A DNA stretch of 61,329 bases, filler included, from Asterionella formosa (lineage: Eukaryota): NCBI GenBank assembly GCA_002256025.1. It is 7 parts of 7 records of this genome, joined end to end, with 100 filler letters (N's around TTAATTAATTAA, not from the genome) between each part and the next. Parts side by side here need not be neighbours in the genome. Positions count along the whole stretch, not along the records: positions 43,900 to 52,570 come from NKIB01011862.1; positions 52,671 to 61,329 come from NKIB01011864.1; 5 more parts are not named here. The stretch is one strand, 5' to 3'. The notes beneath the pieces were generated by a model, which was given only the letters and a program-made list of their open reading frames with translations, did no database searches and was not told the DNA's origin. This document shows, piece after piece, positions 1 through 61,329 of this stretch (positions within the stretch are counted from its first letter, which is position 1; each line of letters opens with the position of its first letter). The translations under genes and the position numbers were made by a program.

Positions 1-197
1 ATCCAAGGGAAAATGCATTGCTTAGCTGATACTGTCCTAGAAATAGCACCATAAGGCATTTTTCCACCATTGTTAGCCTTCTTAGCTTCTAGCTCCCTAA
101 TCACATTGTTAAGACAAATCTGAACACTGACCAACTCTTCAGGAGACAATTTCTTTCGAGGCAAGACATTGCCTTGTCGAGGCACTTTCGAGGTCAT
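1..197 (-). CDS. N-terminus of a pogo/Tc1-mariner-like DDE transposase, running off the window edge
   Basis: ATG at 197 opens MTSKVPRQGNVLPRKKLSPEELVSVQICLNNVIRELEAKKANNGGKMPYGAISRTVSAKQCIFPW to base 1. Homologous to the decayed transposase start at ~4070-4170 (IRELEAIKAN..NNGGKM) and lies inside a TIR end at 705. Confidence 0.55.
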   Translation of the reverse strand, partial: MTSKVPRQGNVLPRKKLSPEELVSVQICLNNVIRELEAKKANNGGKMPYGAISRTVSAKQCIFPW

Positions 198-705
198 GAT
201 GTTGGTATTGTGATGGGTGATGGGTGACTGTTGTGTGTTTGCATTTAATTTTTGTACTCATAATTCGGGCGCGCCAGGAATTCCTATTTGACGTTTTCCA
301 TTACTGAATTTATCTCTTTATTATTGCGCACGAGCGAAAGCGCAATGACGTCGTAGCCATATTAAATAAATTTTAGAGGATACTAAATTAGTTTTCTAGC
401 TGAGGAATATTATTATATCTGTATACGTATATAAATGTGATGCTTGCTCAATCGAGTAAACGTGAATATATCCAATTTTCGCAATTTCACGTCGACAGCA
501 ACCTTTGGGCGATAATACCTAATTAACAATGTACACAATGCAACAATACAAGTACGGAAGTATTTACTCGCAGTATAAATCTGCACTCGTTCGTGACAAT
601 AAATAGCGTATCTTTTAAAATAAGTTCAAAGCGTGCGTTTACTCCGTTTAGCGGTGGCTTACAGTTCAAAAGTGGCCGTAGTGGTGGCTTACAGTTTTTA
701 AGTGG
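1..705 (-). mobile_element. One end of a TA-flanked TIR DNA transposon (pogo/Tc1-mariner-like)
   Basis: Terminus ...CAGTTTTTAAGTGG followed by TA (706-707). 420-705 aligns with 1830-2119 of the complete MITE. Carries the transposase 5' end. Confidence 0.6.
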
Positions 706-1064
706 TATGTACTCCCTACCTGTTATACCCGTAATCATACATAACGCAATTTGCATGATGATGCTGTGCGCCTAAATAATTTGCCATCTCCGCAGAAGTC
801 AATATCAAGACAAGATATACTATATTGTCGCAAATGAGGTGAAGGTTCAAATCATTATATTGATCGTCGTATATCATATGATGCGGTGACTTCTAAACTT
901 ACCCTAATCCGTGTTCTCTATGGTTTTTCAGTCGATCGACCATTTCAGGCAATCTATCGAGATGAACAACTTGCTCCAAATCTCAAACTAATTACATGGC
1001 TGACTAGCCTATATGCTCGGGAAGGAGCCAGAACTCTCAAAATCTATATTTATTTAAGTTTTGA

Positions 1065-1145
1065 TTGCAAAACGTGTTATTCTGCGTTCAATGGGTCACG
1101 GCAGTTCAAAAATATTCTCAATGGGTCATGGCAGTCTTTTACTGG
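1065..1145. mobile_element. Terminus of a second related TIR subfamily
   Basis: Same architecture (motif-CAGTTCAAAA..motif-CAGT..TGG|TA) with TCAATGGGTCAYGG repeated 30 bp apart; followed by TA at 1146-1147. Confidence 0.5.
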
Positions 1146-1147
1146 TA

Positions 1148-2119
1148 CCACCTAATAACTGAGAGTCAACGTGACAGTATTCCTTCTTTCGATTAAAGTT
1201 ATCAAAGTTTCTTAAAAGATAAAATTCGAACCAAGTACTAACTTTTTTGTGGTAGTCGATAAAACTGGGATAGCTATCACTTAATCAGTTCTAAAGTAGA
1301 ACATGCAGTTATGCAGATCTAAGCCATAAGTTTACCCGTTTTGACTCATAACGTTGACTCTCAGTAAATATTTTTTATTATACATGTATATTTTTTACCC
1401 CCAAACCGTGTCTTTTTTAACTCGATTGTTACCACCAAAACTATTTTCTACTACTTTTGTTGATCCTATAATTAGAGGTACCAGCTACCGGTGCCAGGTA
1501 CTAGGTACCAGGTACCAGGTACCTGATACCAGGGTTTTAAGTGCCGATCATCACAGCATATTCGTCAAGTGTTCGTTCGGACCTCGCATATCAATCACTT
1601 TAAGTTCTCATCTGTCCAGTGGTCCTCATCTTGTTTCAATTCATTTCACAGGTGATTTTTGTGATTTCACGACAAAACCTCATTCAGGTAGTCACGTCGA
1701 GAGGTCACAGCTGATGTTCTCCATTTAGGTAGCAGAGAATGCAAAATGATGTTCTTATATATTTTACTGTAGCAAAAAGATCTATTTTGACACTAAATGA
1801 ATCTAACAACAGAAATACTTTCTAATACCTGTATACATATATATAATGTGATGCCAGCTGAATGGAGTAAAAACTAATTTAGCTTTTTAATTCCATTTCT
1901 TGTCAACAGCAACCTTTGGGACCAAATACAGAAGTAACGCTAGCTAACTGACGAGTTCGACGCACGATCAGTATTGGTTGGTACATAAATCGCTACAAGA
2001 TTGCTTGAATAAAATTATGTTCGTATCTAGCATATTTATCCCAAAACGTGAATTTACTCGATTTAATGTTGACTCTCAGTTCAAAATCTTTCAAACGTTG
2101 ACTCTCAGTTTTTAGGTGG
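1148..2119. mobile_element. Complete ~970-bp non-autonomous TIR element (MITE-like) with TA duplication
   Basis: TA|CCACCTAATAACTGAGAGTCAACGT ... ACGTTGACTCTCAGTTTTTAGGTGG|TA (24/25 inverted match); no credible ORF. Confidence 0.8.
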
Positions 2120-2329
2120 TACCGGTAGCAAGGGAATACAATGAACCAGGAAAGTAGAGGTTATGGAAGAGTGCAGAAGCAGATGAACAACAATGCAAGG
2201 TTTCAGGGTAAAAATACCTCAATTCATTGAATCAGCTTTCAAATGAAGCCACACAGTCGAACCCAAGCTGTGCAAAATTTAGTCTATAGATAAAATTCAC
2301 CCGCTCAAAGTCCCACCCATGGCTAAAGT

Positions 2330-4180
2330 GTCTTAAACTCTACTGGCTGCAGCTATGAGGCGCTGTATGGAACACCAATACAGACATTCTAATTGTGCTC
2401 AGGATTATTGATGTATTCAAGAAACAAATCAAAGCGGCTCCTGGTGGGTCCCCAGAGTGGTGCCATGCAAATATTCCGGTTTTGTCAATGTGGGCACCAA
2501 GAATTCCAACAAGCACTACTAGCTCTCGTCGTGATACTTCCATTTACAGACCAAGGCACAACATTATGAAGGTAAGTTGACTCCATCAACTGTGCACACG
2601 ACTGCTAGTCCTTGTGGGTAACTTTTGTTCCTTCCACTGTTTGCAAACAAGTTGTTTTCATCTCTCACTCACTCTGCAAATGGATCAAGATCAAGTAACC
2701 ATTCATTGTAGAGAGTCTAAGCAGCAAAAATGAAAGCAGCACACATGATTGGATTACCAGTTACAGCTGTAAACCCAAGAACGGTAAAGTGTGCATCTTT
2801 ATGTGCCAACCTTTGCTGTGTTGCTCAACTTTCCCGCAGAAAAACTCTCCACATTGCCATCTTTAGTTTAAAACATATAAATTAAGATTTCAGGCAAAGA
2901 AATTCCCCAAAAGTAGGCATAAATACATCACTTTAGACATGATAAATTCGGAAAAGTGCTGCAAACGGTAGTGTCTTCGATGAATATCCTTGTACACTTG
3001 CTCAGATGTTGCTTCAACATTATTGTAAGTGCAGCAATCGGCTCACTTGCTTTCAAATTTGACACCTCATTAAGCGGTCACTAATTCTTTGTTCCTTGTT
3101 ATGAATCCTCTCCAGTTTACTATCATTCAAACTTTCAGATTTTCGTCATTTAATCGGTATGCAGAAGAATGTGTTTGTCTCCATGCATTGACACGCACTG
3201 TCTCCTATTTTGGTTCCAGACGAGTTGGCAAGTTGGAGACCATCACTGAAAGTTATAGGATTTCGCATTCGGGCAAGTTGATGAATTAGTTCCACTCTGC
3301 ACGGTTCAATTGTGAGCATAAGGCTTACCCTTCCATGTTGGTGCTCTTTTTTGTGAGACCGTGTTGACAATTGTGCTTCTATTCATGCAATTTTCTTCTG
3401 GTAGGAGTCCATCTCTTGCCTTCGCTTCTGATATGATCATCGCAATTATTTCATTTTGCAATCGACTGTTGGCATTTTTGAAATTGTCTTGAGCAAAAAG
3501 CATACAAACCATATATTTCCCTCATGGAAAATTCATGTCATTGCCCGACATCTCATACAGCAGCTGCGGTAGCACCTTTTGGTCTTGTTCCTCCAGTCAT
3601 TTTGTTTTTTTATTAACACTGCCTTCTACATCTGCTCTTCTAATCTCTCCCGCACCAAAATTCCCACAGGTATGTTCAACATTGTGTGTGTCATTCTGCT
3701 CTGTGCTTGTCAGCTCATTAAGCTGGCTATCAAATGATATCTCAACACCACCACAACTCTCCTCCTCATCCTCCACCTCCTCTGGTGTGTTTGAAATAAA
3801 TTAAAATAAATCAATTGATGGATTGATCGCTGGCGCTACGGGTGGGGAAACATATGTGGTGATGGCAGGGGCAAGATTCCTACTAGGAGCATTGAAGTCA
3901 ATGTTCAAGATTGTGAAAATGGAAGCAAAAGTCAGCAGTGAGGATAAGGCAACAGTATTACCCACACAGCAGCTGAGAACATGGTCAACGAAGCAGTACT
4001 AGAGTATATTTCATAAAGTAATTTCTTTATCTTCTTCATCTGGTCCTTGACATGGTTGATTGAACAAGCCATGGTGGGAGCAACCTATTCCTAGCCTCCA
4101 CCACTTTAGAAATAGCATTTTACCTCCATTGTTAGTTAGCCTTGATAGCTTCTAACTCTCGAATTTCATTCTTGAGGTTT
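2330..4180 (-). pseudogene. Decayed pogo-like (DDE_1/CENP-B type) transposase
   Basis: Frameshifted minus-strand fragments in the expected order: NNGGKM; MLTIEPCRVELIHQLARMRNPITFSDGLQLANS; WRGFITRNKELV; DAHFTVLGFTAVTGNPIMCA; NGSIT; SRFDLFLEYINNPEHN*NVCIGVPY. Recognised by eye as the stramenopile pogo-like family. Confidence 0.65.
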
Positions 4181-4404
4181 AGATGTTAAATTTCAGTTTC
4201 ATGAGAAGTTAGATGTAGTGTTCCTTGGTCCGCGAATAATTATATATTGTGAGAGTTATATGTTGGATTTGTTGGCATGTTTCTACATCATGCATACCAG
4301 CCACAGTGCTAGTTTACTAGTAATTTATACACTATCATTCCAGTGCCAGGTACTACGAACGTACCCGAAAAATAATCAACTTTCAGCGCAACCTTTTATG
4401 GCCA

Positions 4405-4680
4405 TACATATAGTTGTAGCTGTGTACTGCACTGGTAATTAACTAGCCCCTTCGACAAAGCTCGCGATGTAGATATACTTGAATACAGGGTAGACTGGGT
4501 ACCTGGTACCAGGTACCGGTACATATAGTCGTAGCTTTGTTGTGCACTGGCACCTTCGACAAAAAAGCTATGTAGCGATGTAGCGGTACTCGTTTGGACT
4601 GGGTAACAGGTACCTGGTACATTAAGTCGTCGCTACGTAGTGCAGTGGTAGTTAACTAGCACCTTCGACAAAGCTCAGTA
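4405..4680. repeat. Degenerate minisatellite, ~2.5 units of ~100-115 bp
   Basis: Units start ACATATAGTYGTAGCT (~4406, ~4521, ~4619), each containing TGCACTGG..CCTTCGACAAA; the first two end in GGTACCTGGTAC. Confidence 0.75.
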
Positions 4681-4904
4681 TATACTGCCTTGTATAGAGT
4701 GGGTAATACCATCACCTCTAATAGCTTTGTCATGAAATGAAATCCCTTGTTGTACCTCCCCAGTTTTCTAGTCATATGCATGTTAACATGCAAACCATGA
4801 AACTACTAGGAGATAAAATAGTTAATAACGATTGAGGTACTAAACAAGCAACGTAAATACTCAAGACATTGCAAATTTTAAAATTTCAATGAAATTATCT
4901 AAAC

Positions 4905-5197
4905 ACACAGTAGTGAATGCCCACCAGTGCAAAAATCTTTCATCAGACGCATGAGTATGTATGTCACTGTTTGGTCTTGGCCATATGGCTCATAAATTCG
5001 GTCTATTGCTGTGATTGCAGGAGTATCACCAGCACAAACTAGCATTGCAACTGTCTCCCACAGAATTTTGCACCAGCAGTAAATAAATTTCAGTCTACTC
5101 CTTTTAACCCTTGTAAATAGCCTTGCTGGCTTTTTCCCTCCAATCCCAACCTCCCATTCCTGTCAAAGAACAACAAGCATCTTTGGTGTCTTAGCTA
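4905..5197 (-). pseudogene. C-terminal domain remnant of a Crypton-type tyrosine-recombinase transposon protein
   Basis: AKTPKMLVVL*QEWEVGIGGKKPARLFTRVKRSRLKFIYCWCKILWETVAMLVCAGDTPAITAIDRIYEPYGQDQTVTYILMRLMKDFCTGGH matches the WQEWEFGIGGxKPAxLFT..AIDRIY..YG..GGH pattern of oomycete/diatom Cryptons. Confidence 0.6.
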
Positions 5198-5649
5198 CTA
5201 CTATTGTACTAGACTGGATCAACAGCCATTTTACTTTCCAAATCGTTTTATTTTGGGTTAAAGTACTGAAAGACTATTTAGGTTTAAGCAAATGATGGAA
5301 TCTAATTTAATCAAGACAACTTTAAGCAATATTTTTCTTAAACTTTGTAGATAAGCATGCACAGTCCTTAATTCATATGTAGATGACTGCATGTGTCACT
5401 ACAGAAGGAAAGAGATTTACCAGCATTAGTCTACTGGTACTAAGTCGACAATATGCTGGTAATAACAGTGAATCACTATGTGTAGCATTATTTCATAATG
5501 ATGTTCTGTACTCCTTTAAGCACTCGCATGTATGCTGCATGAAGGGGCTGTCAAACATTAACTATAGGGTATTACTAGTAGTAGTTTTGACAGCATATTT
5601 GACATTTGTCAGCTTTCACATGCCAATTCGTAATCAATCAATTCTCAGT

Positions 5650-6000
5650 AGATAAATAACTTATTAAACATCTGTTGCTCCAATTATTCTTGTTATCGAC
5701 GTAGTCGTAGTCTTATTTGTTGAGTAATTACTGTAAAAGTGTCAAAGATCCTTGCAACATGTCATTTAAAAAATGGTGCATCACTGATTTACATGAAAAA
5801 ACGTGCCATCAGCGTCTTCAGTTTTCGTTGTCAATATCAGTGTAATTAGCCTAATTGTTTTGATTGTATTGTCGATGATGTCATTATTGTACATACCAAA
5901 TAGCAAAGCGTCGTTCTGATTTTCATTAAGTTATTTTTTATCTTTGTCATGGTCAAGGCTGAGACAACATTATGCAATATTCGCTCTCCAGCCATTCAGA
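5650..6000 (-). repeat. Old unclassified interspersed repeat (other copies ~11600-11830 and ~56080-56420, + strand)
   Basis: Shared blocks such as CAAAACGACG..CAGAT(T/G)TGACA..CAGT..AAGAC..ACTA..ACAA and A(A/T)GACGCTTTGCTATT among the three loci. Confidence 0.5.
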
Positions 6001-6852
6001 ATGACTACACTGTAGTGTATTAAATATAGAAAAAGCATAATCTAAGCTAAATAATTACATTCTAGTGCCTATGTGGGCTACCTCAGGTACCCTGTACATG
6101 AATCCATCAAAAGGTGTATGATATATTGCATGTTTCATGGGCAATACATTGCTTACTTCACCTTATGTTTACCGGTATGTTGTATCATCATGATTGACTA
6201 CAGTGTTATGTTGGTATGCGGCTGTGATGGCATTTGGGTTGAAATGATGACATCACACATCAAGGGAAACTGATACTTTCATCAAAACTGTCAAACATTA
6301 AGCAAATCCTAGCTACTATGGTACCAACTGGCAGAATAAGTAAAAAGATCCTAGGTCTCAATATTGTAGGCTAAATCAGATTAAAGTTACAGTCAATTCC
6401 AAACAACCAGGTGGTCAGGTGGTTCATTAAATGAAAAATCAAAAGAGATACACATGAATCAATTTGGAATTGGAATCACTATTGCCAGCACGATGACATA
6501 AGTAGCAAAAGTTTGGATACTGCTCGTATAGCAAAATTACCGCAACTTGCCAGTAAGCGGAGTACCAGGTACTTTGTACCACCATCTTGCTTCATGTGCA
6601 TATTTTTATGCATCATCACGCACATCCCGGACTTTCGACGACTAATCAGAGTTGATTTTTTCAACCAAAAAGGGAGTACAAAATCAACCGTCAATGCAAC
6701 TGGGTTGATTTTTTCTTTGTTGTACAATACTGTATTTTCTCGTGATCAAGTACGGACCATCCGCAGTAGAACGATGCTTGAGGCCTACAGAAAAATACAA
6801 CCTGGGTTGATTTTTACAAGTAATACCATGGTATAATAAATAGCATAATATA

Positions 6853-7501
6853 TTGAAACCCTAGGCAAAAATTTATATAATGCTTAGGGTTGCCAAAATT
6901 CCCTGGAATTAAGAATTTAATTACCTATTTTTGAATGACGTGATTCCATTTGAAATATTTAAATTACTGGAAATGTGCGAATACATACATAGATTCCTTA
7001 TCCAATGTGGCCGGCGTGGGTTTGCAAGACCTCGCAAACCAGGCCAATCGAACAGACGAATGTAATTCACGTTCACCAATCATATTATATATCTGGAAGC
7101 GGGCACTTACAATGGAACTTTTTGGACAGGAGATTTTAGGACTAAAAATTCCGGCACACCAATACCATTCAGATGATGACGTTTCGGCAAATAATAATTC
7201 TGATTCCGATATTTTGGTGACCGTAGAAAAGGCCGATTTTGTCGAGTTTTTGGACGACGATAGCTAAACGTTGGCTGGGTCTAACGGCAATTTAGATACA
7301 TGGGTAACTTTCAAATAGCATCAGTATATAACTTCTGGCGCGAAGACTGAATGTAAGCATATGGAAAGGGTGTGTATTGGTGAAAGCTCCGTTGAGCGTT
7401 ATACATATTTAATTTGTATGTGGAAAGTATGTGTTTGATTAGTCTGACTCAATATTAATTTATAAACCCTACCTCGAGCTAGGGGTTCAAATGCAGCAAC
7501 C
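6853..7501 (+). mobile_element. Non-autonomous GGTTGC-ended TIR element, internally deleted copy
   Basis: Near-identical to 38980-40175. Right end CTAGGGGTTCAAATGCAGCAACC|TTAA is the inverse of that copy's left end TTAA|GGTTGCTGGATTTGAAACCCTAG. Confidence 0.75.
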
Positions 7502-7739
7502 TTAAACAACTCGAAAAAAAACGAATTATTATGGCGCACAACTTGATCGCTATGGCGTGAAAATGCCATGGTAGTACTGATGTCGAAAAGTCTTGAAACA
7601 AGCTAATTATTTATATAGCTTCAGCTTTTTCCATGATGTGTTGAAAAAGCCACCATGCAGGTTCATATTGAGTAAAACTGATTTGGACCAAAAAATCGAC
7701 ATCCAATTTTGGGCCACTATAAACAGACAGATTTAATAC

Positions 7740-8040
7740 ATAGAGATGGTAAAATAAGCATCAAACACACGAGAATGGTTGTAGCATGCGATATCAATGA
7801 AAATTGAACATGATGATTGGAGCAACAAAAGTATGTTATGCAATGTAATAAGTAGTGTCAAATGACAAATAAAAAATATTGTTTTGGGTTACAAGAAATA
7901 AAGTAAAAGCTACACAGGCAACATTGCCTTTCCATAACACAATCGAAGAGTGAAATAAAACAGAAACAAGAAAAAAGCTGGACCCAATTGAGATCTGTAT
8001 GGTTATGTAGGGTCGAATAGCTGATTGCTGCAAGAACCAC
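7740..8040 (+). mobile_element. Internal fragment of the CGAG-hairpin element
   Basis: Aligns with ~48105-48235 (+) and ~53190-53520 (-). Confidence 0.7.
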
Positions 8041-8059
8041 GTCTGTAAATTAAAACTTT

Positions 8060-8280
8060 TACCAAGCTTGAATTATGATGAGACTCTCATAGTTATAATA
8101 CCATTGCATCATATAATTAGTTAAACATGGTCATATGATGTGTATACTTTTGTCATACATCTATCTTAGCATGATCGTAATTCTCATCGATATCACTGTC
8201 AAAAATAGGATGAAATTGATCGACATTTAGAACTATATTTAGCTAAGAATGGTTCTATGATTCTATCATATCTTAAGTGG
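8060..8280. repeat. Unclassified interspersed repeat, inverted homolog at ~26360-26560
   Basis: ATCTATC..AGCATGATCGTAATTCT..CAAAAATAGGATGAAATTGATCG matches the reverse complement of ~26395-26462. Confidence 0.5.
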
Positions 8281-8696
8281 CTACAGAATTTTCTACAATG
8301 CTCTCATCGCAATGATTGTTGGTGCCGCTTTAACTTCCACCTCCCCCTCCCTCAATCCAATTCTGAAGGTTGTTGTACTGGTTGCCTTGCCGTTGTTCCC
8401 CTGCTTGCTTTGTTCCATTTACTCCTGAGGGTTGTTCTGAGTTTGCATTCACGCATTTTCCTATTACTATTTAATCCGTTTCGTTGTCCCAATCATACTA
8501 ACAAAGAGAAGCAATTCATTGTTAGCTGTTCATGTTTTGCTTACACAACAACATTCATTTCGCTTCTATCTTCACTTACCACAAATTGAGGAAGTAACTG
8601 ATGCATATTTCTGTAGAAGAATGTGTCAATCGAAGATTGAATGAGAAGCAAAGTATCGATCAATAAATGGGCTCCAACACTGCTGTTTGTAACTTA

Positions 8697-8796
8697 NNNN
8701 NNNNNNNNNNNNNNNNNNNNNNNNNNNNNNNNNNNNNNNNTTAATTAATTAANNNNNNNNNNNNNNNNNNNNNNNNNNNNNNNNNNNNNNNNNNNN
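8697..8796. other. Artificial scaffold linker
   Basis: 100 bp: N run + TTAATTAATTAA (stops in six frames) + N run. Confidence 0.97.
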
Positions 8797-9257
8797 CCCT
8801 TGGCTTGAAACTTGCCCTTGGCTTGAGCCTTCTTGGTAAACTTTCCTTTGCCACTCATGATGCGCCTTGTACGACTTCTTCAGACTCTGGATGGTCTGGT
8901 ACCCTCATATCTTGTCTCCGGACTCTCAATGGTCTACCTGTTATTGATTGTGATATCACGGCTCTTCCTGGCCGGCTAATTCTATTAAAACTGTTGAAAT
9001 TGCGTCCCGAAGCACTCTATACTTTCTTGTATCCTGTAAGGACACGTCAGGGACCAAATAGGCTGTAGATATGAACAATGATGTCTCCGTAATCGATTGT
9101 AATCGTTCCTAAGAGATTTAATAGAAATATGGGTTTTTACTGTTGACGTAGATTGTTTTCGAATTCTCTGGTACCATATTCTTTCTTGATTCATTCGATT
9201 CAATATGTAGTAGGTAATTTATACCGGGATTTTCTTTCCTAAAATATTTTCTCCAAC

Positions 9258-10152
9258 ATCGGGCATACATTACGTAAAATCAATCAATATGTGAACGATC
9301 TAATTTAACATTCTGGTCTCGTAAAAACAATACCAAGTCTACAGATAAAATTTTATAATGTGTTCAAAGTAAGTGTTAATGTTTAGCGTAAACCATGCAT
9401 GGTTGTTTTCAGTACCACGTACGTAGTATGTAGGCATTGTTAAGACCAAATAATCACATGCATAACCGGAGGAAAAACTTGCCGCCAACATCAGATGTAT
9501 TGCTATCATCGTTTGTCGGACGAAATATGGACGATGCAACTACATGGACGATGCGACTAAATGAATACCTCGAGAAGACAAGCAATCCAACAACCAACCG
9601 CACCCATTAGACAACAAATCGCTACTGGTGTCATCACTGAACTGATTTCGCTTCAAACCGGTCGTGATGGACGACGATCGACATGGTGAAAGGCTAATTG
9701 ACAGAGTCCACTCTTCAGGAGACAAACAAAAACGAGGTGAATTCTAGATATAAATTATTCAAATCTGTATATAAAGTGGTTTCTTTAAGTAGACCCTTGC
9801 CAATTTCGGCAATCCCAGGGCTGGAAAACCGAGGGGCAATTGGCGTCTATTGTCTTGCCAAAATGCGAACATATGAAATATACAAAATATATTTTAATGA
9901 TGGGTAATATCGGAACTTTGGGAATTTTCGAGGTGAAGACAGGAAATATATGAAATACACTTTGTATGATGGGCCATAGTAAGATAAAATTGACATTTAT
10001 GCTTTATTTGTGGGCAGTAGGTAAGCGAATGACGCGACGATAGTAGCTAGAGCGGGAATTGCCTCAACAATACCCTTCTCGGTGGCTACTTGCCTTCTCG
10101 TATACATGTGTACTCGCAGGCAAGAGACCACCTCGGGCGTGTATTGCCTTCA
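9258..10152 (+). mobile_element. CGAG-hairpin element, left-truncated copy with collapsed terminal hairpin
   Basis: Colinear with the reverse complement of 33661-34650; ends GTATTGCCTTCA; inner ~100 nt of the hairpin is missing. Confidence 0.85.
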
Positions 10153-10264
10153 GCAAAGCCGCAAGTTGCAGTACTACCTGGTACCGAAAATTATTGGGTG
10201 TTTGGTTCCACGTCGAGAAAAAAGTACAGGGGGGTCCAGGACAATGAAGTATACGGTAGTATAC

Positions 10265-10700
10265 TGAAGGTAAGACACGACCGAGGGTGGAGACTGACTG
10301 CGAGTATTCTTGTGTTCGAGGCTTGGGAGGCCCTCGCAGGTTGACCTTCTCGCAGCGCCGGGAAGCCGAGTACACAAGATTACGAGTAGGCAGACTCCTC
10401 CCGAGTAGGGTCTTACCTAGGCAATTCACAAACTAGCTATTGGCGCGCTTTTCGCCACTACATTGCCCTTTCAGTTAACATTGAAAACATATTTTGCATA
10501 GTTTGTATGTTGGATGCGAACTAGCCAATTGCCCTTCATCTAAATTATATATTGAAAATTTCATGTCTACAGTTTTTGGATTACTCAATCCTGCAATCGC
10601 CCATCATATAAAGCATATTTTGTATATTTCATATGCTCTGTTTTTTTGACTGCCAAGCTACCTTCAATATTTTCAATAGCCCCTAGATTCATGTAAAACC
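10265..10700 (-). mobile_element. Divergent subfamily copy of the CGAG-hairpin element (right end)
   Basis: Starts TGAAGG; hairpin 10270-10416 with three symmetric CGAG pairs; then GCAATTCACAAACTAGCTAT sub-TIR and GCCC(A/T)TCAT repeats as in other copies. Confidence 0.75.
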
Positions 10701-13447
10701 AGTAGAAACGATAACCCTAACCCTTCTGTTGAAATATTTATTGAGCAAAAATGCTTGTTGTTTTGCCATGACAATGGCAATCACCGACCGTCGTTTTTCT
10801 TTGTTCATTGCTGTGATATCATGGATCCATCGCTGGTTCGAGCATTGTAAATGTTTGGACTAATAGAACGCGTCAATGGATCTGCGAGGGCACTCATTCG
10901 CATTGCGTTTTGAGCGATGCATATTAACATTGGTGTTGCAACAAGCGCCACCAACAAACAACTTCCTAATACTAAGCGAAATACACAGGAAAATTGTTCA
11001 CAAGTGAAGGAATGGACCAGTACAAGTATGATGAACCTCAAAACTAATGATAACAATTAATTAATAATGTACAGAAATAAGTGGAAAGCGAAGCTAGCTT
11101 GCTAAGTTCAATGATATAGCTCCAGTGCGAATCCTTTGTGGGGGAGCATTACAATGCTTGACTTTGCAAAAATTATATCCAAGTATGTATGGCAAATAAT
11201 GATGACCAAAATGCAATGCATTTGAGATACAATCACCCTGCTTCCTATTCTTTCCCCTGAANNNNNNNNNNNNNNNNNNNNNNNNNNNNNNNNNNNNNNN
11301 NNNNNNNNNNNNNNNNNNNNNNNNNNNNNNNNNNNNNNNNNNNNNNNNNNNNNNNNNNNNNNNNNNNNNNNNNNNNNNNNNNNNNNNNNNNNNNNNNNNN
11401 NNNNNNNNNNNNNNNNNNNNNNNNNNNNNNNNNNNNNNNNNNNNNNNNNNNNNNNNNNNNNNNNNNNNNNNNNNNNNNNNNNNNNNNNNNNNNNNNNNNN
11501 NNNNNNNNNNNNNNNNNNNNNNNNNNNNNNNNNNNNNNNNNNNNNNNNNNNNNNNNNNNNNNNNNNNNNNNNNNNNNNNNNNNNNNNNNNNNNNNNNNCA
11601 AATAGAATCGTAAATCAATTATTTTTATTACACTAATATTGACCACGAAAGCTGAAATCGCCGATGGCACAATTTCTAATTAATCTATAGCTGCACAATT
11701 CAAAACGACGCTGTTGCAAACAGATTTGACATTTTATCAGTTGCTGAAAAATGAATAAGACGAAGACTATAACAATGAGATGATTAGTTGAAGCAAAGGC
11801 TGCTATAATAATTAGTTATCAACTGAGAATTGATTGACTGTATCACCGGCAATTTGTTTAATCATGGATGCCGATATTGGCGCCGACAAATGCATGTGCT
11901 CTTCTTTGGCAGTTGATATCGAGGAAAAATGTGGTGATAGGAGTGGAAAATCGAAATGAGGGACTCTGTATTTAATTATGCGGTGAGCAGACCAGCATAA
12001 CATTGCCGTGAAGCGACGTATCTTATTTAGCCATAATACTGTGAAGGCTAGTTGGTAAAAAAATTGTTGCGAACTCACATAATTATTTGATAAGTAGAAT
12101 AAATTTTGGTTTGACCCAAATAAATTCCCAAAAAGTAGCATAATATTTTAGAAGAGTAGAATAAATACGTCACTTTAGACATAAATTCGTAAAAGTGCCG
12201 TAATTGGCGTCTTAGATGTAGTAGTACCACTGGAACTACTTTGACCTTCTATCACAGGTGATGATGTCCAATAAAATGCAAGTTCCGGTATATATAGCAC
12301 AAATCAGCATATTCTTCCCCAGTTAATCCGCGCTATCGGCCTTTGCTGGTTTGCAGGCGGAAACCTCATAGACCTTCATCATGTCCATGGAATTTCTTAT
12401 CCGTCTGATTATGCAATCACTCAAAAGTTTTTTGATGCGCTGAACTTGTGCAGCACTTTCAATTAAATTCCCTGTAACAATTAGTGATGAATAGATTTCT
12501 TGAAGAAATTGCGCATCAACTATTTCGCAGATGCGTTGGTGCTATACGTTTTTTGAATGACTTTTTGTTCTAATCCATGATTATATCTCAAAGGTCAACA
12601 CTCTTTAACCAATTCTTAATAAGCGTAACATTTATGTATCCGCCGACTTAAATGTTAGTGATATCTGTGGAATGGACATGTCTTTGGAGAAATCCGTCAG
12701 AAGGTCTGGTAAAACACGGTGTTTACTTAAACAAAATTCAGCTAAATATCTAGATTACGGGACCTTCCAACACGGGAAGGAGTACGAAGCTTTTAACATA
12801 CATAAACATGTGACATGCATTTATTAAAATAAGGCATGATGTACCGGTATTTTAGTCTTTGATCGCTCCCCCGGTACCAGGACCTGGTACCTGGTACCAG
12901 TACCCTTGTATAGCAATAGCATCGCATCGATTTTAACTGTATTTACCAGTAGATGGTACTAACTACAGTTGTGTGGTATGCGCGTACCAGGCCACTATAA
13001 TTACGACTTAATACCAGTAGGTGCGCAGAAACTCGCCTCGCAACGGTTTATACCGATTTCGCTTACGTAGAAATTTTTGAATGCAAAACTGTGCGTTCTA
13101 ACACATCGATTTGCTCTTCCAGTCGTCGCTCGGGCCGATACGAGCACGAAGCGGCAAGGAGATCAATATAAAATGGAATTCATTTATTATACATCGTGAC
13201 AAAGTAAAAATAAAATAAAAATCCAATAAAGCAAAAGTTAAAACCAAGCCAATAAGCAACAAAACATCAACACAGCCAAATCCAGTGCCAATTATTATTA
13301 CACACTTGTATACATATGAGTGTGTCTCCGAGAAACATCTACTCTACCCGGTAGGCTACCGGTACTTTGGCGCCTTTCAATCAACCAAATTCATTCCATT
13401 GCCAGTTTACAACTAGACGGGATTAATGACCAACCGCCCTATTCAAT

Positions 13448-16400
13448 ATGGATGAACAACGCGAGAACCTATATTCACGTGGAGACGACAATGGACGAAA
13501 CAGCGACCGCCGCTGTCAGGACGAGTCGCATCCACATGTTGGGCCACGCAAGTCAACAACGGACGTTGTTCGTCAACCAAATTATTTGCACCAAGACACT
13601 CTCGTCGCACTATCGGTCTACCTGTCAACTAGTTACGACAAACTCTATGAGGACGAGTTGGTCGATTACATGGTGCAAATTGACAAAATAGCTGCCGAAA
13701 GGATACGGAATTCTGAATTCTTGCACGATTCCGAAGAGGAGGAAGGTGTCGAAGATGTATATCAACAAGAGGAGGATTTTGCTTTGACACAAGATTTCTT
13801 CAAGAAAGCAGTGACGGCGGCGCAAGTGTCTGGTCCTCTGGACAAGCGAACACTCAACTGGATTAGGAAAGAAATGGAGTTGAAAAGGCGTAGATTTGAA
13901 GCATTTACCAATAGAGCACCGAAATCAAGGGATCAAACTGACGAATCTGAAGATTCGGGAGACCTCCCGAGAAAACGAATGACACGGACGTATGCTAGGA
14001 ATGCGAGAGTTAAAAAGAGAGAAGAGCGCTCGGCAAAAGATAATCAGGGGCTAAAGGACTTGTTGTCAGCAGTACAAGAGCTTGAAGTGAATTTCGCCAA
14101 ATCACTTGGTACTATTTCTGATGATACGGCACCAAGAGTAAGTTTATTCGGCAACTTGGTTTATGGTATTTGTCTCGTTCCTTTGCAAACTCATTTTTCA
14201 ATCCTGAAACAAAAGAATGGAAGCACAAGACTAATGGAAGCAAAATTTGTTGACTACGATTTGTCAGCAGATATAGAGGTGCAAAAGAAGAAATCGAAAT
14301 CAAATGAGAAGCCGATTTCATCGAATGGAACCAAGCATTTGGTATCAGATTCAACGAAAGGACGAAAAGATGTTGGACCTGTTGCACGCAAAAGAAAGGA
14401 TCCGACCCATATCAAGGACACAAAGATCATGAATGAAAACACCAATGTCAATGCACTAACTACACCCAAACGAAGGAGACGGGCTATGAATGGTGACATC
14501 TCGCCAAGCAAGAAGGGTCAGACAGAATATCTGGTATCGCCGAAAACTCCATCGTTTCGTTCGCCTGCGAGCATACCGAAGATTTCGAAAATAATCAAGA
14601 TGCCAAAGAATGAGAAGATCCGGACGCCATCAAAACGAGATGCCGATACTCCCATTTCCCTTAGTTTGCTGGAATGGAGACGGCGGCACCAGTGGACGCC
14701 GTCGAAGGAACAGAGAACAGCATCAGAAAATCTAAAATCAGATTGTTTTGACGAGGATGACGATATCGACGAGATTCGACCTAGAATGTTGGATGAAGAA
14801 GTTGCTGAGATAACAATTCCAGTTACATACAAGGATGAAGGCATTGACCTTCACCTTCCAACATGGGAAGTGTGTAACCCGGTGGGACAAATTGCTTTTG
14901 GCGAGCCACCAGTGATGGAACCAAGCAGGCTGGTGTATACTGACGACAAGTATGCTGCTTGGTGTACAGAAATGATCCACTCTTTAACAGGTTGTGCAAG
15001 AAATTGGGCTCGATACGAATTTTTTTACAGTGACCTTGATCGCCCCTGGTTTAATTTCAATGAATTTCAAGTCAATTTGGCAAAACATGGTATTTCACCC
15101 AATGTAAAATTGTCTAGACGAGAGTGGAGTGAAGTTCGAAAGGTGATTTGGGGTAAACCTAGACGTTTTTCAAGGAAGTTCGTTCAGGACGAACTGGACA
15201 AATTAAACAGCTATCGCAATCTTGTTCGATTAATACAGCACTCAGACATGCCAAAGCCGCTTTCATTCGGATATGAAGTTTACGCTGCTATCAAGGTTGG
15301 ACATGTTGTGACGGCCTTCAATCGACGCTTTCGCATTTTACAGCGCGGAACGGTACTGATGTATGATCTCACTAGAAAGATGTATATGATTCAATTTGAG
15401 CACAACGAAGTTGGGTTTGAGTTTGTCCCAGATTTTGATGTTGCTGCTCATGGAGTACCGGAACTGATTCATGAAGCGTCTGAAGTTGCACTGGACGAAA
15501 CATTGATTGGCAGTTTTGCCGACCGTAACAATGGGGTCGGTTCTATGCTTTGTGGTACACTCTATGGACGAAATTCGTCGCATAGTGTTCGTCAGAACTC
15601 ATTGGTGATGTACCCGTCAAATCAAGGAGACAATACCTTCCTTAAGGCAAACGATAATTGCGTTGCATCTTTGCAACATGAAAATACATATCTGCGACCC
15701 TTTTTGAACTCTGCTTTGGTTGAAAAGGTTTCGGAAAGAGAAATTGTCACCAAGCTTATTGAATTCATTGACCTGGCCACGAAGCGCAAGCTAGTCTTAC
15801 TGGAGGCGCTTGATGCCCTGAATCAACAGGTGTCTGGTGATTATTCCACAGATCAATTGGGCTATAGCAACTTAAATTCTGAATTTCAGCAACACTATGC
15901 GTGGCTGATGGCAAACTACGAAGTGACAACTGAATGTTTGGAATCGCTGATGGTTTATTTACAAGTGATGTATGGACGAGGCTATGCCGGAAGGGGAGGG
16001 GTCTTGTATAATTTGCCGAATAATCGAGCGGCTCTGGATACCGCCTTGTTGAAAGTGAATATTAACCAACCATTGGATCCTTATTTGAGCGCCCCGTGGA
16101 TCCGAGCGCTATCTAAAGCCACGAGCTCAGCTGCATGTATGCTCCCTACCGTTGAGAATGGTTCCGCTCCTCGGTTGAGTTATCTCGAAAAGCAACGACT
16201 TGAAGTTGAAAAGTCACGACAGCAACTTGCTGCTCAGTTCTTGATGGCAACCAATTACACAACTGACCTTGCCAGCGATTTACGGTTTGGTACATCTGTT
16301 GGTACAAATGTTGCTGCCACATTGGCTTTAAAGGACCAACACGATCAGTTGACGGCAATCCAAATCCCGTTCTACACGGGCACCAGTGATGCTCTCCATG

Positions 16401-16534
16401 CAGTGAACGACAGACGCACTGCGGCAATCAAGGAATTGGGAGATGCCATAGAGTCATTACACTCTGAAATTGCAGCGAAACACGCTGTAGCTTGTCAAGA
16501 GACCCAACAAAAATGTACCTTCGCCGCCACCTAA
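13448..16534 (+). CDS. LIN9: LIN-9/ALWAYS EARLY-like DIRP-domain protein (DREAM/MuvB subunit)
   Basis: 1028-aa ORF with WARYEFFYSDLDRPWF..LSRREWSEVRKVIWGKPRRFSRKFVQDELDKLNSYRNLVR (DIRP), a Tudor-like segment after it, and an FQQHYAWL helical motif. Possible in-frame intron 14138-14215. Confidence 0.88.
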   Translation: MDEQRENLYSRGDDNGRNSDRRCQDESHPHVGPRKSTTDVVRQPNYLHQDTLVALSVYLSTSYDKLYEDELVDYMVQIDKIAAERIRNSEFLHDSEEEEGVEDVYQQEEDFALTQDFFKKAVTAAQVSGPLDKRTLNWIRKEMELKRRRFEAFTNRAPKSRDQTDESEDSGDLPRKRMTRTYARNARVKKREERSAKDNQGLKDLLSAVQELEVNFAKSLGTISDDTAPRVSLFGNLVYGICLVPLQTHFSILKQKNGSTRLMEAKFVDYDLSADIEVQKKKSKSNEKPISSNGTKHLVSDSTKGRKDVGPVARKRKDPTHIKDTKIMNENTNVNALTTPKRRRRAMNGDISPSKKGQTEYLVSPKTPSFRSPASIPKISKIIKMPKNEKIRTPSKRDADTPISLSLLEWRRRHQWTPSKEQRTASENLKSDCFDEDDDIDEIRPRMLDEEVAEITIPVTYKDEGIDLHLPTWEVCNPVGQIAFGEPPVMEPSRLVYTDDKYAAWCTEMIHSLTGCARNWARYEFFYSDLDRPWFNFNEFQVNLAKHGISPNVKLSRREWSEVRKVIWGKPRRFSRKFVQDELDKLNSYRNLVRLIQHSDMPKPLSFGYEVYAAIKVGHVVTAFNRRFRILQRGTVLMYDLTRKMYMIQFEHNEVGFEFVPDFDVAAHGVPELIHEASEVALDETLIGSFADRNNGVGSMLCGTLYGRNSSHSVRQNSLVMYPSNQGDNTFLKANDNCVASLQHENTYLRPFLNSALVEKVSEREIVTKLIEFIDLATKRKLVLLEALDALNQQVSGDYSTDQLGYSNLNSEFQQHYAWLMANYEVTTECLESLMVYLQVMYGRGYAGRGGVLYNLPNNRAALDTALLKVNINQPLDPYLSAPWIRALSKATSSAACMLPTVENGSAPRLSYLEKQRLEVEKSRQQLAAQFLMATNYTTDLASDLRFGTSVGTNVAATLALKDQHDQLTAIQIPFYTGTSDALHAVNDRRTAAIKELGDAIESLHSEIAAKHAVACQETQQKCTFAAT

Positions 16535-16581
16535 TTTACTAAACTCATCGTTCCCTCATTGTTCGCCTTTTTTTTAGTACT

Positions 16582-17476
16582 TTACTTGCTGTCTTTATCA
16601 TTTCCGATTACTGCCAAACGTTGCTTAGTTACCTCGTATGCAACGAAAAAGATGACCACGCTTGGAGCAATATAGGTGACTCTTGGGATCATTCCAGCAC
16701 AAAAGCCAGCCAATCCTTCATCTCGCCAAATCTTGCTCGCACAAGACAAGACAGTCCCGCCATATGCTCCACTATCTGTCATTAAAATTGTCTTGATCCG
16801 ATCCAATGGCGTTGTAATAGCTGCTGAAAATGTGCCAGCAATTGCACCACATGCAGCTGCATCAATAGCCGACAACTCCACATTGGAACTACTGTGCCCT
16901 TTAGCTTCCAGTCGCCGCTTCTTCACACGTAAGTAGAGATTCTTGGTAAGTTCAAAAGTTGTCAATTGCGCCACTCGAAATGGTACATCTCTAGCGACAC
17001 CACCCCAGTACCCTTGGTACAGGCCTGAAATGCCCTTTTTTTCCCAAATGGACGAGACCGCTTGTGTGGTGGACGAATACATGCCAGCTTGCATCTGTTG
17101 TTTCACCACTTCAGACGGGCACAGCCAACCCGATCCTGTCAGATCACCAAGAATGGCTGCAAAGGCGTAAAGAAAAACGGGCTTAACATTAGGGAATCGT
17201 TCCAAAAGCGACTTTTTGTACATTTCATAGGATCCAAAAGTTAAGACACTGCATTTTGAAGGGAGAACAAGGTGAGTCCGGATGAAAAAGCTCTAGAAAT
17301 CAAGATTTGATCGCGCGTGTCGCCCAACCATCAACGTGTCATTCTCCTCTGAAGCTTCCAATCCTCGTTTCTGGTATAGGCACTCACCCATATGGTACTT
17401 GTCCCATCAAGCTCCCTGCAACACCCTTGTACAATCCGTTCAATCTCAACGGATTGGGCAAGCCCATTTGAATCCT
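16582..17476 (-). CDS. Mitochondrial carrier family (SLC25) protein, S-adenosylmethionine-carrier-like; 5' end lost at linker
   Basis: Exons 17476-17388 and 17248-16582, intron 17387-17249 (GTGAGT..CAG), joining GLYKGVAGSLMGQVPYG/VLTFGSYEM. Carrier signatures PSEVVKQQMQ and PLDRIKT, plus RDVPF. Confidence 0.9.
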
Positions 17477-17576
17477 NNNNNNNNNNNNNNNNNNNNNNNN
17501 NNNNNNNNNNNNNNNNNNNNTTAATTAATTAANNNNNNNNNNNNNNNNNNNNNNNNNNNNNNNNNNNNNNNNNNNN
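17477..17576. other. Artificial scaffold linker
   Basis: N run + TTAATTAATTAA + N run, 100 bp. Confidence 0.97.
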
Positions 17577-18533
17577 GGAGAACAATGCATTGAAGGCCAT
17601 ACCCGATTCCAATTCCAACCGAAATCAAGAAGATAGTATCTTTTGATCATAATTCACCCATTGCGAACATCGATCCGTATTTCGAATCTGTTCTTCAAGA
17701 TGAGATGTGGATCAAACAAGTGAAGATGGACCAGATGGCGGCACAGTTTGTTGCTCATGGCCTTAATCATGAGTCTTCCATTCTCATTGACTAGCCATTG
17801 GCGAGCACATTTGTATGCTGCAGAATTAGAGCCGCAACATCACTAATGAGGAAGTAGCTTCATTTCATTCAGGAAATAGTAGCACCACATGAACCTTGAA
17901 AAGCAGGGGGTTCGAAATAACAATCATAACTTTGCTTAATAACATTGTACTATCCCATTGTTTTAAGAAATCTCTTTATCGGCAACATCAGAGGCACTAC
18001 ATAGGACAGCCTTACCCCATTGCCACACGTATACTTTCCACAAAGTGACCGCTATATTTATATAGCTTATATATACATAGTGTAGCTTGTCCCACACATA
18101 TGTTCTTGCCACTCCAAAGAAGTGAAATATATTTATGAGGGTACCAGAACCATTATTCAATCAATAGCTGATTCCAATGTTGTACAGAAACAATGGTTGT
18201 CGAAATGAGTCCAATGATGTTGATAAACTTCTCCTTTATTGGGGGGGGTGGGGGGGTTTAAAATGATCCCTGTATTTTTACTAATATTGTTGGTGCTGGT
18301 ATTGATACAGAAGAAAAGAGGAACAAGCTTCTGTGCACCATTACGGCCACATTTGAGAAGCATCGCCAAAATTAGGAAACTTTTTTCCTGACAAGCCGAT
18401 GGAATTAGTCATACCTGTCATTCCAAATAAAGATCACCGACGTCGTGTATTCTCCGTTTATGCATTGACACAGACGAGTGAAAACGAAATAGTTGATGCC
18501 AGTTCATCTTCTCCCAATACCATTCTAAGAAGG

Positions 18534-18640
18534 AAAGATTGTGGGGCTTGTATGCCCATTGTAGATCTTGTTTCTACTTCCTCAGAAGTAAAGATTGTGT
18601 TGCTTGTATGCCCATGGTAGATCTTGTTTCTACTTCCTCA
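18534..18640. repeat. 56-bp tandem duplication
   Basis: AAAGATTGTG..GCTTGTATGCCCAT.GTAGATCTTGTTTCTACTTCCTCAG at 18534 and 18590. Confidence 0.85.
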
Positions 18641-21234
18641 GTGCGTCTAATTGAGTCTATCAAATCTGATAGACTAAATATAAAATCTCCCCCTTCCAAA
18701 GCAAAAGCAAAATGTAAATTAAAGGCAACTACAGACATGGTTGCCAATCCGGAAGAAGCAGTCCATGACTTGTCACCAAAGAGTTCCGAAATTGTAGGAG
18801 TGATTGGAAAAGGAAATTTAAAAAACAGGTCGAGGAGGAAAGTGATTTGTCCCATTTATCTAGTAAGGAGTTCGAAATATTGAAACAGGACATGGTCTCC
18901 AGTCTTCTGGATGTAGTTCATGGGTGCATTTGGTGGCATATTGTTGTCTTACTGATGTGGTCTAAAATCTCGAAGAAAGTGAGTTTTCCATAAATCATCG
19001 CTGGTCCTTTATGATTCCAAAATTTCCTTGAAGTTTCAAATGATGTTTTGTTAAACAAGCCAGACTCTAGGACCACCTAGAATTTGTTGAGAAAACAAAA
19101 TCCATGACACTTTCATCTAGTCTTGTCATCTCCTTGCCTTTGTCATCATGATCAAAGTATCTAACCAGTAAGAGTCATTCCTTACTCTTCTGTTGTCTCA
19201 TGAACAGACATAAAATATGCCATAGAAACACGTTTTCCCTGATTGAAAAATCTGCGATCGGTATCCCCTTCACAACCAAGATCGTTCCATTCCTTGTAGC
19301 ACTCGGCCGGAACATTTGCCATTCCAGATAACAAGTGATATATGGCGCNNNNNNNNNNNNNNNNNNNNNNNNNNNNNNNNNNNNNNNNNNNNNNNNNNNN
19401 NNNNNNNNNNNNNNNNNNNNNNNNNNNNNNNNNNNNNNNNNNNNNNNNNNNNNNNNNNNNNNNNNNNNNNNNNNNNNNNNNNNNNNNNNNNNNNNNNNNN
19501 NNNNNNNNNNNNNNNNNNNNNNNNNNNNNNNNNNNNNNNNNNNNNNNNNNNNNNNNNNNNNNNNNNNNNNNNNNNNNNNNNNNNNNNNNNNNNNNNNNNN
19601 NNNNNNNNNNNNNNNNNNNNNNNNNNNNNNNNNNNNNNNNNNNNNNNNNNNNNNNNNNNNNNNNNNNNNNNNNNNNNNNNNNNNNNNNNNNNNNNNNNNN
19701 NNNNNNNNNNNNNNNNNNNNNNNNNNNNNNNNNNNNNNNNNNNNNNNNNNNNNNNNNNNNNNNNNNNNNNNNNNNNNNNNNNNNGGAATAGGTACAGTTT
19801 CACAGTACTGGGTATTCGAATTCCTGTGAAGTCTTGTATATTTAATCTAATCATACATACTGGTAGGGTATTAAATGTTCCTTCGAAAAAGTTACTAGAC
19901 ATACAGAGATGTGTGTTATACACACTTTTTGAAGAAGAGGAAATGTTGAGATATTGTTAAAAAATTCATGCCAGTAGTGCATTCTATTCCACATAACAAA
20001 CTGATGAGGGAATGGTGATAGAGAGCCTTCTACCAGCATCAAACCAACCGGTGGGAAGAGGTAAGTTTTATGATTGTTTTGCTTCTCAACTGTGGCTGGC
20101 TACCAAGGGGCTTATGATTGGTACTGTGTGAGACCGGAAGCAAACTATAAAATTGTATCGCTGTTCATGTGCGCTGCTACCACTCAAAGTTTCTACACTT
20201 CCTCAGGACGAACGATAAAAAATCAACCTAATTACGAGGTAAGAAACCGCACTTTATAACTTTGTGCACAATGCTGCAGAGGGTTGTGTCCAATAATTTG
20301 AATTTCGACATTAATAACATCTTTCCCTTCCACATATGCAGATGTGAGGGTTAACAACGCTACCTGTCACCCTTCAATCAACAGTGAGAGCATAGGTAAG
20401 ATACTATACTCTCATTCTCTTTATGTCGATTAGAACGACGTGAAGTTACTATAAAGATTGTTTATGTCATCAGTTAGTGGCACATGTGTGGCTGGAGATG
20501 CTTTAATTGTTGCAACACTTTTGCTAACATTGATATTATCTCCTCAGAATCATACAGGAACCTTTGAGGATGTGGCTTGCTACCATTCTTAATGGAAGCA
20601 ACAATCAACAATGAGAGCACAAGTAAGTTATATGCACATTGCCTGCTCATACGGAAATTGGAGTGATGGATTGTTCATGTGATCGTTTCTTTGCACCTAT
20701 CTTCGTTTAGATGCCTTGCTTACTTGATGCAACAGTTTTGCTAACATTGTTGTTATTATCTCTTACAGGAAAGTCGTACAAGGAGAACATTGGAGAATGT
20801 GACTTGCTGCCATTTGCAATGGTAGAGGTTCGAATAAAGCATCATCATTTTTGTTTACTCTCTCATTTCATTTTGAATTGGCAATGATCTAAACATAGCT
20901 AGCTACTGGAAGTGAAAATTAAGGTATTGAAGACCACTGTGTGCTCATTCTGATAGAGGATACACAGTGGAAAGTATGGGTGACCAGAAGTAGAATATTT
21001 GAGTATTAGCTAAATAGCAATCCATTTAATTCGATTTGTGTTCATCATTGATCAAACATGATAATAGGTTTGATCAATGAGAGAAATAACTTAGATCAGT
21101 AGTAATGAACGTTAGATCCAGAGATAAAAATTCTATTTGATATTAGCATTCCAAAGGTTAGACTGAATGAATAACTGATTTGATCTCACAATTACTATCT
21201 TTAGATCGAACTCCAAAACGTTAGTTGATATAAA

Positions 21235-21338
21235 TCCGTTTTTTTGTATGATCAAACAGTATTTCTGTATGATCAATCAGTTTTTTTGTATGATCAATCA
21301 AAAAATAATACGTCATACTGAGAATTTTCGGGGCAGTG
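21235..21338. mobile_element. Possible CACTA/CACTG-type transposon end with subterminal repeats
   Basis: Three tandem ~20-bp TTTTTGTATGATCAA(A/T)CA units followed by ...TTTTCGGGGCAGTG; partner end not seen. Confidence 0.4.
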
Positions 21339-22143
21339 GGTCTTACAGCAAAACTGTTAGGCCTAACGGTTTTTTATTTACAGACGGCTGTTTCTTAAAT
21401 TAATAAGCTTACTCTGAACCTAGTCTCAATCCCATTCATAGGTCCTGTTGTTCCGCATGTAAAAACAAACTCAACTCAAACTGGTAAACATTGTTTCCAT
21501 TCAAGTGGGCATGAGTGTGATTATTTAATAGCTTAAATATCATACTGCAAAATTTAATTAACATTTTAAAAATCTAAAGAATGAATGCTATCATGTGTGA
21601 ACAAATTCACCATAGATGTTATGTTGCCGGCATGAGCAACAATCTAGACCACTAGAAATGCTCCTTTTATTTGGCTATGGTCAGCATCTAATCAACCAAA
21701 TACTACCTGATATTTGGTCCAAACAAGGATCATTCTAGATGTGGTGGCTTTTTTTTGCTTTTTTGACCAACATGATGCATCATGATATGAAATGACCTGC
21801 AACTTCAATTGGCTTGAAATTTTGTCAATGCAGTGATGATGCTCTAACAGAACTCTGATGTGATCCCATCACTCTACATTGTTTGGTCCACAAATCATCT
21901 GAAAAATGATGCTGGTACTCTGACTTCTTAAACAATTTATTTAGCTATGGATGATAATGAATTGTAAAGGTACTAGGACAGTCTGCATCAATGTATCTCT
22001 TGCCATGAGCATGCATTTTGATCACCAGTTTTTCACGTTCCTATCATTCAAACTTGGTGTTGTTTGTATCCACAGTTATTCTCATTTTTCTGTTGCTACT
22101 TGAAATTCCTTATTTTAACCTTCATGCAATTTTTGTTGTTCCC

Positions 22144-24069
22144 TTACTTCTTGGTGCCACGACGAAACAAACCATTCCTAACCCTGCGACCTTGGTTTCG
22201 AATGCGTTCTCCAGTTGATTGCAATGCCTTTCGGCTTTGAGTGCCAATACGTTCTCGAGTCAATCGAAGCATGAGTCTCAAAAGCTCCCGGTAACTGGTT
22301 TCATATTGCTCAATTTGTGCATCTCTCTCTCTAAGTAATTCCACATAAGAAACAATGGACATTTCAAGTTTGGCAACCTCAGCACTGCGCTCACCAAGTT
22401 TGTCTTGATACGATTTTTCTACACGTCGACTATCATCCAGTGCTCTTGTATTTTCTTTTACCATCTGATCTAATGCCGCCTTCAAATCACCAATCTGCTC
22501 CTTTGATGACTCCAATTCTTTAGCTTGGGGCTCAAGAGCTGCAGTGATAATTTCAATTTTCTCATCATATTTGCGAATGAGTCGACTTCGCTCAGAGCGT
22601 GCATCGCGTTTCTGTTCCTCCAACCTCTTCCCCATTTCATTGCGAATTGCATTGTACCGTTCATTCATTTGTCTAGCCTTGAGCTGTCGAACCCTATCTC
22701 CGTCTTGAATTTTGTCTTCAAGCTTCTTCTTTTCCTTCTTGAATTGTTCAGTATCTTGTTTGAGTTTTGCCTCAACGGCACTCAGTCGAGCTTGATCATC
22801 CAATAATGACATTTCTAAGGCCAACGTTTCTTCTGCAACTCTCACCTGTTCCATTATTAGCTGGTTTTCAACCTTAGCCACACGCTGTTTTTCAAATACA
22901 ATTTTCATTTCCAAATTCCTCTCAGCTTGCTTGAATTCTTCTTCCTTCTCTTGTAGCTTGGTCTCTGCTTGCTTCAACTTGAGCTGTTCCTCTGAAACTC
23001 TCTTTTTCATTTCCTGGCGCTCGACAGTAAATCTCTCCGTCTCTTCACTTAGTTGTATCTTGGTAGCCGAAATGATTTCTTTTTGAGAGGCAATCTCGGC
23101 AGACATGGCACTATGGTCTTCCTCAAACTGACGAGTTTTTTCATTCAACATTTGTGTTGTCTGCTGTAACTTGGATGCGGCTTCCTCAGCTGTGCTCTGC
23201 AACTTTGATCTTTCATTTTGGAATCGTCCTTGTTCTTGTGTCAAGTCTTTTTCAATCAGAGAAAGTCTATCACGTTCTTCTTTGATTTGCTGATTCAATT
23301 CCATGGTGGCCTTTGTAAATCTCATTTGTTCGAATTCCAGATGATCTTCCGCATTCAATAGTCGTGTGCGCATTTCGTCTGCAATCTCACGTTCTTGCAA
23401 CAACAGTTGTTGAGTTTCTTCTAGACTTTGTTTCAAAATATCCACTTCACGTTGCAGCAACTCTTCACGTTGATGAGCTTTGGCAGCTTGGAGCTGTTTC
23501 TGCTCTTCTGATTCTTCTTGTTGAGCTTGTAACTTTTGACCAAATTCAACAATCCTGGTTAAAAAGTTCTTGTCTGATGCTGCCATGTCGTTCCTTGATT
23601 GTTTCAATAACTCTTGTTCTTTTTCATTTAACAATAGTAACGCTTGTTCCATTTCCTCTTGAAGGTTCTCCACACGTTGTTCTGATTCCAATGCACGTTT
23701 TGTAGCATCTGCAATGGTGACTTTCAATTCTTCCATTTTTGCTGTGGCATCTTCAGTAGTAAAAGTTTCAGCAGTAGCTTCTGTTGTTGATGGAATACTC
23801 TCCGTATCAATGCCATTCATGTCGTCGTCACTATTATTACTGGACAAGACCACCATCAACAAGGATGATGTATGGGGCAATAATTGTGGCATGACCCTAG
23901 TATTCAAAGGACGAATCCTATTCATCCTCGCATGATGATTATGTTGAGGAGGACGAAGTACTTGTTTCTGTAGCTGAAAGGCAAAACTAACGGAAAATAA
24001 TAGGCAGAGCCATAATGCCAGGACTGTTCCCACAAACGAAGATATAGATACTGTGACTACCAATCTCAT
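22144..24069 (-). CDS. Long coiled-coil protein with signal peptide, probably plastid-targeted
   Basis: ATG at 24069 (MRLVV..); hydrophobic leader ending SVSFA-FQL (ASAF-like), then a basic transit-like stretch and ~500 aa of E/Q/K/L/R-rich heptads; uninterrupted ORF. Confidence 0.85.
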   Translation of the reverse strand: MRLVVTVSISSFVGTVLALWLCLLFSVSFAFQLQKQVLRPPQHNHHARMNRIRPLNTRVMPQLLPHTSSLLMVVLSSNNSDDDMNGIDTESIPSTTEATAETFTTEDATAKMEELKVTIADATKRALESEQRVENLQEEMEQALLLLNEKEQELLKQSRNDMAASDKNFLTRIVEFGQKLQAQQEESEEQKQLQAAKAHQREELLQREVDILKQSLEETQQLLLQEREIADEMRTRLLNAEDHLEFEQMRFTKATMELNQQIKEERDRLSLIEKDLTQEQGRFQNERSKLQSTAEEAASKLQQTTQMLNEKTRQFEEDHSAMSAEIASQKEIISATKIQLSEETERFTVERQEMKKRVSEEQLKLKQAETKLQEKEEEFKQAERNLEMKIVFEKQRVAKVENQLIMEQVRVAEETLALEMSLLDDQARLSAVEAKLKQDTEQFKKEKKKLEDKIQDGDRVRQLKARQMNERYNAIRNEMGKRLEEQKRDARSERSRLIRKYDEKIEIITAALEPQAKELESSKEQIGDLKAALDQMVKENTRALDDSRRVEKSYQDKLGERSAEVAKLEMSIVSYVELLRERDAQIEQYETSYRELLRLMLRLTRERIGTQSRKALQSTGERIRNQGRRVRNGLFRRGTKK

Positions 24070-25369
24070 GTTTGTTGGGTTATGGTAACGGTGCAATACT
24101 GTTTGTATGTGTATTGAAAATTATGATGCAATTGTTGTTGCGTTCGTTTTGTGCTTTTCCCTTAACATATACAGTATATGAATGGAACCACAAGGATAGT
24201 CAAGTAATCCCCCCCACCCTGCTTTGATGGTTCAATCTTGATCGATAGGATGTGATGTGCAATTACTTATTTGATTTATGTATTGAAGTACCCTCTCATC
24301 AAAAGATCAAAAGTATTGATTAGATAACAAATATATAAATAACGTAAGCAAGCAAAGAACAGTGAACAACAACAACAACAAAAAGCAACCACCCACCACC
24401 AGCGCAGGAGAGTCGGATGACTCATTATAGACAATCTACCTACCGGGTACTCCTACCAGGTACTATATACTGGTGTACATGCGTTTTCTTAGTACGTATG
24501 TACATGTACATACCTGGTTGTTTGCTGTACTGGTAAGACCCCCCCGACCGGAAGATTCGATGAATTTTACCGTTGTATAAATGTGTATGTGATGAATACG
24601 ACTCCAAAAATGTTTATGCCTTCAGTGTGCCCTTTTCGATGAATTACTCTACATATGACGTACCGCAGCTAATTTATGAACCGGTAGTAAGTAATGGTAC
24701 CAGGTACTACGAACAATAGTATACTCCTCTGGAGTACCTGGTACTATCTATCAATGCTCCACCTACGGTACCTGGTACCAGGGTAGTTAGTATCTATCAA
24801 AGTGCATCGGCAGCCAACATGCTGATGATTTCTTTATTTCAATTCGTACACCGCTGGTCAGGCAGGAACAGTCATCATAACAACAAGAACAAAAGAAGGT
24901 AGACAACTGGTAGTCTCTCTCAAAGAATCCTTCTTCTCATTTCTATTCTTGACCATAGTTTACCTACAGAGGATCAACGAAAAAGGACGAGAGGGGTCTA
25001 GAGCAAACATTCCAATCAGGACATGATTTTCTATTAAAAAACACGGCCCTTAAAAATTGAGGTCAGGTTCACCTAATTCTAGGCTACTGTAGTATACTTG
25101 GAACATTTATTTTAGACACCATTCAGTTTGGAATAATTTTTAAATAGGAAGGGCTGTTATTCAGAGAATTATTGGGGCTTGCACTTCATGAGAGGCAGTG
25201 ACCTAAAGTTTGGTTGCAACTATACTGACAGAGAGAGTATTTATTAGTTTTGGCATAGCAACGAATTCCTCATTGACAGAGACCTGACAGTATGGTACCT
25301 ACTAAAGCAGTGTATGTATTAATAGTACATGATGAATACACATGAAGTAAAGATGGTGGGAGAACTTGC

Positions 25370-26230
25370 TCATTGAGGGACAGGGGATATCCTTATTTCT
25401 CTGTTTCTGTCTCTGTCATGATGTTGTGAATTGGGAATAGCATATTGCATATGGAATGCATGTGTTGTCGTGGGAATCGATTGAGTAAGATTCGGCGGAG
25501 GGGCTTCATCGACATTTGATGGTTTAGTACCATTGGTAGAATTACCAAAAGTGGATACCACCTTGCGATATGAATAAAGTGGCGTCTGTCGTTGCAACAC
25601 TTGAGCAGCAGCATATTGGTCTGCCAATCCCATCATGCGTGCGTTGCGAGATGCAATAGCTGTACAACGCTCCGACACAGAAGCGATTTCACATGCCATG
25701 TCATGGTCGCTGACAGAATCTTGTCCTCGTAGTCTCGCCTGTGTTTCCAGTACCATATGAATTGGATATATAATGTCGGCGGCTCGCCTTTGCTTCATTG
25801 ACTTGTTATGGATCCATCGTTCCAAGCCTCGGCTGCACATGCTATGACGTACCCAGCGGTTCAAACGTTGTTGAACCGATGCATCGTTGTCGCCGCGACA
25901 ACGTTCTGAACAGAACATGTAGTCCAGGATGTGCCGGTTCAACCCATGTGCTCTTGCTTCCTTGGCGATCATATGTGCCGTTGCTTTGAAGAACATGTAA
26001 TCTTCGACTTGGTACCAGATCAATTGAGCATGTTCGGGGGAGCCATCCCAAGAGTCGGGTACACCACTGATGATGTTGCAATTCTCGCAGTCACTGAACG
26101 TCACTGTCCTACTACCGGTAGTCGTGCCTGAGACTGTACCACCTCGAGGGGCCGACATGGCAGGAGGAAGTGATGAAGATGCTGCTTCGAGGATTGCTGC
26201 TGGCTGATGGTGATAATGCTGGGTGCTCAT
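25370..26230 (-). CDS. Diatom-type hypothetical protein (VxF..WY..RGLE..VLxxQ..ARxxGLxD family)
   Basis: 286-aa ORF with VTFS, LIWYQVEDYMFFK, SRGLE, VLETQARL, IASVSERCT, ARMMGLADQ. Confidence 0.8.
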   Translation of the reverse strand: MSTQHYHHQPAAILEAASSSLPPAMSAPRGGTVSGTTTGSRTVTFSDCENCNIISGVPDSWDGSPEHAQLIWYQVEDYMFFKATAHMIAKEARAHGLNRHILDYMFCSERCRGDNDASVQQRLNRWVRHSMCSRGLERWIHNKSMKQRRAADIIYPIHMVLETQARLRGQDSVSDHDMACEIASVSERCTAIASRNARMMGLADQYAAAQVLQRQTPLYSYRKVVSTFGNSTNGTKPSNVDEAPPPNLTQSIPTTTHAFHMQYAIPNSQHHDRDRNREIRISPVPQ

Positions 26231-26252
26231 GAGAATGTGGACAAACGATGAA

Positions 26253-26352
26253 NNNNNNNNNNNNNNNNNNNNNNNNNNNNNNNNNNNNNNNNNNNNTTAA
26301 TTAATTAANNNNNNNNNNNNNNNNNNNNNNNNNNNNNNNNNNNNNNNNNNNN
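26253..26352. other. Artificial scaffold linker
   Basis: N run + TTAATTAATTAA + N run, 100 bp. Confidence 0.97.
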
Positions 26353-27714
26353 ATGTAGATTAATAGATAGCATTGCTAAATTTGATAGTTAAATTACGAT
26401 CCATTTCAATCTATTTTGAACAATGCTTGTGATTAGAATTATGATCATGTTTACGATAGATTTACGATGAAGCAATTTAAATGATAGCATAGAGTTGAGC
26501 TGATTTTAGGATGCGCTGTAGTAACAATTTACATAGAGCAATCACGAGAATTGAAAATAATATGAGAAGGTTTATGATGTTGATGAGTAATGTTGTTGAT
26601 CAGTTGATATACATTTTGTGATGATAATGTCTTATTATCAGTATACTTCAAGGTCGGTAAAATATTAATAAATCATCATAGTTATAGGATACCTTGATCA
26701 TAGTTTTGATCCCAAAATTATCATATATACGAAAATCCTGTGCCACAGCGTACAATACCTTTGATCCTATATGCATGATACTTTTTATTTGCAGACGTTG
26801 GCTAGATTTCACAGCCAAAAATGCTCCTATTCTTGCAAAGGCATGGTGATTGCATTTACATGATGACTTTCAATTACTCCAATATTGAGTTAGGAAGATT
26901 CCAAAATGATTTTTCTTTGTAAAATTGATGGTTTTCAACACTGATGACAGCAGGTTCTCCTAACCACGGAAAAATAGTGTGTACAAAGATTCAGTGTAAT
27001 CTATCCCTTTGATTTGGACGCTACTATTCATGCAAGACAACCTGTGCGATCATTGATTTGTTTCGCAGCATTAAGAGCATGTTTGAGGAACAGTATAGCT
27101 GGTAGCATGCTCGCATTAAGAGAAGGCAGGAGAGATGGGGGGGGGGCAAAAGTTCCAACACTGTGGTGAAAACGAATGAATTCCTTTGTTGCACAAAAGT
27201 GACCGAAAATGCACAATGAGTTTGTCTGGGGAATTCATGTCTATTCACGAGGTTAAAATTTTTAAATCGCAGAGAGAATAAGCAATGAAATGCTTTGTGT
27301 CTACATGAATGTCTGTATTTAACTTCAAAATGACCTACTCAAGATTCCATAGAAATATTGACCACGGCAATTTCTACAAACATGATAGTCAGTAGATAAT
27401 TTTACATTGAGGTATTTTCTTGCATTTTGAGATGTTGCACCCTCTCCGAGATTTCTATTACTCATGTTTTATCATCTATTTTTCAGAAGGTAGAAATTAT
27501 TATCTAATAGAAGACATCAAGTAGGTCAACACGGACTCAACGATGTATCGTTTTTGTTCACATCCTCAAAACTGAGAAAACGACGACGAAAACAAATTCT
27601 AGAGGCAATTTCAAATTTTGCTGTCAATATTGGTGCAAATCTTATTATTATTGACAAGAAAGCATTTGAAACACGACAGGATTGTTTCCCATAGGAACCA
27701 AATCCATGTGATCA

Positions 27715-28140
27715 TTGGGAAGTGAAGATTTTTTTCTTTGAGACAGATAGGGCACAAGAAGTTGGCTGGAATAGGAACATTTGGGGGTAGACCAATAAAC
27801 CTCTTCCCATTGAGCAGTAATTCCATAGCTCGGCTTGGCATCTGGGATAACCCATGCGTAATGGATAAGATGATATAGAGCAACTTTATAAGGTTTCATA
27901 GTATTGACTAAATTAATATCAGAGGTAGTGATCAAGAGAGTGGGCTTATGGAGGGTGGGTACAATGAGATAATCGACATCATCGAATGTAAGAAGTTTAA
28001 ATGAGTACTATTCTTTTCCATTTGGGAGCTTTAATCATAGGAGATCGTCATGAAGGCAAAGGCGATGATCTGCTTTGTACCCAAGCTTTTTGAGGGCATG
28101 GATGAATACCAAGGAATTAACGGCAAAAATGGGGAAGTTC
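27715..28140 (-). pseudogene. Ty1/copia-like retrotransposon fragment (GAG-pre-integrase region)
   Basis: Frameshifted ..YHLIHY../..RAMELLLNGKRFIGLPPNVPIPANFLCPICLKEK, resembling the H..LGH...CxxC pre-integrase zinc motif. Confidence 0.5.
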
Positions 28141-28160
28141 AAACACTTTCTTTTCTTCAG

Positions 28161-28268
28161 CTGCACCCCCGGCCCGGAACCCTAGGGACTACATGAAAAA
28201 GGCAGGTGGAGAATGTAGGAATCGAACCCGCCACCACATAAGGTGTGCTAACCACTAAACCATTCCCT
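28161..28268 (-). mobile_element. tRNA-derived SINE, 3'-truncated copy
   Basis: Head 28268-28207: AGGGAATGGTTTAGTGGTTAGC..GCGGGTTCGATTCCTACATTCTCCA (A and B boxes), then the family body ATGTAGTCCCTAGGGTTCCG; no TSD found. Confidence 0.75.
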
Positions 28269-28804
28269 GGTGTACGTACAAGTTGAACAACAGTGAACAA
28301 TATAGATTTGGTTGTGCATTGACTTCTACTGACGATTCGATGCAAGTAGCTAGTATATGTGGCTGCAAGTAACCATTTGACAGGCAGAACAGATCGCTAT
28401 CACTTGCTCATCTTGCTCCTAACTAAATATAACTAAGTTCTGATAGAGAAAAGATGTTTTGGGTGAAATAAAATTTACCTTGGATGAATCATGTGGCCCA
28501 CGTCAGAAATATAAATATACTTACAGGTAATTTATTTTAAAGAACAAAACTATTTCACCAGATTTGAGATGCTCATATCTTTTCAGTTGAAGAAAAAATC
28601 GGCTGAAATGATATAACAGATCGAAATCAAGCTCGGTTACTAGGGCCTGCGATGATTCAAGCTAATGAATCAATCAGATTTGCATCAAATAGTTCAAAAA
28701 AGGCAAATACACTGTTTTGATTTGCTAGGTAATTCGATCATCATGACAACGTTGTGTGTTCCTGTATGTAGAATACGGAAATATCACCAAACAACCAAAT
28801 TGTA

Positions 28805-29035
28805 TCACAACTCGAAATGAGGAAACCGGAATAATGACTGCAACAAGGGATGAAAAGGCAACAGTAGCAGGAAGAACTCCAGTTGATGCGGAAACCGGAG
28901 CCAACACTGCAACAATGAATGAAAAGGCGTCAACAGACACAACTCCTGCAACAAGGTTTGAAAAGGCAACAGTAACAGGATGAACAACTCAAAATGCGGA
29001 AAGTGGAACAATGACTGCAGAGAGAATCGAAAATG
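28805..29035. repeat. Degenerate tandem repeat
   Basis: Recurrent ATG(A/C)GGAAA..GGA and CTGCAACAA....TGAAAAGGC blocks, three to four times. Confidence 0.6.
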
Positions 29036-29834
29036 CTAAATCAAGAATAAGGAAAATGACTGCAAGAATTACAGCAGGAACAAAGGAAAAGAACACAAGC
29101 AACAATAACACGAAAAACAGGATCATGTGACATGACTGACGAGAGAAAAAATGAAATTGTTTTTAACACTGCGGGAAAAAACAAACAAGATCGACGTTGG
29201 CGTAGTATTGAAATCATCGAATATCAGGGGTCAGAATTTCTTAGCCGAGAAAACATTCTTTTAAAGCTCAATTGCCCCAAATTGCCTTGAAATATTTATC
29301 CGGGACTCGAAAAAGATGACCGTGACTGTGTGGCATATTCACAAATCAAGCACTCGTATATAGATACTGCGATTTATCGCTGAGGAATGAAAAAAATCAG
29401 GAAACGAAATAAATAGCGTCGAATCAGCAGATTCACTAGTAAATTCTGCTGATCTTGATTTTTAACAGAACAACTTCCTGGAGCATCCCGGGTACGACAA
29501 ACAATTCATACATGCATTCGTTAAGATCCTTTCTGACATGAACACATCCGAATTTCAATACATTCTGAATACTTGCGTGGTGAACGAACTGATGCTTACA
29601 TACTGCGTACATAATTAATAGTATGGGGTAAATGGTAAATCAGGTAGTTAGTATGGAGTACCAGATAGAAAGGAGTACCGTAGAAGATTCTGTACATCCC
29701 GTCCTTCTCGTTCGCTGTTCGCAAATTCTACAAAGAGTGGAGATCGCTGACGTAATAGTCATTACCCAAATCAGTTCAATCCAACACATACCCACTAATT
29801 GACATTCTCTTCCTTCTACTTATAGAAGACACAA

Positions 29835-30938
29835 ATGCAAGTTCGTCAGGCGGAGAAGCAAAAAGCGATGACATCGAGTCTCGTCGATCGCGACGCAGAA
29901 ACTGCCGTTCCAAGAAATGACGCTGTCAAGCAGCAGTTGACTGACGTTGATGGGAATAGTTCTAGCTCCACATTGTCACTGGAGCCGACGTTGGGCTCTG
30001 ATTACTCGGAATGCGACGAACCGTTGGCCAAACGCAGCGAAGTGAAACAGGAAGAATCGTATGCTGTCGCTCCCAACGAAAGCGATCACAATACCTTGCA
30101 AAGAAAGGTCCTAAGTACGTCCTTTGGCCACGTCTATCCCGAGGAAGCCCGCTTGTTCAAGTCAGGTTCCACAGGCGATCTTTCCCGCCCAGTCGCGAGA
30201 GTCAAAATGTCACGCAGGATGTCAACTTCAGATCTTCCCACTCAGCAACAGGCCAACGTCAACTTTATCAAGAACCGCGGCATTTTGGTCGTCAAGACAC
30301 AAGCAGATTCACTGCACTTGGAGAAAAATGACTACACCTACAGAGAAATGCGCCGCTGGAGGCGCCAACATCTAACTGGACAAGGCGTCCAATTTGGAGT
30401 CTGCGAAATTAGAGAATACCCTGTTACGCTAGGCGACAATCCCGGGGGGAATTGGGGACCGCCTCTCACGCTGAGTTGGGACCACTACGGGACCTTTACC
30501 ATGCTCCTTGAAGAGTTCGAATCTCAACATCCACCTCGCCGAACCGGATCTCAAATGAATCTCCCTCGGTCGGTTCGCGAAGATATGCTGCGCAATGCCG
30601 GCTTTTCGCGGGGGGAGATCCGAGCGGGATCGAAGGAAGTGAATAAATCCAGAGGGCAGAGAAGGCGAACTAGAGAGTTACAACAGTTGACTGGACTGCA
30701 AGAACTGACGGAAAAGCTATCACGCGGCACTAGCAACGCTATTTTTCGACGTGGAAAGAAAAAGCAGGAGCGAACATACTTGCAGCATGCGATGGAGGTT
30801 CACCAAATGAAAGTGCAGCAGGAAGAATCAGAAGATGAACTAATTGACGAGCTGCATGTTTCAACCATTGGTGGAAACGAGGAGAATTCATCAGAGGATG
30901 ATGAGGAACATCCCCCATGGGATTTTCAACTTCGGTAA
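29835..30938 (+). CDS. Diatom-type hypothetical protein (VxF..IREY..GDNP..GPPLTLxW family)
   Basis: 367-aa ORF with GVQFGVCEIREYPVTLGDNPGGNWGPPLTLSWDH and VREDMLRNAGFSRGEI; coding-like GC content. Confidence 0.85.
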   Translation: MQVRQAEKQKAMTSSLVDRDAETAVPRNDAVKQQLTDVDGNSSSSTLSLEPTLGSDYSECDEPLAKRSEVKQEESYAVAPNESDHNTLQRKVLSTSFGHVYPEEARLFKSGSTGDLSRPVARVKMSRRMSTSDLPTQQQANVNFIKNRGILVVKTQADSLHLEKNDYTYREMRRWRRQHLTGQGVQFGVCEIREYPVTLGDNPGGNWGPPLTLSWDHYGTFTMLLEEFESQHPPRRTGSQMNLPRSVREDMLRNAGFSRGEIRAGSKEVNKSRGQRRRTRELQQLTGLQELTEKLSRGTSNAIFRRGKKKQERTYLQHAMEVHQMKVQQEESEDELIDELHVSTIGGNEENSSEDDEEHPPWDFQLR

Positions 30939-31599
30939 AGGACACTGAACAAACATTCTATTTCAGTGACAGTTGAATATTTGTATCATGATGACAATTT
31001 GTTTGCATGTAGTGCACATGACACCAAATATATAAGATGTCTTCTGGGGTGTTTCTAGCCTCTTTAATCACAAAGCAATAGCAATGAAGAATACCTATAT
31101 ACCTAGTGTTAGTGCAACTCTTGGAGTACACATCTTAGTATTTGCCCTAAAACAACACAGAGATGGCAGCTGGTTGTATGTGTGTACCCGCGCTGACATA
31201 TCGTGATTGTAGTGATCTATGTGAGCAGCACACTTTTGCCTTGATGGAGTGAATGACAACACAGCAGTCTGTTGCATTGGTACTACCAATGCTGATGGTA
31301 TGGGTCGTGTTTCTTGCATGGTTGCCATGGCTCACTATGCCTCTGAGTTGGTGTGGCAACCTTCTTCTGTCATGCTGAGAGATTCAGCTTGTTGATTTAT
31401 GACTCTGCAATTTACGATGACTTCGGGGCAGGAGGAACGGATTGGGACAATTATTTTGCGATTTTGATGGAAGATAGGATTTACTTTCAATTATTATAGC
31501 TAGCTGCCCTGCCTGGTAACAGGTACCCAGTAAGAATGGCAACGATCAAGTTTAAATGGATGTCCATCACTGTATAATGGTGTATACCGGCAGCTCTAC

Positions 31600-33650
31600 C
31601 GGTAGCCGCTTTGCCTAGGACTCCTGTTTACTACACAACTCTTTTGTGGTGGGCTAAGTAGACACCTAGTAGTGTAGGTGGTAACGCTGTTTGATGGTGG
31701 TAATGGCGGGTTTACTAGGGTTTCCGACACCTTTGCACCACCGTACACAGAGTCCATGGACTAGGTTTCCGCCCTATGGGCTATAGGCTAAACCGGGGTG
31801 GGGCTGCCGTTAGGGGGCGATTGGGTTGGGTAGGTCGACCAGGGCGTTGGGAACATCCTGGCCGGGAATGAGAGTGTAGGTGCCCCCCACAAGCATGTGG
31901 CGGGCAAGGTCTTGCATAACTGGCTGGGCCTGTAGGTGTAAGTACTGCAGTATTTCTTTAGATTGCCAGCGGCCAATTACTAAGCGAATGCGGTTGGTAT
32001 CAACATGCGCGCACAGTAGAGCCATAGCGCCGACCCCCGGAGTGATCAGGCACTCACATCAGAGGGAAGAAAACCTAAGGATGATCCGATGAGGGCTGCA
32101 GAGGCACAGAGTGCAACGGTGATATTGGTGGCCATAATGTACGTCCAGCGGTGATTGTGGTGGCGGCCATTGAGGAGGGGGGGGGGGGGGGGGGTGGGGG
32201 CGGGGGGGGGGGGAAAATAAAGGATTCGCTGCGCAATAGCCCGGACAGGGCAGGCATGCTGGTGTCCGCTGCACTGGTGACCGATAACTTCACCACGAAC
32301 GCCACTTTTTTGGTTGGTAAAGTGAGAGAGGCGAAAGTGGCAAGGGCGAGGTCAGCCAGGGGACACTGCAGATGTAGAAGGCGCTGGGTACCAATCCAGA
32401 GTTGAACGTCCTGGAGGCGAAAAAGGGAAAATTGGTGAATGTCCTCGGCATGGGGGAGACCTGTGTATTCACCGGACCGCATGAGAAAAAAATATCCTAT
32501 AAATGCCATATCTGAAGTGGCCTAACCGGTGGGGTTGGTAGTGGTCATGGCCTGTGTGTGGGCATGGAGGAGGAGCGGGAGTGGGATGGGTTTGACACGC
32601 GAGGGGGGCGAGTCAAGTTTTCCGTAGAATTTTTGTTGGCGAAGAAGACGGAAGTCTCCAAAGGGTTTAGATGAGGGTCTGGGGACCCCAAGCTGGAGTA
32701 CGTCTGCGCAATCTGACGCACGGCATCTTCCACTGTGCAAGACCGAACCTGTTGTCTGGAGGGGGAGATCTAGCCAGTCTTGTGCAGCCGGGATTTGTCG
32801 GCTCACTACCATGGCGGCATAACGGGGTGGTAAATATACGATACTTCGCACTGTAAAGTAGTCAGTATATTGACCATAAAGGGAGTTTCCAGCTGCATCA
32901 GACATGGGGCCCATGAAATCTCCCTTTTCATCAGAGTGCGGCTCCCAATTGGCTAGTGCTTCATCCATGATTGGGAGGGTGGGAGCATACACCGAACCTG
33001 CAACAGCAAATACCTCGGGAGCGATGTGCACCAAGGGTATCTGGTTTGCGGTGATGTCTCCAAGAATTCCGAATAGTTTGTTATCCCAAGGGGAGGATTC
33101 GGTGAAGGATCCCGGGTAGCGGAAGATACGATGCACACAGGCGATGTTTCCTGTGTCATTCACGCGAATGGCGACAGCGAAAGCTTGATGCGTGGCTGGT
33201 TTCACCGCCAATAACTATTCTGTTTGCCAATTTTGTGGCATTGAGCACCTCCGGACCCAAAGCGGAAGTGACCTCATAGATGCGGCGATAATCACCATCA
33301 AGGCAGTCGAAGTCCGGGTCTCGGAAACACATGGCGTAATCGCCCATAGACGTCATTTCACGAGTGGTGTGACACTCCAGTTCGATACGTGTAGGAGTCG
33401 ACTGTGAAGGAGGAATGCAGCTGCGCAGTGGCGAAGCAAATGGATGACAGGAAGTTTAATCTTTTTTCGGACGACCGTCTTGGTGTATTTCCGCGATGTT
33501 ATCCTTCCGTGGGCTCCTGAGCTTGCTTTCGTAGTCAGCACTGCTCGAGCCAGTCTTCCGTTTCAACAAGGTTGCTTTCGAAGTCAGCGGTTTTGATGAA
33601 ATAATGATTCTTTTTTCTTTTCAACTGCCGGAGGTTGAGGTGTGTGGTGC
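31600..33650 (-). mobile_element. Tyrosine-recombinase (DIRS-order) retrotransposon, degenerate internal-deletion derivative
   Basis: GC-rich island. Gag-like ORF1 fragments (~33350-32770) join directly to YR fragments: EDAVRQIAQTYSSLGSPDP, DSPPSRVKPIP, IGYFFLMRSGEYT, SA*SLR.GAMALL, GRWQS..LQYLHLQA. Stops and frameshifts; no RT/RNase H seen. Boundaries approximate. Confidence 0.75.
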
Positions 33651-33660
33651 TGGGGTGTGC

Positions 33661-35024
33661 TGAAGGCAATACACGCCCGAGGTGGTCTCTTGCCTGCGAG
33701 TATACATGTGTTCGAGGCTGGGTGGCGCGAGTAGGTTGACCGTACGAGTGGCGCCCCCGGCGCTGCGAGAAGGTCACCCTACGAGTGCCAACCCAGTCGA
33801 GTACAAATGAATACGAGAAGGCAAGTAGCCGCCGAGAAGGGTATTGTTGAAGCAATTCCCGCTATAGCTATCGTCGCGTCATTCGCTTATCTACTGCCCA
33901 CAAATTTAGCATAAATGTCAATTTTAGCCTACTATTGCCCATCATATAAAATATATTTTGTATATTTCCTATCTTCACCTCGAAAATTGCCAAAGGTCCC
34001 ATATTGCCCATCATTAAAATATATTGAATATAAATTATGTTCGTATGTTCGCAAGACAACAGACACCAATTGCCCCTCGGTTTTCCAGCCCTGGGATTGC
34101 CGAAATCGGCAAGGGGTCTACTTAAGGAAACCATTTTATAGACTATACAGATTCGAGTAATTTATATCTAGAATTCACCTCGTTTTTGTTCGTCTCCTGA
34201 AAAGTGGACTCCGGCAATTCACCTTTCACCATGCCAATCGTCGTCCATCATGACCGGTTTGAAGCGAAATCAGTTCCGCGATGACGCCAGTAGCGATTCT
34301 TTGCCTAACGGATGCGGTTGATTGTTGGATTGCTTGTCTTCTCGAGGTATTCATGTATTCGCATCGTCCATATTTCGTCGGACGCACGATGATATCGATA
34401 CATCTAATGTTGGTGGCAAGTTTTTGCTCCGGTCATGTATGTAATGATGCTTAACGGATATTCTACCGGTACCGGCAGTCATCTAGTCTACATACGTACG
34501 TGGTACTAAAAGCAACCATGCATGCTTTAACGCTTACTTTGAACACGTTATAATATTATCTCTGTAGACTCGGTATTATTTTTACGAGACCTGAAATGTT
34601 GAATTATATCGTTCACATATTCATTGATTTTACGTACCGTATGCCCGATTTCGTCCTCACAAATATAGTTCTCACTCTATCTTGCCTGCCTTTGCTCTAT
34701 TCGGGCTTGCAATAGGCAACGTTCGTCTTTCTTTTATCCCATCGTCTGCTGCTTGTTATGCTAGTTGAAGCGGATCGGTGAGTACAACAGTGAAATACTG
34801 AATGTGGATTGTAGATCGTATTTATCGGGCCGACTTTCCGATTTGATTGCTTCCGTGGTTTGTTTTGATCGCTTCCATCGTTGTTTGTTGTTACGCACTG
34901 TCGTTTTGTTTCGATTGTACATATCTACATGAGAACCAATGCATTTATCAATGACTACTCATTGAAGATGTGGTATTGTGCCGTTGTTGATCGTATTTGT
35001 TGATTTGTATAGTCGTTGACAATG
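33661..35024 (-). mobile_element. CGAG-hairpin element, right part with intact 180-nt terminal hairpin
   Basis: TGAAGG terminus, hairpin 33667-33846, sub-TIR 33852-33875; body shared with 9258-10152; 34632-35024 overlaps 52671-52932. Confidence 0.88.
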
Positions 35025-35124
35025 NNNNNNNNNNNNNNNNNNNNNNNNNNNNNNNNNNNNNNNNNNNNTTAATTAATTAANNNNNNNNNNNNNNNNNNNN
35101 NNNNNNNNNNNNNNNNNNNNNNNN
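35025..35124. other. Artificial scaffold linker
   Basis: N run + TTAATTAATTAA + N run, 100 bp. Confidence 0.97.
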
Positions 35125-35448
35125 AAGCAACTGTCCGCCACTTCATCACCTCCGCCCAATCCCCGAATAACTTTAGTTCTGACATCTTCAACTGTGACTT
35201 CAATTCCGTAGCGTGAGAGAAGAAAGAAAACGATGTCTTCGTCTGAAAGGTGGAAGGAAGGTATTAGAATGTAGCAATGCAACTCTGCAATGACAAGATG
35301 AGCATGCGAACAAAAGTTTGGTGTACGAACCGTTAATGGATCCGTTGGTTCGAATTCCACTCATATCTGTCTGACAGAGGGCAGAAATGTATTCTAGCTC
35401 CCGGACGTCTGCGTTCGCCCCTATGGGCCTTTGGAACCCAATTGTCAT
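35125..35448 (-). CDS. 5' part of a hypothetical protein gene, cut by linker
   Basis: Exon 35448-35331, GT-AG intron 35330-35243, exon from 35242, giving MTIGFQRPIGANADVRELEYISALCQTDMSGIRTNGSIN/DEDIVFFLLSRYGIEVTVEDVR in one frame. Confidence 0.75.
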
Positions 35449-36959
35449 CTTGATTGGTATTACTGATGCAACGAATGATCAGCTGACTAAAAAACAAAGC
35501 ACCGGTAGGTGGGTGTTAAAAATACTTTTACAATGAGCAGATTCATTTATCGACTCTTTTTTACACGACCCTCGCGATGTATTTCTCTACCTGGTACCTT
35601 GTACCAGCTGTTGGATGAAGTGAAGTGGCCCATGGGCGGATACAGATAAAATAATACGGACACCAGGACATGTACAAATTCTACATAGCACAAATGTATT
35701 ATCTCGCTCCGCAGGATATTCTGAACCACAGCAGAAAACAACACGACTTGAAGGAAATGGTCTGTGTGAGAAAGAAGGCTGCGCGTGCATCGTTTTCAAC
35801 GTCATTGTTGATATTGCTTTGAGTTCGGTACCAGGTACCTAATTAGTGACACCTGGTAGACTCCCGGTACCAGGTACCTGGTACATTGTCTAACATGCGA
35901 AACACCGGCCGTATCGGTATGTTGAAATAGCGCGCAGCAGTACTGCCCTAGAAATACCGGTCAAGATCTTTCTCACGCCTCTCGTCTGCAGATTCTTCTG
36001 ATATATAAATCCTGTCTATTTCCGTTTAGAAATTCCTCAGACTACGTAGTCTTCGAACACCTGTCGACATCAACAGCCTAACAAACACACTCTGACAGGC
36101 CTGACAGACAGACACACTCTGACACCCTCCCCTGTTGGAGGGTTGATGCTCGACATACCACATCATCCTAATCTGTGATAATGTGTATGCTCGACACATC
36201 CTATCCTACAGGAATTTTTTTTATATGTAGTCCTCTCTTTTTTCTTCGTCTCTGTTTTTCTGACGAATTGTATAATGCATGAAGAAAACAAGTGTGTGAA
36301 TTAAAAAAAATTGTACACAATATTTTTACATGAAGCGGTTGTGGCAGTGCACCTGCAATCATGATGATAGCAGCCAGCCATGCATGCAGTTGTGAATCAA
36401 TGGCTAAACACAAGGCCACTCAAGTTATCTTAGTACTAACACTACTTATACTACTAAACCACTTACTGTTCCACTTGCATGGAATTCTATACGGAGCGAA
36501 TTATCATACTGACATGGCTAACCCTATTCATGTTTTCTGCCTTGCATGCATTTTTTTCCTCTACAAATCCATGGGTTAACCCTATGACGATGTCTGGTTA
36601 GGGTACTGTGCCTAGGGCCAAACCTGCCAACTTTTATGAATCTACCCAGGAAATTTTAGTGGTCATGAACCCTCCTGCTGGTCAGCTACTAGTGGCCTAC
36701 CGGTATGTGCCTAACAAAAACCAGCCGAATGCTGAACAGATTGCACATGTGCAACAATACCAATGCTATTTTTATATATACATGACGAAACTTTGAATAT
36801 TTCTCATGTCAGTAATCACCTGGATATCATTTGTTTTTTACAGGACAATTATGGTCTGAATACCGCCTTTTTTGTAAATGCGGGATATTCCAATTGCATA
36901 GCAGAATTTGAATTCAATGCATCCCATGCATGATCTCACTGAATTATCATACCTACTCC

Positions 36960-37241
36960 TGAATGAATTAATATTTGTCATGTCAAACCTTTTCATAGGT
37001 GAAAGGTTTTCCCTTGGTGTGGGAGAGTGGGCAATCTCGCTCAACTACAGACATAGCTACCTATAGGGTTATGTTTACATAGATATATCAGAACTCTATC
37101 AGGAGAGAACTCGACTAACACCTTTTTGAATACTTTAGTGTCAACCTAGGAGATCGAGTTGCACACAGCAAGGATTAAATAATAAGCTCATATATTCCAC
37201 AAATACTACTACTTCTAGTTAGATACCGATACTTCACCTGC
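36960..37241 (+). mobile_element. Gypsy-like integrase tail + PPT + ~210-bp LTR
   Basis: E*INICHVKPFHR* then GGGAGAG PPT and TG start at 37028, ending ..ACTTCACCTGC; homologous to 51269-51545 (-). Confidence 0.75.
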
Positions 37242-37263
37242 AAGTTGCGTTCGTTTTGCATAA

Positions 37264-37983
37264 GGTTGCGGCCCCGCAATAACAAATTGCGAGGTCCGTT
37301 TTTTCCCAATTTTTTTTTTGATGTACCTCAATGCACACATCACGTACAAGTAATAATAATAGTTAAAGGTAAAGGTAAAATTAGCTTTCACCATTACGAC
37401 CACTTTGCATATGCTTAGATACTGTCATTACTCGACTTAGGGGTATGATCTATATACAGATACGGTAAGGACCCCATCTCTGGAGAGAAGTGGCAGTTAT
37501 GTATCATAGATTCGTAACTACCGCAAAACTAGTCGAAAAAAGGGGCTACGAAGCATTTCAAAAAATCTACGATATATGGCTGCCACTTCTCTCCAGAAGT
37601 TAACTCCTGACGTTATAGGGTACACGGCTGCTATCTATTTTAATCGTCATGAAACCCCGTAGATGTAGAGCAATCCTCTTCCAAAAAGTCGACCCGATCG
37701 GTTTTTTCAACAGTCGCTCGCCAAAATATTGGAATCGGAATTAGTACGTGCAAAAACGTCATCGTAGACTTAGAGTCTTGCGTAGGTATGTTTTGCTGAA
37801 TAATTCTCTGTCCGAAAAGACTCCAGGAAGGTCCGGTAATCAGCGAATTGCGCGCACTATATACTAAAAATTCCACATAGCGGTTTCAACATACCGGTAC
37901 TTCATTGGAAGTCTGTCCGGCTCAAAAATTCCGAAATGATGAAAATCTCAAATTATTTCAATTTATTTAGATTACCTGTAACC
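37264..37983 (-). mobile_element. Divergent member of the GGTTGC-ended TIR family
   Basis: TAA|GGTTGCGG terminus at 37264; 37430-37870 aligns in reverse with 39640-40055; internal ~34-bp inverted repeat 37480-37597. Far boundary uncertain. Confidence 0.6.
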
Positions 37984-38029
37984 GTTATAAACTTTCAAAC
38001 GGAAAAGCGCTGCCACTTTCACCGCAAAA

Positions 38030-38585
38030 TCGGTGACTACCAACTTCAATTTGCTGACTGCGGACTTCTTGTTGCTAACTGCTGACTTGATTTCCTGAAA
38101 ATTTGAAATATTCGCTGACTGCTGACATTCAGTCACTGACTGCTAACTTCAACATGCTGGTGCCAAACAAGCTACTTTGTACATAGGAAGAGACCGACTA
38201 CTGGTACCAGTGTACAAATCGTGTCTACTTTTCATATTAGAATAACAATGGAAACACATCATCTTTTTGTTGTTGGGATACTAAAAGCGATGCCTTCTAC
38301 ATTCATACAATGATGCTATTGGGAGTAACATAGACGTACCTGGTATCTGGTACTCCTTACATGATAATAAACTGTGAAATCGACATTGATGCCTAAAAAC
38401 ATTCATTGCTATCTCCTTCGTGATATTGCTACCACCATGTACTGGTACTATCATATAAATGCTGACTTCAACTTGCTAACTACTGACTGCTGACTTGATT
38501 CACTGAAAATTTGAAAAAATCGCTGACTGCTGACATGAAATCGCTGACTTCAGCAGTCAACTTACTGGCTGCTGACTAAAAGTTC
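38030..38585. repeat. TGCTGAC-rich repeat, two blocks (38030-38160, 38458-38585); third inverted copy at ~61015-61122
   Basis: Shared GCTGACTTGATT..CTGAAAATTTGAAA.A.TCGCTGACTGCTGACAT core. Confidence 0.7.
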
Positions 38586-38979
38586 ATTTTGACAATAAAA
38601 CGAGTGATGGCTTAACGTCTATGTAAACGGTTTATTTAAAGAATATCGGAGTGGCACAAAATTTAGGGGTTCGACAATTTTTGGGATATACCCCTTCCTT
38701 TTTCTCGTTGTTGACTCGATGAGCAGAAAACGAGCAACCTGCGCGCTATGTGCGCTGGTTACCGAATCTTCCAGGGCGCGTCACTGCACATATTCTGATT
38801 GGTTGAATTGAATTAACTCACCTGCTCCAGATCGGCTGCAGTAACAGGTATCTTTGCCTTGTAAAATTACAATTACGCCAGCCATATTTGAACCATATGT
38901 ATTAGATGTTCTGTACCGGTACCTGGTACCGGGAGGTAAAATATGGACTACCGGTAGTTTCATCATCCATCGTCATTAA

Positions 38980-40175
38980 GGTTGCTGGATTTGAAACCCT
39001 AGGCAAAAATTAAAATATTGCTTAGGGTTGGCAAAATTCCCTGGAATTAAGAATTTAATTAGCTATTATTGAATGACGTGATTCCATTTGAAGTATTTAA
39101 ATCAGTGGAAATTTGCGAATACGTACATAGATTCCTTGTCGAATTCGCTAAATATATATATATAGACGCTCTGAGTCGCTGGATGTATAACGGTATATGC
39201 GCTAAAAGTACGATCAACATGTATGCATGGACAGTCTATACCGGTACTCCGATTAACGAATTTATATGCTATGCATTGAATCCGTTCGACATATTCAAAT
39301 CGTTCAATATATATATACACATTTAGATTCTGCATCGCTTCATGTGCATACACCAGTACTACAATCTATACTCCGATCGACGACCATGGGTCATGTATAC
39401 GACCCTGCGGCTCGGCAAATATTTGGAAGTGCACTCAAGGAGCGGTCCGCGTATGTGCAATGATGATCATTTACTGGTTCCTGGTTCCCTGGTACCCGTC
39501 GAGAATATAGAAACGGACTGTCAGTACACCCAAGAAAATATTACATGTTTACAGTGTGGCCGGCGTGGGTTTGCAAGACCTCGCAAACCAGGCCGATCAA
39601 ACAGAGGAATGCAATTCACGTTCACCAATCATATTATATATGTGGAAGCGGGCACTTACAATGGAACTTTTTGGACAGGAGATTTTAGGACTAAAAATTT
39701 CGGCACACGACTACCGTTCCGATGATGACGTTTCGGCACTTAAAAATTCTGATTCCGATATTTTGGCGACCGTAGAAAAGGCCGATTTTGTCGAGTTTTT
39801 GGACGACGATAGCTAAACGTTGGCTGGGTCTGACGGCGATTTAGATATATAGGTAACTTTCAAATAGCATCAGTATTTAACTTCTGGCGAGAAACTGCAG
39901 AAAGGAATTTCGGTTTTTTTACTTTGCCAAATAAACAGATTTCCCCCGAATTTTCGAGTTTTTTTTAGCATAGTTTAAAAACCGAAGTTCCTTTCTGCAG
40001 TTTCTGACCAAATCCTATATACTGACGATACATAGAGTGAACCTACACCCCTATTTTGTCCGAAGACTGTATGTAAGCAAATGGAAATGATGTGTATTGG
40101 TGAAAGCTCCGTTGAGCGTTATACATATTTACCGGTAATTTGTATGTGAAAAGTATGTGTTTGATTAGTCTGACT
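38980..40175 (+). mobile_element. GGTTGC-ended TIR element, longer copy
   Basis: TTAA|GGTTGCTGGATTTGAAACCCTAGG left end; colinear with 6853-7452 plus extra segments ~39137-39553 and ~39889-40060, the latter containing a 29-bp inverted repeat. Confidence 0.78.
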
Positions 40176-40179
40176 TAAT

Positions 40180-41530
40180 GCAGCAATGGGTACCAATATC
40201 CTCCACCTCATATCCATCTAGATCGCCTTCATGTCCATGTAGTAGCACCCTCTTGATACTTTTTCTGAATCAATCCTCCTGCTCTGCACCAGGAAACAAT
40301 AGACCATCTGTATCTTGTAGAATTTCTGGGGAGCATGTCATGTACTCAAACAATGCAGTTATTGGGCACAATGCAAAATCCTCAGGGTTGGTGTAGTAGC
40401 TACTGTCGGGGCTTGAAATTCTTAGAGCCATCTTGATCAATTTTTGTATGAGAAAATCGAATCCCCACAGCATCTTGACTCCAAACCAAATGCTTGATAC
40501 AGACACCATCAGTACTATCAACACAGCCCATCAAATTCTAAGTTACACATAAAAATGCACGTGCAAAAACAGCTGATGGAGAGCCATCTTCAATCAACCA
40601 TATGTTTATTTTTCGGTACAGGTCGATTGTCAATTCACGTTTTCCCTCCTCAAGGCTACCCATCCCGCCCATCTTGTTTTGCCTTACTTGCAATTCATTT
40701 GACGCCAGCAACGAGATCTTTCAGCTCATTATCAAAGTTGTCTGTAGCCTTCATCTTATACTTCTTAAACAGGCTGTAAAGTGATGTCTTCTTGTTTTTA
40801 TACATTTTCTGACTAAGTAGACAGCCTGTCATTGGATTACTGAGGGTCTCAAGATACTTTGCGAAGTCTGTAGGCTTTAAGCAAGTACTCAAATTCAATT
40901 GGATGCAATCCTGTAGAGACTTCCCTCCTTACAAGAAAACTGCGCATCACTGATCTTGCTTTCTTCACATGATTTGGAATGTCTTCAATATCATCAGTGA
41001 TATATCTGATTTGCGCTAGCATCTACAGTCCTGGTAGCTGGTCCTCATGTTTATATAAATATAACAGAAAGACTTCATGTTCAGACTGGTGCCGGCTCAT
41101 TGTTGATTTTGCTCTTGTGTTCCCTCTAATATTTGCTAAATTCATGAGCTGTAGGGACTTCATTTTATTTGCTTCCTTCTTCGCCTGTTTTGTATCATGT
41201 TCTCTAATAGTGCTGCCTTGTTTGTCAATCTCTGGTGGTAAAATGCTATCCATGATATTTACATGCCCAAGTTCTACTAGCTATGCCCTCGTCCTCTTGT
41301 CCTTGATTGGAATCATGTCTCCTCTCTTCATCTTGTTGCAGTTGTTGCAATGCAGCTGCATCATCTGGATCCATCAGGGCGCGACCAAACTTTTCATAGC
41401 AATGGAAGCATGTTGTTTTGAACTGAAGACCGCAAAGAGCTTGAATGCTATACCCACATCCAGGGCAGTTATGTGCAGTTGACCTTGGTAGCTCCTTCAC
41501 CATGCATCTCGCTCTCTTGAGATGCACAAA
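40180..41530 (-). pseudogene. Crypton-type tyrosine-recombinase transposase pseudogene
   Basis: N-terminal Cys cluster HNCPGC..CG..CFHC; EEGKRELTIDLYRKINIWLIEDGSPSAVFARAFLCVT*NLMG; YTNPEDFALCPITALFEYMTCSPEIL..LFPG; EDIGTH (start of HxxR box) where the neighbouring repeat truncates it. Confidence 0.72.
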
Positions 41531-42430
41531 CTATTCTTCATTGTCTGACATGATATTTTGATGTGGCAGTGGGTCGCTTCCATAGGTATATTGTTGATTG
41601 TTGTTGTTCTCAATTGATGTTCATAATTTGCTGAGTCGGAACCCCTAGTACTACCGGTATGGCTATTAGCAGTAGCTATCATGCATGTACTGTCAACGTG
41701 AATCCTACGATGGTACAAAATTGAACGCTTTTTCTACACGTTCTTGGGGAGAAAAGTCTCCCCAAAAAGCCGCTACTGACGGGGCCGCAGAAAATATACG
41801 TGTTAAAAGCTAGAGGGGAATAAACGTCAGCGCGGAAAAAAGGGGAGAATTTCTCCCCAAAAATGTTGCAGGATCTCCTACATTCTCCCCATTTTTCCAC
41901 GCTTCTCTATAAACGTTTAATTATCATTTTTGTTTGTTTAAAATGGAACTCTGTCTATCTGGCGCCGACTCCTATTTAATTCAAATATTCAAATGGACAC
42001 TCGAATCATTGGAACTCATAGCAGCAAACTCCCTGTTCCATGCCGTTTTTACAACCCTAACGACGTTTTCTCCAAACTAGGGTTAATCCGAGGGCCGCAA
42101 CCAAAAAGATAGAGCTAAACGTTTAGTTTCAGCACAATTACCGCAACTTGCTGGTACCTGGTACCAGGGTATGTATTTTTGAAGGAGTAAAACATTGCCG
42201 ATATTCACCAATTGTTCCATTTGCACCGATGACGATCATGTGTACCGGTACACTCTACCGAGTCTGAGGAAACAGCAAAAGGATCGAAGTATAGTTCAAG
42301 CCGGTACCTGGAACAGTATTGGTACTTTACCAGGTAATCCATATTGGTATAGTCACTACACAGCGAAAGTGCTCGGCGTCGTTCCTTGCTGCATACATTG
42401 TGGGGTTCAGCGATCGATGATGTTGACAGA

Positions 42431-43799
42431 ATGCCCGTTGTCAATCCATATCTAAAAAGCAACAAGCGAACTCGACAGCACGACGATTTAAGTGTGAGCT
42501 ATGCCATTCCAGTGGATCAGCGACAGCAGAATCAATCGTCTTGGAAAATTTCGTCTGAAAAAACTCAGAATTCACGTTTACAGTCGATGGAAATTCCGAA
42601 AGTTGGCAGGAACCTCGCTCAGGCCTCCGTTCAAAGTTCTCTCGCCACTTCTTCGAAAAGAGAAATTAGTAATGACGGCAACTTTGATGATTCTGGGATC
42701 GATTGGGAGGCAGCTATTCAAATTATGGACCAGACAACACATCAAAGAGTAGCACTAATGAACAAAATATCATCATCTACCTCGAGCGGTGCTGAAATGA
42801 GAGTTAGCACTGGTCCTACTCAACCACCTTCAGTTGACCAATCAAGCAAGCCATTGGTGTCTCACATACATAAAATCATGAAGCAAAGCAGTGACATTTC
42901 AGAAAGGATGAAGGAGCCACTTTGCCTAGATCGACCATCACAATGGGAAAACTTATCTGAAACTAACTTGGCGGCTTCTGTGATGCCGAAAGTGTTGCAG
43001 TTCTCACAAGACCGTGTACAACCAGTAAACGACGAGTATCGTCAAGCGTTGGTTCAAAACGCAAATTTATCAGCAACCCTCAACAATGGATGGACATTAT
43101 ATTCACATCAAAAGCGGGCCATTCTCAAAGCCCTTCTCATGCGTCGGTGCATCCTAGCGTTGGATTGCGGTCTAGGAAAGACCATCATTGGTTGTGTGTG
43201 GGCCAAGTCAATGAGAGAGACGTACGGCGACTTGCGGATATTCGTCATTTGTCCTGTCTCTATGACCCAAGAGTGGCGACGAACAGCTGTGGAAGCAACT
43301 GGCTTAGAAGTTGCACCTTCAAAACTCGACAAAGAATTTCTGGATTCAAAAATGCAAATTTTCAGTTGGTCCAAAGTGCCTACAGAGATACCCCCGTCCA
43401 TTAAAAGATTTGTGATAGTTTGCGATGAAGCGCATTCTATGCAATCAATGGGAGCGCAGAGAACGAAGAGCGTCCTGAAGTTGATTGGTCTTTCCCGATG
43501 TGTTGGTGTACTGTTACTGTCTGGCACACCCATGAAGAATGGTAAGCCTTCCAATCTCTTCCCTTTACTCAAGGCTGTTAAGCACCCCTTTGGGGAACAT
43601 CAAAAGGCATTTGAAACCTACTTTTGTGCTGGTCAACAGAAACAAATTAGGGGCGCTGTTGTGTGGGATGCTACTGGATCATCCAATCTTCGCGAATTGA
43701 ATGAGCGCATTTCCTCACACCTACTATACATGAGAAAAGAAGATGTTCTCGCTGACCTACCTCCTCAAACTCGAGAAACCCGAAAAGTTCCTGTCAGTA
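42431..43799 (+). CDS. SNF2-family ATPase, SMARCAL1/ZRANB3-like; 3' end lost at linker
   Basis: LYSHQ, ILALDCGLGKT (motif I), VICPVS (Ia), VCDEAH (II), LLLSGTPMKNGKP (III), RKEDVLADLPPQTR; likely ATG 42431 (MPVVNPY). Confidence 0.88.
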
Positions 43800-43899
43800 N
43801 NNNNNNNNNNNNNNNNNNNNNNNNNNNNNNNNNNNNNNNNNNNTTAATTAATTAANNNNNNNNNNNNNNNNNNNNNNNNNNNNNNNNNNNNNNNNNNNN
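43800..43899. other. Artificial scaffold linker
   Basis: N run + TTAATTAATTAA + N run, 100 bp. Confidence 0.97.
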
Positions 43900-43974
43900 T
43901 CCCTCTGGGAGGACAGCAAGGAGGACAAAGAGGCCATGGTGGATGAGTGAGTAATTCCTGATTGCAATCATTGG

Positions 43975-44030
43975 GATGTATGTATATATAGATATATTTA
44001 TGTATGTATGTATGTATGTATGTATGCATG
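43975..44030. repeat. (ATGT)n microsatellite
   Basis: About seven tandem ATGT units at ~44000-44026 with degenerate flanks. Confidence 0.85.
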
Positions 44031-44546
44031 TCCTGATATATATCTACCGGTATATAAATTACTCGTTTTAAAACATAGATGAAAGAGTCAATGTCGTAGT
44101 CAATTTCTGTTATTAATGTTATTCTATCTAGTGCTTGCTTAGCTTGGGTGTGAAATCAATTTCCCGAACATGATTAAAGTTTCCAAAGAAAATTGTCTGC
44201 ATTGGGAAAATCGACGATTTTCCGACGTGACTGAAAATATTTTGAGTTTTGGAGAATCGAAAACTAGAAAACTTTCCGATGCAGCAAGGAACGGTTTTTG
44301 GGGAAAAGTCACCGGAAATTTGATTCACGAGTTGTTTTCTGGAGAAGTAAGCAATGGCCTAAGATTGAAACATGCTCATCATTTTACCTGGTAATCGAAG
44401 AATTGTCATTTCCAGTCTGTTCATTATTTATATAGTTATATACCAGTATTAGCGGTATATATATGTTTAGGTCGCCGCTGTGACGCAAGATTTTTCCAAA
44501 CATCGTCGAACGCACTGACCCATTTTTGATTTGATGCAGATTGGAA

Positions 44547-45071
44547 ATGGCAAAGGGATCTCCAGGATGCACCAATAAGGTAGTCTTTGTCGTTCAAGGT
44601 AGTACTACACCCACCGTGCCACTGCGGCTTATTCTTTTTGTTGCAATCCTTTCCGCTGCTGTATCTGTTGCTCTCGAATCGATAGAACCAGAAACAATGC
44701 AGCGCAATCCCATGTGGTTGTACATTTCTTGTTTTATATTGTTAACTTCCATTAGTTTTCGCAGTCGAACACAGTCATTGGAATCAACCCTCACACTATA
44801 CCCCGTTGGAGTTCAGACATCTTCTGGTACGCTGATTCCTCGGCAAGACATTGTCGATGTGGTGGTCCACGAGATTGTGCTATCTTACAAAGTATTTAGT
44901 GTTGTACTTCTACGTGTATCAGCCTCTCCAATCACTGTGGATCGTACTATCTATGACCTACTGTCGCAAAACAAAGTACAACTGATTCGCGCCTTTCCAG
45001 GGGTCGAGCTATCTTATCTTGATTGCATCGAAATGCGGAACAAAATATCCAGAGCTCTTGGCCTTGATTGA
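44547..45071 (+). CDS. PIGH: PIG-H-like subunit of GPI-GlcNAc transferase
   Basis: 174 aa; two hydrophobic helices followed by ESTLTLYPVGVQ..LIPRQDIVDVVVHE..AFP, matching the PIG-H pattern (ESL..GIQ..FIP..I.DIVINE..F). Confidence 0.65.
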   Translation: MAKGSPGCTNKVVFVVQGSTTPTVPLRLILFVAILSAAVSVALESIEPETMQRNPMWLYISCFILLTSISFRSRTQSLESTLTLYPVGVQTSSGTLIPRQDIVDVVVHEIVLSYKVFSVVLLRVSASPITVDRTIYDLLSQNKVQLIRAFPGVELSYLDCIEMRNKISRALGLD

Positions 45072-45556
45072 ATTGATAAGAAGCACTTGTACCTACTACC
45101 TGCGGATCAAGTAATAGTGGATAATTCTCATGCGCACCGCACTATGGGTTGGTGGCTCTTGATAGGACGGGCATTGGAAACTGCGATTGTTTATGCTGGT
45201 ATTGAGACAGCTCAGTCCGCTTTATGATGCATCATTCTTTCTTCTGTTCCCATGCAACTGCACCGAAGAAGACAGAAAAATACACTATGCCATCATATAC
45301 GCGATGTTATAGCTAGCATAACAGCGCTCGTACCATAGCCAGTCAAGAAGTTCTTACCATGACATAATTGTTTTTACACCGGGGTAACCCTTTATTCCCA
45401 GAGTGTAAGTCCTTAGAATCAAATTCTGCAATAAAGAAATAAATCTTTGGATGCTGTTTGATGAAAGGATCATGATCACAGTACATTAAATGAGGTGCTC
45501 AAGAGCTCACATTCCGGGAGAGTCATGAACATAAGCTCACAAAACTTTTAAATTCT

Positions 45557-47578
45557 CTAGTCTTGATGTTGATGAATAAGTCTTGGAACATTGGCTCGAC
45601 GCCTTCTCTTCCACAACGTGGTCCCGGCTAAAGTAGCTCCAGCCGCCACCCATAGATGAATCACTAAAGACAAGTCCGCAGCACATTTTGGTTCGTCCAA
45701 CAAGTTTTCGGGATTCGAATAAGGCAAATGCGAAAAGCAGCCTTTAGTTTCGGATGAGCATACCCATGATCGAAGTGTTGAGTTCCCCACTAAACGGTCC
45801 CAAAAGAGAAACCACTTTTGGAGAGGATTCAAAATAACCTTCGACAATGCTCGCATCAACCTTTGAGATTCAATACCACTGACAGCTCCGACGCATCGAT
45901 GCTTATCTCCAAAAAAGGCCCAGACTAATCCGCATGAGATCCAAACAAGCCACACCGTAAGAAAAACAGTCATCAATTCCAAAAACCGTCCACGCAGATC
46001 AACGCCAGCTACCTTTTTGAATGCTGATGCTAAGCTTCCAGCCAATATCGCCATGACATAAAACGAAATTGGCAATAGCGAAAATGCGAGATCGTAGACA
46101 AAGGGGTCTTTCAGAATGCCAGGAATTCCTACCAGCACAGCAGTTCCGTACACAACCACTGACCACCAGAATCTAGAGGGCTTGTAACAAACGTGCTTGT
46201 GCACAATATGCCAGCTCACGTTTTGACACTGACGTGAACAGTAATATGATCGCAAACATCGGACACACTTCCATCGGGCTCGTCGGCGACACAAGGAGCA
46301 AGCCCATCGACGTCGAGAGACGCCTCTCTTTTTTAACATCCGTCGAGCACGGCAATACAAGGCGACTAGTGGCGACATGACGATTGGAGCCATTGGTCGA
46401 AGCCATCGTCGTCGAACAATAGCCGCTCCAATTTGCCAGCAAATGTGAGGTTGTCTTAAAGCAGCCATGACATGCGGTGGCATGGCTTCTAGCCATTCTT
46501 CTTCGAGTGGAGCAATTGGTCTTGATGAAGGTGGTGGAAGTGCATAGGGTTTACTGCATGTCTCACAATTGAGTCCATTTCTAGCTTCAGGATGTCTGGA
46601 CCGGCATCTCCATTGCTCCACACAAAGATAGTGGACAAAAGCCATGGAACCTGAGCACTCGCAGGGAGCGAGGAGCGGATTTTCAGCAGCGGCGTTGTTG
46701 GGAAAGTATCGTGGGTGAGGCTGCACTGGACCCATGGTGGCAACATCGTCTGCAGGTTCGAGCAGGGGCCGAGTGTCATTGATTGTCGAGGAAAAAATGA
46801 CAAGGGGCGGATTGCGATCAGATGTTTCGTCTGCACTTTCTGGTGACGGCTCATCATCTGCCACATCGTGAATGCCTTCGCGGCAAATTCTGCAAAACAC
46901 AGCGTTCCCTTCTGACAGGGGAGGCAATGCAACAGGTGGGGAGATGGCGTCATCATATAATCCCAGGAGTTGCATGGCGGGTGAGGACGGGAAGGAAAGT
47001 CCCGTGCGGAGACATCGAAGTGTCTGTTCTTGCGAATTGGCCTCGTATTCTCCTGTGAGTGGTCGTTCTGAAGATGTCACCTCTCCGTCCTGATGGGGGA
47101 GAGGATAAAGGGGTAGGGCTTGCTGATATCCAGGATTATCTTTGGCTTCTACGATGTTTCGGATTGATATTGAAACGATAAAAGGCAAGCAAATCATTAG
47201 TGGAAGCGTGTGAGCACTTGGGTATGATTCATGTTTGCTCATGCATCCTTTTCGATACCAACGCCACTGCGGCTACTAACCTGTTTCCTCTTGATCGTTC
47301 GAAGGAAGTTTGGCTGCTACGAGAGCAATGTATCCTGCGAATTTCCCATTGCCTGGCCACTGCAGGCGCAACCAATAATTCCCAGCGACATGGCAAACAT
47401 CATCCACCAAGACCACTTCAGCGTGACGAATTCTGCGGATGAGAATGGGCTTCGGAAGCGGCTTGTTCGATGCTTCATTCTTGTGCGCTTCAATGTCAAA
47501 TGGAAGTGCGTAGACCTGAATGCCGTGTCGCCAGGGCTCAGAAGCCAAGCATCCCGGTTTGCAAAGATAGACTGGCAT
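45557..47578 (-). CDS. RING-CH (RINGv) + MYND zinc-finger membrane protein, probable E3 ligase
   Basis: Exon 47578-47281, intron 47280-47149 (GTTAGT..CTAAT..TAG), exon 47148-45557 in frame. CRIC..PCECSGSMAFVHYLCVEQW..CETC; CSLC..CVRC..YYCSRQCQNVSWHIVHKHVC; C-terminal hydrophobic helices. Confidence 0.88.
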
Positions 47579-47931
47579 TGGGGATCAAATCTAAGAACGT
47601 GAATGCTAACTGAACGCCCCCAAGCGTCCCTGAGAAAACTGGTACCAGGTACCTATGCTCGAAAGAAGACAGTACCAGGTACCCTGGTAGACACGATCGC
47701 ACGAAGTGATCCAGCGAACAAAATTGATTACCGGTACTTTATTATATGTGCATGTATATATATGAAAGGAGTGTGTGCTTGGTCCTCAGCAGGATCTTGT
47801 TTGTTCATTTTCGTTCACGTGCTGGCTGGCAGACCAACGGGCAAACTGAATGCTGGCTGTGCCTCTTATTTTTCCATTGTTCCCTGATATGCACACCGGT
47901 GCACCGGCATGTACATTAAGAATATGTATCA

Positions 47932-49157
47932 GCAATTCCTGCTCCAGCTTATCGTCTTGCCACTCGGGCACTTCTAAGTAAATTTTAGGCTCTAAGTAAT
48001 TTGTTATGTAATTTTTAAATAGGGGAAATATGGGGCACATCGAATTATTCCGCATTAATTAACATTGCAGATTTTAGCATGACAGCCAGAATAATGGTAA
48101 TATGCAGAGAAATGGTAAAACAAGTGTCAAACACACAAGAATGATTGTAGCATGCAAAATCAATGAAAATTGAACATGATGTTTGGAGCAACCAAGAAAG
48201 CATGATATGTAATGTATAATAAGTTGCTTCAAAATATAATTTATCATTAAGATAATGCCGACCCTACAGCAATAACATTATGATGTGTTCAAAGTACACG
48301 TTAAAGTTTAGCTTAAACCTTGCACAGTTGTTTTGAGTACCATTCATGTACTATATAGGCTATATGACTAGAATATCCGCCTGTTAGAGCACATAGTAAA
48401 TGACCGGAGCAAAAGCTTTCTGCCAACATCAGATACATTGCTATCATCATTTGTCTGCAGAAATATGGACAATTCGACTACATGAATCCCATGAGAAGAC
48501 AAGCAATCATCCAACAACCAACCGCATCCTTTTGACAACGAATCGCTAGCTACTGGCTGGTGTCATTTATAAATTCATTTCGCTTCAGACTGGTCATGAG
48601 GAACAACGATCAGCATGGTGAAAGGTGAATTGCCAGAGTCAGATTTCAGGCGACAAACAAAAATGAGGGGAATCCTTAATTTATTTTAAACAAATCTGTA
48701 GAATATATAAACATGTTTTCCTTAAGTAGACCCCTTGCCGATTTCGGCAATCCCACCAGGGCTGGAAAACCCATAAACTGTCTTGCCGAAATGTGTTAAT
48801 GATGGGCAAGAATATTGGACCTTGGCAAGATTTGATGAGAATATAGGAAAAATACAAAATTTATTTTATATGATGGGCTATAGCAACCTTAAAATGACAT
48901 TTACACTCAATGAGTGGGCAGCAGGCAAGCAAATGGCGCGATGATAGCTAGTTTGTGAATTGCCTCAACAATAACCTTCTCGGTGGCTACATGCCTTCTC
49001 ATTTACATGTGTACTTGGTTGGGATGGCACTTGTAGGTTGACCGTCTTGCAGCAGTGCTGGGAGCGCCACTCATACAGTCAACCTACTTGCGCCACCCAC
49101 CCTCAAACACATCAATACTCACAGGGATGAGACCACCTCGGACTTGTATTGCCTTCA
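47932..49157 (+). mobile_element. CGAG-hairpin element, copy with both ends (~1.23 kb, internally deleted)
   Basis: Left end GCAATTCCTGCTCCAGCTTATCGTC; sub-TIR ~48935-48963; decayed hairpin ~48969-49151; end GCCTTCA; no TSD. Confidence 0.85.
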
Positions 49158-51268
49158 GAACAAGCCGAGAATGACAGTATGCTCACCGGTAACTGGTACC
49201 AGTAACCAGGTACCTGGTACTTGTAGGTACATACAACGACAGCTCCTCCCATTGTGCGCATGCGCATGATTACAGGCAGGACATCAAGAAATCATTTTGC
49301 TTGACTGGCCATGACAGCATGGCAACTTTCAGATGTGTACTGCTATACGATTGCCTGCGTGAACACATAAAATTCCAAGGCTGAAAATTTTAACGCTTTC
49401 GAGCTGGCATGCCAATTCATTTTCTATAAATATGATCACTTTGGCAGATATAGCAAAATGGTTTTGATTTGGCAGATTAAGTAAACTTCACTCAAATCGA
49501 GTAATGACCCAAAGCAGGACAGGCATTTAAATAAATAGAAAACATCATCAATTAACTCTTCAAATTTTTCAGTGGTATGATCACCACTTATTGACTTACT
49601 AGGTTTTATGCTAAGTTTATTCTTCAAAAAGGGAAACTTGAAACATGATAGTGACCAGGGCAAGAATAGAGGGGCGTTCTGAAGCAATAGTAAGCAAAGT
49701 AAGAAACTCAAAATCATTCTCCTATCCTGGCCGAAGTGGCTGATGAAAGTAAACTATCTTAATTAACGGTTTCAAAGTCGTTGGGATTTTGGAAATTTAT
49801 AACTGCCAGCATCATCACCATACTAGCTAATACCCAACATAACTATTAACAGCGATGATGATTTTGTCACTGAAGAGGAAGATGAAATAGATAAATTATA
49901 GATAAATTTTTTTCAATTACCTCAAATAAGAAGAATAGTAGAAAAATCGCAAGAATCATCATCATCAAGGTCATTGAATTCTCATGTGAACAGGACAGCT
50001 GACGATGCGACAATGGCATTTTCTGCGGCATCGAATAACTTGATGAACTTACAAAACTGTTATTGCTGAGCAAGAGGAGCCGAAGGAAATTGAACGAGAG
50101 TTAGACTTTGTACTACTAGCTGAGGAAATCAAGGGCAAGAAGTATATTGATCCTTAGAATATAAGAAGAAAGAGGGAGCGAAGGTTTGCATTTATCAGTT
50201 ACATGAGCAATGGCTTGAATAAGAAACTGGGCGGAGCATTCAAATCATGTTCATTTGCGAGCTTCTGATGATACTCCTGAATCAATTGGTGACAACAGGG
50301 ATGACTATAATACTAGTGAAAGTGATCATGATAATAATTACTAAGATTTGAATCATATATTGATGATAAAAAAGCTATCATATGAGATAAAAATTGAGGT
50401 AATTCACTTCAATCGAGCTGTGCATGATTTTTGTTATTTATATTGCCATAATTTGCCCTGTTGGTGGTGCTGAAACCAGCAAGCACCTCAAAGATTGCCG
50501 AGGGCGCAACAATTGAGCTGCTTCAAGGACAATAGAGATCTTTTTCTGATAGGGTAATCATTGTGATCCATTATAGCTTCTGGAATTGGTATATTTATAG
50601 GCTCCTCCGAAAATCATACTTCATCCTGACGATGAATTTTATCGTCACATCCACCAATATTACTACATAGTATGGTTCTAGATCTTTCCACTCGAGTTTG
50701 GCTGCTGGCTCTAGTCCTTAATAATTTAATAGGTGCAAATACTTTTCTGTTTCTACTTGGTGTTGGTGATGCACATTTACCTTTTCTGTGTTGCCGAATT
50801 CTAATGGTATAACCATCGAGGTCAATCGATAGCACCAACACAGCAATGTAATTAATTCCGACTTTATCCATTTCATCAGGAGCAACTTGCAGGAAGCAAA
50901 GATGCATGGAAAGGAAACATTTAGTTTAGCTTATAATTTAGTTTGAGTTTAGATTATCAATCGAGGAAACAGTGTGTTAATTGACAGGAAGGTCAATTAC
51001 TTTATCTAGCAGGGACAAGGCTAGAAGCAGAGAAGAGAGATAAAGCAAGTGGTACTACTAGGTAGTACTACAAGCACGTAAGAGCCTACGTGAAGAGAGA
51101 TCCAGCCTGCAGGAAGAAGTACGGACCTTTTCAACATACCAGTACCATACGATGCATGCCCCTCCTACAAATTCTACATAGATAAATATTTTTGAGACAT
51201 GTGCTGACAGGTAATACAATGCCAGCACATTCCTCACAGAGGCAGGTTGTTTGATAAATACCAGGGTA

Positions 51269-52300
51269 GCAGGTGAAGTAGTATCTAACTAGAAGTAGTA
51301 GTATTTGTTGAATATATGAGCTTATTAATTAATCCTTATGTACAACTCGTTTCCTAAGTCGACATCAATGTATACAATAGGTGTTAATCGGCGAGTTCTC
51401 TCAATATTGAGTTCTGATATTTTTGATATGACCCTTAACCTATATTCATCTATATCAATGTGCAGGATTGCTCACTCTCCCACACTTAAGGGAAAACCTT
51501 GTACCTATGAAAAGGTTTAATACAACGAATATCAATTCGTTCTGTAATATGCATAGTTTCTTGAGAAGTAACTGTACCATTGGCATGTACTTGAATAATA
51601 ATATAAGGACCTCGTCCACGATCATCCAAAGTAGTAGGATTATCGAATAGGATTAAAATCTCGTCACCCACTTTGTAATCATAATAAGATCGACGACGGA
51701 AATTAACACGACTTAAACGTTCGTCAATTATCACTTGTCGACGTTGATGTCGTATCAATCGTAAATCTGTAATCAAAGGAATATTTAATATCATATCACG
51801 TTGAAAAACCCATGCTCCTGGTGAAATATGTAATATACTATGAATAGTAGCTCGAGCTGCATATGATGCAGTTGCAAAACATGTATCTACAATATTCTGA
51901 GCTTGCAATTCATTGATTGGAGGATGAGCCTTTAACATCACTCGTAGACTATTACTGATAGAGTGATGTAAACGTTTACAGATAGCATTTGCTTGTGGAT
52001 TCTTGACTGTAGTAGTCACATCTTTAATTCCATTCAACACTAACATGTGTAAGAAAGGAACACCAGTGAATTCACCTCCATTGTCATGTATACAACGTTC
52101 TGGACGGGGATATCTGGCTAACTAATCATTTTCAAATTTCATCGCATTATATTCTCAAGTTTTATTATTGATACTTGAAATTTCTGCTAGATTGGTGACT
52201 GGTGTGTCAATAAAAGCAAGTTAGAGCATGAAATTCAGTCGCTTGAGTAGCCACTGTTATCTTCCATGGATCAATTAGATCTACTGCAACTTCTGACATT
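51269..52300 (-). mobile_element. Ty3/gypsy-like integrase pseudogene with PPT and 3' LTR (~51269-51474)
   Basis: VAVDLIDPW, RYPRPERCIHDNGGEFTG, TTVKNPQANAICKRLH, SPGAWVFQRDM, GPYIIIQVHANGTV, ERIDIRCIKPF; then GGGAGAG PPT and TG-starting ~200-bp LTR. Confidence 0.85.
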
Positions 52301-52570
52301 CCTGGGCGGAAGATCAACTATGTAGAGCTTTTTTAAATCTCAAGACTTCAATTATTAGTCACTGCTATATCTGTAGACTTCCGTCATCCAAAATTACGAG
52401 TAGGTACATTCACCTCAGTTCAACTCTGTCAATCATACAAATTAAACGGATTTAGCACACTTCATAGCTTCTATGTATCTCCGACAATCTTTGCCAAATG
52501 AATAAAGTCGACAATCTTGAAATCTTCATTGGCATCCTTCAAAATAGCATCGCTTCCATCAATACAAACC

Positions 52571-52670
52571 NNNNNNNNNNNNNNNNNNNNNNNNNNNNNN
52601 NNNNNNNNNNNNNNTTAATTAATTAANNNNNNNNNNNNNNNNNNNNNNNNNNNNNNNNNNNNNNNNNNNN
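52571..52670. other. Artificial scaffold linker
   Basis: N run + TTAATTAATTAA + N run, 100 bp. Confidence 0.97.
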
Positions 52671-53687
52671 ACGTACTGTATGCCCGATTTCGTCCTCACA
52701 AATATAGTTCTCACTCTATCTTGCCTGCCTTTGCTCTATTCGGGCTTGCAATAGGCAACGTTCGTCTTTCTTTGATCCCATCGTCTGCTGCTTGTTATGC
52801 TAGTTGAAGCGGATCGGTGAGTACAACAGTGAAATACTGAATGTGGATTGTAGATCGTATTTATCGACTTTCCGATTTTATTGCTTCCGTGGTATTGTGC
52901 CGTTGTTGATTTGTATAGTCATTGACAATGATGTCAATATTGCTGCCAAGCAATGCTTTTCTTGCACTAACGCGCTTTGCTACATTTCTACTACGAGTTT
53001 GTATCAGAAACTACAAGACGAATACTCAGCTAGAGAGAGTCAATAGTTCTGGAGCAGTGTGGCGATCACGCTTGCTCAGAATGGAATGATCAGGGTTGCT
53101 TGTTTGGTGGGCAGCGGAGAGGAATGACTGTGGCGGAAATACTGCTACTGGTGTCAAGCTACTACAGCGATGCGCATGGTTGCAGAAACCAGACCATTTA
53201 CGCTACATAACGATGTAGGTCAAGATTGGGTTTAGCTTTTCCCTTCTTATTTCGGTCTTCGATTGTGTGGTGATGGAAAGTCAATGTTGCCTGGTGTGTA
53301 AGTACTACAATGATTCACAATGCATTGCTACGTCTCCATTGGAACTCTTATTTTTTATTTTATTTCTAACCCAAAACAATTTTTTCTATTTCTCATTTGA
53401 TGCTACTTATTACATCGCATTTCATACTTTGGTTGCTCCCAACATCATGTTCAATTTTCGTTGATGTTGCATGTTACAATCATTCTCGTGTGTTTTACGT
53501 TTGTTGTACCATCTCCATGCATATTACCGTTATTTTGGTTGTCATGCTAAAATCGGCAATTTTATTGCCGAAAAATTCGATGTGCCCCATATTGCCCTTA
53601 CATAAAAATTACTTAAGAAATAACTTAGAGACTAAAAATTACTTAGAAGTACCCGAATGGCAAGACGATAGCTGGAGCGGGAATTGC
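52671..53687 (-). mobile_element. CGAG-hairpin element, left part of a long copy
   Basis: 52671-52932 nearly identical to 34632-35024; left terminus ..GACGATAGCTGGAGCGGGAATTGC at 53687. Confidence 0.82.
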
Positions 53688-54015
53688 TGAAGGAATCAAG
53701 ATTCCCTGGTCCCGCCTCAGTCATCATTGACTGCGTCAAAGTGGTCAGACATGCACAGCATTGAATTTTTAGTACTCTTGCTGCGTAGAATAAAATATTC
53801 TCGTAGATTTTTGTAATAAGTGTACCTTAGTTGCAAAGTGTGACTTACTACCTGTATTTGTGTTCCAAGTACCGGTACCCCGGTGAGGGAATGATTAGTT
53901 CGCACTGTTCTGACCAGGTGGGTGGGACTTAGATGTGACGCATGGCTCGTCTACTTAGTAAAGTGCTCATCTGCACTTATGTCCTCGTTTTCATTGCGTT
54001 ACGTCTCACCAACAA

Positions 54016-54597
54016 GCAATTCCCGCTCCAGATATCGTCTCGCCATTCGGGTACTTCTAAGTAATCGCTTAAGTAATTTTTATTTATGGTCAATAGAGTA
54101 TTTAAAATGGTTTCCATAATTATACCCCTTGCCGATTTCAGCAATCCCAGGGCTGGAAAACCGAGGGGCAATTGGCGTAAATTGTCATTCCAAAATGCGA
54201 ACATACGAAATATACCAAATTTTTTTTAATGATGGGCAATATCGGGCCTTTGGCAAGATTTTATGTGACAATAGGACATCTACAAATTTATTTTACCTGA
54301 TGGGCTATAGCAAGAAGCAAAAATGACATTTACGCTCAATGAGTGGGCAGTAGGTAAGCGAATGGCGCGATAATAGCTAGCTTCTTGTGAATTAGCTACC
54401 TCAAAAATACCCTTCTCGGTGGCTCCTACTTTTCTTCTCGTTTACATGTGTGCTCTGCTGCGATGGCAGCCATTCGTAGGGTGACCTTCTGACAGCGCTG
54501 GGGGCGCCACTCGAACGGTCAACCTACTTGTACCACCCAGGCTCGAACACATGTATACTCGCAGGCAAGAGACCACCTCGGGCTTGTCTTGCCTTCA
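54016..54597 (+). mobile_element. CGAG-hairpin element, minimal copy with both ends (~580 bp)
   Basis: GCAATTCCCGCTCCAGATATCGTC left end; hairpin ~54405-54591; end GCCTTCA; no TSD. Confidence 0.85.
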
Positions 54598-54684
54598 CCA
54601 ATTCACAACCTATTTCATAGCTATTCTCGTCTTGCTATTTACTTACCTATACTATCCTGCCCACCCACTGAGCATACCGGTAAC

Positions 54685-55205
54685 TATCATTTTTAGCTGG
54701 CTATTGCCCATCATATAAAATATTTTTTTGTATATTCTTATCTTCACATCGAAATTTGCAATATGGCCGATATTGCCCATCATTAAAAAATATTTTTTTG
54801 GACATTCGTATGTTAGTATTTTGGTAATACAATTTGCGACAAATTGCCCCCTGGTTTTTCATGCCTTGGATAGCCGAATATCGCAGTGGGACTTCTGGAA
54901 ACTATTTCATATACTCTACAGGTTTGATCAAAATGAATCTAGTACTATTCACCTCATTTTTGTCAGTCTCCTGAAAAGTGACTCTGCCAATTCACCTTTC
55001 ACCATGCCGATCATCATCCATCATGCCCAGTCTGAACTAAAATGATTTCATAAATGACACCAGTAACAATTCATTGTCAAATGGATGCGGCTTGTTTTTG
55101 GATTTCTTATCTTCTCATTGGATTCATGTAATCGAATCATACATGTTTCGTCAGATGAATGATGATTCTAGTATATCTGATGTTGGTAGCAAGTTTTTGA
55201 GCCAG
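54685..55205 (-). mobile_element. Internal fragment of the CGAG-hairpin element
   Basis: Aligns with ~33915-34435. Confidence 0.75.
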
Positions 55206-58065
55206 TCAGCCATGCATATGATCCCTCTGTTCCGGTATCATAGTTGCAACAAAACTTTAGGTCACTGCCTCTCATAAAGCATAACCTCCAATAACTCTCC
55301 GGCTAACAGCCCGTCCTTTCCAAAACTCGTGAGCGCTTGTATATAATTGTTTGTCTTAGATTATTCGATTTTTATATAAATAATATTTACTTTTTCAACA
55401 AATGCAACATTGAACTTTCAGGGGTTCTTGTCATCTATTAATTATACTACTCTGTTTCACGACCTACAGCCATGCATTCCCACGGCGATGTTCCTGCTTT
55501 AATCACCCTTGACCATTGTGCTTTCCTCCCATGCTGCTCCTCTCACTCCTGCTCCTCCTGATATTCCTACGGCTGACACTGTCTCCTTCACTCCTGCTTA
55601 TCCCCCATGGAAATCCTCTTACAAATCCTCCAAGTCTACATTTGCAACTTCGGTAAAAACTGGAAAGCCCCGCTTGGGTGCATAATCCCATTGATATGTA
55701 ATCTATTTACCCTATCTCGCCCCTCTGACCCTCCCACCACCACTCTTGACCCCCTTGACACACATGCACACCACTTGCCGCTTCGGCCCACAACAACAAA
55801 AAGCGCTCGTCTCATCTTATGTCTTACCATCACTACGGTTGTTTCCTATTCTGCAACCCTTAAGAGTCCCTCAATGAACTCGCCCTCACTCGTCATTCCT
55901 TTGGGGCCCATTTGGGCCCTAGTGGTCTCCATGAACTCCATATTTGAGTCTCAATAAAAGCGTACTTAAAATTTTCTTATTCTACTATATATATATATAT
56001 ATATATAATGTTTACCAGTAGAGCAATATGGAGTACTGTGAAGTCATGAGCAGCTGGAGAAAGCATGGTGCATCATGTTATCTCAGCCTCGACCATGATG
56101 AAAATAACGAATGTCTCAATAAAAATGAGAATGACGCTTTGCTATTGGGTCCATCTTTTAGGAACGATATAGAAAAAAAATAGTAAAAGAATAGTTTTAC
56201 AAACTCTAATGTTGACAACGAAAATTGAAATAACTGATAGCCCATTTTTAAATGAAATGTATAGAATCAACAATTCAAAACGACGATGCTATCAGCAGAT
56301 GTGACACTTTCACAGTAGCTAGCTGTACAACGATTGTTACAAAGACGACTAAAACAATAACATGATTAATTAAAGCAAGAAACGTGAAGAAAGTTATTTA
56401 TTAGTTTAGATTTGATTTCTTCTTATCACATAATCAAGTACGTCACGACTAAGTGGTGATCATGCATTCACACGATTTTAAAGAGAGAATCGATTACATT
56501 TTCCATGAACTTAAATGACTGTTCTGCGTCATGTCATCAATTTCAGCAAAATGACCACAACTTGCAGGTACTCACATTCGTTTAGCTGAAAATTCGATTT
56601 CACAAGAATTACAATTTTTGGAAGCGCGCGCTTGAATCATTCACAAACGGAGATAGTGAATCCTACCAGCACCAGTCACTGTCCCAGAAAAAAAATGAGT
56701 GGGAGAGGTAAAAAATACTCACCACCCGCTGACATTATAACAGCTGTCAAGTTGATACCTCACCATCAGCGATGATCTTACCAAACATTGGGAAAATAGC
56801 TTGCATTCGATCCCTGTCACTGCACTCTTCTGTTACATCGGCGATTCAAATGAAATAGTGGTATGTCTGTGAACGAAAAAAGTGGTAGGCCTAAGACTTT
56901 TGCTCTATTATCGACTTTGTCCCTGACAGCGGAAAAAAGTTGATGGGCTAGTAGGTTCTAATGATGCGACCATATATAACTCCACATTGACAGCAAAATT
57001 TCAATTTGACGTGCGTACCTTGTCCTCAGGTTGATTGATCTTCTTGTTCTATTTTTCTGTAGTAGACACTGATTGTGCTGACAAGTCAGAACCCGATAAT
57101 ACCGGTAGGCTTATATAGAGCAGTGAAACAACCATATTACTCACATGTGTTTGCAGCGATACTAGAAAGATTCAATTTCACAATCGTTTCTATAACAAAT
57201 CATTGTCAATATCCACTTTTTCTTTCAACAAGCTCAAATGAGAACTCATGTTTTATCATGTTGTGGCCCACAAGTAGGCTACTTTGCATCACATCATGAT
57301 CAATCGAGAACAACGCACAACGTTAGAATACATGAGCAAAAAACAGTGCTTCTGGGGCGACAAATACAACAAACAACAACAAACCACATTTGTTGACTTT
57401 TCAGTTCTTGAAATTACATCATTCACACTCCCGCCTCCTTCTTGCTCTCCACAACCAAAGATGCAGTGCATTTCAAATTTTGAATCAATCGCTTCTACCT
57501 AATGATTTACGAATTAATAATATTTATGTTTTGTTGAGTATCTACGTAACATTATCATTCATTTTCGTATATATGTATATATGTGTAGCTAACTTGCTTA
57601 TTCAAAAATTGGAAACCAATTATTTGCGTCAGATTAAATATCATTGACGATCACATCATGTTGACATCAAAATGAGGTGATGATGTTGTGAATCTCTGAT
57701 ATTTGTGTGATCATATACTTTAAAAGTGTGCGATCTAGAGTTTAAAGATTTTTCCAATCAAACAAATATTCTCTTTTATATTCTCGTACCATTAAATTAT
57801 TAAGTTAGATCAACAGAGTAGCTCCGTCCTGAGCTTAATCAATAACTCCGATCAAGTAGAAGAATTTTTCCGGTCACTGGGAAAATGTACTTCTGCACGT
57901 GGAAGTGACCACCCACCCAATTTTCCACCACCCCACCTTCTACAGGCCATGGAGCGCAATGACGATAAACCTAGAAATAGACTAGTAGAATGCGCTGTAA
58001 AAATGATTAATATATGAAAATATGTTCGGTCATACATAACGAAGGTTATATACATCTATGTATTC

Positions 58066-58284
58066 AGGGGAATAGCTTATTTGGTTAGCTCACCTTCTGA
58101 GATGGCGGGTTCGATTCCCGCATTATCCACTTGCTTTGTTTATGCAGTCCCTTGGGTTCCGAGTGGTGAGGAAGACGCAGGTCTTAGGCCCTCTGGGTGG
58201 TCAAGTGCGACTTCACAACCTCTACAATTGTCGACGACTTCTTTAACAATAGCGTAATATAAAATTTACTTTATAATTTACATG
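58066..58284 (+). mobile_element. tRNA(Ala)-derived SINE, full length, 13-bp TSD
   Basis: tRNA-like head 58067-58129 (GGGGAAT..GCGGGTTCGATTCCCGCATTATCCA); CATCTATGTATTC duplicated at 58053-58065 and 58285-58297. Confidence 0.82.
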
Positions 58285-58553
58285 CATCTATGTATTCTTT
58301 TAATGCGTTACATGTTGTTCATGTTGCATCATGCAGCATGCAGTGGTAACCTAGCCTGTAAGTAATTGTTGTATACATAACGATTATAATGCAGCTCAAC
58401 GTCGTGGCAATGTAAAAATACAAAATGGCTGAATCACTACAATGGATGGAGTACTATGTATCCCATCCATGTACATGTTCATGACAGAATTATGGGGGGC
58501 ACGCTAGCAGTATAAAGTGTATGCATACCGATTTATAGTAGTAAGATAGAATC

Positions 58554-58800
58554 GCAAAAATTGTCAATTAAATCTTAGTATAGTACGTTAAAACTATCCA
58601 ATCATCGAACTCGTGCCCTAATAAATGGACGCAATTTGTACCGGTTGTATTCGTCCATATGGTAAAATGGGACGACCTGTCTCCTCGTCAACCACACCCT
58701 GCCCCAGAACCCTAGGGACTACATAAAAGAACGACAGGTAGAGAATGCAGGAATCGAACCCGCCACTTCATGAGGTGGGCTAAGCACTACGCCATTCCCC
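58554..58800 (-). mobile_element. tRNA(Ala)-derived SINE, full length, ~18-bp TSD
   Basis: Head 58800-58739 (GGGGAATGGCGTAGTG..GCGGGTTCGATTCCTGCATTCTCTA); TAGTAGTAA(G/T)ATAGAATC at 58536-58553 and 58801-58818. Confidence 0.82.
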
Positions 58801-59449
58801 TAGTAGTAATATAGAATCACAGTACCAAGTACCGGTATTCACCAGGAGTGGCTTAGTAGCTAGGTCGATGCCATTCCAGACATATTCACAATACAGATAT
58901 GCTATTCATATATTTTTTATATTTTGAATTAATACAAATTATAATTTATGTAAAAGAATAAAAGAATTCATATTGGATGCTGACAATACCGATATGGTAA
59001 GGATGATTTTCGGTATGCTTGATGCATCCAGGTGATGACAACCACATCGTTTCGATTTAGTCGGTCAGTTCAAGCCCGATTGCACTCCAGAAATTTGTAT
59101 ACATTAACCCTAATAGATATTTAGTCCAGCATTTAAATTTGATATGAAATGGTTCGTTCCTTATCTGTTTTGTTGATCATTAGTAGGGTTGGTTGTTGCT
59201 TGTTTCATGTATAATATCGCGATATTTCTCAAGATCCATTTTGCTTCGTTTTTCTCTATCAATTAAGGGCCAATTGTACTCAAACAGCTTTGAGTCGATA
59301 ATGTCCAATAGCCCTCATAGAAAATTAGCTGAAGTGTTCAAATCTGAATTGAATTGAGTGAACAATAGGACAATATCTATGGTAAGAATGATTGCTGACA
59401 AGCAAATGGCAAGAAATAACTGATACAAAAAAACAGTGTGTAAGTCTCT

Positions 59450-60550
59450 GTTAAAAGCTTTTATTTATGCATCGCTCCGTGACATTTGCATAAGTCATAA
59501 CCTGAAATAGACATTCAATTGATCGAATATTAGAGATTGACTTGTTCTTGATAAACACCGCCCAAACATGTGGAAGGACCCTTTTAATTGCAGATTCGTC
59601 AGAATCTAGCGTTTCACCATTTTAGCTCGTGTGTTTACCACTCATTGATAAACTGAGACTTCAGGTCCCTGAGCGAATACAGCCCAAATAGTTAATCCTT
59701 GCATCATTGTCAAAGTGGTGAAGTTTGTGTAAAACAATTTGGCAAACCACTGCCTCCATGCACTCTGTGACATTCAATCCAGCGTCATCTTCATTTGATT
59801 AATCGAAAAGGGTTGAATCCACGCACTCTCTGGTGGAAATCTGTCTCTATTTGCTTACAGATATCCTCCAAGTTGTTCACTTTGCAAGATGAAATTGAAA
59901 TGCAGAACACACTCAAATATAATCTTAAGACGAAAAGCTTTAAAGAACTTCTTTTTCTCTGTCATTGAGAAGCTTGTTGTGCGCTTCGATTTAACCTACA
60001 AGCCTCCCATGAGTAGCAAAGGTATCCATTGGTTCCTGGATAGGCTGTTTATGAGGATATTATGTGAGTAAACTATAAAATGTAAATGACAATGACAGCG
60101 AATATACAAATAATATCGGCACGCCAAAAACACATGCCGATGTTGATGCCGTCACCCGTAGAGTAGCTGTGTCAGGATCCATGTGCGTTCCAGAATATTA
60201 ATAAATTAAAAAGTCAGCACAGAAAGGATCCAAACGGTTGGTTGTTGATGATACATCATCATTGTCAACAGATTAATCAATGGAACATGCATGCATAGCC
60301 AAGAGCAGAAAAAACGCTCAATATTCAGCATCGTCAGTTTAACCATCTGACGGAATTCTGGTGACAAGATTTAGTAGAGGATGAATATTAGTTCAGTCGA
60401 ACTAATCAATCTTGAATAATGTTCCAGCCAAAATCCCATATTGAAATGTTGTGAGAATTTGAACAGCTTTTGATTGCCAAGAACTATGTCAGCAAACCAA
60501 GGTTCAATATTTGAATCGAGAACAATGTTTTAAGAAATCAATATTTCACT
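59450..60550 (-). pseudogene. Possible heavily decayed hAT-like transposase
   Basis: Fragments LVTRIP-VRW (hAT xxRW motif) and RVLPHVWAVFIKNKSISNIRSIECLF (resembles the dimerisation-domain SSA..ERLFS) in the right order; very degenerate. Confidence 0.35.
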
Positions 60551-61329
60551 GAAGGGAAGGTATATATGCAATGCCAATGGCATTGAATATTCACGATTGT
60601 TCTACTAAGTAAATGGAGTTGAGCTGTCAGTTGAGAGTTGAATGTCTAACAGCATAATGAATATTTGTATACAAGTTTGGGAAGAGAACCTTAATAATGA
60701 ATGATTACAAGGTAGATCAAATAAGCTCACAATAAGGTGAGATTAGAAAAAAAGGTTTTAGCAAGTACACTGAGCTTGTCTAGAAAGAGCTAGCTTTTCA
60801 GACAGACTACAGAAGAATTTAACATTGTGGCACAGTAAGGAACTGCATTCACCAAAAGTTTCTAACAACCCCCAAAATGGAATTTCTTTGTGGTAGGAAA
60901 CAGTGTTTTTTGGCATCAGAGAACTACTCCTGGGTTCGAATTTTTTGGGAATTTAAAAATTTAGTAAATTTCCCAAATGCGATTTCATGACTGATAAGCA
61001 CGGACCTATACCCAAAGTCAGCATGTTGAACTTGCTCAGCTCTCAACGATTTTATGTCAGTGGACAGCAATTGAAGTCAGCATCAGTCAGCGAATATTTC
61101 AAATTTTCACCAAAATCAAGTTGGTACATAGAAACACATTTCCGTGATACAAGAGGAGGTTTGCTCGTCGCGCATACACAAAACCCGGAAGAAAGAGTTA
61201 AAAATTGGATTGATGAGCAGCAACAAAATTCGACGAAAGATGCAAAATTTCGCCCGTTTAGATCCGCCTCATATAATAATGTGTTGAGCACTATCATGAC
61301 GACGGGTATTACGACAACTCGGCGGTTCT

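Follow-up and report, generated by a model that had tools for sequence, protein, structure and literature searches.

Covarying arms and mirror-registered CGAG motifs in an end-hairpin of a dispersed non-coding repeat of the diatom Asterionella formosa

The segment at 10265–10420 of the Asterionella formosa DNA studied here is best explained as one copy of the structured module that ends a mobile repeat, non-coding and abundant in this freshwater diatom, the copy belonging to a divergent subfamily. The two arms of the hairpin have changed together relative to the family, while the CGAG motifs that face one another across the stem, and the spacing between them, are invariant between the two lineages. 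The structure is real and non-random and probably functional, the evidence for selection coming from few sequences. To our knowledge, diatom mobile elements are poorly characterised apart from LTR retrotransposons. The finding concerns neither a host gene nor a new defence or regulatory system. Rather, the survival of pairing, spacing and G·A motifs through ~27% change points to a specific recognition step, which could reveal how the element moves and which protein reads the hairpin. A natural array of five identical symmetric tandem-G·A loops would also be a clean test case for the role of such loops in vivo, the present support coming from very few sequences.

The window, that is, the whole stretch of 61,329 nucleotides (filler included) that was analysed, consists of seven ~8.7-kb pieces of assembly GCA_002256025.1 connected by linkers of 44 N, TTAATTAATTAA and 44 N. 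The linkers occupy 8697–8796, 17477–17576, 26253–26352, 35025–35124, 43800–43899 and 52571–52670, and further runs of N are found at 11262–11598 and 19349–19784. The features discussed below are collected in Table 1.

Table 1. Features of the hairpin and of the repeat in the window
Feature	Position	Strand	Remarks
Divergent hairpin copy	10265–10420	+	from TGAAGG up to the final base preceding GCAATTC
5′ arm	10282–10320	+	CGAG at 10282, 10301 and 10317 (motif positions)
Apical-module remnant	10323–10362	+	in inverted (flop) orientation; CTCG at 10333 and 10349; second arm deleted
3′ arm	10367–10405	+	CGAG at 10367, 10383 and 10402, in mirror register to the 5′ arm
Conserved frame GCAATTC... after the hairpin	10421–10447	+	present in all complete copies
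Short hairpin, apical part deleted	10063–10152	−	head-to-head with 10265–10420, 112-nt spacer
Repeat copy of the short hairpin	9258–10155	−	83% identical to 33798–34649
Full-length hairpin	33661–33851	+	ten CGAG in five opposed pairs (motif positions, fold)
Reference repeat copy	33658–34649	+	sharp boundary at 33658; body with 68-nt subrepeats and ATTGCC repeats
Decayed repeat copy	48228–49162	−	hairpin 48964–49157
Partly decayed copy	54094–54600	−	hairpin 54400–54597, 6 of 10 CGAG kept
Hairpin-less inverted partner copy	54681–55208	+	makes 54094–54918 a long imperfect palindrome
Frame sequences as 51-bp inverted repeat (96%)	53638–54065		around a different, unique ~320-nt centre starting TGAAGG

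The divergent hairpin copy and the covariation of its arms

An earlier note had placed a hairpin at 10270–10416 and had described three CGAG motifs of one arm opposite three of the other. The hairpin is real, its true span being 10265–10420, and the motifs were found on the plus strand in exactly this register (10282 opposite 10402, 10301 opposite 10383, 10317 opposite 10367), with outer coordinates that sum to 20687 for all three pairs. The start-to-start spacings of 19 and 16 nt are, as had been claimed, those of the reference hairpin (33678, 33697 and 33713; 33798, 33814 and 33833). CGAG triplets at 10–25 nt spacing number 13 in the window against 0.17 expected, a count reached in none of 100 shuffles, and all 13 lie within copies of the same hairpin. 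The predicted RNA fold of 10260–10425 has an energy of −71.7 kcal/mol (z = −4.83), equalled by none of 200 shuffles. Among the motif pairs, only the three basal ones are kept in this copy, the two apical pairs of the family being absent.

For the comparison of the arms, the family consensus served as reference, from TGAAGG as far as the third CGAG and over the mirror stretch. The copy differs from the consensus by 30 substitutions at 111 arm positions (13 of 56 in the 5′ arm, 17 of 55 in the 3′ arm), a divergence of ~27%, with zero indels, whereas the repeat bodies are alignable only in fragments. The 24 letters of the CGAG motifs are untouched by any of these 30 differences (hypergeometric P = 1.7e-4), despite the CpG in every motif, which is the very site lost by decayed copies. 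Counted as pairs, both sides differ at 11 positions, the 5′ side alone at 2 and the 3′ side alone at 5, with 33 unchanged (Fisher P = 5.6e-6, a statistic that, like those from shuffling given below, ignores kinship). Nine of the 11 double changes end as Watson–Crick pairs (P = 1.3e-4 at a 25% chance rate): seven retain a pair and two create one, the other two breaking a pair. Together with two single-side changes, the latter bring the pair-breaking changes in this copy to four. The double changes are spread over three separate stems. Those at arm positions 23–30 and their partners form one block of eight adjacent positions, which may have arisen in a single event.

Both stem changes quoted in the earlier note proved real. 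The replacement of CAATAC/GTATTG by TAAGAC/GTCTTA comprises two double compensatory changes and two changes from G·U to G–C, and the second comprises two compensatory flips from A–U to U–A and one change that breaks a pair. The copy used there for comparison, 33661–33851, carries in its 3′ arm three private mutations (33791, 33806 and 33810), as all contigs over these positions from four other runs read T, C and T, and these family letters restore base pairs.

An alignment of seven sequences, from which a locus with only 65 nt of the hairpin (L002) was excluded for the pair counts, gave both-side changes at 8 pairs against 2.7 ± 1.2 in shuffles, with none of 500 shuffles reaching 8, and 93.4% of cells paired against 90.5 ± 0.6; effectively two lineages are being compared here, since one divergent copy set against one family supplies almost all of the covariation. 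When the 3′ partners were slid by 1–3 columns, just 1–3 both-side pairs were obtained and 32–43% of cells were paired. RNAalifold independently returned the same fold with 69 pairs, 8 of them compensatory.

That the arms changed together while the mismatch motifs stayed fixed argues that the fold matters to the repeat. The earlier description of this copy is thus confirmed, and the interpretation given to it, that structure and the G·A motifs but not sequence are selected, is partly supported. Selection on structure and motifs agrees with the covariation, with the untouched CGAG letters and with the absence of indels. The exclusion of sequence does not hold: long stretches adjoining the motifs are invariant, so that conservation covers sequence as well as structure, and the signal derives from effectively two lineages. 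As for drift of the GA positions, they are constant between the two lineages, and CGAG is lost by CpG decay in inserted copies. A further position on the basal side is non-Watson–Crick at all three motifs in both lineages.

The same data bear on the possibility that the hairpin is a neutral relic of one ancestral inverted duplication, in which a few multi-base events mimic compensation and CGAG is kept by way of conserved flanks. The unrestrained decay of inserted copies, the long invariant stretches around the motifs and the restriction to two lineages would all suit such a relic. Nevertheless, we regard it as very improbable, for it would account poorly for the Watson–Crick outcome of nine of 11 both-side changes in three separate stems, for 24 unchanged letters in motifs that contain CpG, for arms free of indels next to fragmentary bodies, and for the same four letters at all 10 mismatch sites of the family form.

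Fold, strand asymmetry and apical module

The family form of the hairpin, represented by 33661–33851 and by two metagenome contigs (L001 and L005), has five CGAG in the 5′ arm opposite five in the 3′ arm. Each opposed pair of motifs consists of C–G, G·A, A·G and G–C. The stems between them have 5–13 pairs, with a longest Watson–Crick run of ~13 bp, and the motifs recur every 15–19 nt along a predicted rod of ~95 bp, the hairpin being ~190 nt long. On the basal side of every motif lies the further non-Watson–Crick position, which is C/A, G/A, U/U, G·U or a 3x2 loop. The RNA fold of 33655–33855 has −104.6 kcal/mol and z = −9.22.

A self-opposed 5′-CGAG-3′ forms a tandem G·A loop of the pyrimidine-GA-purine type, with stable sheared G·A pairs in RNA and DNA model duplexes studied by NMR and thermodynamics, and CGAG opposite CGAG is the context in which tandem G·A pairs cost the helix least. 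This YGAR arrangement occurs at five opposed pairs in 33661–33851, L001 and L005 and at three in 10265–10420, and by analogy with the model duplexes a sheared geometry would be expected there. As in those duplexes, the four letters face one another identically with C–G closing both sides; unlike in them, the loop recurs five times at regular intervals within a long natural hairpin and is accompanied by the extra basal position. Kink-turns have a three-nucleotide bulge directly 5′ of tandem G·A/A·G pairs, with canonical helix on one side only. The diatom motifs resemble kink-turns and box C/D-type G·A motifs in setting tandem G·A/A·G beside a helix, but they are symmetric 2x2 loops closed by C–G and G–C, and because they have no 3-nt bulge they are not kink-turns. 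Covariance models of Rfam 15 gave no match over the entire window at the gathering score. At E ≤ 5, two matches were obtained over 33400–35024, with 13–18 bits against gathering cut-offs of 50 and 70, which is chance level.

With RNA parameters, the CGAG strand folds far better than its complement: −104.6 against −76.8 kcal/mol for 33658–33855, −109.9 against −84.0 kcal/mol for L001, and −108.0 against −83.6 kcal/mol for L005. The family hairpins contain 8–10 G·U pairs on the CGAG strand and 2–3 on the complement. DNA parameters still favour the CGAG strand, with a smaller gap of 5–8 kcal/mol. The fold is strongly strand-specific and is thus what one would expect of a single strand with defined polarity, whether RNA or single-stranded DNA. 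The copy at 10265–10420 owes its strand bias entirely to the G·A motifs, because it has just 2 G·U pairs.

The apical remnant of this copy matches the family module in 36 of 40 columns as reverse complement and in 26 of 37 columns in forward orientation. The stretch between the third CGAG pair, 10321–10366, includes the loop, which reads GGG, and then jumps to the 3′ arm. From these alignments, the apical module has not merely diverged from that of the family but was inverted, and its second arm was then deleted, which is why CTCG stands at both apical sites where the family has CGAG; with this module inverted and half deleted, the copy itself may be dead. Symmetric losses of the apex are common. 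They occur also in the window copy 10063–10152, and contigs from other samples show the joints 33696>33813, 33706>33811, 33709>33811, 33710>33812 and 33711>33797. Apical inversion and symmetric apical losses together indicate that DNA-level palindrome dynamics act on the hairpin, and since contigs often come without the apical part, the apex is dispensable or unstable.

The dispersed repeat in the window and in other samples

Self-comparison of the window revealed a dispersed non-coding repeat, at least 1 kb long, whose first ~190 nt are the hairpin. Four of the seven pieces carry the repeat, with five hairpin copies in the window, and a search of the whole window with the first 22 nt, allowing ≤3 mismatches, returned exactly these five known starts. 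The hairpin begins the repeat in all five window copies and in three metagenome loci, the divergent repeat copy starting at 10264 (+), and in every complete copy the conserved frame follows the hairpin and precedes the body. The far end is variable, lying at the equivalents of 34147, ~34603 and 34649 or beyond 35024, and it adjoins different other repeats.

The inserted copies have decayed to different degrees. CGAG has changed to TGAG or CAAG at 8 of 10 motifs in the hairpin 48964–49157, 4 of 10 motifs are changed in 54400–54597, and one is lost in L005. TGAG and CAAG in the decayed copies are the signature of CpG deamination. As inserted copies lose CGAG by such decay, any constraint acts on the source copies of the element and not on this locus.

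Ahead of the hairpin, or of the site where it would stand, the frame is present in inverted copy in L001, at 54601–54640 and at 53638–53690, and lengthens the stem by 35–56 bp; it is absent in the other five copies. The whole of 53638–54065 folds with −190.7 kcal/mol (z −12.5) and has the appearance of a related element with another core. Five ATTGCC words in one orientation are found at 33934–34101, just inside the hairpin, and a perfect 16-nt palindrome at 34097–34112 is conserved in three copies. These words, the 68-nt subrepeats and the palindrome resemble the subterminal protein-binding repeats of DNA transposons. The window further holds two head-to-head pairs of copies, 10063–10152 (−) with 10265–10420 (+) and 54094–54600 (−) with 54681–55208 (+).

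Several of these features would be expected if the hairpin were a duplex DNA palindrome, the centre of a foldback or TIR element or a cruciform, with arms kept alike by arm-to-arm templated repair or recombination and with CGAG as a short protein-binding word kept in one orientation; selection on a fold would then play no part. The inverted apical module of the 10265 copy, the symmetric apical deletions in the window and in other samples, the long inverted frames, the head-to-head pairs at 10.1 kb and 54.6 kb, and the co-oriented ATTGCC words, placed like subterminal transposase sites, all point in that direction. We nevertheless think it distinctly improbable. Templated correction would erase mismatches, yet six basal CGAG stay non-complementary, in mirror register, through ~27% divergence. 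Neither the excess of G·U pairs on one strand nor a strand gap of up to 28 kcal/mol is expected for a duplex. Moreover, the second frame arm is absent in most copies, and neither a target-site duplication (three copies) nor a transposase (58 ORFs) was found.

A structural pattern of 21 letters hit six loci in a metagenome scan. L001 and L005 contain the full hairpin and 700–750 nt of the body at 90–93% identity, and L002 has only the first 65 nt of the hairpin. The other three (L003, L004 and L006) were excluded as chance matches in GC-rich, bacterial-looking DNA. The region 33600–34650 is at least partly present in 20 of the 24 public runs listed, from 15 studies, one of these runs being possibly the source of the window. 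The runs with the element are mostly freshwater metagenomes, and six of them (5 studies) are RNA libraries that contain it in part.

Contigs from three RNA runs and one DNA run were aligned on 32000–35024. Those that match rightwards from 33658 and have unlike left flanks number 28 in X15, 6 in X17, 4 in X3 and 1 in X16, the left flanks in X15 having a consensus agreement of 0.36. Because many contigs diverge leftwards at this point, 33658 is a true sharp end of the dispersed repeat. Contigs from RNA libraries span the hairpin, for instance record 9 of X16 (33658–33876, 6 differences); they attest the presence of the element without strand information and are not proof of transcription. From a poly(A) RNA library comes a contig of 3567 nt that matches the unique sequence 32769–33663 with 4 differences. 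The match ends 6 nt into the repeat, and past 33663 the contig continues unlike the window, which may reflect an allele without the insertion or a splice. There were no matches in a viral contig collection scanned with three patterns, nor in a pattern scan of prokaryote genome contigs, and a full-text literature search, judged by titles and abstracts, gave nothing on such a hairpin or repeat.

Other repeats lie beside the element. GGTACC occurs at 46 sites in the window against ~9 expected from composition, often in runs of GGTACC(A/T)GGTACC in non-coding DNA, with clusters at 1477–1523, 4498–4517, 12873–12898, 35827–35878, 47641–47683 and 49195–49214. In four of eight copies, repeats of this type lie ≤45 nt outside the hairpin end; the runs may serve as a favoured target of insertion, or they may be the element's tail. 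A second repeat, called 'X', is present at 53255–53693, 47929–48233 and 7736–8033 and, in reverse complement, at 1–439 of L001, the copies of L001 and of piece 7 being 97% identical. It stands directly before the hairpin in L001 and directly after the far end of the repeat at 48228, and a longer, sometimes tandem unit or two nested elements would explain this placement. The end of piece 4 (34632–35024) and the start of piece 7 (52671–52930) are 96% identical and represent either a further repeat or the same element continuing where the piece boundaries have cut it.

Class of element, possible role of the hairpin and surrounding sequence

The class of the element can only be suggested by likeness. 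A constant hairpin end combined with a variable far end fits rolling-circle-like copying or 5′-truncating reverse transcription, and the inverted frames fit a TIR or foldback element. Pfam searches of 58 ORFs of the window (12 + 46) found no reverse transcriptase, transposase, Rep, recombinase or integrase domain and no partner protein for the hairpin, and inspection of three copies by eye revealed neither a target-site duplication nor a common far end.

Helitrons begin with TC and end in CTRR, carry a short hairpin 10–12 nt upstream of the 3′ terminus and, when autonomous, encode a Rep/helicase. The end of the present repeat reads TGCTGAAGG, and CCTTCAGCA on the other strand, and no Helitron-type Rep/helicase occurs among the 58 ORFs, so this assignment was rejected. 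LTR elements have TG...CA ends, two direct copies around an internal region, a PBS and PPT, and a target duplication. The repeat starts with TG, and no common CA end, direct pair, duplication, reverse transcriptase or integrase was seen. In non-LTR retroposons, a constant 3′ end with a tail is accompanied by variable 5′ truncation; here the hairpin end is constant and the far ends vary, no poly(A) or reverse transcriptase was seen, and the non-LTR model would put the weaker-folding strand in the RNA. TIR transposons, MITEs and foldback elements are defined by terminal inverted repeats at both ends and a target-site duplication. Inverted frames, of 35–56 bp, were seen at L001, 54601 and 53638–54065 only, and no duplication was seen. 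Some diatom copies do resemble foldback, long-TIR or MITE structures in being centred in longer inverted repeats, but most are one-armed and the central hairpin retains systematic non-complementary positions.

Hairpins at the ends of mobile elements are well known, among them the Helitron 3′ hairpin, the imperfect palindromes of IS200/IS605 and the 3′ stem-loops of stringent LINEs and SINEs. The diatom structure is like these terminal or subterminal hairpins in being a strand-specific imperfect hairpin at a repeat end, and the repeat is like non-autonomous elements with end hairpins in having one constant end, that of the hairpin, and one variable end. It differs from them in that the hairpin is five to ten times longer, the repeat lacks poly(A) and termini of the CTRR or TC type, and no reverse transcriptase, Rep or transposase lies nearby. 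We know of no periodic G·A motif described for Helitron, IS200/IS605 or LINE/SINE hairpins. Set beside these known hairpins, the diatom one appears to be distinguished by its length, its regular array of a single tandem-G·A motif and its host. The terminal hairpins of parvovirus type have mismatched bubbles that give polarity, and occur in flip and flop forms. The diatom hairpin is likewise long and terminal, with conserved mismatches that confer polarity and one apical module in flop orientation, but unlike the parvoviral hairpins its basal part is oriented one way only (7 of 7 copies), it lies within a diatom nuclear genome, and the viral collection was negative.

By a small margin over even chances, we favour the view that the hairpin forms the end-module of a non-autonomous mobile element and is read as the folded single CGAG strand, with the G·A loops as marks. 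The fold, its strand asymmetry, its position at the sharp end of the repeat, the covariation of the arms, the constancy of motif and spacing in both lineages and the decay in old copies are the observations on which this proposal builds. The hairpin would then be a single-strand terminal recognition rod, of RNA or single-stranded DNA, and the G·A loops would be docking or identity marks for a machinery, encoded elsewhere, that copies or moves the element. The loops could at the same time prevent the duplex from forming either a perfect palindrome or a long stretch without mismatches, while the fold stays stable. Five identical loops with two-fold symmetry are candidate docking sites of a dimeric protein as well as a mark of polarity, and recognition of the hairpin by a protein is plausible on these grounds. 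Constraint would act on source copies only, and inserted copies such as that at 10265 would decay afterwards.

Of the two possible forms of the rod, an RNA transcript would be slightly preferred over a single-stranded DNA intermediate. The chances that the CGAG strand acts as RNA seem evenly balanced, this form being suggested by the larger strand gap with RNA parameters, the many G·U pairs and the six RNA libraries. Single-stranded DNA is a possible though unlikely form, suggested by the variable far end, a tandem-like junction in L001 and the DNA-level flips. Carried further, and with considerable doubt on our part, the hairpin could be an undescribed nucleic-acid rod in which evenly spaced CGAG/CGAG loops of two-fold symmetry dock a dimeric protein that mobilises or packages non-coding elements widespread in freshwater diatoms, the G·A array marking strand polarity and keeping the duplex too short to be detected by RNA interference or by nucleases that cut palindromes.

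The long imperfect stem, with no Watson–Crick run above ~13 bp, and the presence of the element in RNA libraries are also what one would see if the hairpin RNA were used by the host, as a small-RNA precursor or an RNA-interference decoy, and kept for silencing balance rather than for mobilisation. A silencing role, however, leaves both the fixed position at the terminus and the exact motif unexplained, and we give it very little credence.

As to the remainder of the window, no tRNA gene was found and long ORFs are few. A repeat finder listed the linkers both as inverted repeats, perfect over 100 nt, and as a 'family' with 102 copies. The Pfam domains in the ORFs are of eukaryotic host type only (DIRP, Mito_carr, SNF2 and RINGv/zf-MYND). 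The mitochondrial carrier ORF has 500 relatives at E ≤ 0.001 among 1250 candidates. Few organism names appear among the 120 matches listed for it; they are diatoms, at 68–73% identity, the relatives named among these matches being Amphora coffeaeformis, Seminavis robusta and names that begin with Asteri... and Extub.... This indicates a stramenopile host, most likely a diatom. Two copies of an unrelated repeat family, 92–94% identical, lie at 6853–7302 and 38991–39851, and a weak match to this family is found in L002 too.

Follow-up and report, generated by a model that had tools for sequence, protein, structure and literature searches.

The stretch of DNA analysed here, called the window below, is 61329 nt long and consists of seven pieces of about 8.7 kb each (1-8696, 8797-17476, 17577-26252, 26353-35024, 35125-43799, 43900-52570 and 52671-61329), joined by N44-TTAATTAATTAA-N44 spacers. 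It is eukaryotic DNA: Pfam finds DIRP, mitochondrial-carrier, and RINGv plus zf-MYND domains in its long ORFs, and the public sequencing runs that match it come mostly from freshwater, estuary and algal samples. The fourth piece ends in a high-copy repeat, copy A, that begins with one long hairpin. Other copies were recognized by sequence comparison elsewhere in the window, and four short contigs from one metagenome scan, L001 to L004, supplied additional ones. The features discussed below are as follows.

33658 to 33666, + strand: outer tip of copy A, TGCTGAAGG, with the family boundary and the left half (TGAAG) of a sixth purine loop; located by contig breaks
33667 to 33846, + strand: hairpin with five CGAG/CGAG facing loops and the apex GGCGCC-CCC-GGCGCT; from the fold, counts, covariation and a covariance model
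33852 to 33888, + strand: inner inverted repeat (subTIR), GCAATTCCCGC..CATTCG, directly inside the hairpin; matches the far tips in reverse complement
33912 to 34100, + strand: internal subrepeats with a 68-nt step and ATTGCCC in each; repeat families D6, D10 and D11
33658 to 35024, + strand: copy A, high-copy repeat up to the segment end; depth stays high to 35020 in 4/4 runs
9258 to 10156, - strand: copy B, collapsed hairpin (10062-10156) with two CGAG pairs
10264 to 10640, + strand: copy E, a diverged subfamily; hairpin 10264-10428
47930 to 49162, - strand: copy C, both ends present, shortened internally; hairpin 48965-49162
52671 to 53693, + strand: copy G, comprising the far half of an element, with ...GCGGGAATTGCTGAAGG as its end
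54012 to 54600, - strand: copy D-left, a short derivative with a far tip, an arm of about 310 nt and a hairpin at 54400-54600
54600 to 55208, + strand: D-right, an arm that lacks its own hairpin

The hairpin of copy A is built around one tetramer. The original prediction placed ten CGAG on the + strand, and all ten are there, starting at 33678, 33697, 33713, 33728, 33745, 33766, 33782, 33798, 33814 and 33833. Between 33658 and 33851 CGAG occurs ten times and CTCG not at all. The window-wide rate predicts 0.42 CGAG per strand for this interval (Poisson P ~3e-11 for ten), and the expectation from local base composition is 1.2 (P ~7e-7). When the interval was shuffled 20000 times with dinucleotides preserved, the count never exceeded seven. 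With DNA parameters the + strand folds as a single hairpin of about 190 nt at -44.3 kcal/mol (z -5.4), and the - strand reaches -36.8 kcal/mol (z -3.9). The predicted fold pairs off every left CGAG opposite a right CGAG, as had been proposed from the sequence. These facing tetramers stand, but the loops are less clean than first described: four of the five have 1-3 additional unpaired letters on the outer side and therefore exceed a clean 2x2 loop, and a sixth symmetric purine loop, missed earlier, lies at the stem foot, where cTGAAG (33661) is opposite tTGAAG (33846). The loops, five or six in number and dyad-symmetric, are spaced about 16.5 nt apart along palindrome arms of about 90 nt; in the collapsed form the arms are shortened to about 45 nt. 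The facing mismatches of copy A comprise 11 G-A or A-G and 4 G-T, against 1 T-C and 3 A-C.

The two strands of the hairpin differ markedly. CGAG facing CGAG forms sheared G-A pairs in DNA. The same tetramer is observed on both arms, and the loops are asymmetric between the strands. With RNA parameters the fold reaches -104.6 kcal/mol on the + strand and -76.8 on the - strand, a difference of 28 kcal/mol, with 8 G-U pairs in the + fold and 2 in the - fold. The CGAG strand gives the better fold in 7/7 copies with RNA parameters and in 6/7 with DNA parameters, in agreement with the strand-specific fold predicted at the outset. A covariance model, R1, scores copy A at 257.6 bits on the + strand and 74.5 bits on the - strand. 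It recovers the seven known copies plus two that are cut, and it finds no further diverged hairpins in the window and L001-L004 (66.5 kb).

Recurrence of the hairpin had been noted and is confirmed in copies B, E, C and D, at the positions listed above. Among the metagenome loci, L003 carries a full hairpin, L002 shows a collapse identical in kind to that of copy B, and L001 and L004 are truncated where their contigs end. CGAG and CTCG are found in the ratios 10/0 in A, 9/0 in L003, 6/0 in D, 2/0 in C, 6/2 in E, 4/0 in B and 4/0 in L002. In copy C, eight of the ten CGAG now read TGAG or CAAG, the signature that CpG decay leaves in old copies. In copy E the inner part is single-armed and inverted, with two CTCG. 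The collapsed form occurs in both B and L002, so about 95 nt would seem to be enough.

In the alignment of seven copies, 92.7% of cells are paired, compared with 31-43% when partners are slid. Pairs changed on both sides number 7, against 2.3 +/- 1.1 in shuffles, and none of 500 shuffles reaches 7. Since the aligned copies are related, this covariation is support rather than proof that the pairing of the hairpin is under selection. Subfamily E contributes most of this signal: its outer stems read GGTAAGAC/GTCTTACC where copy A has GGCAATAC/GTATTGTT, both sides having changed. With these compensatory stems, E retains the outer three CGAG/CGAG loops (6 CGAG); the outer facing tetramers persist across subfamilies, a point on which the prediction could have failed. 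In all three full copies the hairpin is closer to copy A than the arm is, with identities of 84.0 vs 81.4, 87.6 vs 82.3 and 96.4 vs 89.0%.

The boundary of the family was located by mapping contigs of four public runs on 33300-35020. In run X1, 83580 contigs map there, with a summed depth of 0.9-3.4 million over the element and 1.9-27 thousand over the left flank; in X10 the depth is 19-123 over the element and 0-3.6 over the flank. Overall, the repeat family is about 100-fold deeper in the public runs than the flank of copy A. Contigs of all four runs break at 33658, with unlike flanks (78 loose-ended contigs in X1, agreement 0.36), and the outer tip of copy A is common to the seven aligned copies. 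Both the high copy number and the sharp boundary are direct observations. The hairpin is terminal, as had been claimed, but the distance of 6 nt to the element end needs correction: the boundary at 33658 lies 9 nt ahead of CAATAC and 2 nt ahead of CTGAAGG, and the stem foot (GTATTG / CAATAC) is about 7-10 nt from it. Where contigs depart at the left flank of copy A, one from an RNA run matches the flank as far as 33663 and one from a DNA run as far as 33659; these look like unoccupied sites with 2-6 letters in common with the tip.

Contigs of the RNA libraries X15 and X17 contain the element. The element-to-flank depth ratio is about equal in RNA run X15 and DNA run X1, so that it permits no inference on transcription. 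Coverage in RNA runs was accordingly set aside as evidence that the hairpin is transcribed, the contigs carrying no strand, end or level information and the ratios being as in DNA. Tails beyond the hairpin tip were also considered as a sign of read-through and rejected, a GGTACC motif being the only significant similarity.

The rest of the element was assembled by comparing copies. The tail of copy A (34632-35024) matches 52671-52930, at the start of the copy G piece, at 96%, so the composite length of about 2.0-2.1 kb is inferred from two copies. No ORF of at least 150 aa lies within the element. The inner inverted repeat of copy A aligns over about 37 nt with the far tips of G (53650-53693) and C (47930-47975) taken in reverse complement, and the far tip of another fragment, F, also gives a reverse alignment of about 37 nt with the arm starts. 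In A, B, C, L002 and L003 the inner repeat reads ..GCGGGAATTGC and is separated from the hairpin by 5 nt. The far-tip sequence is ...GCGGGAATTGCTGAAGG at 53693 in G and CAGCAATTCCTGC... at 47930 in C. In both, the far-tip inverted repeat GCAATTCCCGC lies between 2 nt (after CA) and 7 nt from the boundary, and F is alike, for three tips in all.

The two ends are not equivalent. The three far tips fold no better than shuffles (z 0.14, -0.32 and 0.52), and the far tips of G and C have no long repeat. The outermost tip letters are direct, not inverted: TGCTGA(AGG) is found at the start of A and at the end of G, and the two ends of C read TTCTGA and TGCTGA. The sequence TGCTGAAGG is found at the left tip of A and the right tip of G, while the far tip of C reads TGCTGATAC and that of F TGCTTGTTGG; the full repeat is present at one of three far tips. 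If the tip is provisionally placed at ..CAGCAA, the next letter is T in 3/7 sequenced tails and in 3/4 run consensus flanks; of the flanks at the far tips, 2/3 have T as their last letter. Among the small number of ends available, neither a T|T target nor strings of T at the tips stand out, and no variable target-site duplication is seen at the ends of copies.

Some copies are joined to one another. D-left, about 590 nt long, carries both ends, and its hairpin tip adjoins the arm of another copy; together D-left and D-right make an 825-nt palindrome (self-match 54094-54918, 67.5%). In D and L004 alike, a hairpin tip stands against an arm (..GTATTGCCTTCAG|CAATTC..), giving arm-hairpin-arm palindromes. 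The 318 nt between two tips at 53694-54011 were examined as a variant hairpin and rejected, the fold being branched instead of rod-like (z -2.9). The local palindromes at 39865-40030 and 37460-37616 are unrelated to the hairpin family.

Searches for a mobilizing enzyme and for described relatives were negative within their scope. Pfam searches of 10 of the 21 ORFs of at least 150 aa in the window found no Rep, RepHel or other transposase, and within the 66.5 kb analysed no gene for an HUH, Y1, YR or TnpB/Fanzor enzyme could be assigned to the element. The Rep motifs ERG..HxQ and HxQ..GYxxK are absent from all six frames of the window and L001-L004 (66.5 kb only). Rfam gives no match at the gathering score across the window; with lax filters, 33500-34000 yields only matches at E 0.63 and E 3. 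Viral contigs gave no match to the hairpin pattern and none to the inverted-repeat pattern. Searches of published papers yielded no element end with a long palindrome broken by symmetric tandem mismatches.

The claim that no described transposable element end is like this one was nevertheless overstated, as the overall layout has been published. Bao and Jurka describe for Helitron2 an inverted repeat at one tip whose set-back partner lies next to a palindrome near the other tip (PMC3627910), and Thomas and co-workers describe an equal layout for Helentrons and their HINE/DINE-1 derivatives, including an oomycete proto-Helentron (PMC4067079). In the accounts given there, one tip is followed after 0-4 nt by a short inverted repeat, the partner repeat is directly upstream of a palindrome located 8-35 nt from the other tip, and the elements share internal tandem repeats, a non-coding interior, very high copy number and compensatory changes in the palindrome with the element described here. 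The differences are of size and regularity. Stems there are 5-10 bp, with palindromes of 16-20 nt in canonical Helitrons, whereas the arms here are about 90 nt; no palindrome in the two papers reaches more than about a tenth of the present length, and the present one bears periodic dyad-symmetric loops, five or six in number. The inverted repeat measures 8-15 nt there and about 37 nt here. The Helitron2 hairpin at the 5' end, which involves the 5' inverted repeat, is absent here at three far tips, and the T|T insertion without target-site duplication described for those elements is not evident. The novel features are therefore the size of the palindrome and its periodic symmetric loops, rather than the layout.

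Replitrons, HUH Y1 elements of algae and non-seed plants, offer a second comparison. They too have short direct terminal repeats (TAAAGG in Replitron-1, against TGAAGG in A and G) and short subterminal repeats of the CAATT type, and they are described as copy-and-paste elements present in stramenopiles (PMC10288648). Only an 11-bp palindrome is described for them; here the full direct repeat occurs at just one of three far tips, and a Rep motif is absent from the window and loci. The stramenopile Replitron consensus sequences in Datasets S1 and S4 of PMC10288648 are all incomplete and do not show the ends; 7-8-mers of the element occur in Dataset S4 at about chance frequency.

By analogy with these systems, the best reading is that the element follows the plan of non-autonomous Helitron2 and Helentron relatives (HINE/DINE-1 type). 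Its layout as a whole fits rolling-circle (HUH) elements better than cut-and-paste elements, and to this extent the HUH/rolling-circle mobilization first suggested for it agrees with the anatomy we observe, although no HUH, Y1, YR or TnpB/Fanzor gene was found for the element. Read on the strand that has the hairpin last, the order is a tip, the inverted repeat of about 37 nt set 2-7 nt in, a body with 68-nt subrepeats, the partner inverted repeat, the 190-nt palindrome, and about 10 nt to the other tip (..CCTTCAGCAA). We tentatively propose, at somewhat less than an even chance, that the hairpin is an enlarged terminal palindrome, which an HUH-type transposase encoded elsewhere would read in its folded form as single-stranded DNA. 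Recognition of hairpins by HUH enzymes is described in PMC10288648. The palindrome would act while the DNA is single-stranded, as an end signal recognized by its shape; the transposase would be of the HUH class, and the five or six dyad-symmetric loops about 16.5 nt apart may serve as its contact points. Because CGAG stands on both arms, tandem G-A pairs would make one strand a nearly unbroken rod and T-C bubbles would interrupt the other. Owing to the mismatched loops, the duplex would never be a perfect 90-bp inverted repeat, which may guard it against the instability of long palindromes. The view of the G-A strand as the working strand went too far: polarity borrowed from Helitron2 and the Helentron-HINE group would place CTCG/CTCG, with T-C mismatches, on the transferred strand, and the better fold would belong to its complement.

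Bacterial mobile units provide a different kind of parallel. The attC sites of integrons and the attP(+) site of CTX phage are imperfectly palindromic, lie at one end of their mobile unit and are active only as one folded strand, the strand being chosen by non-Watson-Crick features, with a short core repeated at both junctions. These sites measure 57-150 nt and serve as substrates of tyrosine recombinases; individual extrahelical bases mark the strand, where the present hairpin has tandem mismatches at regular intervals. An eukaryotic counterpart is conceivable but unlikely: here the hairpin would be the end signal of an undescribed lineage, in which an HUH enzyme or tyrosine recombinase reads the folded strand through periodic non-Watson-Crick dyad loops and strand choice depends on tandem G-A against T-C.

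A related alternative, for which we see a modest and minor chance, is a Crypton-like tyrosine recombinase, with a circular copy recombining at a short core, TCAGCAA, and the adjoining hairpin serving as a folded site like attC or CTX attP. The direct repeat of 6-7 nt (TCAGCA/TGCTGA) at both boundaries would suit such a core: TGCTGA(AGG) is shared by the left tip of A and the right tip of G, C ends in TTCTGA and TGCTGA, TCACCAA flanks D-left on either side, and the RNA-run contig mentioned above matches the left flank of A 6 nt into the tip, to 33663. Joined tips would read ATTGC-CTTCA-GCAAT, inverted arms around an asymmetric spacer. An ORF 440 nt from the tip of A also has look-alikes among Crypton-type YR proteins (atlas scores 0.93-0.95), yet this ORF (33214-32075, - strand) lies outside the element boundary, has an in-frame stop and no Pfam call, sits in a flank with about 100-fold lower depth than the element, and has no relative near the other seven hairpin tips. 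The full GAAGG is found at just one of three far tips, and Cryptons, as described in PMC3627910, have neither inverted repeats nor hairpins, whereas this element has an inverted repeat of about 37 nt and a hairpin. Duplex reading by a DDE cut-and-paste transposase of foldback type is very unlikely. The hairpin would then be an inverted duplication of subterminal transposase-binding sites, with CGAG as an oriented motif, and the inverted repeat of about 37 nt, the repeated ATTGCC/GGCAAT motifs near both ends and the head-to-head palindromic arrangements in D and L004 are compatible with it. Long end inversions and head-to-head palindromic copies are likewise described for foldback and Mutator-like elements with duplicated inverted repeats (PMC3310237). 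Those elements, however, have long true inverted repeats at both ends, where this one has a palindrome at one end, a far end without a hairpin, direct outermost letters and no variable target-site duplication seen, and its loops break the inversion in one fixed manner. An inverted duplication moreover predicts CTCG opposite CGAG; reverting five would need ten specific changes, and E retains CGAG/CGAG despite its changed stems.

Two further alternatives were weighed. In one, a transcript of the CGAG strand folds into a rod whose loops consist of tandem sheared G-A pairs, and it either binds a protein involved in export, packaging or silencing or serves as a source of small RNAs. The gap of 28 kcal/mol between the strands with RNA parameters and the excess of G-U pairs, 8 to 2, are what such a role would lead one to expect, C-G-closed loops of the (5'-CGAG-3')2 type form sheared G-A pairs in RNA (PMC5900564), and X15 and X17 contigs include the element. 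We nevertheless consider it quite unlikely: because the hairpin is at the very tip, RNA of the CGAG strand must start in whatever landing-site flank adjoins each copy, the X15 ratio resembles that of DNA run X1, as expected from carried-over DNA or unspecific transcription, and Rfam offers no match at its gathering score. The other alternative, a relic of a hairpin-ended linear replicon with parvovirus-like rolling-hairpin replication, would explain a terminal imperfect palindrome with purine bubbles and would make the arm-hairpin-arm palindromes of D, and perhaps of L004, unresolved dimer junctions. It is extremely improbable, given that the orientation of the hairpin relative to the arm is the same at seven junctions and differs at two (D-right and L004) instead of showing flip/flop parity, that loose ends ahead of 33658 are not mainly arm sequence and their flanks are diverse, that the other end has no hairpin, that the copies number thousands, dispersed and non-coding, and that the scans of viral contigs returned no matches.

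An end palindrome of the Helitron2/Helentron kind, our preferred reading, bears on a general problem. How rolling-circle and single-strand transposases recognize the ends of their elements is poorly understood, and the known end palindromes, at 10-20 nt, are uninformative. Here a family of thousands of copies has a readable end code, with covarying stems, repeated loops and a natural minimal form of about 95 nt. Such ends may be mistaken in annotation for MITEs or microRNA precursors. The hairpin provides a handle for tests of binding, melting and transposition and for the question of which strand is the substrate, and it shows a long palindrome persisting in a genome with regular mismatches that are stable on one strand only.

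Copies of the hairpin family, an abundant non-coding mobile element ending in a CGAG-looped terminal hairpin, seem to insert in or next to each other's tips. Two ends of the far-tip type, the element end that lacks the hairpin, face each other at 53638-53688 and 54015-54065 with 96% identity; 326 nt of unrelated DNA lies between them, and the pair adjoins the D palindrome, formed by two oppositely oriented copies. Copies B and E, from different subfamilies, lie tip to tip with 108 nt between them (10156-10264), and this spacer holds GGTACC.

The motif GGTACC, often present as (AGGTACC)n, occurs 46 times in the whole window versus 5.9 expected. Examples are found at the following sites:

1477-1523, GGTACC
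4498-4517, GGTACC
12873-12898, GGTACC
35827-35878, GGTACC
49195-49214, GGTACC

In four of seven copies (B, C and those on metagenome contigs L003 and L001), GGTACC is found no more than 60 nt beyond the hairpin tip, on its outer side, compared with 3.4% of random positions (P ~4e-5). The element may prefer such sites as targets, or the motif may be characteristic of intergenic DNA.

The C-terminal part of one minus-strand ORF pair resembles eukaryotic Crypton-type tyrosine recombinases (protein atlas, 0.93-0.95); Pfam makes no call for the pair, whose upstream flank is covered by a 3.5-kb contig from a polyA RNA library. The window also contains three long intron-less ORFs, one encoding a DIRP-domain protein of 1034 aa; no Pfam family was found for the other two, of 658 and 370 aa.

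33214-32046, minus, ORF pair with one in-frame stop (32522-32524) and a frame change near a G/C run (32177-32213)
13430-16534, plus, intron-less ORF
22144-24120, minus, intron-less ORF
29826-30938, plus, intron-less ORF

One of two paralogous stretches that are 92-94% identical (6853-7453 and 38991-40179) carries an insertion of about 172 nt at 39889-40061, as compared with 7349. The insertion has inverted ends of about 28 nt and resembles a MITE, apparently one with no relation to the hairpin family. N runs in the window appear in repeat-tool output as 8-nt tandem and inverted repeats:

8697-8796, 17477-17576, 26253-26352, 35025-35124, 43800-43899, 52571-52670, spacers N44-TTAATTAATTAA-N44 between the seven separate stretches
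11262-11598, 19349-19784, two ordinary N gaps

The hairpin of copy C (48965-49162) has lost eight of its ten CGAG tetramers through CG to TG/CA changes, with GAG/AAG retained. This pattern suggests that silent copies in Asterionella formosa carry cytosine methylation.

Follow-up and report, generated by a model that had tools for sequence, protein, structure and literature searches.

Non-autonomous, probably Crypton-like elements of Asterionella formosa with offset inverted ends and a one-sided scar

Introduction

Among the described systems closest to the elements analysed here are the Cryptons (CryptonS and CryptonF, PMC3212892; the active CryptonF-1_cRei, PMC9977147), DNA transposons moved by tyrosine recombinases (YRs). 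Cryptons make no target duplication, share a short motif between one terminus and the target, have non-autonomous derivatives that outnumber the masters, and occur in diatoms (PMC3212892). The described ones lack inverted ends and carry a 4-6-bp direct repeat, and the spacers of YR sites are quoted as 6-8 bp (PMC3212892). Active Cryptons both excise cleanly and multiply (PMC9977147).

Several other systems have parts of the same design. Integron attC sites (PMC7439510) are imperfect palindromes stabler on one strand, with two arms flanking an unpaired central loop, an outer arm made partly of neighbouring DNA, and a one-strand outcome; however, they are bacterial, with an RYYYAAC core and extrahelical G and T, and their cassettes are not dispersed transposons. 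Bacterial copy-out YR elements take the spacer of the circle junction from one strand only, but have four genes and a 6-bp spacer from the flank, and no long hairpin is reported in the section consulted. Starships (PMC13465315; bioRxiv 10.64898/2026.09.21.753150) are YR elements of eukaryotes that have asymmetric inverted ends and pass through a circular intermediate, but are fungal, giant and cargo-bearing, with a DUF3435 recombinase and a TTAC-type direct repeat. The account of IS200/IS605 elements (IS608; PMC5934647) describes one-strand movement, subterminal hairpins, no duplication, and a target motif that is retained on one flank and tracks the element sequence; these, however, are prokaryotic elements of Y1 HUH enzymes, with short hairpins at both ends and an unpaired 4-nt guide. 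Helitron2/Helentron elements (PMC3627910, PMC11417382) make no duplication and have a 5' repeat whose inverse lies ahead of the 3' hairpin; their repeats are of 8-15 bp, 20-30 bp from the end, with a 5' T and T^T targets. Replitrons were not detected in diatoms (PMC10288648).

The elements of A. formosa, families A and B, have the Crypton traits of absent duplication and of a motif common to terminus and target. Unlike Cryptons, they share with the target only G-N-A and the preceding purine (position -1), have a spacer that the target does not match, and bear a 24-bp inner repeat and a 191-nt strand-biased hairpin.

Results and discussion

Two families of elements with sharp, offset ends

The window, that is, the whole 61,329-nt stretch of DNA analysed, consists of several contigs with N-linkers between them; pieces on either side of a gap therefore do not belong to a single copy (Table 1). 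Copies fall into family A, which is non-coding and 2.1 kb long, or into its sister family B of 2.4 kb. Family A has at least 224 left ends in the genome (224 matches to an exact 25-mer; none to the reversed control), and a complete copy outside the window measures 2116 bp. A and B insertions show presence or absence between samples. The element is abundant, without genes of its own, and its ends join into a shape like that of Cre-type sites.

Table 1. Elements and their parts in the window (reference, full-length family A).
Feature	Position	Strand	Right flank
Complete, internally deleted, older A copy, 1226 bp (reference 1-292 + 1158-2116)	47932-49157	+	GAA
Left terminus: arm, inverse of inner site and (offset 5) of right subterminal arm	47932-47956	+	
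Younger A copy, left part, left terminus 53687, interrupted by contig gap	52671-53687	-	
582-bp A copy	54016-54597	+	
Right terminus CCTTCA: last base of right arm and element-borne CTTCA spacer	54592-54597	+	
Inverted older copy; inner site abuts right end of 582-bp copy	54598-55208	-	
Young A copy, right part (reference 742-2116)	33661-35024	-	GCA
191-nt terminal hairpin, predicted stabler on given (GA) strand	33661-33851	+	
Inner site, 22/24 to left terminus; itself arm-spacer-arm; junction point with other copies	33852-33875	+	
A copy with shortened hairpin, right part	9258-10152	+	GCA
Family B copy, right end (ends TTACCTTCA)	10265-10638	-	GTA

An initial annotation of this DNA had placed left termini at 47932 (+), 53687 (-) and 54016 (+), after flanks ending in TATCA, CCTTCA and AACAA, and had five right ends stopping at CCTTCA, with lengths of 0.58, 1.23 and about 2.1 kb; all of this was confirmed. 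The right ends lie at 10152 (+), 33661 (-), 49157 (+), 54597 (+) and 10265 (-), and the two short copies measure 582 and 1226 bp. The terminus at 47932 carries one substitution and one inserted base, and a second haplotype of the 53687 locus (L002), 97% identical, has GGA after the same flank. Both ends are precise and, as had been proposed, asymmetric and without target duplication, which was absent (at most one base) from 17 of 17 complete copies; a paralogous empty site agrees. The first base is G, and no direct terminal repeat extends beyond GCA, unlike in Replitrons.

The annotation had also held that the left terminus is the inverse of the inner site, as found in 22 of 24 positions, and not of the right terminus. 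It proved to be the inverse of both: at an offset of 5 bases, 12 of 16 positions match the right end, a dyad reached by 0.03% of 20,000 shuffles (chance 0.0003). Joining the ends gives an arm-spacer-arm site, ATTGC-CTTCA-GCAAT, whose arms continue outwards with imperfect matching; the spacer is 5 bp, or 7 bp with the flanking C and G counted. In family B both GTAAT and GCAAT arms are present. In 32 of 52 copies a distance of 191 bp separates the inner 24-bp repeat from the 3' end.

Target site and scar

As seen from genomic flanks, the target is T-N3-Y-Y-R^G-N-A. The earlier proposal of TCA^GCA did not survive, since of 60 left ends in the genome only 4 follow TCA, although flanks are indeed non-random and the target does resemble the joined ends. 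The letters given for the right flanks (GCA, GCA, GAA, GTA, CCA) were correct, except that CCA, at 54598, is not a target: it belongs to the inner site, now decayed, of an inverted copy. Position -1 was A in 34 and G in 25 of 60 left ends, and a purine would be expected there if a G of the inner site faces it. T stood at -7 in 46 of 60; we considered pairing of the target along the whole inner site and rejected it, as -7 alone stands out and the pattern does not extend to -4 and -6.

The middle target base differs between the families in step with the right arm of the element, C:T being 34:3 in A versus 11:17 in B (Fisher P = 7e-6; 44:3 versus 4:12 before filtering), an observation that is new here. 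Right flanks resemble the arms of each family: those of A have C at +7 in 15 and at +8 in 17 of 40, and B takes both GTA and GCA. That GTA is an inherited part of B was rejected, since it does not cluster on the B tree; C and T flanks required 11 changes on this poorly resolved tree, versus 9.3 in shuffles.

The scar is one-sided, which is also new: the CTTCA spacer remains at the right end, and CCTTCA preceded only 1 of 60 genomic left ends. Left ends had GCA in 92 of the 100 listed, and GTA, GGA or GAA in none (counted by eye); B keeps GCA on the left although its right flank is mostly GTA. Paralogous empty sites of A left ends were GTA, GGA or GAA in 5 of 7, above the prediction from right flanks, so the crossover may differ among copies.

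Junctions and hairpin

The junction CCTTCA^GCAATT, predicted in the initial annotation, exists: it is exact in one metagenome contig (L065) and has one change in another (L062). Junctions of an A right end with a B left end occur too (L131, L136, L142), so the observed ones may be re-insertions rather than circles. No such joint was among the 15 of 304 entries listed. Two apparent left ends at inner sites (L091, L142) turned out to be ordinary inner sites.

The GA strand had the lower predicted energy in 42 of 42 hairpins. The stem has tandem G.A pairs, unlike attC sites, and in family B the foot of the hairpin has a compensatory pair in 11 of 11 copies. The natural junction L065 is predicted to fold as one rod (-76.6 kcal/mol for the GA strand versus -69.3 for the other). 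In these models, which are new here, joining the ends would lengthen the hairpin into a single rod, cut in a loop. Fold and scar are compatible with attC-like recombination of a folded strand, the likeness being an analogy only.

A recombinase-encoding element with the same end design

Protein search gave 118 matches to CryptonS-type YRs in the genome. One YR-encoding element (L203:2867-5811), which has the motifs of the catalytic region, shows the same design of ends as A and B: its left terminus is inverse to the right arm at an offset of 7 (15/17), the spacer is on the right end, and inner arm copies lie near one end. Since this Crypton has inverted ends, the published rule that Cryptons lack them may be incomplete.

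YR matches were examined on 50 contigs, covering part of the genome, and in no case did the YR element's own ends prove to be those of A or B. Where a YR meets A or B (L075, L198, L200, L206, L211, L216), it belongs to an element with its own ends, at differing offsets. The recombinase genes seen inside copies were nested insertions and not the partner, and the YR beside an A left end on L075 is a separate element. The copies hold no YR remnant. Pfam searches of the genome matched neither DUF3504, Replitron PF21859 (control silent), Helitron_like_N PF14214 (control matched nowhere) nor Y1_Tnp PF01797 (control matched in 6 of 14 genomes; insensitive to eukaryotic relatives), and gave three Phage_integrase matches, the one examined being a bacterial XerC-like gene; these negatives are weak, because Pfam misses local YRs that the protein search finds. 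For 60 of 115 open frames of the interiors no Pfam family scored above the cut-off, no relative of a conserved 92-residue interior frame was found, and in the Atlas no interior scored above 0.81. For a frame of a third subfamily that is full of stops, the only matches were short frames without a name. Viral contigs gave no match by pattern or YR profile. A master copy may lie downstream of one of about 20 further left ends. Read depth was rejected as a measure of copy number, as was cover in RNA runs (contigs only) as one of expression.

How the elements may move

We think it probable that A and B are non-autonomous Crypton-like DNA transposons moved with one-strand exchange. In favour are the arm-spacer-arm junction with its 12/16 dyad, the like-designed ends of the YR element on L203, the abundance of CryptonS-type YRs in the genome, right flanks that resemble the arms, the one-sided scar, the predicted strand-biased fold and the purine at -1. 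A Crypton-like YR would act on both families in trans; the element would leave as a circle bearing the arm-spacer-arm site, and the recombinase would bind its arms and half-site-like target DNA. If the exchange that fixes the outcome takes place on the GA strand, at TGC^, the element's spacer would therefore stay on the right while that of the target stays on the left, and replication would resolve the remainder. Less surely, the donor site may be used as a folded single strand, as attC sites are, with the inner 24-nt repeat pairing with the left terminus so that the cut comes to lie at the base of the long hairpin, within an internal loop. The full scheme is put forward tentatively: a eukaryotic YR transposon would recombine a folded strand as integron cassettes do, with the rod and its G.A pairs marking which strand is used, a single strand being exchanged, and replication copying the element both at exit and at entry. 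A literature search found no eukaryotic recombinase using a folded single strand. Against the Crypton-like reading, the 5-bp spacer is shorter than the quoted length, the arms do not account for T at -7, the Crypton-type direct repeat is absent, and the offset arms depart from the described lack of terminal inverted repeats, the triplets of the paralogous empty sites point to a crossover that may vary, and the YR matches on 50 contigs gave no autonomous copy.

The initial annotation had named both HUH and YR enzymes; the evidence leans to a YR, and the HUH half is less favoured. An HUH (Y1) transposase would move the GA strand as a single-strand circle, with a target TGC or TAC, 5' of the cut, that pairs with a triplet five bases in from the end of the hairpin (GCA in A, GTA in B), much as IS608 chooses its target by base pairing (PMC5934647). 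The middle target base does track the element base, in a pattern consistent with pairing on the GA strand if G.T wobble is allowed, C and T flanks are unclustered on the B tree, and the strand-biased hairpin and absent duplication agree. However, this covariation is one change between two families, which a recombinase binding two arms explains too, the supposed guide lies within the stem and is fully paired in B, and the 12/16 dyad is left without explanation; the lack of a Y1_Tnp match adds little. We regard this route as unlikely.

It is quite improbable that the elements are non-autonomous Helitron2/Helentron elements, moved by rolling circle, with an oversized 3' hairpin. A 5' repeat whose inverse closely precedes the hairpin, head-to-tail junctions and the absent duplication speak for it. 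The likeness seen earlier nevertheless fails on repeat length (24 bp), distance from the 3' end (191 bp), 5' base (G) and target (R^G-N-A); both ends are precise, and Helitron_like_N, a weak test, gave no match. An undescribed class of enzyme would fit the missing partner and the unmatched interiors, but each feature has a YR or HUH precedent and the search covered the genome in part, making this very improbable.

The window holds, at 32075-32521, text that we take from a motif to be YR-retroelement-like, without a Pfam match, and that would speak for a DIRS-like source. Hardly credible, all the same, is a non-autonomous DIRS-like retroelement, in which the inner site, complementary to both ends, would splint a single-stranded cDNA for YR integration at a trinucleotide: the left terminus and right flank do share a trinucleotide without duplication, as in the DIRS account (PMC3266345), but, unlike DIRS1-like elements, A and B lack long inverted terminal repeats and an exactly complementary internal region, the inner site (CTCAA or CTAG) is an unfaithful template for the conserved CCTTCA, and B has GCA on the left versus mostly GTA on the right.

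With hundreds of insertions at a site of defined form, a scar on one side and two sister families that differ in target, the elements make the one-strand copy-out route of the Crypton-like reading testable. If the enzyme were HUH, they would amount to a eukaryotic transposon whose DNA guide could be reprogrammed; with either enzyme, they would offer an integration site that is compact and whose target rule can be learned.

Shortened copies

The view that only the ends are needed, drawn earlier from the short copies, gave way on comparison. On contig L002 a copy of 1639 bp lies between the two flanks that also border the 582-bp copy, and among 9 shortened copies compared no two had both breakpoints in common. 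The 582-bp copy is, judging from these sequences, a later deletion product of the 1639-bp copy at the same site and not a minimal mobile unit.

Families A and B are well-defined elements

Families A and B are real and well defined. When the 68-Mb eukaryotic genome was searched for copies, the exact left-end 25-mer gave 224 matches (0 for the control), and the right part gave 1158 candidates, of which 40 were scored. A complete family A copy of 2116 bp lies at locus L061, where unrelated flanks start at identical points (1465/1466 and 3584) in four runs from four studies. A single contig of run X3 (depth 95.9) spans both flanks and, from its coordinates, we infer that it is the precise empty site, with a fit within one base. 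Family B is ~2430 bp long, starting with GCAATCCCC and ending with TTACCTTCA. A long open frame was looked for in both families and is absent from both. The window itself is a series of contigs strung together with N-linkers. The termini, flanks and lengths given in the initial annotation are all present in the sequence.

The families share subterminal repeats (positions 40-90 and 1732-1844 of element A; CTAAGTAATTT three times, TGATGGGCAAT twice), which are possible binding sites. Two copies (L098 and L163, with flanks GTA and GGA) are chimeric, with the left end of A and the right end of B. A third subfamily (L117, L121, L159 and L162) shares the right end of the B type but differs in its interior, which opens with a decayed Cys/His-rich frame; in other assemblies, relatives are found only as short unnamed frames.

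Short copies had been taken as proof that the ends alone suffice. However, the 582-bp copy has a 1639-bp twin with identical flanks in locus L002, and the breakpoints of the nine shortened copies compared all differ; shortened copies do not reveal the requirements for movement. L002 represents a second haplotype, from which ~6.4 kb found in the window (54650-61070) is absent.

Target site and insertion scar

The right flanks read G-N-A. After a lenient filter had discarded 11 of 84 right ends as possible self-insertions, family A had G in 40/40, then C in 34, T in 3, G in 1 and A in 2, then A in 39/40; family B had G in 31/33, then T in 17, C in 11, G in 3 and A in 2, then A in 31/33. The left side was read from 60 genomic ends, 50 of A and 10 of B, once junctions with further copies had been set aside: position -7 is T in 46 of them, positions -3 and -2 are pyrimidines in 43 and 42, respectively, and position -1 is a purine in 59. 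The TCA proposed to precede the left end occurred in only four of these 60 flanks, and CCTTCA in one. The spacer stays at the right end, the converse count being biased because right ends were mostly picked by CCTTCA. The lack of target duplication was borne out, as none of 17 complete copies had a duplication longer than one base.

The GCA at the left end is carried by the element, since it is found in 92 of 100 left ends listed (of 201; counted by eye), with GTA, GGA or GAA in none of those listed, and paralogous empty sites carry GTA or GGA at that place. Against this tidy picture, the empty sites of A left ends were not GCA in five of seven cases, and one copy is flanked by GCA on both sides while its 83% paralogue has GTA; divergence, or exchange reaching into the arm, could account for both.

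Joined ends form an arm-spacer-arm junction

The left terminus is indeed inverse to the inner site (22/24), but the accompanying claim that it is not inverse to the right terminus fails: the right end matches at 12/16 with a 5-base skip, a score reached by 0.03% of shuffles. Given this offset, joined ends read arm-CTTCA-arm. A metagenome contig (L065) carries the predicted junction letter for letter, and in the genome it occurs at L062 with a single change. Re-insertion can also make it, as A right ends meet B left ends at three loci.

The inner site is itself ATTGC-N4/5-arm, and it also serves as a junction point with other copies. Flanks that resemble the inner site were seen at about 10 of 100 left ends (eight letters compared, by eye); the two examined in full (L081, L082) are true left ends. 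Right ends adjoin the inner site in L072, in L144 and at window position 54598. At L023:1553-1600 and G000:C6544:11638 the spacer between the arms is inverted (TGAAG), either by recombination in the opposite orientation or by inversion of a small loop. In L086 and L140, CTTCA is joined to ATTGC or CTTGC inside the element, a break at the spacer's other edge.

The terminal hairpin occupies the last 191 bases (z -5.1 on the GA strand), and its energy is lower on this strand in 42/42 copies. When the natural junction is folded, the left terminus lengthens the stem, giving a single rod in which the point of joining lies at an internal loop. One base pair at the hairpin foot is altered on both sides in B (11/11), which counts as one event, the copies being related. 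Long-hairpin segments are inverted in place in L033, L063, L086 and L105.

Tyrosine recombinases and proposed mechanism

A protein search of the genome gave 118 tyrosine recombinase (YR) matches, and one local recombinase has a named relative from Fragilaria; together with the gene content, this suggests that the genome is that of a diatom. Enzyme-family profile searches of the genome, which miss local recombinases, yielded no partner for A/B. DNA was examined around the matches on 50 YR contigs, many of them too short for the ends to fit, and none of the YRs there was itself bounded by A or B ends. Six YRs (L075, L198, L200, L206, L211 and L216) lie in or against A/B copies at differing offsets and represent three Crypton-like families; one of the six YRs is truncated, and the other five have termini of their own. 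A nested arrangement like this may be misread as a master copy. A complete YR element (L203) serves as an internal control: a 7-base spacer sits at its right end, and it has inner copies of the arm close to one end. Its end design is that of A/B.

Recombinase-related features
Feature	Location	Strand	Length	Remarks
Complete YR element	L203:2867-5811		2945 bp	left terminus inverse to right arm, offset 7 (15/17)
Decayed copy of young CryptonS-like YR family	window 40174-41906	minus		fixed left end AGCGTGGAAAAATGG
Decayed frames	window 32075-33214	minus		directly past right end at 33661

On present evidence A/B are a new variant among YR transposons. They are not classed as Cryptons, because two published Crypton features fail and no YR is linked to their ends. 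We favour a Crypton-like recombinase, which would take the arm-spacer-arm junction of joined ends as substrate, with GA-strand exchange setting which outcome is kept. About half of our confidence in this reading goes to a donor that would be a folded single strand, by analogy with attC. An HUH enzyme guided by DNA, the main rival, would fit the target difference between A and B equally well, but that argument rests on two families, and we consider it rather unlikely. Helitron2 is improbable, an enzyme of another, undescribed class a little more so, and a DIRS-like element the least credible.

Comparisons drew on published accounts of Cryptons (PMC3212892, PMC9977147), integron attC (PMC7439510), IS200/IS605 (PMC5934647), Helitron2/Helentron (PMC11417382, PMC3627910), DIRS (PMC3266345), Starships (PMC13465315, bioRxiv 10.64898/2026.09.21.753150) and Replitron (PMC10288648), and on a further source (PMC9345347). 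No description of this end design was found in the literature searched, most subscription journals being beyond its reach.

The CryptonS-like family also has copies with long open frames on two short contigs (L170, L172). The decayed frames past the right end at 33661 had no Pfam match, and carry a motif that we take to be YR-retroelement-like. Contig L166 (G000:C14089), which is high in GC, looks bacterial and carries a XerC-like gene, is probably assembly contamination. A 156-bp imperfect palindrome is part of a separate repeat family, which is found in the window at 39870-40025, 38991-40179 and 6853-7453.
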